From Pseudomonadota bacterium (GTDB lineage Bacteria > Pseudomonadota > Gammaproteobacteria > Burkholderiales > Ferrovaceae), in the NCBI GenBank assembly GCA_021804705.1, contig JAJZHC010000001.1, positions 1 through 31,106 on the forward strand: a stretch of DNA of 31,106 bases. The letters are read 5' to 3'. Within the stretch, counting starts at the first letter, position 1. Every line of letters starts with the position of its first letter. Positions 1 through 31,106 of the stretch are shown here, one piece after another. The position numbers and the translations under genes were made by a program. Under the pieces are notes generated by a model. That model made no database searches. It was given only the letters and a program-made list of their open reading frames with translations, and had not been told where the DNA came from.

Positions 1-103
1 GGCGAGGTTCTTGGGGGAGTGGTAGGGCTCCCAGCGGCGCGCGCTGGCAAAGCGCGCAAGGGCGGCATCGAGGGCTTTCACGTCAACCAGGCGTTCGGTC
101 ATT
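1..103 (-). CDS. MazG-like nucleotide pyrophosphohydrolase (dCTP pyrophosphatase type), 5' part only; runs off the window start
   Basis: Not in the ORF track. My translation from ATG at 103 is MTERLVDVKALDAALARFASARRWEPYHSPKNLA; W-x-x-[YF]-HSPKNLA is the N-terminal signature of this family. GGAG lies ~7 nt upstream. Confidence 0.8.
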
Positions 104-276
104 GCGGGCTCCAATATATGCTGTGGCAAGCGTAACCATGTCCGATCTGAATGTCTATTGGCGCTTCTGTCTGGTGCTGGAAATCATGCGAAGCTGAGCG
201 CACGGAAGTAAAACGGGTAGGCGTAATGCGGTAAAATTGGGGTTCCTGCAAAAGATCGACCTACGGAGATCACCCC

Positions 277-690
277 ATGCAACCCATTCCTGTCGGAGCC
301 CAGGGCTCGTTTTCCCTCCTCGTCACTGAACGGCACCTCGCCAATCGTTTCAAGGACGCCATGCTGCCCGCCGTGTTTTCCACGCCGGTGATGGTGATGC
401 TCATGGAAAATGCCGCGCTCAACGCCATCAAACCTTACCTCGACCCCAACGAAAGCGCCGTTGGCACACGCGTGGACGTCACGCACCTGGCCGCAACACC
501 CGTGGGCATGACTGCCACGGCCCTTGCGGAAGTGACGCTTGTGGACGGCCGGCGCATCGAATTCAAGGTCACTGCTTCAGACGGCATGGACACCATAGGC
601 ACCGCCACCCATGAGCGTATGGTGATCGACATGGTACGCTTCAACGAAAAGCTTGCAAAAAAAGCCGCCGCTGCCGCTGACCTGGGCTGA
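277..690 (+). CDS. Hotdog-fold thioesterase, fluoroacetyl-CoA thioesterase (FlK)-like
   Basis: FSTPVMVMLMENAA, VDVTHLAATPVG and HER carry the FlK Thr/Glu/His triad and the conserved Arg. GGAG RBS upstream. Confidence 0.85.
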   Translation: MQPIPVGAQGSFSLLVTERHLANRFKDAMLPAVFSTPVMVMLMENAALNAIKPYLDPNESAVGTRVDVTHLAATPVGMTATALAEVTLVDGRRIEFKVTASDGMDTIGTATHERMVIDMVRFNEKLAKKAAAAADLG

Positions 691-691
691 A

Positions 692-1696
692 GTGCGCTCC
701 ACAGTTGAAGCGGTACAACCCGTGGTGGTGTTGATCGCCACCGGTGGCACCATTGCCATGAAGATCGATCCCGTCATAAACGCCCCGGTTCCCGCCATTT
801 CGGGTGACGACCTGCTCGCCACCGTACCGGGAATGAGCCAGTACGCCAAGGTTGAAGTCATCAATGTGTGCAACGTGCCCTCCGGTTACATGGATCCGGT
901 ACGCTGGGTGCAGTTGACGAAGGTGGTCCAAGAGACGCTGGCACGCCCGGAAGTGTCCGGCGTCATCGTGTCGCACGGCACCGACACCCTGGAAGAAACC
1001 GCCTATTGGCTGGACCTCACCGTCCAGTCAGAGAAACCCGTGGTCTTGATCGGCGCCCAGCGTAACGCCTCGGAATCGGGCTTTGACGGCCCGAATAACC
1101 TCCTCAATGCTGTGCGCATTGCGGTGGATCCGCAAGCCTGCGGCAAAGGCGTGATGCTGGCCATGAACGGCCAGATCAATGCGGCGCGTGAAGTCACCAA
1201 AACGCATACCTCCAGCGTGGAAACTTTCAAATCTGGCGACTACGGTTTCATTGGCGTGGTGGACAATGATCGTGTGATGTTTGCGCGCGCGCCCTTGCGT
1301 CGTCAGTTTGTACCGCTGAAGGCTACGACCATGCCGGATGTTGAAATTGTCGCCATGTATGGCGGGGCCGACGGCCGGCTTCTGCGCGCCGCGGTGGATA
1401 GTGGCGCCCAAGGCATTGTGGTGCAGGCACTGGGATGGGGCAACATGAACATTCCCATGTTTTCAGCCGTCAAGTATGCGTTGTCAAAAAACATTCCTGT
1501 GGTGATTGCCAGTCGCGTTCCAAACGGACGGGTACTGCCCAACTACGGGTTTGAAGGTGGCGGCAAAACCATCGTGGATGCTGGTGCCGTGATGGCTGAC
1601 GATTTGTCTCCACAAAAATCGCGCATCCTGCTGATGCTGCTACTGCAAAACGGCGTAAGCAGCCAGCACGATCTGCAGGCTGCCTTTAGTCACTAA
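692..1696 (+). CDS. L-asparaginase family protein
   Basis: Catalytic motifs ATGGTIA, HGTDTLEET and KTHTSSVETF. Likely start is GTG 692, right after the thioesterase stop (the ORF track uses TTG 653). No signal peptide is visible. Confidence 0.9.
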   Translation: MRSTVEAVQPVVVLIATGGTIAMKIDPVINAPVPAISGDDLLATVPGMSQYAKVEVINVCNVPSGYMDPVRWVQLTKVVQETLARPEVSGVIVSHGTDTLEETAYWLDLTVQSEKPVVLIGAQRNASESGFDGPNNLLNAVRIAVDPQACGKGVMLAMNGQINAAREVTKTHTSSVETFKSGDYGFIGVVDNDRVMFARAPLRRQFVPLKATTMPDVEIVAMYGGADGRLLRAAVDSGAQGIVVQALGWGNMNIPMFSAVKYALSKNIPVVIASRVPNGRVLPNYGFEGGGKTIVDAGAVMADDLSPQKSRILLMLLLQNGVSSQHDLQAAFSH

Positions 1697-1728
1697 GCGG
1701 GTTGGTGGTGTGCGCAGAAACCAGGGAG

Positions 1729-1878
1729 CTAACGGTCTTTGTCTTGCCAGGGACGGATGTTTTTGTAATTGATCAGTTTGGCAAGATCGCGGCTTTCGCG
1801 GAAGAAAAAGCGCATCATGAGCAAGTACAGCACCAGTACGACCGCAGCGCCAATGGCAATCCATGCTGTAATGCTCAT
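1729..1878 (-). CDS. Small single-pass membrane protein (49 aa), unknown function
   Basis: Not in the ORF track. MSITAWIAIGAAVVLVLYLLMMRFFFRESRDLAKLINYKNIRPWQDKDR has a clean hydrophobic segment and a charged tail. It starts 13 nt after the stop of the co-oriented Ysc84-like gene. Confidence 0.6.
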   Translation of the reverse strand: MSITAWIAIGAAVVLVLYLLMMRFFFRESRDLAKLINYKNIRPWQDKDR

Positions 1879-1891
1879 GATCACGCCACGC

Positions 1892-2455
1892 TCAACGCTT
1901 GATGCGCGTGATCTTGGTACCTTCCAGGCTCAAGCTGGCCATGAGACCCTGCTGATCAAAAATGAAGGCATAAGCGTCATCCTTCAGCGTCGTTGAGGAG
2001 AAATTTTTGGCGGCACCCTCATTCATCACGACCACTGTCGGCCCTACGCCGATTTCCCAGCCTTCAGACTTCTTGAGATAGCTCATGGCCTTGTCATTCA
2101 TGAGAAAAACTACATAGCCGTATGATTCGGCACCCGCTTGCCAGCCAAAAGAAGCAGAAACGGAATTGTAGTAGCCCATGACCTTCGAGCCTTCGTTCAG
2201 AACACCCTCACCGTAGCTTCCACCAAATACGAGGCCGGCCTTGATGATTTTAGGAAATACCAACACTGCCTTAGCCTGTTTTGAGATGTTCTCTGCAGTG
2301 GGATTAGTCCGGTACAAGGTTTGCAGTGCCTGGGCGGCATCCTTGTTCAGATCTTCGGCAGTAGCGGCACTGGCGGAATTGCTGATGGCAACCAGCGACA
2401 GGGCAGATGCGCCGAGGACACACAGGTTTAGAAAAACGCGTCGAATAGGGGTCAT
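1892..2455 (-). CDS. Ysc84/SYLF-domain lipid-binding protein, exported (twin-arginine-like leader)
   Basis: AKAVLVFPKIIKAGLVFGGSYGEG, SASFGWQAG and GLMASLSLEGTKI are SYLF motifs. The leader is MTPIRRVFL...ASA. AAAGGA sits 6 nt before ATG 2455, so the ORF-track extension to 2794 is probably not coding. Confidence 0.85.
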   Translation of the reverse strand: MTPIRRVFLNLCVLGASALSLVAISNSASAATAEDLNKDAAQALQTLYRTNPTAENISKQAKAVLVFPKIIKAGLVFGGSYGEGVLNEGSKVMGYYNSVSASFGWQAGAESYGYVVFLMNDKAMSYLKKSEGWEIGVGPTVVVMNEGAAKNFSSTTLKDDAYAFIFDQQGLMASLSLEGTKITRIKR

Positions 2456-2548
2456 GATCATTCCTTTGATATAAAGCAGCGCATAAACGGCAAATCTATC
2501 CAACAGCACTGCGAGGTAAACATGATGTATCGTCTCGCCAAGTATATC

Positions 2549-2564
2549 TGTGCGATAGCGAACA
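2549..2564. promoter_or_regulatory. Palindromic box TGTGCG-ATAG-CGAACA (candidate Crp/Fnr-family site)
   Basis: Intergenic. The inverted repeat extends to ATCTGT..ACAGAT. CATCAT lies 21 nt away toward the Ysc84 gene. Confidence 0.7.
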
Positions 2565-2576
2565 GATCCCATGTAT

Positions 2577-2900
2577 TTATCGAAGCTCGATGGGAAAAAA
2601 CAGGCTAATTCCCGGAGACGGCATGGGTGGGTAATAGACGGGTGGGGGCACGTAGACGGGTTGGGCGTACATGTAAGGGTAGTAACCCGGGCGGTCTTCG
2701 CGCCGGTTGTCATGGCCATGACCATAGTGGCGATTGCGCTCGTTACCGAGAGCCCCTGGACCCCCTTCATGGCCGCGATTATTCTGGTCTCCACGATTGT
2801 TTTGATCGCCCAATGCTGGCAGCGCGATCAAACTGGAAGTCGAAGCTATGAGCGCCACGGCCATCGCCATCTTTTTGATTTCTGTTCCAAGGATGTCCAA
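2577..2900 (-). CDS. Small secreted protein with a Pro/Tyr-rich C-terminus, unknown function
   Basis: Signal-peptide-like N-terminus, a DQNNRG duplication and a YxPPPVYYPP tail ending GISLFFPIELR. TTG start with GGAG ~7 nt upstream. Confidence 0.65.
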   Translation of the reverse strand: MDILGTEIKKMAMAVALIASTSSLIALPALGDQNNRGDQNNRGHEGGPGALGNERNRHYGHGHDNRREDRPGYYPYMYAQPVYVPPPVYYPPMPSPGISLFFPIELR

Positions 2901-2938
2901 TTTAACTCTCCATTTGTCAGAAACGTGAAAAGCAGAGC

Positions 2939-3403
2939 CTATTTTTTCTGTCTTGTCTTATGGTTGGCGCCCTGGCGAAACAGTTCGTCTGCATCCAGCT
3001 TTTGGGCATCGGTCATGCTCTCGTAAAGATTTTCAAAGACCGGGGCAAATTTCCTGATGGCTTCAGCATGGGCATCGACAATCTCGCCATAGGACTTAAG
3101 ATCCTCAACTGCATTCATGGTCTTGACGTTGTTGATTCTGGTTTGAGTCAGTGCGTCCATTTTTTTGGCGTTTTCACGCATGACGTCAGAAACCATGGAC
3201 CACTTTTCTTCTTGTTCAGGGGTAATTCTGAGCCGGGCATGCATGTTTTTGATGCGAAGCTCGACGCGTTCAACTTCGCTTGCTTTTGTGCCAGCCGTAC
3301 CTGCAATGGACGGGATTGCAGTAAACCCAATCGTGGCAACCAAAGCAGCCGCCACCGCCGTGCGCACACTGGTGTTTGTAAATTTTAAAAAATATTGATT
3401 CAT
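2939..3403 (-). CDS. Spy/CpxP (LTXXQ) family periplasmic protein
   Basis: Signal peptide, LRITPEQEEKW and SMTDAQK motifs, all-helical composition. Confidence 0.8.
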   Translation of the reverse strand: MNQYFLKFTNTSVRTAVAAALVATIGFTAIPSIAGTAGTKASEVERVELRIKNMHARLRITPEQEEKWSMVSDVMRENAKKMDALTQTRINNVKTMNAVEDLKSYGEIVDAHAEAIRKFAPVFENLYESMTDAQKLDADELFRQGANHKTRQKK

Positions 3404-3497
3404 TGCCGATCTCCTAGGGGACGTAAGGCATAAATGCCAGGCAATCAGTGGGAAAGACGATTCATGATGTATCTTCCTCCACGTTTAAAAACAAATA

Positions 3498-3513
3498 TGT
3501 GCGCCAGCGCACG
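3498..3513. promoter_or_regulatory. Palindromic box TGTGCG-CCAG-CGCACG
   Basis: Lies in the divergent intergenic region between the Spy-like gene and DUF4398. Confidence 0.7.
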
Positions 3514-3569
3514 GTGAAAGGACATCGCCATAAAGTTTAATGAGGTTGACGCATTTTCCATGGGAAACG

Positions 3570-3965
3570 ATGATGAAAAATATACTTATAATCAAATCAA
3601 TATCTGTGATGCAGGGAGCCGGCCTCATGGCTGCTTGCACACTTTTTGTGGCCGGTTGCGCAAGCATTCCGGCGCCAACCGAACAGATGACCATCTCAAG
3701 AGCTGCAGTGACCGAGGCCTCCACCGCCGGCAGCAACGAATATGCGCCCAGTCAGCTGAAAACCGCCATGGAGAAAATGGGTGGAGCAGAACAGGCCATG
3801 TCTGAAAAAAATTATGAGCAGGCCAGAAGTCTCGCCGAACAAGCCCAGGTGGATGCGCAATTGGCTCTAGCCACGACGCGTGCAGCCAAGGCCAAAAAGT
3901 CGGCAGACGCATTGCATGAAGACGCTCACGTACTTCGTGAAGAAATGAACCGAAATGCCAAGTAA
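3570..3965 (+). CDS. DUF4398-domain lipoprotein
   Basis: Lipobox FVAGC, then AVTEA...YAP..L..A..K...A and LAEQAQVDAQLA. Start is ATG 3570 or 3573. Confidence 0.75.
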   Translation: MMKNILIIKSISVMQGAGLMAACTLFVAGCASIPAPTEQMTISRAAVTEASTAGSNEYAPSQLKTAMEKMGGAEQAMSEKNYEQARSLAEQAQVDAQLALATTRAAKAKKSADALHEDAHVLREEMNRNAK

Positions 3966-3983
3966 TCCTCTCTGGAGTTGATC

Positions 3984-4871
3984 ATGCAAAAGAATTTTAA
4001 TTTCCCCATGTCCTTGATTGCTGTTGCGGCGTTAGCCAGTTGCAGCACCATGCCACAAAATTCATTACTGACGGATGCGCATCACAGTTATGACATGGCA
4101 CGGAATGATCCTCAGGTCACAACGCTTGCTCCCGTAGAGTTACGGGAGGCCGGCGATTCCCTGCTCAAGGCTGACAATGCCATGAGCAAAGATGAAAGCG
4201 AAGCAACAGTAAATCAACTGGCGTATATCGCCAGACAGAAAGTAAGGATTGCCCAGGAATCTGCCCAGCGCAAAGCTGCCGAGCAGGAAATTGCCAAGGC
4301 AGCGTCACAGCGGGATCACGACAGACTGGCAGCCAGAACGGCAGAAGCTGATGCGTCCAAGGCGCAGGTGGTCGCGATTCAGCAAACCGCGGATCAGCAA
4401 GCTACTGCTCTGGCAGTAGCAGGCGCCAATTCCGAACGCGATCGTGCGCGCATCGCAAAACAGGAGTCGCAGCTCAAGGATCTCAATGCTAAAAAGACGC
4501 AGCGCGGTATGGTGATTACATTGGGTGACGTCCTGTTCCACACCAACAAGTCTGAAGTAAACCCAGCCGGCATGCACAATGTACAAAAGCTGGCGGATTT
4601 TCTCATGCAATACCCGCAAGAACGTGTCTTGATAGAAGGCTACACCGACAGTACCGGTGGCGAAACTCTCAATCAAAATCTTTCGGAGCGACGTGCCGAA
4701 GTGGTACGCATGACACTGGTAAGAATGGGTGTCAGCGGCGACCGAATTGAAACAAAGGGCTATGGAGAGTCCTATCCGATTGCTGACAATAACACCCCTG
4801 TGAATCGTCAATTAAATCGGCGAGTGGAAATCATCCTCTCAGATGAGAATAAAAGGATCGCTCCACGTTAA
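3984..4871 (+). CDS. Lipoprotein with N-terminal DUF4398 and C-terminal OmpA-like peptidoglycan-binding domain
   Basis: Lipobox ALASC; RGMVITLGDVLF, IEGYTDSTG, NQNLSERRA and NRRVEIIL. GGAG lies 6 nt before ATG 3984. Confidence 0.9.
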   Translation: MQKNFNFPMSLIAVAALASCSTMPQNSLLTDAHHSYDMARNDPQVTTLAPVELREAGDSLLKADNAMSKDESEATVNQLAYIARQKVRIAQESAQRKAAEQEIAKAASQRDHDRLAARTAEADASKAQVVAIQQTADQQATALAVAGANSERDRARIAKQESQLKDLNAKKTQRGMVITLGDVLFHTNKSEVNPAGMHNVQKLADFLMQYPQERVLIEGYTDSTGGETLNQNLSERRAEVVRMTLVRMGVSGDRIETKGYGESYPIADNNTPVNRQLNRRVEIILSDENKRIAPR

Positions 4872-4894
4872 TCCGCTATCACGAGGACTAAAAA

Positions 4895-5053
4895 ATGTCA
4901 CTTGGAAACATCTTACTCATCGTTCTGGTGCTGTTGCTGATTGGTGTGATTCCCACCTGGCACCACAGCCATTCGTGGGGTTATGCTCCGAGTGGCGGGC
5001 TTGGCCTGCTATTGATTATTGTGGTTGTTTTGATGCTGATGGGGCGCTTGTAA
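4895..5053 (+). CDS. DUF3309-family small membrane protein (52 aa)
   Basis: Not in the ORF track. MSLGNILLIVLVLLLIGVIPTWHHSHSWGYAPSGGLGLLLIIVVVLMLMGRL matches the PTWxHSxxWGYxPSGGLG signature. GAGG RBS upstream. Confidence 0.85.
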   Translation: MSLGNILLIVLVLLLIGVIPTWHHSHSWGYAPSGGLGLLLIIVVVLMLMGRL

Positions 5054-5065
5054 CAGGCTGACCGG

Positions 5066-5353
5066 TCATTTGAATTTCGAATGGGCCACGGCAATGCCGG
5101 CCTTGAGGTCCTCCCAGACTTTGTCAGCGGTGCCTTTGAGGTGTACCCACGCCTCACCTCTGGCTTTTCCAAGTTCTTTCAATTTTTCAGAAGCCACGTT
5201 TTGCTTGGCTCGCAGTGCGCGAAGTTCATCGACACCTTTGACTTTCATATCGGCGCCCGCATTCTCCATCTTGGCTTCCAGTAAATTGATCTGTGCGCTC
5301 CATTCTTTCAGTTGTGCCGCCATTTTTTGCTTATAGGCATCTTGGGAATTCAT
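5066..5353 (-). CDS. Coiled-coil small protein (sll1863-like stress-associated family)
   Basis: AYKQKMAAQLKEWSAQI...AW..LK...DK.W.DLK pattern. GGAG RBS upstream. Confidence 0.7.
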   Translation of the reverse strand: MNSQDAYKQKMAAQLKEWSAQINLLEAKMENAGADMKVKGVDELRALRAKQNVASEKLKELGKARGEAWVHLKGTADKVWEDLKAGIAVAHSKFK

Positions 5354-5398
5354 GGTTCACTCCAAATCATAGGGTGATAATCAAAGGGATTTTCAGAA

Positions 5399-5779
5399 TT
5401 ACTTTACGAACAGTCTGTTTTCAACGCTTTTTACGCCGGTTATTGCACTGGCTAACGATTTTGCTTTGTCACTATTTTGTTGCGAATCCACGGATCCGCT
5501 CAAAGTCACGATACCCTTCGCTGTATCTACGCTGATTTGCAGCGTTTTGAGTCCGGGCTCAGCAAATATGGCTGATTTGACCTTGGTCGTAATCTCGGAA
5601 TCATCGAGGTTGACACTTAATTTTTCGCTTTTTTCATCTAGCTTCTTATTGGCATCATCAACTACCTGATCAAACTTTTTCCCAGCTGTCTCCGCGGGAC
5701 CAGGTTTGTTGCATGCAGTCAGACCGGCGACGATAAACAGGGAAATACCGATCAATTGGACATTCTTGATTGCGTTCAT
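5399..5779 (-). CDS. BON-domain (OsmY-like) lipoprotein
   Basis: Lipobox LTAC; DDSEITTKVKSA, ISVDTAKGIVTLSG and GVKSVENRL. Confidence 0.85.
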   Translation of the reverse strand: MNAIKNVQLIGISLFIVAGLTACNKPGPAETAGKKFDQVVDDANKKLDEKSEKLSVNLDDSEITTKVKSAIFAEPGLKTLQISVDTAKGIVTLSGSVDSQQNSDKAKSLASAITGVKSVENRLFVK

Positions 5780-5841
5780 TTTGGCTCTCATTCAAAACAG
5801 GTTCGTGAACATTATTTAACACCTGTTTTTCAAGGACGCTC

Positions 5842-5857
5842 CGTTCGCTATCGCACA
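5842..5857. promoter_or_regulatory. Palindromic box CGTTCG-CTAT-CGCACA
   Basis: Its reverse complement shares 15 of 16 bases with the box at 2549. Lies in the divergent BON/His-rich intergenic region. Confidence 0.65.
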
Positions 5858-5885
5858 TAACTCAGGTTTTGCTGATTGATATTTA

Positions 5886-5901
5886 TGTACGCCACCAGAC
5901 A
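5886..5901. promoter_or_regulatory. Degenerate box TGTACG-CCAC-CAGACA with downstream -10 TACTAT (5923-5928)
   Basis: Perfect left half and a right half with two mismatches. The -10 lies exactly 21 nt downstream, toward the His-rich gene. Confidence 0.55.
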
Positions 5902-5998
5902 GAAATTCTACTGTTCGTTCCTTACTATGGGGCCGTGAGTCGCTGTTTTGGTTCACTGAAGTGATGGATCCATAGTTGATTAATTTCTGGAGAAGTAA

Positions 5999-6250
5999 AT
6001 GACACAGTTACATGCGAAGAATACAGAATCGTCCCCATTGCATACGCAGGAGCAACATCATCATCAAGCTGCTGAGCATCATGAGCAGGCCTCAAAGCAC
6101 CACAAGGAGGCCGCAAAGCATCATGAGTCTGGTGATCACAAGGCAGCTGCGCATCATGCCCAGGTGGCTCATGGACATATGGCCCAAGCCAGCGAGCATG
6201 GGGCAGAAGCCAGCAAGAAGTATGCGAATACTTTGAGTCCTAAAAAGTAA
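5999..6250 (+). CDS. His-rich small helical protein (83 aa), probable metal binder
   Basis: 17 His in 83 aa, with HH pairs in heptad register. GGAGAAG RBS upstream. Confidence 0.75.
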   Translation: MTQLHAKNTESSPLHTQEQHHHQAAEHHEQASKHHKEAAKHHESGDHKAAAHHAQVAHGHMAQASEHGAEASKKYANTLSPKK

Positions 6251-6370
6251 TTCAAATCAACACCAGATCTGCAGAAGAAAATGCGCCTGCGTTCGAAAGC
6301 CAAGTCTGTTCTTGAACGCAGGCTCAAAATGACTGCACATTCCCCGATCCAGTTTTTAGAGGGTTATGCC

Positions 6371-6727
6371 ATGAATATAAAATCATTTTTTAATCGGATG
6401 CTTGGTGCACTGTTTTGGATCAGTGTTTTTTCAATATCTCCGGTCGTCAATGCAGAATTAATTGGCACGGAGAAACTGGCTCAGCCTGATCAAGTCCAGG
6501 ACAGAGTAGTTGTTGACAGTTTTATTGTCCGTTCCGATGTTCAGAAGAAGCTGCAGGAGATGGGATTGAGTGCCATTGTCACTGCACAGCGTGTGGCTTT
6601 GCTTAGCGACTCTGAAGCACGGGAGCTCTCGCAAAAATTCGATCTATTGCCGGCAGGTGGCAGCTTTTCTAACAATGAACTCATCATTATTCTGTTGGCC
6701 GTCGTGTTGCTGGTGCTTATCCTGTGA
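6371..6727 (+). CDS. PA2779-family protein
   Basis: Signal-like N-terminus; DVQKKLQEMG, RVALLSDSE and LPAGG followed by a C-terminal hydrophobic anchor. Confidence 0.7.
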   Translation: MNIKSFFNRMLGALFWISVFSISPVVNAELIGTEKLAQPDQVQDRVVVDSFIVRSDVQKKLQEMGLSAIVTAQRVALLSDSEARELSQKFDLLPAGGSFSNNELIIILLAVVLLVLIL

Positions 6728-6796
6728 TTATCCTGATAATCTAGCTTGGTGTTTTGAGGCAATCTGAGGACTGATGTGATGGGCGCAGAATGCATG

Positions 6797-6836
6797 AAAA
6801 GACCAGGGTGGCTATCATGCCACCCTGGTCTTTTTT
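6797..6836. terminator. Bidirectional intrinsic terminator
   Basis: AAAAGACCAGGGTGGC-TATCAT-GCCACCCTGGTCTTTTTT, a 16-bp stem flanked by A and T runs, between convergent genes. Confidence 0.9.
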
Positions 6837-6856
6837 CAGTCTACAACGGCCAGATG

Positions 6857-7999
6857 CTACTTTGTACCGGAAACTTCTACCTCTACTCGGCGATCGGGTT
6901 GCAGGCAGTCGACCAGCTTTTTAGTTACTTTTTTGCCTTTGCATTCACCAGGCTTCGTTACAGGCTCAGAGCCGTCCATACCCTTGGTAGTGATCTTTCC
7001 GGCGGGGATGCCAGCAGACTCCACCAGGTAATCTTTGACAGATTCAGCACGGCGCTTCGAGAGCTTGACATTATAGTCATGCTTGCCGATTCGATCCGTG
7101 TGCCCAGTGACTGTGATGACACCAAACTCTGTTCCCTTGAGCTCTGAAGCAAATCTGTCCAGTGCTTGTTTGCCTTCAGGCCGCACCCTCGATTTGTCGA
7201 ATCCAAAAAGTGAATCCGCAGTGAATGAGACTTTCTTGTGGACAGTCGGCGGCGGTGTAACAACCACTGGTTCCGGTTTTGGCTCTGGTGCTGCGGCAAC
7301 CACAACGGGTACGGGCTCTGCAGCTCGGGGTGCAGGGGCCGGTTCGGCCTTCTTTCCACCAAAGCGGTAGACCAGACCAACAGAGACGAGATCAATGTCG
7401 CCCCGGTTTCCTACAGCATCGTTGATCCGGTAACGTTCTGCCTCGAGACGCATCCCGAGCGATTCATTGAATGCATACTGTAACCCAAGGCCCGCCTTGT
7501 AATTGGCATCTCCTTTGCTGGGGTTTGGATTGAGCACAGTGACTAATCCCGTTCCCGTAAAAGAATCCTTTGCATCGGAATAGATGGCCCCTATTCGGCC
7601 AAATGCCGAAAACTTTTCAGTGATGGGAAGAAAGCCAACCAGGTCCAGATTGACGCCATCGACTTTGGTGTTGCCATGCAGAGTTCCAGCGGGTGTGGTG
7701 GTGGAAGTAAATCCGAATGTTCCCAGATCAAAGTAACCGCCCTCAACCGCAAAATACTTGTTGAACAGATATCCGGCAAATACCTTGTAGCCGGTATCCC
7801 GGTTGTCATCCGTCATGGAGTTGGTGGTAAACCCGCTGCCTAAGAGGCTACGGGTGATTCGTGCATCATCAATAGTGGCTTTCGACTGGCCTACATTGCC
7901 ACCCACATACCACCCCAGGTCGTCCGCTACCGAGAACGGGCTGGAGATTAATGCGAGTGTCACCAGACCCATCGCCCCTGAGACTCTTGTTGATTTCAT
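6857..7999 (-). CDS. OmpA-family outer membrane protein (beta-barrel, Pro/Ala linker, peptidoglycan-binding domain)
   Basis: GWYVGGNVG, FAVEGGYFDLG and VSVGLVYRFG barrel strands; PAPAP linker; FTADSLFGFD, TGHTDRIG, LSKRRAESV and QPDRRVEVEV, with a Cys pair. GGAG RBS before ATG 7999. Confidence 0.92.
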   Translation of the reverse strand: MKSTRVSGAMGLVTLALISSPFSVADDLGWYVGGNVGQSKATIDDARITRSLLGSGFTTNSMTDDNRDTGYKVFAGYLFNKYFAVEGGYFDLGTFGFTSTTTPAGTLHGNTKVDGVNLDLVGFLPITEKFSAFGRIGAIYSDAKDSFTGTGLVTVLNPNPSKGDANYKAGLGLQYAFNESLGMRLEAERYRINDAVGNRGDIDLVSVGLVYRFGGKKAEPAPAPRAAEPVPVVVAAAPEPKPEPVVVTPPPTVHKKVSFTADSLFGFDKSRVRPEGKQALDRFASELKGTEFGVITVTGHTDRIGKHDYNVKLSKRRAESVKDYLVESAGIPAGKITTKGMDGSEPVTKPGECKGKKVTKKLVDCLQPDRRVEVEVSGTK

Positions 8000-8052
8000 G
8001 TTCTTCTCCAGAAATATGCGGTGCATTGATTGTGGTCTCTGATGCATCCCGT

Positions 8053-10026
8053 TTACGGGGCTGGTACGTTAATAATGGTGTTCACCAGCGTCACTGAAGA
8101 AACCAGACTCAGCACCCTGCCGTTTAATGTTGTCAGTAGGAGTGTATTCGTAGCATTCGCAGGGTTGGAGAACGTGGCGCCAGAGTAGGCAATGATGTTG
8201 CCTACCATGGTCCCACCGCCTGCATAGTTGATTACCGCGGCGCTACCCACTTGCCAATACACATTCTTGGGTTGAGCGGGAGCAATCAGGATGACATTTC
8301 TCGGGGCCGTGTCTCCTACAGTGAGGGAAGATGACGGCATCTTGAATACCCAGACTGCATTAGCATCACCGTGGGGGTCAAGGGTTAGATCTGAACCTGT
8401 GATTCCAAACCCACTACTGGAACTATAAACCCCGGGAGAGATGGTTTGCCCACCCAGGTTGGCAGGAGCCGTTCCAGTGACTGGCATATTTACCAGGGTT
8501 GTGTTCGCTGCCACTGCGTCGAGGCGAGCCTGGGTTGCAACCGCACAATACGAAGCATTGACAGCGGCAGACGTGGGGCCCGTGGTGGATGTCGTACAGG
8601 TATAAATTGTTCCATTCACAGCGCCAATATTGCTTGGGGTTTCCGTATAAATATCTCCTGCCGTATCGTGGAATCCAGTAACCATGGAAGTTCCTGTCGC
8701 GATGGTTCCAATGTCTCCATTGACTACGGTTTTGATTCCCTGATTGGTCATTCCAGATGATCCCCCAAAAGTCCCAAACGTCGAAGCCGTTCCAAGGATC
8801 GAGGGTGCTGGTGGTGCCGTTGCCGTGCAACTTCCTGCCGTAAAATCCCAGGAGTAGTCGTTAGCCATCATGTCTGCAGGAATGGCCAGATCCTTGACGC
8901 CTGTGCCACCACCTTTGATCGTAGCCGTATAGGTGACGCCGGGAGTAAGATTGTTCAGCGTCGTAAAAGTGGCTGTAAGACCTGTGGCTGCATCAAGCAC
9001 CACAGAAGCCGCTGTGACGGGGGTCGAAGCAGGGGCCGGTCCAGTCACCGTAAAGGTCGCAGAGTTGACGGTCAGTGGGTCCATCCGCACGCCGATGGGC
9101 AAGCTGAAGGTTGCATTGATTGTCAAACCCGGGCATAAGCCTGCCGAACCAGAGAAGGGGTAGGTGGATAGCACCGAGATATTGGCTGCCGGTATCGGTG
9201 CCGCCGTGGTATCGAAGGTCCATATGTAATTGCTTGCCGCGGGCAATGCCGCCTGATTACCTGCCAGGGCATTGCCAGCCAGATCCGTGGCGCCGGTGGT
9301 GATGGTGGCGGTATAGGTGGTCCCCGCTACAAGAATGGTTGTAGGTTTAAACACGGCAGTTCTTGAACCTACCACGTAAGACACGGCACCAGCTACAGGC
9401 GCGGTGCCAGGGCCAGTCACAGAAAAGCTCGTTGCGTTGATTGTTAACGGGGCCATATCCTCCGTGAATACGGCAGTGATTGCCGTATTGGTAGGAACAT
9501 CAGTAGTCGGACCCGGTGTCGTCGTGGCAGGATCGGTGAGCGAGACCCTGGGCCGTGTCGTGTCTGGCGCAAGACCTGTCGTAAAATGCCATACGTAAGG
9601 AACAGCCAGCGCCAGACCTGTGGAGATGCTCCGGGCGCCTGTGATCGTTCCAGTATATAGGGTCAGGGGAGCCAGATTCGCTGCCGTGGTGAAGGTGGCA
9701 ATTCGGTTAGTGGCATCCAGGGTCACGGTGCCTGTGGCGTTGGCGCAGGGTGTCGCGCAGGTCACGGTAAAGGTAGCGCCACCGGTCAACGGGGACATGG
9801 GCTCACTAAAAGCAGCGGTAATGATGGTGTTGTTGATGGGCACGCCAGTGGCGTTATTGACTGGGGCGACTGCAGTGACCGTTGGGGGTAGTGCAACAAT
9901 GCTGCCCACGCCCAGAATCGGATCACGCCCACCGCCACCACCTCCGCATCCTGCTGCCAAAGCGCTCAACAGCAATGCCATGGACCATGTCAGGAATCTG
10001 GAATACCCTTTGAGTTCATTTTTCAT
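8053..10026 (-). CDS. Lipoprotein with three bacterial Ig-like (Big_5/SbsA) domains and a C-terminal DUF3494 ice-binding-like domain
   Basis: Lipobox LAAGC followed by a Gly run. Three repeats of the P-x-V...A-x-F-S/T-E-x-M...T-x-Y-T-A-T-I-T...Y-x-W-x-F-T-T type. DUF3494 motifs LGTASTFG, TVVNGDIG, PGVY, LTLDPHGDANAVWVF, KNVYWQVGSAA and GNIIA. Start ATG 10026 with GAGGG RBS. Confidence 0.88.
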   Translation of the reverse strand: MKNELKGYSRFLTWSMALLLSALAAGCGGGGGGRDPILGVGSIVALPPTVTAVAPVNNATGVPINNTIITAAFSEPMSPLTGGATFTVTCATPCANATGTVTLDATNRIATFTTAANLAPLTLYTGTITGARSISTGLALAVPYVWHFTTGLAPDTTRPRVSLTDPATTTPGPTTDVPTNTAITAVFTEDMAPLTINATSFSVTGPGTAPVAGAVSYVVGSRTAVFKPTTILVAGTTYTATITTGATDLAGNALAGNQAALPAASNYIWTFDTTAAPIPAANISVLSTYPFSGSAGLCPGLTINATFSLPIGVRMDPLTVNSATFTVTGPAPASTPVTAASVVLDAATGLTATFTTLNNLTPGVTYTATIKGGGTGVKDLAIPADMMANDYSWDFTAGSCTATAPPAPSILGTASTFGTFGGSSGMTNQGIKTVVNGDIGTIATGTSMVTGFHDTAGDIYTETPSNIGAVNGTIYTCTTSTTGPTSAAVNASYCAVATQARLDAVAANTTLVNMPVTGTAPANLGGQTISPGVYSSSSGFGITGSDLTLDPHGDANAVWVFKMPSSSLTVGDTAPRNVILIAPAQPKNVYWQVGSAAVINYAGGGTMVGNIIAYSGATFSNPANATNTLLLTTLNGRVLSLVSSVTLVNTIINVPAP

Positions 10027-10165
10027 TTTCTTACCCTCTTCATCTGGTCCAGAAAGCCGCTTATGTGGCCGACAGACCTTAGTCGGTGCATACACCCGCC
10101 GTCCAACACAAATGCTGTACACGCAGGTCACGGACACAAGTCTCGCTTATTGAGGCTGGAAGCTC

Positions 10166-10181
10166 TGTACGGTGGCGTACA
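10166..10181. promoter_or_regulatory. Perfect palindromic box TGTACG-GTGG-CGTACA
   Basis: Upstream of the ice-binding gene; GAGACT lies 21 nt downstream on the - strand. Confidence 0.75.
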
Positions 10182-10235
10182 TAGCCTGATGATTTTTGCG
10201 GTAATGAGCGAAAATGAGACGGTTTTGTGGCTGGC

Positions 10236-11009
10236 TTACTTGCCCAGAAACCAGAACATCGAGAGCATGGCGATGTCCATGACGCCCGTGCCTGCCCAGC
10301 CTAATATCCTGATTTTCATGGAAATGGCGAACGGGCCCATGACTTCCCGTCTTGAAGCCAGTAGCATGATGACAACCATGATGGAAACTGAAATCACCCC
10401 GTTGATGACAGCGCTCCAGTAGAGAGCCTTGATCGGGTCAATGGGTGTGAAGCAGAGCAAGACACCCATCAAAGTTGATAAGGCAATGATGCCGTAAAAC
10501 CGCTTTGCCGCTGCAAAGCCTCAATTCCAGGCCATTGCGCCACGCAAATGCCCCCGCCATGCCGATGGAGGTGTCCAGCCTGATACAAGGAATGAAAATC
10601 TGCAGGATAAGAGAAAGGATGCCGAAAAGAATCGCATAAAGGTGTTTGGGACCGCCAACCATCAATTTCATGGCATATCCCATGGCAGCAATATCAGCTG
10701 CAATATTGATGGTGTTAGCAAACAGGAGCAATCCAACAACGCCATGCAGCAGCCAGGCGGGAAATTGCTGGCGAATGTTGGTGGCAAGAACGTGGCCATT
10801 GACGCGACCAATCCGGGCGCTGATGACCTGGATAGCCACCATCAACGGATAGGTTAGCAGTATCGCCCACAACATGCTGAAGCCAAACTGGGCGCCAGCC
10901 TGTGAATAGGTGGCAATGCCGCTGGGGTCGTCGTCAGTGTCCCCGGTGATCAATCCTGGGCCAAGGTTTCTGACCCAGGAGGGCGATGATATTCCTGCTT
11001 TCGCGGCAG
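10236..11009 (-). pseudogene. Nramp/MntH-related divalent metal transporter, decayed
   Basis: GPGLITG..DDDPSGIATYSQAGAQFG N-terminus and PIDPIKALYWSAVING C-terminus are in different frames. Middle segments IRLDTSIGM and AGAFAWRNGLEL are juxtaposed, there is a frameshift near 10515, and no convincing start codon. Confidence 0.85.
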
Positions 11010-11717
11010 TCAGCTCATGATTCTGGTGTAAGTTTCCTTGTCTGCAGCATAGCATTCGCATGCAGCACCTTCCAGGCCATCACCATTGAGAATGGTGATT
11101 TCACCGCGACCGTAACGAATAAATTTTTGATTTTGCAGTGATGTGGCAGCCTTGGTGACGCCAACGCGACGTACGCCCAGCATGTAGGCCATAAATTCAT
11201 GGGTGATGTGAAATTGATTGGAGTGTGCACGATCCCGGGTCATCAGCAGCCAACGCGCAAGTCGTGCTTCCACCCGGTGAAAATGGGTACAAGCTGCGGT
11301 TTGCGAGAGCTGGGCAATAACGACGCCAAGATAGCGTCTTAACTCCAGTTGCAGGGCAGCGCTCCGGTCGATTTCAAGTCGAAATAACGCAGCTTTCATG
11401 CGCAGTGCCACGCCGCCGCCTTGCACCAGGACATGCAACGATGAAACATCAGTGCCCAGCATCAAGGGAACGCCAAACATTCCTTCATCACCGATCAGGC
11501 CCACTTCCAGTCCTGCATGGCCACCAATGGGGGCAATCAGGGAAATGAAACTGTCGGTGGGAAAGTACACATGGTGAATGCGCTCGCCTGGTTCAACCAG
11601 AACTTCAGAAAAATTGAGCTCGACGGACTCGCAACCTGCCATAAACTGCATGCGGTATTTGTGCGGCAAGGCGTCCAGAATATGGTTTGAAAATGTCGCT
11701 GGAATGAGCGCGGACAC
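11010..11717 (-). CDS. Crp/Fnr-family transcriptional regulator (paralog B)
   Basis: cNMP-like beta-roll (VYFPTDSFISL...EVGLIGDEG), RLARWLL, HTH THEFMAYMLGVRRVGVTKAA and C-terminal CECY. GTG start with AAAGGAG. Confidence 0.92.
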   Translation of the reverse strand: MSALIPATFSNHILDALPHKYRMQFMAGCESVELNFSEVLVEPGERIHHVYFPTDSFISLIAPIGGHAGLEVGLIGDEGMFGVPLMLGTDVSSLHVLVQGGGVALRMKAALFRLEIDRSAALQLELRRYLGVVIAQLSQTAACTHFHRVEARLARWLLMTRDRAHSNQFHITHEFMAYMLGVRRVGVTKAATSLQNQKFIRYGRGEITILNGDGLEGAACECYAADKETYTRIMS

Positions 11718-11785
11718 TGGACTCCTTTAAGCGTGGGCACCGGGGGAAAGCTTGTCCCACAGTGGGCCAAAAAAGAGAGGGCGTC

Positions 11786-11801
11786 TGGGCGGTAGCGCAC
11801 A
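11786..11801. promoter_or_regulatory. Palindromic box TGGGCG-GTAG-CGCACA
   Basis: Upstream of Crp paralog B; CACTGT lies 21 nt downstream on the - strand. Confidence 0.7.
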
Positions 11802-11851
11802 GAACGAGGGTGAAATATGTGCCTTGAGCTTGCGCGGAAGAGGGGGAATGA

Positions 11852-12301
11852 TTACTTTGATAGCAGGCGGTCAAACTCCCTATTGACCACCATATAGCAC
11901 TCTCAGACTCGGGCTTCCAGGCGCGGCCGGTCAAGCACCAGGATGTGGCCGCGGCTGTATTTGATCAAGCCTTCTCATTGCAGACGACCTGCAGCTTCGG
12001 TGACATCCTCGCGACGCACCCCCAGCATGTTGGAAATCAGCTCCCGGGTCATGACAATTTCGTTGGAAGTCAGGCGGTCGAGGCTGAGCAGCAGCAGACG
12101 ATGCAGTTCACCGTGGTGGTTGAATTCGTTCAGCAATGTATTCACATGCAGACGGTAGGCATGACCGGCACTTTGCACGATGGCCTGGGTAGGCGTGGTT
12201 TCGCTACCCATGTACCGGGCGACGCTGATAACGCCTTCATAGCCTTCCGCTGGCAGGGCGGCGAGGATGTGATTCTGGCAGGGGTCAGAAACGTTTGGCA
12301 T
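11852..12301 (-). pseudogene. Crp/Fnr-family regulator remnant
   Basis: Collinear with the 12323-13030 paralog but with two in-frame internal deletions and in-frame TGA codons at 11975-11977 and 11903-11905. The frame continues *EGLIKYSRGHILVLDRPRLEARV*ECYMVVNREFDRLLSK to TAA at 11852. Confidence 0.88.
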
Positions 12302-12322
12302 TGAACCCCCTGTTGCTGATAG

Positions 12323-13030
12323 TCAGTCAGGAAGCAGTCGGTCAAATTCCTTTTTGACCACTGCATAGCATTCACAGGCCCGCTTTTCCAAGCCGGCGCG
12401 GTTCAGTATGGTGATGTGGCCCCGGCTGTACTTGATCAAGCCTGCTTTTTGCACGTTTCCTGCGGCCTCGGTGACTCCCTCCCGGCGCACGCCGAGCATG
12501 TCTGCAATCAACTCCTGCGTCATGACCAATTCGTTGGAGTTGAGGCGATCGAAACTCAGCAACAGCCAGCGGCAAAATTGCTGGTCCAATGTGTGGTGTC
12601 GGTTGCATACCGCGGTCTGTGCCATTTGCGTCAGCAGCGCCTGGGTGTAGCGCAACAATAATCGTTGCATGGGACCGGCGCGATAGAACTCGTGTTTCAG
12701 GAGCGGCCCCCTCAACCGGTAGGCGTGCCCGGCGCTTTGCACCACGGCGCGGCTGGGTGTGGACTCGCCGCCCATGAAGAGTGAGACTCCGACAATCCCT
12801 TCGTTGCCCACCACGGCAATTTCTGCCGATGAACCATCTTCCATGACGTAGAGGAGGGAAACGATCGAGTTGATGGGAAAATAAACATAGCTCATCTGAA
12901 TGCCAGATTCGTAAAGCGACTCTCCGAGAGGCAGGGGAATCCGTTCCAGATTGGCGAAGATACGCTCGTAGTCTTCCGACGGCAAAGCGGCTAGGAGGTG
13001 ATTCTCACGGGGATCATGAGCTAGTGGCAT
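12323..13030 (-). CDS. Crp/Fnr-family transcriptional regulator (paralog A)
   Basis: YVYFPINSIVSL, AVVGNEG, CRWLLL, HTH TQELIADMLGVRREGVTEAA and CECY. AGGAGG RBS. Confidence 0.93.
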   Translation of the reverse strand: MPLAHDPRENHLLAALPSEDYERIFANLERIPLPLGESLYESGIQMSYVYFPINSIVSLLYVMEDGSSAEIAVVGNEGIVGVSLFMGGESTPSRAVVQSAGHAYRLRGPLLKHEFYRAGPMQRLLLRYTQALLTQMAQTAVCNRHHTLDQQFCRWLLLSFDRLNSNELVMTQELIADMLGVRREGVTEAAGNVQKAGLIKYSRGHITILNRAGLEKRACECYAVVKKEFDRLLPD

Positions 13031-13079
13031 ACAAAAGCCTCCTGTTGACGGGCCTAGTGTACATTCTTTCCATGGATTG

Positions 13080-13095
13080 TGTGCGGTATCGTACA
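13080..13095. promoter_or_regulatory. Palindromic box TGTGCG-GTAT-CGTACA with -10 TAGGAT (13117-13122)
   Basis: Between the divergent Crp paralog A and glucan synthase genes; the -10 is exactly 21 nt downstream on the + strand. Confidence 0.75.
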
Positions 13096-13178
13096 GAGGC
13101 TGCTACGACCAGAGTATAGGATTATCGGATGCGGGGGAACCCGTTCCCAGGCGACCATTTCCAGTTGAGGATTTCCCT

Positions 13179-16100
13179 TTGTTGATTGTGAGCCGGACCC
13201 GCGAACGGATCACTCAGGCTTTTGCCCGGAACAGCACATTAAGTCGGTGGCCGAGGATATTGCCTGATGAAGAGCCTCCGTTGCGCTCTGTGCTGTTTAG
13301 CGCCGATCAGATGGCACAGCACGGCAAGGTTTTCGCGGCGGCACATCAGCTGGCTGCAGGAACAGCCCCAGATTTGTTGCTGACCCGGTTGGCCGAGAAC
13401 GAAAGCGCTCTGACCCGGATATGTAATTTGCTGACAGAGGCGGTTACTGCAAAGCGCCGCATCACGCCAGCGGGGGAATGGCTGCTCGACAATTTCTATC
13501 TCATAGAAGAACAAATTCGTACGGCCAAAAGACATCTTCCCAAGGGTTACAGTTTTGAACTGCCGCGCGTGGCCTCTAGCCCATCGGCAGGGCGTCCGCG
13601 CGTGTATGACATTGCGCTCGAAGTGATCGCGCACGGTGATGGTCGCGTGGATATGGAAAGCCTCAGCCGCTTCGTGACGGCCTACCAGACCGTGGCAGCC
13701 CTCAAGTTGGGCGAACTATGGGCCATCCCCATCATGCTGCGCCTGGCGCTCATAGAAAATCTCCGTCGGGTCGGCACCCGGATTGCCATAGAGTGGTTTG
13801 AACGGGATCTGGCAGATTCTTGGGCAGACAGGATGACGGAGATTGCGGAGAAGGATCCCAAGAGCCTGATTCTGGTGATCTCGGACATGGCACGCTCAAA
13901 CCCGCCCATGGCAAGTCCCTTCGTCGCGGAGCTCGCGCGTCGCTTGCAGGGACGAGGCCCTGCGCTGGCGCTACCGCTGACCTGGATTGATCAGCGCCTT
14001 GCGGAATCCGGATTGACCATCGAGCGACTGGTTCAGTCAGAAAATCAGCATCAGGCTTCCGACCAGGTTTCCATCAGCAACTGCATCGCCAGTCTTCGGG
14101 TTTTGGGTGCGGTGGATTGGCGTGAGTTTGTGGAGACCATGAGTGTCGTCGAGCAGACACTGCTTGAGGATCCCAGTGGAATCTACGGCAGGATGGATTT
14201 TGTCACTCGTGATCGTTATCGCCACGCAACGGAAGGAATCGCAAAGAAAAGCATCCTGACCGAGCAGGAAGTCGCCAGAAAAGCCGTGGAGTTGGCAGGT
14301 GCTGGTATGGATGATCGTGCGCGACATGTAGGTTACTACCTGATCGGCAAGGAATTGCCCAAGCTTGAGCAGCTTGTGGGTTTTCGCCGCTCCATATTTG
14401 GGGCCGTGCTAAAAGCCGCCGGGCGATTGCCGTTGCTCCCGTATCTGGGTGGAATCGTGTTGATTGCAGCGTTGATTTGCATGGGCATGGTCATGCAGGC
14501 GCGTTCAGAAGGTATTTCAGGTATTGCGTTGTTCGGCGTTGCCATCGTCGTATTGATCGCTGCCAGCCAGTTGTCCGTAGCGTTGGTGAATTGGGTGGCC
14601 ACATTGCTGGTGTCGCCCCATGCATTGCCAAGAATGGACTTCTCCGACGGTATTCCAGATACGGCGCGAACACTGGTGGTGGTGCCGACCATGCTGACCA
14701 ATGCACTGGATATCGAAGCGTTGGTTGAGGCGCTGGAAGTCCGGTTTCTGGCAAACCAGGATAAATGCCTGCACTTTGGATTGTTGACAGATTTTTGCGA
14801 TGCACTTCAGGAGTCACTCCCGGAAGATGGCGCGCTGGTCCAGCTGGCGCATGCCAGAATTGACGAATTGAACGAGAAGTATAGGGCTGGCGAGAAGGGG
14901 GCTCAGGGGGATTTCTTCTACCTGTTTCATCGTCCCAGGCGATGGAATCCGCAGGAACGGGTGTGGATGGGTTACGAGCGCAAGCGCGGCAAGTTGTTGG
15001 ATTTGAACGCGTTGCTTCGCAGAAGCGATCAAGATCTTTCCGCGAGTAACTTCTCGTCCATTGTGGGTGATACCGCAATGCTGTCCAGCGTGAAATATGT
15101 CATCACACTCGACACGGATACACAACTGCCACGCGATGCAGCGCGTCAGTTTGTCGGAGCGATGGCGCACCCGCTCAATCGCGCACGCTACGACGAAGAA
15201 AAGAAACGCATCACGGAAGGCTATGGAATCCTGCAACCGCGTGTGGCCATCAGCCTTCCGGGAGCGAGTCGGTCCCGCTACGCAAGGTTGTACGGAGGGG
15301 AGCCTGGCATTGATCCCTATACGCGTGTCGTCTCGGATGTATACCAGGACGTATTTGACGAGGGTTCGTTTGTTGGCAAGGGAGTTTACGATGTTGATGC
15401 CTTCGAGCTGGCGCTCAATGGGCGCCTCCAGGAAAATTGCATCCTCAGCCATGATCTGCTCGAGGGATGTTACGCCCGCTCAGGGCTGTTGAGCGACGTG
15501 TATTTATATGAAGACTACCCGGTTTGCTACAGCGTCGATGTGAGCCGGCGTTATCGGTGGATACGCGGCGATTGGCAGCTGGTGGGATGGTTGCTGTCAC
15601 GCGTCCCGGGTGGCGACACCAACCCGCTTTCGCTACTGTCGCAATGGAAGCTGATTGATAACATGCGGCGCAGCCTCGTGCCAGCGGCGCTGACGTTGAT
15701 GTTTATATTGGGATGGTCGGTCCTCTCGCCGCCAGGGCTATGGATCGGGTTGGCGATCGGCATCATGCTTGTTCCCGCCTTATGCGTTTCTTTCCTGGAT
15801 TTGTTTCGCAAACCGGAGGAGGTATTGCTCAGGCAGCATCTTCTGGCCGTGTTGCGTTCGGCCTCCAGGCGCCTCACACAAGCGGTTTTCGAAATCTCCT
15901 GCCTTCCATTTGAAGCCTATTTCAGTCTGGGAGCCATTACGCAAACGGTATGGCGGATGGTGGTGACCCACAGGCGATTGCTGGAATGGAATCCTTCTGC
16001 AGCTGCCGAGCACGGCCTAACCAGCAAGGGAGGCAACGAACTCGTGGTCAGTTTACGGGCCATGTGGGTTGCTCCTGCGGTCGCCATTGCGTTGACGTTT

Positions 16101-19100
16101 TTCCTGGCGTCATCAAGACCTGCGGTATGGGTCCTGGCCTGGCCAGTATTGTTCTTGTGGTTTTTGTCCCCTGGCATCGCCTGGTGGTTGAGCCGTTTGC
16201 TCAAGCCCCGCAAGGTCACCTTGAAGACCGACCAGAGGTTGTTTCTGCGTGCGCTTTCGCGGCGGACCTGGGGGTTTTTCGAAAGCTTCGTTGGCGCAGA
16301 GGACCATTGGCTACCCCCTGATAATGTGCAGGAGTATCGCGCGGACCCGATTGCGCATCGCACGTCTCCGACCAACATGGGGCTTGCGCTGCTGGCGAAT
16401 CTGTCGGCCTATGATTTTGGGTACATTCCGGCTGGACAGCTCGTGGTGCGTACGGCAGATACTTTGCGCACGATGAATCAGTTGCAACAGTATCGGGGCC
16501 ATTTCTACAACTGGTATGACACGCTGACGTTGCAGCCAATGCTGCCGTTGTACATCTCGACGGTGGACAGCGGCAACCTGACGGGACACTTGCTGACTTT
16601 GCGCGCAGGTCTGCGCGTTCTTGCTGATGAACGGATTTTGGGAATGCAGTTATTTTACGGGCTGGGGGATACATGCAGAATTCTTCTGGATGCTCTGGAT
16701 AGAGACGCTGCGAATTGGGCGTCTGCATTTCTCAGGGATCTTCGGGCTGCAACCGCGGCGGCTCCCGATACGGTTGCAGCATTGCACATGCATCTCCTGC
16801 GCCTTGATGCCGACGCCACCACCCTGGTGAACCGGATTGCGGCTTCCCAGCCAGATGGGGGCGACAAGGCGCCTCAAAGCGAAGCGACATGGTGGGCGCA
16901 GGCGCTTTCCCGGCAAGTTCACGCCGCCCTGGACGAGCTCACGTTTCTAATTCCATGGGCATCACTGCACACAACAGCGGAAGGGATGGAGGCGTTTGCA
17001 TCGCTTGCCCCCATTCCAACATTGCGTGAATTGAAAAGTCTGCACGAGACGCTATCCGGGAGTTTTGAACTGCGCGAAGGGCTCTCCGAATTGCGCAGAC
17101 ATGTGGCAGAGGGGAGCGCCCGAGCCAGAGACAGGATGGTTGTCATCGAGGATCTGGTGGCGCAATCCGGAGCGCTGTCGATCACGCAGTTTGACTTCCT
17201 GTTCGACAAGGGGCGTCATCTGTTGTCCATCGGCTATAACGTGGGTGAGCGCCGAACGGACTTGAGCTATTACGACTTGTTGGCCTCGGAGGCGCGATTG
17301 TCCAGCTTTGTAGCCATAGCGCAGGGGCAATTACCCCAGGAAAACTGGTTTGCCCTGGGGCGCCTGTTGGCCAATGCGGGTGGAGAGCCGGTTCTATTGT
17401 CCTGGAGCGGTTCGATGTTCGAGTATCTGATGCCGTTGCTGGTGATGCCAACGTACGATAACACCTTGCTCGACCAGACCTGCAAAGCGGCTGTGGCGCG
17501 GCAGATCGAATATGGCAAACAGGCCGGGTTACCCTGGGGAATATCGGAATCCGGATACAACACGTTCGATGTCCACCTCAATTACCAGTATCGTGCCTTT
17601 GGCGTGCCAGGTTTGGGGTTGAAGCGCGGGCTGGCCGAAGATATGGTCATTGCGCCCTATGCCTCGGCGCTTGCATTGATGGTGGCACCCGAGGAGGCAT
17701 GCCTGAACCTGCAGCGGCTTTCGGCCGAAGGCTTTATGGGTCGGCTGGGCTTGTTTGAAGCGATTGATTACACACCTGCACGACAGCGTCGCGGGCAGTA
17801 TGGCACCGTGGTTCGATCCTTTATGGCCCATCACCAGGGCATGAGCCTGCTCGCTATAGCCTACCTGTTGCTGGAACGCCCCATGCAGCGTCGCTTTGAG
17901 TCTGAGCGGATGTTTCAGGCGATCATGCCGCTGCTCCAGGAACGCATTCCCAAAGCGACGGCTTTGTTATCGCATGCGGCGCAACTTTCTGGAATACGCT
18001 CCATATCGTTTGCAGCAGAGATGCCGATTCGCACATTCAACACGCCTGACACGCCGGTGCCGGAGGTACAACTGCTGTCCAATGGCCGCTACCACGTGAT
18101 GGTCACCAACGCGGGGAGCGGGTTCAGCCGTTGGAATGGCATTGACGTCTTGCGCTGGCGCGAAGACAGCACTCGCGATAATTGGGGCATGTATTGCTAC
18201 ATTCGTGACATTGCAAGCGGCACCTATTGGTCAACGGCGCATCAGCCGACGCTCAAGCGCCCGGAAAGTTTTGAGGCGATTTTCTCCGAAGGACGCGCAG
18301 AATTTCGCCGCCGCGATTTGGTCGGCACTGACGATGAGGATTTTGAGACGCATACCGAGATTGTCGTTTCGCCCGAGGATGACATCGAGTTGCGTCGTAC
18401 GCGTATCACCAATCGCGCGTGGATGCGCAGGGAAATTGACGTCACAAGCTATGCTGAAGTGGTGATTGCGTCATCGGCTTCGGATGCGCTTCATCCTGCC
18501 TTCAATAACCTTTTCGTTCAGACCGAAATTTTGAAGGAGCGACATGCAATTCTGTGTACGCGCCGGCCCCGCTCCCTCGTCGAGAATGCCCCATGGATGT
18601 TTCACCTGATGACGGTGCACGGCGCCGATATCGGTGAAGTGTCCTACGAAACCGATCGCCTCCGGTTCATCGGTCGTACGCGAAGTACGGCTGACCCATT
18701 GGCCATGAGCAAACTGGGGGAGCTCTCGGGCACCGAGGGCTCGGTGCTGGACCCCATTGTTTCCATTCGATACCGCATCATGCTCGAGCCGGAACAGTCG
18801 GTCACTGTGGATATGGTGACTGGCATTGGCGATACCCGGGACATGGTATTGGGACTAGTGGAGAAATATCAGGACAGATACCTCTCGGATCGCGTCTTCG
18901 ACCTGACCTGGACACATTGCCAGGTTGTGCTGAGGCAGCTCAATGCCACCGAGGCTGACGCGCAACTCTACGCGCGTCTGTCCAGTTCCATTATCTATGC
19001 CAATGCATCCCTGCGCGCGGACGCGTACCTGATGACTAAAAATCGCCGGGGGCAGTCTGGTCTGTGGGGTTATGCCATCTCGGGAGATTTGCCCATCGTG

Positions 19101-21914
19101 TTGTTGCAGATTGAGGACGCCGCCAATATTGATCTCGTGCGCCAACTCGTACAGGCGCATGCGTACTGGCGCCTGAAAGGGCTTGCAGTAGACCTCGTGA
19201 TCTGGAACGAGGACCATGCAGGTTACCGGCAACAGTTGCATGAACAGATCATGGGGTTGATTGCCTCGGGTCTTGAAGCGAGCGTGATCGATCGGCCCGG
19301 TGGCATCTTTGTGCGGTCAGCAGAACAGATCTCTAGCGAAGATCGCATCCTGCTGCAGTCAGTTGCACGCGTGGTCATCTCGGATGGGCGGGGAACGCTG
19401 GAGGAGCAGCTTGATCGCCGCGTCCTGGTGGAATCGCGTACGCCGCAGTTGATCCAGAGCAAAACTCCCAGGCCAGAGTTGCCTGCACGCGCGTTGGCGC
19501 GTTCGGACCTGGTTCTGTTCAATGGACTGGGTGGGTTTACCACGGACGGTCGGGAATATGTCATGGTGTTGCATCCTGGCGAAGTGACGCCGGCTCCGTG
19601 GGTCAACATTCTGGCCAATCCCTACTTTGGTTCCGTCATTTCAGAAAGCGGCAATGCATATACATGGTGCGAGAACGCGCATGAGTTTCGCCTGACACCG
19701 TGGCGCAATGATCCTGTCAGCGACCCTGGTGGAGAGGCGTTCTATCTACGCGATGAAGAGACTGGATATGTCTGGTCACCCATGCCGTTGCCGGCACGCG
19801 CACCAGTGCCCTACGTGGTTCGCCACGGATTGGGCTATAGTGTTTTCGAAATCAGGGTGGGAGGCATTTTCTCGGAATTATGGGTTTATGTGGCAATGGA
19901 TGCCCCTGTCAGGTTTTCCGTATTGAAGGTCAGGAATGAGTCCGGACGATCGCGCAAACTTTCCGCTACGAGCTATGTGGAGTGGGTGCTGGGAGATCTT
20001 CCCGAGAAAACGTCCATGCATGTGACCACCGAGATCAGCGTGCAAAGTGGCGCGCTCTTTGCCCGCAATCCGTATAACACGGAGTTTTCTGACCGTGTGG
20101 CCTTTCTTGATGTGGATGACACGGCACGCAGCCTGACCGGAGACCGTACGGAATTCATCGGGCGCAATGGTTCGTTAAAAAGCCCGGCGGCGATGGGGCG
20201 CTCGCACTTGTCAGGGAAGGTGGGGCCCGCCCTGGACCCCTGCGGTGCAATGCAGGTGAACTTTGACCTGTCGGAAGGGCAGCAGCGCGACATCGTGTTC
20301 CGGCTGGGAGTCGGTCGCAATGTCGTTGATGCTAGTCAGATCGTACAACGATTTCGTGGAGACCTGGCGGCGCGTGGCGCGCTTGAAGCGGTGTGGCAGT
20401 ACTGGAACCATACATTGGGCGCGGTACAGGTGGAAACCCCTGATCCATCGCTCAATATCCTGACCAACGGATGGCTGGTGTACCAGACCCTGGCGTGTCG
20501 TCTCTGGGCACGAAGCGGCTACTATCAGTCGGGTGGGGCATTCGGTTTTCGCGACCAATTGCAGGATGTCATGGCGCTCGTCCACGCACAGCCCAGACTG
20601 GTGCGCCAACATGTGCTTCTGTGCGCAAGCCGCCAGTTCGTTGAAGGGGACGTACAGCATTGGTGGCATCCCCCAATGGGTCGTGGTGTACGCACGCGTT
20701 GTTCGGATGATTATCTCTGGTTACCCCTGGCAGTGTGCCGTTATGTGACGAGCACTGCGGATACGGGTGTTCTGGATGAGATTGTGCCCTTTCTGGAGGG
20801 GCGAGCCATCGCAGCAGAAGAAGATTCCTACTATGACATGCCCACCCTGTCAGTGGACGCAGCAAGCCTGTACCAGCACTGTGTCCGGGCTATCCAGCAT
20901 GGAATGCAATGGGGCCCGCACGGGCTTCCCTTGATCGGGTCTGGCGACTGGAATGACGGCATGAATCTGGTGGGAATACACGGCAAGGGCGAGAGCATCT
21001 GGCTGGGTTTTTTCCTGTGCGAAGTGTTGCGGCAGTTTGAGATGGTGGCCCGCACGCACGGAGACCCGGCCTTCGCCGATTTTTGCGAGGTGAAGCGGGT
21101 TCAGTTAAACCAGAACATCGAAAATCACGGCTGGGATGGCGGGTGGTATCTGCGCGCGTACTTTGATGATGGCTCTCCCCTGGGCTCTGCCGGAAACGAG
21201 GAATGCCAGATTGATTCGCTCCCCCAAAGCTGGGCCGTGCTATCAGGCGCAGGGGATGCAATCCGCTCGCGCAAGGCCATGAAAGCGGTTGATGACCGGC
21301 TGGTACGACGCAGTAGTGCCATCATCCAGGTACTCGACCCGCCCTTCGATAAATCCAGCCTGAATCCAGGATACATTCGTGGTTATGTCCCGGGGGTCAG
21401 GGAAAATGGTGGGCAATACACCCACGGAGCCGTCTGGGCGGCGATGGCGTTTGCAGAACTGGGAGAGATCGGGCGGGCGTGGGAGTTGCTGGCCATGATC
21501 AACCCGATCAATCATGCGATGACTGCAGAAAAAATAGCCCTCTATAAAGTGGAACCCTACGTCATTGCAGCGGATGTTTATGGCAACGCACCGCATACCG
21601 GGCGCGGGGGCTGGAGTTGGTACACTGGTTCAGCCGGCTGGATGTACCGGCTGGTGACGGAATCGCTGCTGGGTCTTAAGATTGAGGGCAATCAGTTGCG
21701 TCTTGTGCCCTGCATGCCTGCGCACTGGCAGACCTACAAGATACACTACCGGTTTCATGAAACGGTCTATCACATCGTCGTCTCGAAAGGATCCGATGGC
21801 AATGGCGACCCGGGCACAGCGTCGAAGCTGATGCTCGACGGCACCGTGCAATCCGGACGCGTCATTTCCATGGTGAACGATTTTTGCGAGCACCGGGTGG
21901 ACGCGACAGTGTAA
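13179..21914 (+). CDS. ndvB: Cyclic beta-1,2-glucan synthase (NdvB/ChvB/Cgs type): GT84 region, membrane segments, glycoamylase-like cyclising domain, two GH94 supersandwich domains and GH94 catalytic domain
   Basis: GYERKRGKL, TLDTDTQL, SHDLLEG, RWIRGDWQL, YDLLASEARL, WSGSMFEYLMP, WGISES, QLLSNG, GAFGFRDQLQD, GDWNDG, RENGGQYTH and WYTGSAGW. Likely start is TTG 13179 (or 13182), 8 nt after GAGG; the ORF-track start 13077 overlaps the regulatory box. Confidence 0.93.
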   Translation: MLIVSRTRERITQAFARNSTLSRWPRILPDEEPPLRSVLFSADQMAQHGKVFAAAHQLAAGTAPDLLLTRLAENESALTRICNLLTEAVTAKRRITPAGEWLLDNFYLIEEQIRTAKRHLPKGYSFELPRVASSPSAGRPRVYDIALEVIAHGDGRVDMESLSRFVTAYQTVAALKLGELWAIPIMLRLALIENLRRVGTRIAIEWFERDLADSWADRMTEIAEKDPKSLILVISDMARSNPPMASPFVAELARRLQGRGPALALPLTWIDQRLAESGLTIERLVQSENQHQASDQVSISNCIASLRVLGAVDWREFVETMSVVEQTLLEDPSGIYGRMDFVTRDRYRHATEGIAKKSILTEQEVARKAVELAGAGMDDRARHVGYYLIGKELPKLEQLVGFRRSIFGAVLKAAGRLPLLPYLGGIVLIAALICMGMVMQARSEGISGIALFGVAIVVLIAASQLSVALVNWVATLLVSPHALPRMDFSDGIPDTARTLVVVPTMLTNALDIEALVEALEVRFLANQDKCLHFGLLTDFCDALQESLPEDGALVQLAHARIDELNEKYRAGEKGAQGDFFYLFHRPRRWNPQERVWMGYERKRGKLLDLNALLRRSDQDLSASNFSSIVGDTAMLSSVKYVITLDTDTQLPRDAARQFVGAMAHPLNRARYDEEKKRITEGYGILQPRVAISLPGASRSRYARLYGGEPGIDPYTRVVSDVYQDVFDEGSFVGKGVYDVDAFELALNGRLQENCILSHDLLEGCYARSGLLSDVYLYEDYPVCYSVDVSRRYRWIRGDWQLVGWLLSRVPGGDTNPLSLLSQWKLIDNMRRSLVPAALTLMFILGWSVLSPPGLWIGLAIGIMLVPALCVSFLDLFRKPEEVLLRQHLLAVLRSASRRLTQAVFEISCLPFEAYFSLGAITQTVWRMVVTHRRLLEWNPSAAAEHGLTSKGGNELVVSLRAMWVAPAVAIALTFFLASSRPAVWVLAWPVLFLWFLSPGIAWWLSRLLKPRKVTLKTDQRLFLRALSRRTWGFFESFVGAEDHWLPPDNVQEYRADPIAHRTSPTNMGLALLANLSAYDFGYIPAGQLVVRTADTLRTMNQLQQYRGHFYNWYDTLTLQPMLPLYISTVDSGNLTGHLLTLRAGLRVLADERILGMQLFYGLGDTCRILLDALDRDAANWASAFLRDLRAATAAAPDTVAALHMHLLRLDADATTLVNRIAASQPDGGDKAPQSEATWWAQALSRQVHAALDELTFLIPWASLHTTAEGMEAFASLAPIPTLRELKSLHETLSGSFELREGLSELRRHVAEGSARARDRMVVIEDLVAQSGALSITQFDFLFDKGRHLLSIGYNVGERRTDLSYYDLLASEARLSSFVAIAQGQLPQENWFALGRLLANAGGEPVLLSWSGSMFEYLMPLLVMPTYDNTLLDQTCKAAVARQIEYGKQAGLPWGISESGYNTFDVHLNYQYRAFGVPGLGLKRGLAEDMVIAPYASALALMVAPEEACLNLQRLSAEGFMGRLGLFEAIDYTPARQRRGQYGTVVRSFMAHHQGMSLLAIAYLLLERPMQRRFESERMFQAIMPLLQERIPKATALLSHAAQLSGIRSISFAAEMPIRTFNTPDTPVPEVQLLSNGRYHVMVTNAGSGFSRWNGIDVLRWREDSTRDNWGMYCYIRDIASGTYWSTAHQPTLKRPESFEAIFSEGRAEFRRRDLVGTDDEDFETHTEIVVSPEDDIELRRTRITNRAWMRREIDVTSYAEVVIASSASDALHPAFNNLFVQTEILKERHAILCTRRPRSLVENAPWMFHLMTVHGADIGEVSYETDRLRFIGRTRSTADPLAMSKLGELSGTEGSVLDPIVSIRYRIMLEPEQSVTVDMVTGIGDTRDMVLGLVEKYQDRYLSDRVFDLTWTHCQVVLRQLNATEADAQLYARLSSSIIYANASLRADAYLMTKNRRGQSGLWGYAISGDLPIVLLQIEDAANIDLVRQLVQAHAYWRLKGLAVDLVIWNEDHAGYRQQLHEQIMGLIASGLEASVIDRPGGIFVRSAEQISSEDRILLQSVARVVISDGRGTLEEQLDRRVLVESRTPQLIQSKTPRPELPARALARSDLVLFNGLGGFTTDGREYVMVLHPGEVTPAPWVNILANPYFGSVISESGNAYTWCENAHEFRLTPWRNDPVSDPGGEAFYLRDEETGYVWSPMPLPARAPVPYVVRHGLGYSVFEIRVGGIFSELWVYVAMDAPVRFSVLKVRNESGRSRKLSATSYVEWVLGDLPEKTSMHVTTEISVQSGALFARNPYNTEFSDRVAFLDVDDTARSLTGDRTEFIGRNGSLKSPAAMGRSHLSGKVGPALDPCGAMQVNFDLSEGQQRDIVFRLGVGRNVVDASQIVQRFRGDLAARGALEAVWQYWNHTLGAVQVETPDPSLNILTNGWLVYQTLACRLWARSGYYQSGGAFGFRDQLQDVMALVHAQPRLVRQHVLLCASRQFVEGDVQHWWHPPMGRGVRTRCSDDYLWLPLAVCRYVTSTADTGVLDEIVPFLEGRAIAAEEDSYYDMPTLSVDAASLYQHCVRAIQHGMQWGPHGLPLIGSGDWNDGMNLVGIHGKGESIWLGFFLCEVLRQFEMVARTHGDPAFADFCEVKRVQLNQNIENHGWDGGWYLRAYFDDGSPLGSAGNEECQIDSLPQSWAVLSGAGDAIRSRKAMKAVDDRLVRRSSAIIQVLDPPFDKSSLNPGYIRGYVPGVRENGGQYTHGAVWAAMAFAELGEIGRAWELLAMINPINHAMTAEKIALYKVEPYVIAADVYGNAPHTGRGGWSWYTGSAGWMYRLVTESLLGLKIEGNQLRLVPCMPAHWQTYKIHYRFHETVYHIVVSKGSDGNGDPGTASKLMLDGTVQSGRVISMVNDFCEHRVDATV

Positions 21915-21931
21915 GTCAAAGAGAGGTCGCC

Positions 21932-21961
21932 AAAAAACAGGGCCAGCTTGCGCTGGCCCTG
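21932..21961 (-). terminator. Intrinsic terminator for the 21967-22335 gene
   Basis: On the - strand: CAGGGCCAGC-GCAA-GCTGGCCCTG-TTTTTT, a 10-bp stem with a GNRA loop and U-tract. Confidence 0.85.
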
Positions 21962-21966
21962 AGAGT

Positions 21967-22335
21967 TCAGTTCATACGGGTTTGCGTTTTGTCCTGATGA
22001 CTCTGGAATTGCAGCAGTTGGGCGCGCACGTTCTGCTGCGCCTTCATGAAAGCGGCATGATGGGCTTCCAGCCTGGCCTGGGTGGTCTTGGCCGCGCGGG
22101 TGTTGCCGGCAGCAAGCTCAAGGTTGAGCTGGGCATGTGCAGCACGGATCAGCGTGGCTTGTTGGGCCACTTCATCCACACTGGCGCGCAGGGTGCTGGC
22201 GAGGCTCGCTTGCAGGGCCTTCTGCTGGGTCACGGAAGCAGGCACTTCCAGAGCGACAGCAAAAAGGGGGGATAATGAAGCCGCCAAGAGCAGGGCGGTG
22301 CGCTTGAGACGCAGAGCTTGTGTAGTCAGTTTCAT
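21967..22335 (-). CDS. Exported Ala/Gln-rich helical hypothetical protein (122 aa)
   Basis: AAAGGAG RBS before ATG 22335; signal peptide MKLTTQALRLKRTALLLAASLSPLFAVA; has its own terminator. Confidence 0.7.
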   Translation of the reverse strand: MKLTTQALRLKRTALLLAASLSPLFAVALEVPASVTQQKALQASLASTLRASVDEVAQQATLIRAAHAQLNLELAAGNTRAAKTTQARLEAHHAAFMKAQQNVRAQLLQFQSHQDKTQTRMN

Positions 22336-22521
22336 TGTGAATTCTCCTTTAAAAGTGGTGTCGTACTCGTTGATGCAAAGATTCGGTGCTACAAGGTTTG
22401 ATTTTATGTGCTTGGCCAACACGCCAGGGTTAATCGGTTATACTTATCAAATCAATTAGTTGGAGGTTGCTTTGTCGGGTCAGATGCGCTCCCCCATACC
22501 CGACTTCAGGGCCGATTATAC

Positions 22522-22550
22522 TTGACTTATGGGAAAAAATCCCATATTAT
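22522..22550 (+). promoter_or_regulatory. Sigma70-type promoter TTGACT-N17-TATTAT containing a 19-bp palindrome TATGGGA-AAAAA-TCCCATA (22528-22546)
   Basis: 5/6 match at both hexamers with 17-nt spacing; the ATG of the DUF6502 gene starts 7 nt after the -10. Confidence 0.8.
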
Positions 22551-22556
22551 TCACGC

Positions 22557-23432
22557 ATGGATGAAAAAAAATCACGACTGGACCCGGATCAGGTGCTGCA
22601 GCAAGCTCTTGTGGTCATGCAGCCTCTGGTGTTGTGGCTGCTGCGCTCGGGTGTGCGCCATCCAGAGTTTTCAGTGGCCATCAAGCAAACTTTTCTAGAG
22701 CAGGCGGCCAGCGAACTGGAACGCCTGAACGCCAAACAGACGGATTCCGCCATCAGCATGCTCTCCGGCCTGCACCGTAAGGATGTCAAGGCCATGGTGA
22801 CGGCTCTGGCCCAGGCGTCTAAGAAGACATCCAGGATCACCCGCGACGCGCTGGGACGTCCCACCGTGCCCTCGCAGGTCATGACCCGCTGGCTCGCCAG
22901 CGGCTGGCCGGACGAGTTGCCCATGTCGGGTTCCACCAAATCCTTTGAAATCCTCTCGCGCCAGGTTTCCAGCGACGTGCATCCGCGCGCGGTACTCAAT
23001 GAGCTGGTTCGCTTGGGGATGGCTGAACAGGAAGGGGATACGGTCCGCCTGTGCCGCAACGCCTTTGTCCCCGACCAGCAGATGGCAGAAGCAGGAAACC
23101 TTCTCGCGGGCAGCACAGCAGACCATCTCGCCGCAGGCGTGCATAACCTCTCGGGCCCTGGCGACAGGAAGTTTCTCGAGCAAAGCATGTTTGCCGACGG
23201 ACTTTCCACCGATTCGGTGCAGCAGCTGGAACAGCTTGCGGGCGCCCTGTGGATGCAGGTACTCAATGCCATGGTGCGCGCTGCGCTGCCCCTGAGCGAA
23301 AAGGACGAGCCGGCAGGGGGAGACCAGCGCATCCGCGTGGGCATGTTCTGTTATGCAGAACCCGCCGCGCCCCGCTTACCCCAGGTCCACAAGAAGAAGC
23401 CGCGCAAGCCGCGTGGCGCTTCGGGTCAATGA
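22557..23432 (+). CDS. DUF6502-family protein (probable HTH-containing regulator)
   Basis: PLVLWLLRSGV, SAISMLSGLHRKDV (HTH-like), LSRQVSSDVHPRAVLNELVRLG, DHLAAGVHN, FLEQSMFADGLS and RIRVGMFCY. Confidence 0.75.
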   Translation: MDEKKSRLDPDQVLQQALVVMQPLVLWLLRSGVRHPEFSVAIKQTFLEQAASELERLNAKQTDSAISMLSGLHRKDVKAMVTALAQASKKTSRITRDALGRPTVPSQVMTRWLASGWPDELPMSGSTKSFEILSRQVSSDVHPRAVLNELVRLGMAEQEGDTVRLCRNAFVPDQQMAEAGNLLAGSTADHLAAGVHNLSGPGDRKFLEQSMFADGLSTDSVQQLEQLAGALWMQVLNAMVRAALPLSEKDEPAGGDQRIRVGMFCYAEPAAPRLPQVHKKKPRKPRGASGQ

Positions 23433-23463
23433 ATCGTTGAATTCGTATGGAAGAGTCAATCGA

Positions 23464-24996
23464 ATGATGAAAATCCTCACTGCGCGCAGTGTCCGAAATT
23501 ATATGATGGCCCTCTGCCTTCTGGGCTGCGGCACCCTGCTGACCTCTTGCGGCGGCGGTGGCGCGGCCGTGCTGCTCTCCGGCGTGGGTTCAGGTGGCAC
23601 CGGGGTGGTGCAGGGTCTGGTGCTGGGGTTTGGCAGTGTGTTCATTGATGGGAATGAATACGCCACCACCACAGCCACCATCGAGCAGGATGACAGCCAG
23701 GGCGTGCCGCAAAACGCCCTGCTCAAACTGGGCCAGCGCGTGCAGGCCAGCCTTGATAGTACCGGCACCTCGGTCATTACGGCCACCATCATCCCCAGCT
23801 TGTCCGGCCCGGTCACCCAGGCGGCCACACAGGATGCCACAGGCGACTGGTGGGCCAGGGTGTGTGGCCAGTGGATTCGTATCGTCTCCAACGCCACGCA
23901 TACGCCATTGGGGGTTACCACTGTGCTGGCCGGTGTCCCCAACGCAGGCACGAGCTTGAGCCCGCAGCTTGCCCTGGGCAATGAAGTGGAAGTGCATGGC
24001 GCCTGGTCCTGGGATGTTGCGCACAATGCCTATGTGCTGGTGGCTTCGCGCGTGGAAGTGTTCTCCGCCACCCCTTTGACCAGTAACATCCTGATCGGAG
24101 GCGTGGTCGGGGCCCTGCCGGCCACCAATCAGGTCATGCTCAATGCATCTTCTGGCGGCACCGTGCTGCAAGGCACCCTGCCTACGGGTGTCATTGTCGG
24201 ACAGAGCATCACGGCCTGGGTCAATCGGGCTACCTGGAATACCTGGGGTGGCAGCTATGCGCCGCTTCAGGCGGCTACCATCAACGCCGCCGGTTTGACG
24301 GCCCTTGCCGGTGCCACCAGTCAGAAAGCGCAGTTGAGCGGGCTTGTCAGCAATTACAATGCGTCCACCAATACGGCCACGGTGCAGGGCACTGTGGTGA
24401 CCTTGCCACCAGGCACCAGGGTGGGTGATGGCGATTACATCAAGCTCACCGGGCAGATCAATGCCGACACGCTCTCGCAAACCACGGTGGATCAGGAAAA
24501 TTCCGTGACTGCTGCGGTCACGCCACAAACCATTCAGGTACTGGGCACCACCAATGGCGTTAACTGGAGTGCCGGGGGCGACCTCTCCTTTGTACTGCAA
24601 AGCACCTCGGTGACGGCACCCAACGGCACCTTTCCTTCCTGCGTGGGCTTGAGTCCGCAGAATACGGTCAGTGTCACCGTGACAGGCTTGGTTCCGGCCC
24701 CCGGGCAGCCGGTGCTGGCCTCCCTCGTCACCTGTACCGCCGTGACATCGCCGCCCAGCGACTCGGTATCCGATTTCCACGGCACCATCCTCACTGCCAG
24801 CGGTAATACCCTGACGCTGCGCAATGAAGACAAGGTGCTCACAATCAATTGGTCGTCCACCACTTTTGTGGATCCGGCCCTGGGCAATGTCGGTTCTGCC
24901 TGGGTGGGACAGAGTGTGGAGGTCATGGGCACGCTCAACGGGACCACCATGACGGCTACGGTCATTCGCCTCAATTCAGGCGGCACCAACGACTAA
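23464..24996 (+). CDS. DUF5666 repeat lipoprotein
   Basis: Lipobox LLTSC followed by a Gly run; GVGSGGTG then G-x-V-x-GFGSVFIDG. Repeated LGQRV-x-A, GNEVEVHG, GQSITAW, GDYIKLTG and GQSVEVMG...ATVIRL units. Lies 31 nt after the DUF6502 gene. Confidence 0.75.
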   Translation: MMKILTARSVRNYMMALCLLGCGTLLTSCGGGGAAVLLSGVGSGGTGVVQGLVLGFGSVFIDGNEYATTTATIEQDDSQGVPQNALLKLGQRVQASLDSTGTSVITATIIPSLSGPVTQAATQDATGDWWARVCGQWIRIVSNATHTPLGVTTVLAGVPNAGTSLSPQLALGNEVEVHGAWSWDVAHNAYVLVASRVEVFSATPLTSNILIGGVVGALPATNQVMLNASSGGTVLQGTLPTGVIVGQSITAWVNRATWNTWGGSYAPLQAATINAAGLTALAGATSQKAQLSGLVSNYNASTNTATVQGTVVTLPPGTRVGDGDYIKLTGQINADTLSQTTVDQENSVTAAVTPQTIQVLGTTNGVNWSAGGDLSFVLQSTSVTAPNGTFPSCVGLSPQNTVSVTVTGLVPAPGQPVLASLVTCTAVTSPPSDSVSDFHGTILTASGNTLTLRNEDKVLTINWSSTTFVDPALGNVGSAWVGQSVEVMGTLNGTTMTATVIRLNSGGTND

Positions 24997-25021
24997 CGCC
25001 CAACCCCCTGGGTGTTTTTCC

Positions 25022-25050
25022 GTCCCCTCTGTGTGAGGGGACATTTTTTT
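25022..25050 (+). terminator. Intrinsic terminator after the DUF5666 gene
   Basis: GTCCCCTC-TGTGT-GAGGGGAC-ATTTTTTT; a weaker hairpin precedes it at 24996-25017. Confidence 0.75.
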
Positions 25051-25064
25051 GGGGCAGTGGGATA

Positions 25065-25757
25065 TCAGCGGGTCAGGAATAACAGCCCGAACAGCAGGGG
25101 CTGGTGCACCATGTACACCACGAGGCTGTGGCGCCCCAGAAACTGTGTGGCGCGGGGCAGCGCCGGGCCCGGGCTGCGGCGGGTTGCGGGGCCAGCCAGG
25201 ACCGGAAAGCGCTGTTCGGCCCACACGCCCAGCCACAGCAGGCCCAGCCACGGAATGAGCGGGGCATAATCCTCGGTTTGCGGTTTTTGGGCAGCAAGGC
25301 CTACCCAGTTTAGCCAGCGTGTGTCCATGGTGTCCCAGCCCACACTCCACCCCAGTACGAAAATGGCCAGTCCCGCACCGCCCAGAATCGTGGCATGGCG
25401 CAGCAAAGGGCGTGTCAGCAGGGTGGCCACCACAAAGAAATGCAACACGCCGAAGTAAATCCAGCGAGGGCCAAACAGCACGGCCGTGGCTGCGCTCACC
25501 AGCAGCGCACAAGCCGATAGCTGCAGCAGGCGGATCCCTGCACTGCGTTGCGAACCTGCACGGGAGAGGCTCAGGCTCACCCCGGCCAGAAAGACGAAGC
25601 TACCCACGATGACGCTGCGCCACAACATCCAGAGGGGGTCTTCCAGCATGTGGAAGTGGGCATAACCGAAGTAGGTAAGGTCATAGCAGCCGTGATAGGC
25701 CACCATCATCAGGACGGCGACCCCGCGCAGCAGGTCAATGCGCGGGTGGCGGAGCAA
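25065..25757 (-). CDS. DUF1624 / HGSNAT-like membrane acyltransferase-family protein
   Basis: RIDLLRGVAVLMMVAYH, FVFLAGVS, IYFGVLHF, TEDYAPLIPW and LGRHSLVVYMVHQP; multi-TM. Its start overlaps the gspC stop. Confidence 0.82.
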   Translation of the reverse strand: MLRHPRIDLLRGVAVLMMVAYHGCYDLTYFGYAHFHMLEDPLWMLWRSVIVGSFVFLAGVSLSLSRAGSQRSAGIRLLQLSACALLVSAATAVLFGPRWIYFGVLHFFVVATLLTRPLLRHATILGGAGLAIFVLGWSVGWDTMDTRWLNWVGLAAQKPQTEDYAPLIPWLGLLWLGVWAEQRFPVLAGPATRRSPGPALPRATQFLGRHSLVVYMVHQPLLFGLLFLTR

Positions 25758-26181
25758 TTTTTGCGGCAGAGCGAGCGGCGAGCGTCAGGGTTTCGCGCAC
25801 CCCGTTGCGCTCCAGGGTGACGGATTGCGCGGTCACTTCGGTAAGCCTGATGCCCGGCGCGATCTCGCTGCCGATCTTGTGTGCGCGTGCGGGTCCGCCG
25901 TTGATCGAGAGCACGGCCACACTGTCCTCGGGTGGGGCCACGATGACGCCGCGCAACAGCACAGGTCCGCTGCCGGCCCCGGCGCCGGTGAAGAGGCCGC
26001 GCCAGGTGGCGCTGCCAGGTTCCGTGCTGTTGGCCAGTGGCGCCACGGGGGCAGGCAGGGGCGTGGGGGCCAACAGGCGCATGGACCACAGCCCGGCCAG
26101 GCTGGCCAGCAGCAGAAGTGCCCCCCAGCGGACCACTTGGGGCAATAGTAGCGTGGATGAATGAAAGCGCAGGGTGGCCAT
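25735..26181 (-). CDS. gspC: Type II secretion protein C (short, TM plus HR domain, no PDZ)
   Basis: N-terminal TM, Pro-rich linker, LLRGVI...AVLSING....IG.EI..G.RL.EV....V.LERNG..E.L.L HR-domain pattern; divergent from gspG. Confidence 0.75.
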   Translation of the reverse strand: MATLRFHSSTLLLPQVVRWGALLLLASLAGLWSMRLLAPTPLPAPVAPLANSTEPGSATWRGLFTGAGAGSGPVLLRGVIVAPPEDSVAVLSINGGPARAHKIGSEIAPGIRLTEVTAQSVTLERNGVRETLTLAARSAAKIAPPPAH

Positions 26182-26264
26182 GATCTCGCTACGATACTGA
26201 TTTTTTCACCCAACCTCCAGCATTGTGTGGAAAACGAATCATAGTTCCGGTAGCATCTACCCTC

Positions 26265-26708
26265 ATGATTGCGCCCAAATCCCGTCCCGGCTTGGCCCCA
26301 CAAGGGGGTTTTACCCTCATCGAAATCATGGTGGTGATGGTCATCATCGGCATTCTTGCCGCATTGGTGGTGCCGCGCGTCATGAACCGGCCCGATGAGG
26401 CGCGCCGCATTGCAGCCCGTCAGGATGTGGCCACCATTGTGCAGGCCTTGAAGCTCTACCGCCTGGATAACGGCCGCTACCCCACCACCGAGCAAGGTCT
26501 GGCGGCGCTGGTCACACAACCCGCAACCGAGCCTCTCCCCACCAACTGGAAGGCCTGCCTTGACGTCCTGCCCAAAGATCCCTGGGGCAAACCCTATCAA
26601 TATGCCAACCCCGGCCAGCACGGCGAAATCGACGTCTGGAGCATGGGTGCCGACGGACAGCCCGGCGGCGAAGGTAATGACGCGGACATCGGCAACTGGA
26701 GTCCCTGA
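26265..26708 (+). CDS. gspG: T2SS major pseudopilin
   Basis: G|FTLIEIMVV, ALKLYRLDNGRYPTTEQGL, PKDPWG.PYQY and DIGNW. Confidence 0.97.
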   Translation: MIAPKSRPGLAPQGGFTLIEIMVVMVIIGILAALVVPRVMNRPDEARRIAARQDVATIVQALKLYRLDNGRYPTTEQGLAALVTQPATEPLPTNWKACLDVLPKDPWGKPYQYANPGQHGEIDVWSMGADGQPGGEGNDADIGNWSP

Positions 26709-27171
26709 CGCCGGTTTCACCCTGATCGAACTGATGGTGGTGCTGTTGATTGTGGGCATTGCCATGGCAGCAGTGACGCTGTCGTTTCGATCCCCCACGC
26801 AGCACCCCTTGGGGCGCGAAGCCGAGCGCCTGGCAGCCGTCCTCAATCTGGCCCGGGATGAAGCACAACTCAGTGGGCAACCCGTGATGCTCAAGCTCGA
26901 TCGGTTGGGCTGGCGTTTTTTTCAGTCGGGCCCAACGGGTTGGACGGCGTTACCGGACGACGTATTGCCGCCTGGACAATTCAATCCACCGCTTGATCGC
27001 GTGGTGTTTGGCGCCGGCGACAGTACGGGTGATTCCCAGATGGTTCAATACTGGATTGGCATCGAAGAAATGGATGACTTCAAGGGCATGATGCTGCGAC
27101 GCGGAGCCCAGGAAGCGCAACTGGTGACCGATGGTCTGGGTCATTATCGCGTTGGCATGAACAGCCCATGA
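26677..27171 (+). CDS. gspH: T2SS minor pseudopilin H
   Basis: G|FTLIELMVV and EAERLAAVLNLARDEA; the start overlaps the gspG 3' end. Confidence 0.88.
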   Translation: MTRTSATGVPDAGFTLIELMVVLLIVGIAMAAVTLSFRSPTQHPLGREAERLAAVLNLARDEAQLSGQPVMLKLDRLGWRFFQSGPTGWTALPDDVLPPGQFNPPLDRVVFGAGDSTGDSQMVQYWIGIEEMDDFKGMMLRRGAQEAQLVTDGLGHYRVGMNSP

Positions 27172-27548
27172 AAATGTCTTCCCGAGGGTTTACCCTGATT
27201 GAAGTGCTGGTGGCCTTGTTCATCACGGGGCTGGCGCTGGCTGCCGGCATGCGTGCCCTGGGCGTGGTGACACGCGCCAGCGAAGACCTGGCGCCGCGGC
27301 TTGCCGCTCAATGGAGTGCTGACAATGCCCTGGCGGAGTTGCGTCTGCGTCGGCTCTGGCCCGATCTGGGTGAGTACCGTTTTGCCTGTCCCCAGGGCCC
27401 CTACGCCCTGCGCTGCGTCGAGCGGGTGGCCGATACGCCCAACCCGGTGTTTCGCCGTGTGGAAGTGAGTGTGATGGGGGAAGCAGATGACCAGGTGTTG
27501 GCCACGGCAGTGACGCTGGTGGTGAATGGACCCGCCTATGTCCTCTGA
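27168..27548 (+). CDS. gspI: T2SS minor pseudopilin I
   Basis: G|FTLIEVLVAL, AQWSADNALAELRL and TPNPVFRRVEVSV; ATGA overlap with gspH. Confidence 0.92.
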   Translation: MKMSSRGFTLIEVLVALFITGLALAAGMRALGVVTRASEDLAPRLAAQWSADNALAELRLRRLWPDLGEYRFACPQGPYALRCVERVADTPNPVFRRVEVSVMGEADDQVLATAVTLVVNGPAYVL

Positions 27549-28182
27549 CGCGCGCGGCTTTACCCTGATGGAAGTGATGGTGGCGCTGTTGTTGATGGCG
27601 GTGATGTCGGTGCTGTCCTGGCGTGCACTCGATTCCATGGTGCGCACGCGTGAAGCATTGCAAGTGCGCGGCCAGCAATTCGACGGGGTGCGTACCCTGT
27701 TTGCCCAGTGGGAGAGTGACTGCCGCGACCTCGGCCCGCCTGATCGCTGGGTGGCAGGCCTGCCGTTGCATTTCGACACCAACCGCGTGGATTTGATTCG
27801 CAGTCGCATGGATGGCACGGGAGTGCACCATCTGGTGCTTGTCACCTACCGCGCACGCGGGACCGCCATCGAACGTCTGGAATCGCCACCCATAGAGGGC
27901 CGTGCCGAATTGCTGCAAAGCTGGCAGAGCCTCCAGCAGAACGGAGACCTGGATACCCTGTACGCGGTTTCGCCCGTGGCCTTGATCCATCGTAGTGCGG
28001 GGTTGGCGGGGCGCGGCTTCATGGAATTCGGGGAGTGGAGCGACAGCAGTGCGCAAATGGCAGAGCAATGGTTGAAACCCCGGGCCTTTGGCAACGCCTT
28101 GTTGATGGGCATTGAACTGACCGTGGTGATGCCCGATGCGCCGGCCCCCCTGCGCAAGGTCTGTTTGACGGGGCAGGACTGA
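27538..28182 (+). CDS. gspJ: T2SS minor pseudopilin J
   Basis: G|FTLMEVMVALLLMAVMSVLSWRALDSM; position in the operon. Confidence 0.88.
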   Translation: MSSDARGFTLMEVMVALLLMAVMSVLSWRALDSMVRTREALQVRGQQFDGVRTLFAQWESDCRDLGPPDRWVAGLPLHFDTNRVDLIRSRMDGTGVHHLVLVTYRARGTAIERLESPPIEGRAELLQSWQSLQQNGDLDTLYAVSPVALIHRSAGLAGRGFMEFGEWSDSSAQMAEQWLKPRAFGNALLMGIELTVVMPDAPAPLRKVCLTGQD

Positions 28183-29192
28183 TGGGGCGGAACACACAAC
28201 GCGGGGCGGCCTTGCTGGCGGCGATGCTGGTGGTGACCCTGGCCACCACGCTGGTGAGCGGCCTGCTCTGGCGCGAACATCTGCGGGTGCGCACCCTGGA
28301 AAACCAGCGCCTGCGCGATGAGGCCGGATGGGTAGGCACGGGGGCCCTGGACTGGGCGCGCCTCGTGTTGCGCGAAGACCTTTACCAAACCCGTTCGGTG
28401 GACCATCTGGGTGAGGTATGGGCTATCCCCATTGCCGAAACGCCCATGTCCGATTTCCTGAAAAGTCAGGGCATCGTATCGGGTGCTACGGATGCCGACT
28501 CCGAGATCTGGCTGGCTGGGGGCATCGTGGATGCCACCTCGCGCTTTAATCTCACTTCGCTCGTGGAAGTGAATAATCCCCTGGGAGACCGGGGCTGGGT
28601 AACCGCCACCGGGATCAATACCGAAGCCGTCGCGATTTTTGCGAGGTTGTTGCAAAATCTCGGACTAGACCCGGCGGGGGCGCCGTTGGTGGCAAAACGC
28701 ATGCTGCAAAGCAGGGTGCCCCAAACCGCAGAAGGAGACGCGCCACTGCCCATTGGCAGCGCACTCGATCTTCTGGACCTGATTCCCGATGCCACGCCAG
28801 ACGCCCTGGCACAATTGGCGCAGTACACGGTGGTGCTGCCCCGCCCCACACCGGTCAACGCCAACACGGCGTCAGCGGTTGTTCTGGCCGCGGTGCTGGG
28901 GGTGGACCAGGGAACGGCCGAGCAGGTGATTGCCGAGCGCAACCAGGCCTTTTTTATGGATAACATGACCCTGACAAGCCGGGTGCACACGCGCGCACCG
29001 CAGGGATTGACCATCGGCTCGCGCAATCTGGGCGTCAGTTCGGAATATTTTTGGGTGGTGGCGCGCTTGCGCCACGGCCGGGTGTCGGTCACGCAGCAGG
29101 CGCTGGTGGCGCGGCGTGCGCATCCGGGTAATGCAACGCAGGTATTATGGCAGAAGCCTGGCTTGCCGGACGGCGTCAGCGTAGGAGGATAG
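28182..29192 (+). CDS. gspK: T2SS minor pseudopilin K
   Basis: QRG|AALL without Glu5, DWARLVLRED, DHLGEVWA, SRFNL, VNANTA and GVSSEYF. Confidence 0.92.
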   Translation: MGRNTQRGAALLAAMLVVTLATTLVSGLLWREHLRVRTLENQRLRDEAGWVGTGALDWARLVLREDLYQTRSVDHLGEVWAIPIAETPMSDFLKSQGIVSGATDADSEIWLAGGIVDATSRFNLTSLVEVNNPLGDRGWVTATGINTEAVAIFARLLQNLGLDPAGAPLVAKRMLQSRVPQTAEGDAPLPIGSALDLLDLIPDATPDALAQLAQYTVVLPRPTPVNANTASAVVLAAVLGVDQGTAEQVIAERNQAFFMDNMTLTSRVHTRAPQGLTIGSRNLGVSSEYFWVVARLRHGRVSVTQQALVARRAHPGNATQVLWQKPGLPDGVSVGG

Positions 29193-29205
29193 ACAAATTT
29201 CTGAG

Positions 29206-30366
29206 GTGTTAACCTGCTGGGTGGCCCTGCCGCTCAAGCCGCAATCAGGCCCGGATCGTTGGTCATTGGGCAATATGCCCTTTGTCCTGACGGCAGGGCG
29301 TGATGTGCCTCGTCTTGTGCGCGAGGGCCAGGCCCCCCTGGGTGAATTGCCTCCTGCAGCACACACGGTGCTGGTAATGGCATCCCCCGACGTGCTATTG
29401 CTGGAGGCGCCCTGGCCCCATCTGGAAACGCTGTCCAGCGACCGCATGCGTGAAGCCCTGCCCAACCTCCTGGAAGAATCCCTGATCCAGCCCGTGGAAC
29501 AGTGTCATTTTGCCCTGGGTGCGCGTGATGCTGCGCGCAACGTCATGACGGTGGCCGTGGTGGATCTCGCCTGGATGCGCTTTGTGCATGAGGCGTTTTC
29601 CGGGGCAGGGCGAACCGCGCTCAGGGTGGTGCCGGCACAGCTGCTGCAACCGCAGGGGGCGCTCGAAACCCAGATGCTGCGTCCGGCCTTGAACGATATG
29701 GGGCTGGAGGAGCGCACGGTGCTGAGCTGGCGCAGCGCGGCCCAGTCGGGTTGGGGTTTGTCCCTGAATGCGCTGAATGCGCTGAATGCGCAGGAGAGTC
29801 TGCCAGCGCTGCCGCAACTGCCCCAGGGCATCACGGCGCATCCTTCGGGGGGGCTGCGCGCCTGGGCGCTCTCCGGCGAAGCCGGGGGTGCCGTCAACTT
29901 ATGTCAGTTTGAATTTGCGCCGCCCCTGGGTGGTCTGCTGGAGCACCTGCGCCCCTGGCGGTCGGCCCTGGTATTGCTGGGGTTGGCGCTGCTGTTGCAG
30001 CTGCTGGCAGTCAACGCCTACTGGGCCAAACTGGTCTGGCAGAAACGCCAGATCACCCAGGCCATGCAGGCCTTGGTGCGCGACACGCTGCCCAACGCGC
30101 CACAGGACCTCCCTCCGGCGCTGGCCCTGAAGCGCGCTCTGGAAAACCAGCGCGCCGGACAGGGAGGCGCGTTGCCTGGCGATTTTTCAGTGCTGGCCTC
30201 GCGGCTTGCTGCCCTGCTGGCCAATGAGCCGGGCGATACGTTGCAACAGCTGGAGTATCGTGACGACAGTTTCTATCTCCGTTTCAAGCCCGGGGCGGCG
30301 GTGAAAAGTCCGATGCTGCATGACGAGGGGCGTGGGGTATGGCGCCTCAACGGGGGGGGGCGATGA
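29206..30366 (+). CDS. gspL: T2SS inner-membrane platform protein L
   Basis: ALPNLLEESL...CHFALG, VAVVD..W, VNLCQFEF, a single TM segment and LQQLEYRD. Confidence 0.88.
   Translation: MLTCWVALPLKPQSGPDRWSLGNMPFVLTAGRDVPRLVREGQAPLGELPPAAHTVLVMASPDVLLLEAPWPHLETLSSDRMREALPNLLEESLIQPVEQCHFALGARDAARNVMTVAVVDLAWMRFVHEAFSGAGRTALRVVPAQLLQPQGALETQMLRPALNDMGLEERTVLSWRSAAQSGWGLSLNALNALNAQESLPALPQLPQGITAHPSGGLRAWALSGEAGGAVNLCQFEFAPPLGGLLEHLRPWRSALVLLGLALLLQLLAVNAYWAKLVWQKRQITQAMQALVRDTLPNAPQDLPPALALKRALENQRAGQGGALPGDFSVLASRLAALLANEPGDTLQQLEYRDDSFYLRFKPGAAVKSPMLHDEGRGVWRLNGGGR
29764..29790 (+). repeat. Perfect 9-bp tandem repeat (CTGAATGCG)x3 inside gspL
   Basis: Read directly; encodes LNA-LNA-LNA in frame. 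Confidence 0.9.
30352..30360 (+). repeat. G9 homopolymer at the gspL/gspM junction
   Basis: Nine consecutive G, 2 nt before the gspM ATG. Confidence 0.9.
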
Positions 30367-30866
30367 AACTTTCTGGCGCGCAACAGGTTTTGCTGCTGCT
30401 CTGGCGCGGACGCAGCCTGCGCGAGCGCGCCGTGCTGGCGGCCCTGGCGGCCTTGCTGCTGGTGCTGGCAGGATATGGGCTGCTGTGGCAGCCTGCTGCA
30501 ACCAACAGCGCCAGGTTGCAGCAGGAGTTGCCGCAGATGCGCACTGATCTGGCGCACATGCAGGCCATGGCGGCAGAACTGGCCGCTTCACGCAGTCGGA
30601 CTGCGACGGTCGTGCCCGTGGGCGCCGGGCTGCAGGCTGCGTTGCAGCAGTCCTTGCAGGACCAGGGGTTGTCCGCTCAAAAACTATCCATACGGGCGGA
30701 TGGGCGCATCATGCTGGAGTGGCATGACGCGCCCTTCAGCAGCATGGCGGACTGGCTGGACCAGGCCCGGCAGAAATGGCGGGTGAGAGTGGTGGAAGGC
30801 CATGTGGAGCGCACCCTCCATCCGGGTGACGTGAATGCCCGTCTGGTATTGCGGGGCGGAGATTAG
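30363..30866 (+). CDS. gspM: T2SS protein M
   Basis: W..RSLRER..L, a TM segment, LWQPA, and F.S..DWL..AR....VRV; ATGA overlap with gspL. Confidence 0.9.
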   Translation: MKLSGAQQVLLLLWRGRSLRERAVLAALAALLLVLAGYGLLWQPAATNSARLQQELPQMRTDLAHMQAMAAELAASRSRTATVVPVGAGLQAALQQSLQDQGLSAQKLSIRADGRIMLEWHDAPFSSMADWLDQARQKWRVRVVEGHVERTLHPGDVNARLVLRGGD

Positions 30867-30868
30867 CG

Positions 30869-31106
30869 GTGCGCAGACCAGTCGTCCTCGAGACGTTGCT
30901 CTTTGTCCTGGTGCTGGTGCTGGTGGCCCTGATGAACGTGCCGGCCAGCTGGGTGGCGTTGCGCGTGGCGCAGACCACTGGCCAGAAGCTGTTGCTGACC
31001 AATAGTACCGGCACCCTGTGGCACGGCTCGGCCGAAATGGCGCTGTCGGCGGGGCCGGATGCTCTGGGGGTTTTCCCCGGGCGGGTGAGCTGGCGCCTGG
31101 CACCAG
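30869..31106 (+). CDS. gspN: T2SS protein N, 5' part; runs off the window end
   Basis: Not in the ORF track. GTG start: MRRPVVLETLLFVLVLVLVALMNVPASWVALRVAQTTGQKLLLTNSTGTLWHGSAEMAL...VSWRL; the PASW...GTLWxGSA signature fits GspN. Confidence 0.85.
   Translation, partial: MRRPVVLETLLFVLVLVLVALMNVPASWVALRVAQTTGQKLLLTNSTGTLWHGSAEMALSAGPDALGVFPGRVSWRLAP

What the first reader, a model, noticed from the sequence alone, without database searches (positions are those of the whole stretch)
2522..13122. Six of the seven boxes have an nAnnnT hexamer exactly 21 nt away: class II activator geometry
Seen: counting 21 nt from the box edge toward a downstream gene gives CATCAT (2527-2522, -), GAAGAT (3476-3471, -), TACTAT (5923-5928, +), GAGACT (10144-10139, -), CACTGT (11764-11759, -) and TAGGAT (13117-13122, +). 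All keep the A and final T that are the most conserved -10 positions. That is 6 of 11 box/direction combinations facing a gene; the rough chance expectation is about 1 in 20 per test. Established: a 16-bp Crp/Fnr site centred at -41.5 leaves this gap to the -10 (class II activation, replacing the -35). Inference: these are activator-dependent promoters with start sites near 2515, 3464, 5935, 10132, 11752 and 13129.
Basis: partly seen in the sequence, partly recalled or inferred. Interest (0 to 1): 0.78.

Follow-up and report, generated by a model that had tools for sequence, protein, structure and literature searches.

The report
Class II promoters of Crp stress regulon
Six genes or operons of a stress-protein island in a mine-drainage bacterium carry the same 16-bp box at exactly the distance from a minimal -10 element that textbook Crp/Fnr activators need, and the same promoter grammar recurs in hundreds of other proteobacteria, so this is a real but conventionally built set of activator-dependent promoters belonging to an unstudied regulator.

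Summary
All six hexamers lie where stated. nAnnnT occurs at 21 nt in 6 of 14 box/direction combinations, against about 1 at every other offset.

The pre-specified test holds on independent DNA. Around homologues of the island's Crp regulator in 80 other species, 208 boxes give 161 of 416 hits at offset 21, against about 16 at other offsets.

A G at -33 marks the same side, forming a partial -35 "GAC" with a 17-bp spacer. So does a ribosome-site-preceded gene start. The spacer itself is unconserved.

A matrix trained only on other genomes ranks the six predicted promoters among the seven best sites in the whole 1.47-Mb assembly.

The class II reading (box centre at -41.5, weak core promoter, Crp-family activator encoded next door) is well supported. 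It remains untested by experiment: no RNA data covered the locus.

Refinements:
- The -35 is not wholly replaced.
- CrpB orthologues are themselves class II targets.
- CrpA's own promoters usually have a near-consensus -10 only 18-20 nt from the box.

The scan has met this module before on other DNA (e1-5233691, e1-3949964). I found no paper on the box. It is a new member of a known kind.

The parts
2549..2564 (.). Box 1, TGTGCGATAGCGAACA. It lies between the stop of a small secreted-protein gene and the Ysc84-domain gene.
   Evidence: composite matrix score 28.9 on the minus side
2522..2527 (-). -10-like CATCAT, 21 nt from box 1. Predicted start near 2515. The Ysc84-domain gene ATG is at 2461 or 2455, and the gene ends at 1892.
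3498..3513 (.). Box 2, TGTGCGCCAGCGCACG, in the divergent region between the LTXXQ (Spy/CpxP-like) gene and the DUF4398 operon.
   Evidence: score 20.4 on the minus side
3471..3476 (-). -10-like GAAGAT, 21 nt from box 2. Predicted start near 3464. The LTXXQ gene ATG is at 3403 (gene 2939-3403). The small gene 2577-2900 probably follows in the same unit.
5842..5857 (.). Box 3, CGTTCGCTATCGCACA, the seventh box. It has a GA flank towards the BON gene (5399-5791, -) but no nAnnnT at 21 nt; the nearest is AATAAT at 25 nt. It lies 44 bp centre to centre from box 4.
5886..5901 (.). Box 4, TGTACGCCACCAGACA, the weakest box.
   Evidence: score 24.6 on the plus side
5923..5928 (+). -10-like TACTAT, 21 nt from box 4. 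Predicted start near 5935. The His-rich 83-aa gene starts with ATG at 5999, followed by a DUF6627/PA2779-family gene at 6281-6727.
   Evidence: An orthologue of the 83-aa gene in another genome (L041) has the same arrangement.
10166..10181 (.). Box 5, TGTACGGTGGCGTACA, a perfect palindromic core.
   Evidence: best composite score in the genome, 34.1
10139..10144 (-). -10-like GAGACT, 21 nt from box 5. Predicted start near 10132. The Big_5/ice-binding-like lipoprotein really starts at ATG 10027 (signal peptide with a lipobox), not at GTG 10137. OmpA (6857-8047) follows 5 nt after its stop.
11786..11801 (.). Box 6, TGGGCGGTAGCGCACA. Read towards CrpB it is TGTGCGCTACCGCCCA followed by GAC. This form is typical of CrpB orthologues.
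   Evidence: score 33.7
11759..11764 (-). -10-like CACTGT, 21 nt from box 6. Predicted start near 11752. CrpB starts with GTG at 11717 (gene 11010-11717).
   Evidence: 18 of 21 CrpB orthologues have the same geometry
13080..13095 (.). Box 7, TGTGCGGTATCGTACA, in the divergent region between CrpA and the cyclic beta-1,2-glucan synthase gene.
   Evidence: score 32.4 on the plus side
13117..13122 (+). -10-like TAGGAT, 21 nt from box 7. Predicted start near 13129. The GH94 cyclic glucan synthase probably starts at TTG 13179, after GAGGA, and ends at 21914.
12323..13030 (-). CrpA, a Crp/Fnr-family regulator (cNMP-binding-like domain plus Crp HTH). It is the probable box-binding activator. Its own side of box 7 has TACACT at 18 nt, not 21.
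11010..11717 (-). CrpB, a paralogue 40% identical to CrpA and itself a class II target.

Best explanation
The six sites are activator-dependent sigma-70-type promoters of class II architecture. A dimer of the island's own Crp/Fnr-family regulator binds the dyad T-n-TGTRCG-N4-CGYACA-n-A, centred at about -41.5. The binder is most probably CrpA, possibly together with CrpB. Next to RNA polymerase the dimer compensates for a crippled -35 (only G-A-C at -33 to -31 survives, overlapping the box edge) and a minimal -10 (yAnnnT).

Together the promoters would switch on an envelope and stress gene set:
- a Ysc84-domain protein
- an LTXXQ/Spy-like protein
- a His-rich small protein plus a PA2779-family protein
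- an ice-binding-like lipoprotein plus OmpA
- the second regulator, CrpB
- cyclic beta-1,2-glucan synthase

Shown here: the sites, their exact spacing, their orientation towards genes, their conservation across species, and their association with the regulator gene.

Inferred: which protein binds, that it activates rather than represses, the exact start sites, and the signal.
For: Geometry and statistics
- In the window, 6 of 14 directions have the hexamer at offset 21, and the peak is only there.
- Replication on independent genomes gives 161 of 416 against about 16. Smaller sets agree.

Oriented logo
- Box positions are nearly invariant.
- The spacer from -30 to -13 carries about 0 bits.
- G-33 is present in 144 of 161, A-32 in 152 of 161 and C-31 in 86 of 161.
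- This gives GAC in the register of TTGACA, with a 17-bp spacer to the hexamer.

Orientation
- G-33 and a downstream SD-preceded ORF both go with the hexamer side (Fisher P = 9e-36 and 1e-10).
- A matrix trained only on other genomes ranks the six sites among the seven best in the whole assembly. The next site elsewhere scores 13.1 against 20.4-34.1.
- All six predicted starts leave 35-105-nt leaders ahead of SD-preceded start codons.

Weak core promoters
- No stand-alone sigma-70-like promoter lies upstream of these genes.

Link to the regulator
- Boxes are about 20-fold enriched around CrpA homologues: 208 against about 11 expected in 1.39 Mb.
- 20 of 30 loci with no CrpB-like copy within 10 kb still have such promoters.
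- pKLC102 carries a single CrpA-type gene and the same grammar.
- CrpA has Crp-type HTH and cNMP-binding-like domains.

Precedent
- The class II position at -41.5 is that of CRP, FNR and NtcA (PMC11850224).
Against: - No transcription start, binding or activation has been measured for any member. Metatranscriptome contigs from the same study do not cover the locus.
- The only dRNA-seq data set I could reach (B. cenocepacia J2315) contains no promoter with this box.
- A site covering -49..-34 also overlaps the -35, which is equally a good place for a repressor.
- One box (5842) and two gene-facing sides (3498+ towards DUF4398, 13080- towards CrpA) do not fit the rule.
- Cyclic glucan synthase orthologues elsewhere often lack an upstream box.
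- Which paralogue binds is not resolved.
Confidence: 0.8

Rival explanations
1. The box is the operator of a Crp-family repressor. It overlaps the -35 region of ordinary sigma-70 promoters and blocks polymerase. The fixed spacing would then only reflect the partial -35 (GAC) abutting the box.
For: The box covers -49..-34, and a GAC in -35 register is conserved at 17 bp from the hexamer. No expression data exist. At CrpA's own promoters the box sits 18-20 nt from a near-consensus -10, an arrangement compatible with autorepression.
Against: The core elements are poor. The first two -35 positions are fixed as CA by the box. Apart from A-11 and T-7, only T/C at -12 is preferred in the -10, and the six window promoters match 5-7 of 12 consensus positions. 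Repressed promoters usually have strong core elements. The one-base precision of the spacing (161 at 21 nt, against 30 at 22 and 20 at 20) is what protein-protein contact at -41.5 demands. Crp/Fnr proteins at -41.5 are classically activators.
Confidence: 0.1
2. The promoters are read by an alternative sigma factor, such as a stationary-phase sigma-S-like factor, and the box is bound by some regulator other than the neighbouring Crp proteins.
For: The regulon (BON/OsmY-like, CsbD, DUF883/ElaB-like, Cfa, DUF3309) resembles the RpoS regulon of enterobacteria (established knowledge). C is the commonest base at -8, in 73 of 161 promoters, as in sigma-S-preferred TATACT.
Against: There is no preference for C at -13 and no TAA after the hexamer. 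No sigma gene is in the island. The box is tightly linked to CrpA genes across orders and on mobile elements. Its TGTG core fits the Arg-Glu pair in the CrpA recognition helix (sequence; comparison with CRP from established knowledge, not tested here).
Confidence: 0.06
3. The result is a chance coincidence, or the reader picked the offset and pattern after the fact.
Against: P is 0.009 after correction for 32 offsets in the window. The pre-specified test on independent genomes gives P = 2.5e-114.
Confidence: 0.01

Closest known systems
E. coli CRP (CAP) at class II promoters such as galP1
   Same: A dimeric Crp-family protein on a dyad with a TGT-N10-ACA frame centred at -41.5. The site overlaps the -35 and the core promoter is weak. 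The Arg-Glu pair is kept at the start of the recognition helix (RRE in CrpA).
   Different: The half-site is TGTRCG with a 4-bp centre instead of TGTGA with 6. A partial -35 GAC is conserved beside the box. The effector is unknown. The targets are stress and envelope genes, not catabolic ones. CrpA is only distantly related to solved Crp-family structures (best E-value 1.8e-6).
Cyanobacterial NtcA-activated promoters (GTA-N8-TAC, about 22 nt, TAN3T)
   Same: Identical grammar: a 14-bp core plus 22 nt equals the 16-bp box plus 21 nt. The TGTACG-N4-CGTACA variants of the box literally contain GTA-N8-TAC. The -10 is minimal, TAnnnT-like. The site is class II at -41.5 (PMC11850224).
   Different: CrpA is not NtcA: it scores 20 bits against the NtcA model, whose cut-off is 245. 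The CG at positions 5-6 of each half-site is nearly invariant here. The hosts are Beta- and Gammaproteobacteria, and the regulon is unrelated to nitrogen.
FNR, Anr and FixK class II promoters (TTGAT-N4-ATCAA at -41.5), including the B. cenocepacia lxa regulon
   Same: A Crp/Fnr protein at -41.5 switches on an island of stress and persistence genes, among them BON-domain proteins (PMC3721108).
   Different: The lxa motif is TGA-N6-TCA, not this box. CrpA lacks any match to FNR-specific models.

Membership tests
Class II Crp/Fnr-dependent promoter | A two-fold symmetric activator site centred near -41.5, that is 21-22 nt between the 16/14-bp core and the -10 hexamer | tested here: met
   Box, 21 nt, then nAnnnT at six sites. 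The spacing peak is sharp in the window and in 80 other species. The position relative to a measured start site is not known.
Class II Crp/Fnr-dependent promoter | Transcription start about 41-42 nt downstream of the site centre | not testable with these tools
   No RNA run covers the locus. The J2315 dRNA-seq tables hold no promoter with this box.
Class II Crp/Fnr-dependent promoter | Poor or absent -35 element, with the core promoter too weak to act alone | tested here: met
   Only GAC of TTGACA is kept. In the -10, beyond A-11 and T-7 (which defined the set), only T/C at -12 is preferred. The six window promoters match 5-7 of 12 consensus positions. None passes a 9-of-12 sigma-70 scan.
Class II Crp/Fnr-dependent promoter | Expression depends on the activator and on the helical phasing of the site | not testable with these tools
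   This needs reporter fusions or knock-outs. The one-base sharpness of the conserved spacing is indirect support.
Crp/Fnr family transcription factor (the candidate activator CrpA) | N-terminal cNMP-binding-like beta-barrel plus C-terminal Crp-type winged HTH, about 230 aa | tested here: met
   PF00027 and PF13545 match in the 235-aa CrpA. PF13545 matches in CrpB. Distant matches to solved Crp-family structures.
Crp/Fnr family transcription factor (the candidate activator CrpA) | The protein binds the box | not testable with these tools
   The evidence is association only. Boxes are about 20-fold enriched around the gene, lie upstream of the gene itself, and travel with it on pKLC102 and Burkholderia plasmids.
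NtcA (cyanobacterial global nitrogen regulator) | Score above the cut-off of the NtcA equivalog model | tested here: not met
   TIGR03697 gives 20.2 bits against a cut-off of 245.
FNR-type lxa regulon of Burkholderia cenocepacia | Motif TGA-N6-TCA upstream of the regulated genes | tested here: not met
   The published motif differs from TGTRCG-N4-CGYACA (PMC3721108).

The most novel reading that the evidence does not exclude
The boxes mark a widespread, unstudied general-stress or dormancy regulon of Beta- and Gammaproteobacteria, run by a two-tier Crp cascade. CrpA, whose own promoter has a differently spaced box, would activate CrpB together with a set of small envelope and stress proteins and often a PAS-GGDEF cyclase. 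The set parallels the RpoS regulon. The module travels horizontally as a self-contained unit: it is on the ICE pKLC102, on Burkholderia plasmids and in a low-GC island here.
Probability: 0.5. Interest if true: 0.7.

Novelty: new member of a known kind. Interest (0 to 1): 0.5.

Why it matters
The mechanism is textbook, but the regulator, its box and its regulon do not appear in any paper I could find. Yet more than 560 species genomes encode a relative of the regulator, and the same grammar is found on a Pseudomonas aeruginosa ICE and on Burkholderia plasmids.

The promoter grammar is precise enough (box, GAC, 17-bp spacer, yAnnnT) to predict the regulon and its start sites in any genome. That makes the function and the signal of this Crp subfamily directly testable in cultured carriers.

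For this acid-mine-drainage organism, it ties cyclic glucan synthesis, an ice-binding-like adhesin, OmpA-type proteins and periplasmic stress proteins into one co-regulated, probably acquired, envelope-protection module.

Tried and rejected
1. RNA evidence. Two run searches found only DNA runs and three metatranscriptomes from the same mine-drainage study. Laying them gave no RNA coverage of 1800-13600, so no start sites.

2. Literature on the box or regulon. Searches on Crp/Fnr with BON, OmpA, CsbD and DUF883, on Ferrovum, and on several spellings of the motif gave nothing relevant.

[quoted passage not shown] 4. The J2315 dRNA-seq promoter tables were searched for box-plus-flank words in both the general and the Burkholderia variant. 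Only chance hits at the wrong distance appeared. The stored file is cut, so this is not proof of absence.

5. BerA/Bcam1349 (c-di-GMP-binding Crp) as a possible orthologue. No binding site is published in the held papers, and berA has an RpoN-type promoter. The question is left open.

6. Orthologue-by-orthologue footprinting failed, because no fetched genome shares the island's gene order at nucleotide level.

7. My first, crude gene map (ORFs of 60 aa or more) gave only 64% against 53% facing genes. The regulon is rich in 45-70-aa proteins, so I replaced it with the SD-plus-ORF test.

8. Extended -10: G is enriched at -15, not at -14, so this is not the canonical TGn.


Full report
**What is in the window.**

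Nucleotides 1.9-22 kb hold a gene set with lower G+C (0.45-0.57) than the assembly (0.598).

| Coordinates | Strand | Gene |
|---|---|---|
| 1892-2461 | - | Ysc84-domain protein |
| 2577-2900 | - | small secreted protein |
| 2939-3403 | - | LTXXQ/Spy-like protein |
| 3540-3965 and 3978-4871 | + | DUF4398 and DUF4398-OmpA |
| about 4893-5043 | + | region similar to DUF3309 genes of other loci |
| 5399-5791 | - | BON-domain protein |
| 5999-6250 | + | His-rich 83-aa protein |
| 6281-6727 | + | DUF6627/PA2779-family protein |
| 6857-8047 | - | OmpA |
| 8053-10027 | - | Big_5/ice-binding-like lipoprotein |
| 10239-11061 | - | internally deleted Nramp remnant |
| 11010-11717 | - | CrpB, a Crp/Fnr paralogue |
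| about 11861-12103 | - | Crp remnant with two stop codons |
| 12323-13030 | - | CrpA, a Crp/Fnr paralogue |
| about 13179-21914 | + | GH94 cyclic beta-1,2-glucan synthase, about 2,900 aa |

The assembly is a 76%-complete genome of 1.47 Mb in 206 contigs. DNA runs from a mine-drainage metagenome hold the sequence. The closest named relative of CrpA, at 92% identity, is in a Ferrovaceae genome.

**The observation.**

- Counting every box in both directions (14 tests), nAnnnT occurs at 21 nt six times. At each of the other 31 offsets between 8 and 39 nt it occurs 0-4 times, with a mean of 1.03.
- With the local background frequency, the binomial probability is 3e-4, or 0.009 after correction for all 32 offsets.
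- Each of the six boxes has the hexamer on exactly one side, and always on a side that faces a gene. The three sides that face a gene's 3' end have none.
- The boxes themselves are not chance. The whole assembly has 11 sites with at most 1 mismatch, about the number expected. Five of them lie within 10.5 kb here.

CrpA homologues occur patchily, in 20 of 61 relatives searched, and often as tandem paralogues. They also occur in at least 566 places among species-representative genomes. These include Accumulibacter, Propionivibrio, Thiobacillus, Halomonas, Variovorax, Aromatoleum, Polaromonas, Steroidobacter and even a Leptospirillum bin.

| Data set | Boxes found | Hits at offset 21 | Other offsets |
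|---|---|---|---|
| 29 short loci | 34 non-redundant | 25 of 68 | about 4 |
| 20 loci of up to 20 kb (12-20 kb) | 52 (about 3 expected) | 34 of 104 | about 5 |
| 80 named loci from other species | 208 (about 11 expected) | 161 of 416 | mean 15.8, maximum 30 |

For the 80-locus set, z = 29 and P = 2.5e-114.

**Anatomy of the promoter.**

I oriented the 161 sites by the hexamer.
- The motif is T-n-TGT(G/A)CG-C-(T/C)-A-G-CG(C/T)ACA-G-A-C.
- T at -51 and A at -32 are symmetric partners, so the protein site is a 20-bp dyad.
- G at -33 is not symmetric. It is found on 90% of hexamer sides and on 30% of the other sides (Fisher P = 9e-36).
- G-33, A-32 and C-31 are exactly the GAC of TTGACA, with a 17-bp spacer to the hexamer.
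- The spacer from -30 to -13 carries essentially no information, so the conservation is not shared ancestry of whole promoters.
- The -10 is (T/C)-A-n-n-(c)-T. G is enriched at -15, which is not the canonical extended -10 position.
- Hexamer sides are followed by an SD-preceded ORF of at least 40 aa within 160 nt in 72% of cases, against 39% for other sides (P = 1e-10).

**Back to the window.**

I built a position matrix (-52 to -6) only from the other genomes and scanned both strands of the whole assembly. The six predicted promoters scored 34.1, 33.7, 32.4, 28.9, 24.6 and 20.4. The only intruder was the reverse side of box 2549, at 23.6. The best site outside the window scored 13.1.

| Predicted start | Start codon (with a Shine-Dalgarno sequence) | Leader |
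|---|---|---|
| 2515 | ATG 2461/2455 | 54-60 nt |
| 3464 | ATG 3403 | 61 nt |
| 5935 | ATG 5999 | 64 nt |
| 10132 | ATG 10027 | 105 nt |
| 11752 | GTG 11717 | 35 nt |
| 13129 | TTG 13179 | 50 nt |

Two ORFs that seemed to overlap the promoters (GTG 10137, TTG 13077) are over-extended: the lipoprotein signal peptide and the conserved part of the synthase begin downstream.

The six core promoters match only 5-7 of 12 consensus positions. A consensus scan finds no stand-alone sigma-70-like promoter upstream of the six genes.

**Mechanism.**

The box occupies -49 to -34 and is centred at -41.5. That is where CRP, FNR and NtcA make their class II contacts with RNA polymerase (PMC11850224; established knowledge). 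The following features together make class II activation by a Crp-family dimer the best explanation; I put it at about 0.8:
- weak core elements
- one-base precision of the spacing
- co-orientation with genes
- tight association with a Crp-family gene

CrpA is the likelier binder, for four reasons.
- The boxes follow CrpA genes.
- 20 of 30 loci with no CrpB-like copy nearby still have such promoters.
- pKLC102 has a single CrpA-type gene and the same grammar.
- CrpA keeps an Arg-Glu pair in its recognition helix, as CRP does for TGTG, whereas CrpB has Arg-Val (sequences; the comparison with CRP rests on established knowledge and was not tested here).

The main rival is a repressor occluding the -35, at about 0.1. 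It cannot be excluded without expression data.

**Refinements beyond the finding.**

1. CrpB is a conserved target. Of 21 CrpB orthologues, 18 have box, 21 nt and nAnnnT, typically with a degenerate promoter-proximal half-site CG(C/T)CCA followed by GAC. The window has this at 11786.
2. CrpA's own promoters differ. Only 8 of 51 have the hexamer at 21 nt. Many have a near-consensus TATAnT at 18-20 nt: TAnnnT occurs there on 15 of 70 Crp-facing sides against 9 of 346 others (P = 2e-7). The window has TACACT at 18 nt. At that spacing the box's ACA can serve as the -35. This suggests autoregulation of a different kind and a two-tier cascade.
3. The families most often found behind such promoters elsewhere are PAS-GGDEF cyclases, DUF3309, BON, CsbD, DUF883 (ElaB-like), DUF4398, Ysc84 and cyclopropane-fatty-acid synthase. 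This set recalls the enterobacterial RpoS regulon.
4. In this 76%-complete assembly, the regulon seems confined to the island.

**What does not fit.**

- Box 5842 faces the BON gene with a GA flank, but the hexamer at 21 nt is GTTAAA. The nearest nAnnnT is at 25 nt, and a perfect 9-bp inverted repeat (5794-5802 / 5821-5829) lies between the box and the ATG.
- The DUF4398 side of box 3498 has TAAAGT at 17 nt only.
- Glucan-synthase orthologues elsewhere often lack a box, so that link may be specific to this island, to pKLC102 and to a few others.

**Known or new.**

The architecture is that of CRP, FNR and above all NtcA promoters (GTA-N8-TAC, 22 nt, TAN3T). Some boxes here literally contain GTA-N8-TAC. 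But CrpA is far below the NtcA model cut-off.

I found no paper on this box or regulon. The superficially similar Burkholderia lxa regulon uses an FNR-type motif.

Earlier notes of this scan describe the same module on other DNA: e1-5233691 in a Thiobacillus, and e1-3949964 in a soil bacterium. They agree with what I measured independently here.

My verdict is a real, statistically overwhelming and mechanistically conventional promoter class. It is a new member of a known kind, attached to an unstudied and widespread regulator.

Noticed in passing
window 13053-13079 (minus side of box 13080), and CrpA orthologues in L051-L130: CrpA's own promoters usually carry a near-consensus -10 (TATAGT, TATACT or TATAAT; TACACT in the window) 18-20 nt from the box instead of 21. 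TAnnnT is found there on 15 of 70 Crp-facing sides against 9 of 346 others. This suggests a separate, autoregulatory arrangement in which the box's ACA doubles as the -35.
   Followed up: partly
window 11786-11801 and CrpB orthologues: The promoter-proximal half-site before crpB is conserved as CG(C/T)CCA-GAC rather than CGCACA. It is found in 18 of 21 orthologues with class II spacing. It may be a deliberately weak or hybrid site, perhaps for a heterodimer or for delayed expression in a cascade.
   Followed up: partly
window 10239-11061 (-): The Nramp gene is a remnant. Residues matching profile positions 1-107 and 319-356 are present, and the middle of about 210 positions is missing.
   Followed up: partly
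window 11008: A contig of the DNA run X1 has 12 extra bases (CCCAAGGAAAGG) behind position 11008, at the 3' end of crpB. This is a strain variant or a assembly difference.
   Followed up: no
window 5794-5802 / 5821-5829: A perfect 9-bp inverted repeat (AAAACAGGT / ACCTGTTTT, 18 nt apart) lies between box 5842 and the BON start codon, where a -10 would be expected. It could be a leader hairpin or a second operator.
   Followed up: no
L132 (P. aeruginosa pKLC102, 84800-103483) and L131 (B. multivorans plasmid): The CrpA-type regulator travels with a GH94 cyclic glucan synthase, a fatty-acid desaturase, a methyltransferase and small DUF3309, CsbD and glycine-zipper genes on an ICE and on plasmids, with the same box-GAC-spacer-yAnnnT grammar. 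The module is mobile cargo.
   Followed up: partly
L056 (Leptospirillum sp. bin, DAHUYM010000004.1): A Nitrospirota mine-drainage bin encodes a CrpA 80% identical to the window's, and a CrpB-like copy. This is either cross-phylum transfer in acid mine drainage or a binning error.
   Followed up: no
oriented promoters of L051-L130, position -15: G is enriched three bases before the hexamer, in 91 of 161 promoters. This is one base off the canonical extended -10 TGn, and I have no explanation.
   Followed up: no
L051-L130, cluster 1: The most frequent class II target outside the window is a PAS-GGDEF diguanylate cyclase: 21 of 28 copies have the hexamer at 21 nt. This hints at a link between this Crp regulon and c-di-GMP signalling. 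No such gene is in the window.
   Followed up: no

Follow-up and report, generated by a model that had tools for sequence, protein, structure and literature searches.

What do seven copies of the palindrome TGTRCG-N4-CGYACA do beside two Crp/Fnr-family genes in a 31,106-nucleotide stretch of Ferrovaceae DNA (the window), and which protein reads them? The evidence assembled here indicates that the palindrome, which extends to 20 bp, is very likely the operator of a distinct Crp/Fnr subfamily, with paralog A and probably also paralog B as its members here, that would activate island genes from class II positions.

The palindrome, its island and the two paralogs

All seven palindromes were verified, at 16-mer starts 2549, 3498, 5842, 5886, 10166, 11786 and 13080, and the gene map of the window places every one of them between genes. 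With at most one mismatch, TGTRCG-N4-CGYACA occurs five times in the window against 0.33 expected, and five or more matches were reached in none of 100 shuffles. With two mismatches allowed the pattern is not significantly enriched (10 matches vs 5.0 expected), and the two weak boxes at 5842 and 5886 thus depend on further support. A 20-bp weight matrix, derived from sites of other genomes with the window excluded, ranks the seven boxes as the window's best matches (27.6, 27.1, 26.3, 24.8, 22.6, 22.0 and 17.1 bits), the eighth-ranked match scoring 7.7 bits, 9 bits below the weakest box. The high-GC flanks give no match scoring more than 7.7 bits. An earlier note on this DNA, which had listed seven intergenic copies and described the flanks as free of them, was therefore accurate on both points. 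The matrix does not match background DNA: across the 1.47-Mb assembly, seven of the nine sites at or above 15 bits fall in the window, the remaining two being close to the shuffle level, and six of the seven matches at or above 20 bits lie within a 20-kb island. The assembly holds 11 sites with at most one mismatch, five of them, including both exact ones, in the window. The full motif is T-n-TGTRCG-CTAG-CGYACA-n-A, and half-site positions 5 and 6 are C (97%) and G (98%) at the sites of other genomes. Two of its elements lie outside the search pattern, namely the outer T at -2 and A at +2, 79% conserved in other genomes, and the central CTAG preferred there. All seven window boxes have this outer T.

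The seven boxes are contained in an inserted island of 20.2 kb (1695-21930, unstranded). Genome G003, from the same genus, aligns colinearly with window positions 704-1694 and then, after 32 bp, with 21931-25841, and the G+C content of the island is 45-57% vs 60-65% in the flanks. This is the signature of a genomic island, absent between conserved flanks in a relative and deviant in composition, so the regulon was correctly called island-encoded. A short repeat occurs at both junctions (CAGAAACCAGGG / CAAAAAACAGGG), and the ends showed neither an integrase nor a tRNA. Judged by these comparisons, the island is a horizontally acquired set of stress and envelope genes in an acid-mine Ferrovaceae bacterium.

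Paralog A (P0001; 12323-13030, minus strand; 235 aa; recognition helix RREGVTE) is the candidate box-binding master regulator. It matches Pfam cNMP_binding PF00027 (30.6 bits, cut-off 27.5) and HTH_Crp_2 PF13545, and its AlphaFold model (pLDDT 90.7) displays the N-terminal cNMP-binding-type β-barrel, the long dimerisation helix and the C-terminal winged HTH of the Crp/Fnr superfamily. Foldseek aligned the model with M. tuberculosis CRP, GlxR, FNR and NtcA (TM 0.70-0.76; identity 14-21% to the first three), and paralog A is thus modelled as a complete Crp/Fnr fold with a C-terminal HTH. Paralog B (P0002; 11010-11717, minus strand; 235 aa; helix RRVGVTK) matches PF13545 only and aligns with A end to end at 38-40% identity. 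A decayed third copy of the A type (11861-12300, minus strand), with two TGA stops and internal deletions, lies between A and the unit formed by B and its box. The paralogs contain two additional C-terminal helices with an invariant CxCY, and C142, H146, C219 and C221, invariant in both paralog classes, suggest a metal or redox site. In the general-stress reading considered in the last section, this Cys3-His site would lie between the hinge and the family-specific C-terminal CxCY tail.

Promoter architecture and predicted targets

Promoter geometry was examined in an oriented profile of 240 box-gene pairs from other genomes, where genes came from a crude home-made caller, so that target lists and distances are approximate. 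The profile replaced ORF (≥100 aa) coverage as the intergenic test in those genomes, coverage being uninformative with 93% of bases covered in high-GC loci. Downstream of the box two positions alone stand out, an A at +30.5 (57%) and a T at +34.5 (57%). These correspond to a -10 hexamer nAnnnT starting at +29.5, which puts the box centre at -41.5. In class II activation, an activator site near -41.5 stands in for the -35 element, and the predicted -10 positions give the boxes exactly this placement. The spacing recurs at 22 of 27 B-type genes, at 83 of 150 other targets and at boxes of pKLC102 (10 of 65 at A-type genes), and in the window nAnnnT is found at exactly +29.5, facing a real gene, for six of the seven boxes.

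Box 1 (2547-2566, minus strand; TCTGTGCGATAGCGAACAGA; 27.1 bits) lies in class II position ahead of the gene for a Pfam Ysc84-domain protein (1892-2455, minus), with the -10 hexamer CATCAT at 2522-2527. Box 2 (3496-3515, minus; 22.0 bits) is arranged likewise, with GAAGAT at 3471-3476, ahead of an LTXXQ/Spy-like gene (2939-3403, minus) and a small secreted-protein gene (2577-2900, minus); on its divergent side a DUF4398 / DUF4398-OmpA / DUF3309-like operon (3540-5053, plus) has TAAAGT at +25.5 and is not class II. Box 3 (5840-5859, minus; 22.6 bits) faces a BON gene (5399-5791, minus) and an open reading frame at 5066-5353 (minus); nAnnnT is absent at +29.5, and AATAAT lies 4 nt beyond. Box 4 (5884-5903, plus), the lowest-scoring of the seven at 17.1 bits, has a class II -10 (TACTAT, 5923-5928) leading to a gene for a His-rich 83-aa protein (5999-6250, plus) and a DUF6627 gene (6281-6727, plus). 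The exact box 5 (10164-10183, minus; TCTGTACGGTGGCGTACATA; 27.6 bits) precedes a Big_5 and ice-binding-like lipoprotein gene (8053-10137, likely start 10026, minus), which shares its class II promoter (GAGACT, 10139-10144) with an OmpA gene (6857-8047, minus). Box 6 (11784-11803, minus; 24.8 bits) is in class II position, with CACTGT at 11759-11764, ahead of paralog B, and the deviation of its promoter-proximal half-site (CGCCCA) recurs ahead of B genes in other genomes. Finally, box 7 (13078-13097, plus; TGTGTGCGGTATCGTACAGA; 26.3 bits), also exact, has a class II -10 (TAGGAT, 13117-13122) for a plus-strand cyclic β-1,2-glucan synthase gene that starts somewhere from about 13179 to 13266 and ends at 21914; this box lies over part of the paralog A promoter as well (TACACT, 13056-13061, minus, +26.5 from the box centre). 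The same divergent pair of regulator and GH94 glucan synthase occurs on pKLC102, tying cyclic β-1,2-glucan synthesis to the circuit in two very distant hosts. The co-regulated list of the earlier note (Spy, BON, DUF4398-OmpA, Ysc84 and others) is borne out by class II geometry at six of the seven boxes, but the exact spacing is missing for BON and DUF4398-OmpA.

We propose that a dimer of A, and probably also of B, on a box at -41.5 would replace the missing -35 element and recruit RNA polymerase. Six or seven units would thereby be switched on: Ysc84; the Spy-like and small secreted proteins; BON with orf5066; the His-rich protein with DUF6627; the ice-binding-like lipoprotein with OmpA; paralog B; and the cyclic glucan synthase. 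The DUF4398-OmpA operon may be switched on as well. Since paralog B is a class II target, the circuit would form a cascade in which A activates B. The claim that both paralogs regulate themselves stands in part: B is a class II target, but the promoter geometry of A is different and not fixed. At A-type promoters a near-consensus -10 (TATAAT, TATACT) is combined with a box over the -35 region at a spacing that varies from +26.5 to +29.5; in the promoter of A itself, the strong -10 and the box over the -35 region point to autoregulation. Self-regulation is thus probably activation for B and autoregulation, positive or negative, for A. The module as a whole would be self-contained and horizontally mobile.

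The island's Crp/Fnr proteins might instead bind the boxes chiefly as repressors, the genes being silent until derepressed under stress. A box at -41.5 overlaps the would-be -35 position, and at A-type genes the overlap with the -35 region of strong -10 promoters, at variable spacing, fits autorepression. At the targets, however, the -10 hexamers are weak, -35-like conservation is absent beside and inside the box, and the spacing is rigidly fixed; this fixed phase counts against repression because contact between activator and polymerase needs it and occlusion does not. We therefore regard a mainly repressive role as improbable and class II activation as the better description of the target promoters.

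Co-occurrence of box and regulator

The box follows the regulator across genomes. Around 80 loci with paralog A homologues (1.39 Mb) 209 boxes were found vs about 13 by chance (6-20 in 20 shuffles), and a box stands ahead of the regulator gene in 65 of these loci. Among 41 relatives, the 15 with the regulator hold 84 boxes vs 15 for a reversed-pattern control, and the 26 without it hold 15 vs 14. Box counts track the presence of A in 39 of the 41; one exception, G005 (same genus, 99% complete), has five good boxes and no detectable A homologue. In the closest Ferrovaceae contig, L083, footprinting of orthologous promoters found the regulator gene alone in common, in a different context. It is the A type (helix RREGVTE) that the boxes track in these comparisons: 51 of the 80 loci have a B-type gene no more than 10 kb from A, and boxes also occur in the 29 loci lacking one at that distance. 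The idea that A (with Glu in the helix) and B (with Val) might share out their sites according to G or A at box position 4, inspired by the Glu181 specificity mutants of CRP, was not supported: half-site usage is the same at loci where B is present (G 55%, A 28%) and at loci where it is absent (G 51%, A 30%).

Species genomes contain at least 566 relatives of paralog A. Regulator identity is 70-84% in Beta- and Gammaproteobacteria, with 80% for a MAG labelled Leptospirillum, and the gene is also carried on plasmids and integrative elements in Burkholderia, Ralstonia, Cupriavidus and P. aeruginosa (pKLC102). By these searches regulator and box are found together in hundreds of other Proteobacteria, Pseudomonas aeruginosa pKLC102 included, and the box adjoins orthologous regulators across Beta- and Gammaproteobacteria, the conservation that the earlier reading had anticipated. 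Recurrent targets elsewhere are CsbD, DUF3309, DUF883, PRC-barrel, BON (a box target in nine other loci), DUF4398, Ysc84, OmpA, a PAS hybrid kinase and paralog B. The PAS-HisKA-HATPase-REC kinase gene bears a box in 23 of the 80 loci; it is absent from the island, and the assembled genome has no close homologue (best 34%, a generic kinase).

The frequent neighbourhood of this kinase, whose cognate response regulator could in principle bind the box, and the five boxes of G005 leave some room for another transcription factor that travels with the islands and reads the box in place of the neighbouring Crp/Fnr paralogs. Such a factor is very unlikely, given that the box matches the CRP consensus in its 16-bp span, outer TGT/ACA and central CTAG and also sits at a class II position, that the island holds no regulator genes other than Crp and the assembled genome no close homologue of the kinase, and that box counts agree with the presence of A in nearly all relatives. 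A chance origin of the copies, or one as functionless leftovers of a short repeat or mobile element, finds some comfort in the unenriched two-mismatch 16-mer and is otherwise ruled out by the one-mismatch clustering, the 9-bit gap under the external matrix, the intergenic placement, similarity that ends at 20 bp, the excess of boxes around A homologues and a constant phase to -10 hexamers in many loci that span phyla. Matrix, conservation, co-occurrence and geometry thus lend in silico support to the core proposal, in which the Crp/Fnr proteins encoded on the island read the box as their operator, and each computational check suggested in the earlier note came out in its favour. With a 20-bp box and a fixed class II geometry, the regulon becomes predictable in any genome.

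Relation to known regulatory systems

E. coli CRP, which reads TGTGA-N6-TCACA and acts from class II sites centred at -41.5, as at galP1, displays the same fold as the paralogs (TM ~0.6-0.7). The island box, also centred at a predicted -41.5, resembles its site in the two-fold symmetric 16-bp core, the outer TGT/ACA, the central CTAG of the ideal CRP site (TGTGATCTAGATCACA) and the pyrimidine-purine step (TG or TA) at the site of the DNA kink made by CRP. Paralog A retains the Arg-Glu pair that opens the recognition helix and in CRP reads TGTG. In contrast, the inner bases of the box are C-G and not A-T (TGTGCG vs TGTGAT), so that it is not a CRP site; identity is 14%, CRP Arg185 is replaced by Glu in A and by Lys in B, and the paralogs have the extra C-terminal helices with CxCY. 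In CRP cAMP is contacted by Glu72 and Arg82-Ser83 (E. coli numbering) and their equivalents. A HMMER alignment with cAMP-bound GlxR (4cyd) places the GE(L) Glu on a gap in P0001 and sets R-T-S against P-S-R; as aligned, the cAMP-contact residues are not conserved in paralog A, which falls outside CRP proper. The island regulon also consists of stress and envelope genes, unlike the catabolic regulon of CRP.

In FNR and Anr an N-terminal Cys cluster and a central Cys ligate [4Fe-4S] and the box is TTGAT-N4-ATCAA; NtcA reads GTA-N8-TAC and FixK TTGA-N6-TCAA. Paralog A has no Cys in residues 1-140 and paralog B has C29 alone, with no N-terminal cluster, so neither protein nor box is of the FNR/Anr type, and the NtcA model TIGR03697 scores 20.2 bits vs a cut-off of 245. 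The low-oxygen-activated (lxa) locus of Burkholderia cenocepacia is likewise a stress-gene cluster with a shared Crp/Fnr-type palindrome and its own Crp-family regulators, but its motif is TGA-N6-TCA, of the Anr/Fnr type, and its genes encode USPs, sHsp and nrd (PMC3721108). The fold is shared, with A. fischeri FNR aligning at TM ~0.75. The possibility that the regulator is Burkholderia FixK/BCAM0049 or one of the lxa regulators was rejected, as those are Anr-like and belong, with the lxa motif, to a different subfamily. In the FixK/FixLJ systems of rhizobia and Burkholderia (PMC5234846) the Crp/Fnr regulator also often lies beside PAS histidine kinase genes; there the kinase acts upstream of FixK, whereas the box-bearing kinase gene seen elsewhere is a target, and the island has no such kinase. 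In a literature search with thin coverage of subscription journals, no relevant paper was found on the box, on Crp with CsbD/BON, pKLC102 or glucan synthase, or on the regulator's operator, signal or regulon.

The host lineage is an acidophilic iron-oxidiser. No RpoS above the curated cut-off was found in the eight related Ferrovaceae genomes searched, although the same search found it in other families of the order; the window's own genome gave none either, which at 76% completeness says little. A tentative extension, for which we would claim limited likelihood, is that the island encodes a portable general-stress response, with a Crp master sensing redox or metal through its Cys3-His site, a feed-forward second paralog and a transferable class II gene set. 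In lineages whose searched genomes show no RpoS, such as these Ferrovaceae, a module of this kind might then provide the whole of the general stress response. CsbD, DUF883 (ElaB/YqjD), BON (OsmY), DUF3309, PRC-barrel and OmpA-like proteins belong to the regulons of RpoS in Gammaproteobacteria and PhyR-NepR-EcfG in Alphaproteobacteria. The same small protein families are thus under control in all three cases, by a sigma factor in those systems and by a predicted Crp-family activator on a mobile module here, and the target set suggests a third, transferable wiring of a general or envelope stress response, beside RpoS and EcfG.

The box and the inserted block

The proposal that the palindrome TGTRCG-N4-CGYACA (the box) is the operator of the Crp/Fnr paralogs encoded beside it is supported in silico by the co-occurrence of box and regulator, by conservation and by promoter geometry. 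Statements on binding, activation and signal, like all functional statements made here, are inferences. The seven boxes described in the earlier note are all present in the window, at 2549, 3498, 5842, 5886, 10166, 11786 and 13080; every one of them sits between genes, as had been claimed, and jointly they cover all transcription units of the block. With up to one mismatch, the window contains five copies against 0.33 expected, a number reached by none of 100 shuffles. When two mismatches are permitted, the ten window copies, against 5.0 expected, reveal no enrichment from the pattern alone, and independent support was therefore needed for the weak boxes 5842 and 5886. A 20-bp matrix trained on foreign-genome sites alone, with the window excluded, gave the same seven boxes as the top seven window scores, from 27.6 down to 17.1 bits, the eighth reaching 7.7 bits. 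The window is contig C206 of a 1.47-Mb MAG (206 contigs, 76% complete), which holds 11 sites at up to one mismatch; the window contributes five, among them both exact copies. The genome-wide matrix scan retrieved nine sites of at least 15 bits, seven of them in the window; shuffles gave 2-5.

The same-genus genome G003 matches window 704-1694 colinearly and, 32 bp on, picks up again at 21931-25841, its asparaginase gene adjoining the DUF6502/DUF5666 genes; this marks window 1695-21930 as a 20.2-kb insertion, of lower G+C, in which all seven boxes lie. Both junctions (1695-1745 and 21915-21945; 1999-2032 in locus L111) carry a short imperfect repeat, with CAGAAACCAGGG as left and CAAAAAACAGGG as right copy, the latter being part of a terminator-like hairpin after the asparaginase gene in island-free G003. 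No integrase or tRNA was identified at the island ends, and the related genome G004 displays a different version at the island's position.

The gene list of the earlier note was borne out by Pfam, which matched Ysc84 (1892-2455, minus strand), LTXXQ/Spy-like (2939-3403, minus), DUF4398 (3540-3965, plus), DUF4398-OmpA (3978-4871, plus), BON (5399-5791, minus), DUF6627 (6281-6727, plus), OmpA (6857-8047, minus) and Big_5 plus ice-binding-like (8053-10137, minus) genes. Genes for a small secreted protein (2577-2900, minus), an unnamed 95-aa protein (5066-5353, minus) and a His-rich 83-aa protein (5999-6250, plus) are interspersed, followed by the intact Crp/Fnr paralogs B (11010-11717, minus) and A (12323-13030, minus). 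An Nramp-family gene fragment (10243-11061, minus) comprises two pieces, 10243-10561 and 10589-10997, both matching an Nramp gene of G004, and the 5' end of this broken gene runs into the 3' end of the paralog B gene. A decayed third Crp/Fnr copy of A type (11861-12300, minus), with two TGA stops, internal deletions and 70% identity over residues 153-233, separates A from the box-B unit, which directly follows A in other genomes. The gene of ~2,900 codons ending at 21914 is named a putative cyclic beta-1,2-glucan synthase after the earlier note, a by-eye alignment with the N-terminus of Brucella Cgs, and the GH94 annotation of the corresponding gene in pKLC102.

Predicted operator and regulator in other genomes

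Relatives of paralog A are encoded at no fewer than 566 places when each species is represented by a single genome, their carriers including Accumulibacter, Propionivibrio, Thiobacillus, Aromatoleum, Halomonas, Variovorax, Polaromonas, Steroidobacter and a Leptospirillum-labelled MAG. Within the same order, homologues at 60-92% identity are patchily distributed; a genome often carries two to four of them, clustered, with the box adjoining. The closest among the matches listed is from a Ferrovaceae MAG (92%). Culturable carriers include Aromatoleum evansii KB740, Propionivibrio limicola, Variovorax paradoxus, a Halomonas species and P. aeruginosa clone C strains with pKLC102. The box is conserved near these orthologous regulators: the best 80 of the at least 566 loci (1.39 Mb) contain 209 copies at up to one mismatch, where block shuffles give 6-20. 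Alignment of the 209 sites revealed a T and an A placed two bases outside the 16-mer, before and after it respectively (79%), as well as a centre preferring C-T-A-G, all at positions that the search pattern had left free. The complete predicted operator is T-n-TGTRCG-CTAG-CGYACA-n-A, which, relative to the ideal E. coli CRP site TGTGATCTAGATCACA, swaps the inner A-T for C-G.

Among 41 related genomes, the 20-mer at up to one mismatch occurs 84 times in the 15 with an A homologue, against 15 in a reversed-pattern control, and 15 times in the 26 without one, against 14 in the control. G005 (same genus, 99% complete) is the one clear exception, presenting five good boxes, including 3001-3020 in each of loci L104 and L105, while a search for an A homologue in this genome gave no match even at E<=1. 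Two of its boxes lie within a duplicated ~100-bp stretch, upstream of a PAS-GAF-GGDEF-EAL gene and an unknown gene.

Promoter geometry and the two paralogs

The geometry was profiled over 240 box-gene pairs of other genomes, oriented to the downstream gene, using our own codon-usage gene caller and restricted to gene families in at least three loci. Two of the 60 downstream positions stand out, A at +30.5 and T at +34.5 from the box centre (57% each), forming an nAnnnT -10 hexamer from +29.5 that places the box centre at -41.5, the position that CRP and FNR occupy at class II promoters. Six window boxes have an nAnnnT hexamer at exactly this spacing, namely 2549 (Ysc84, CATCAT), 3498 (Spy-like, GAAGAT), 5886 (His-rich, TACTAT), 10166 (ice-binding/OmpA, GAGACT), 11786 (paralog B, CACTGT) and 13080 (glucan synthase, TAGGAT). 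Transcripts are accordingly predicted to begin 41-42 nt from the box centres, near 2515, 3464, 10132 and 11752 for the minus-strand units, 5935 for the His-rich unit and 13129 for the glucan synthase gene. The hexamer at box 5842, facing BON, misses class II spacing by up to 4 nt, and box 3498 is out of phase with the divergent DUF4398 operon. Outside the window, the only strong box (C3:2336-2355, locus L109; 20.8 bits) lies ~125 bp upstream of a selD-like (selenophosphate synthetase) gene and lacks a class II hexamer at exact spacing; the second site of at least 15 bits is C42:13924 (15.4 bits). An 11-nt string, GATACATCATG, recurs on the minus strand at 2522-2532 and 3464-3474, downstream of boxes 2549 and 3498, at offsets differing by 8 nt and overlapping the predicted -10/start region.

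Paralogs A and B share 38-40% identity and represent two conserved recognition-helix classes, RREGVTE and RRVGVTK, respectively. A has a B gene within 10 kb in 51 of the 80 loci, and 22 of 27 B genes have a class II box. The boxes before B (promoters of L024-L103, the 80 A-homologue loci; window 11784-11803) display a weaker, conserved promoter-proximal half-site, CGCCCA instead of CGCACA, which suggests a deliberately lower affinity that would delay B activation. At A genes, class II spacing occurs in 10/65 only, and near-consensus -10 elements are located at +26.5 to +29.5 (TACACT at +26.5 for window A). This A/B promoter geometry leads us to read A as autoregulated, positively or negatively, and as a probable activator of B. 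Boxes persist in the 29 loci that have no B gene close by, which makes A the likelier primary binder. The G-or-A choice at box position 4 is the same with and without B over the 80 loci.

The AlphaFold model of A (pLDDT 90.7) matches M. tuberculosis CRP, GlxR, FNR and NtcA over the full length (TM 0.70-0.76, identity 14-21%); sequence searches with A identified neither a close solved structure nor an NCBIfam equivalog. The cAMP-contact pattern does not line up in the alignment with A, and the FNR-type N-terminal Cys cluster is absent from A and B. Residues C142, H146, C219 and C221 (paralog A numbering) are identical in all 35 A-type and B-type sequences. In the model, C142/H146 lie at the hinge, where the dimer helix ends, and C219/C221 open a family-specific C-terminal helix that CRP lacks; the four residues are a candidate metal or redox site.

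Predicted regulon and related systems

In the 80 loci, genes downstream of boxes include the regulator gene itself (65 loci), a PAS-HisKA-HATPase-REC hybrid kinase gene (23), CsbD (16), BON (9), DUF4398 (8), Ysc84 (3), OmpA (3) and ice-binding-like genes (2), with DUF3309, DUF883, PRC-barrel and glycine-zipper proteins as further families. These small "general stress" families are known from RpoS and EcfG regulons. A close homologue of the kinase was not found in the window's own 76% complete assembly. The TIGR02394 search of Ferrovaceae genomes G000-G008 matched RpoD-like and RpoH-like proteins only, with no RpoS above cut-off in eight related genomes, three of them 99-100% complete, or in the window's own 76%-complete genome; two further families of the order do encode RpoS.

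In literature searches, from whose coverage most subscription journals were missing, neither the box, under various spellings, nor the gene combinations led to a relevant paper. Of the systems described, the lxa locus of B. cenocepacia comes closest in concept; it has Anr-like regulators and an Anr/Fnr-type motif, TGA-N6-TCA (PMC3721108); Burkholderia FixK (BCAM0049) belongs with this Anr-like group. Homologues of A at 70-75% identity are carried by plasmids or secondary replicons of Burkholderia, Ralstonia, Cupriavidus, Variovorax and Halomonas, and by P. aeruginosa pKLC102. In pKLC102 (locus L113, record 83988-94501), an A homologue (73% identity) is divergent from a GH94-type cyclic glucan synthase of ~2,840 aa, the same divergent pair as in the window; the neighbourhood also has boxes with hexamers at class II spacing, upstream of hypothetical genes and of a fatty acid desaturase gene. 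Within the Crp/Fnr kind, the regulator would represent a distinct subfamily with an operator and a regulon of its own.
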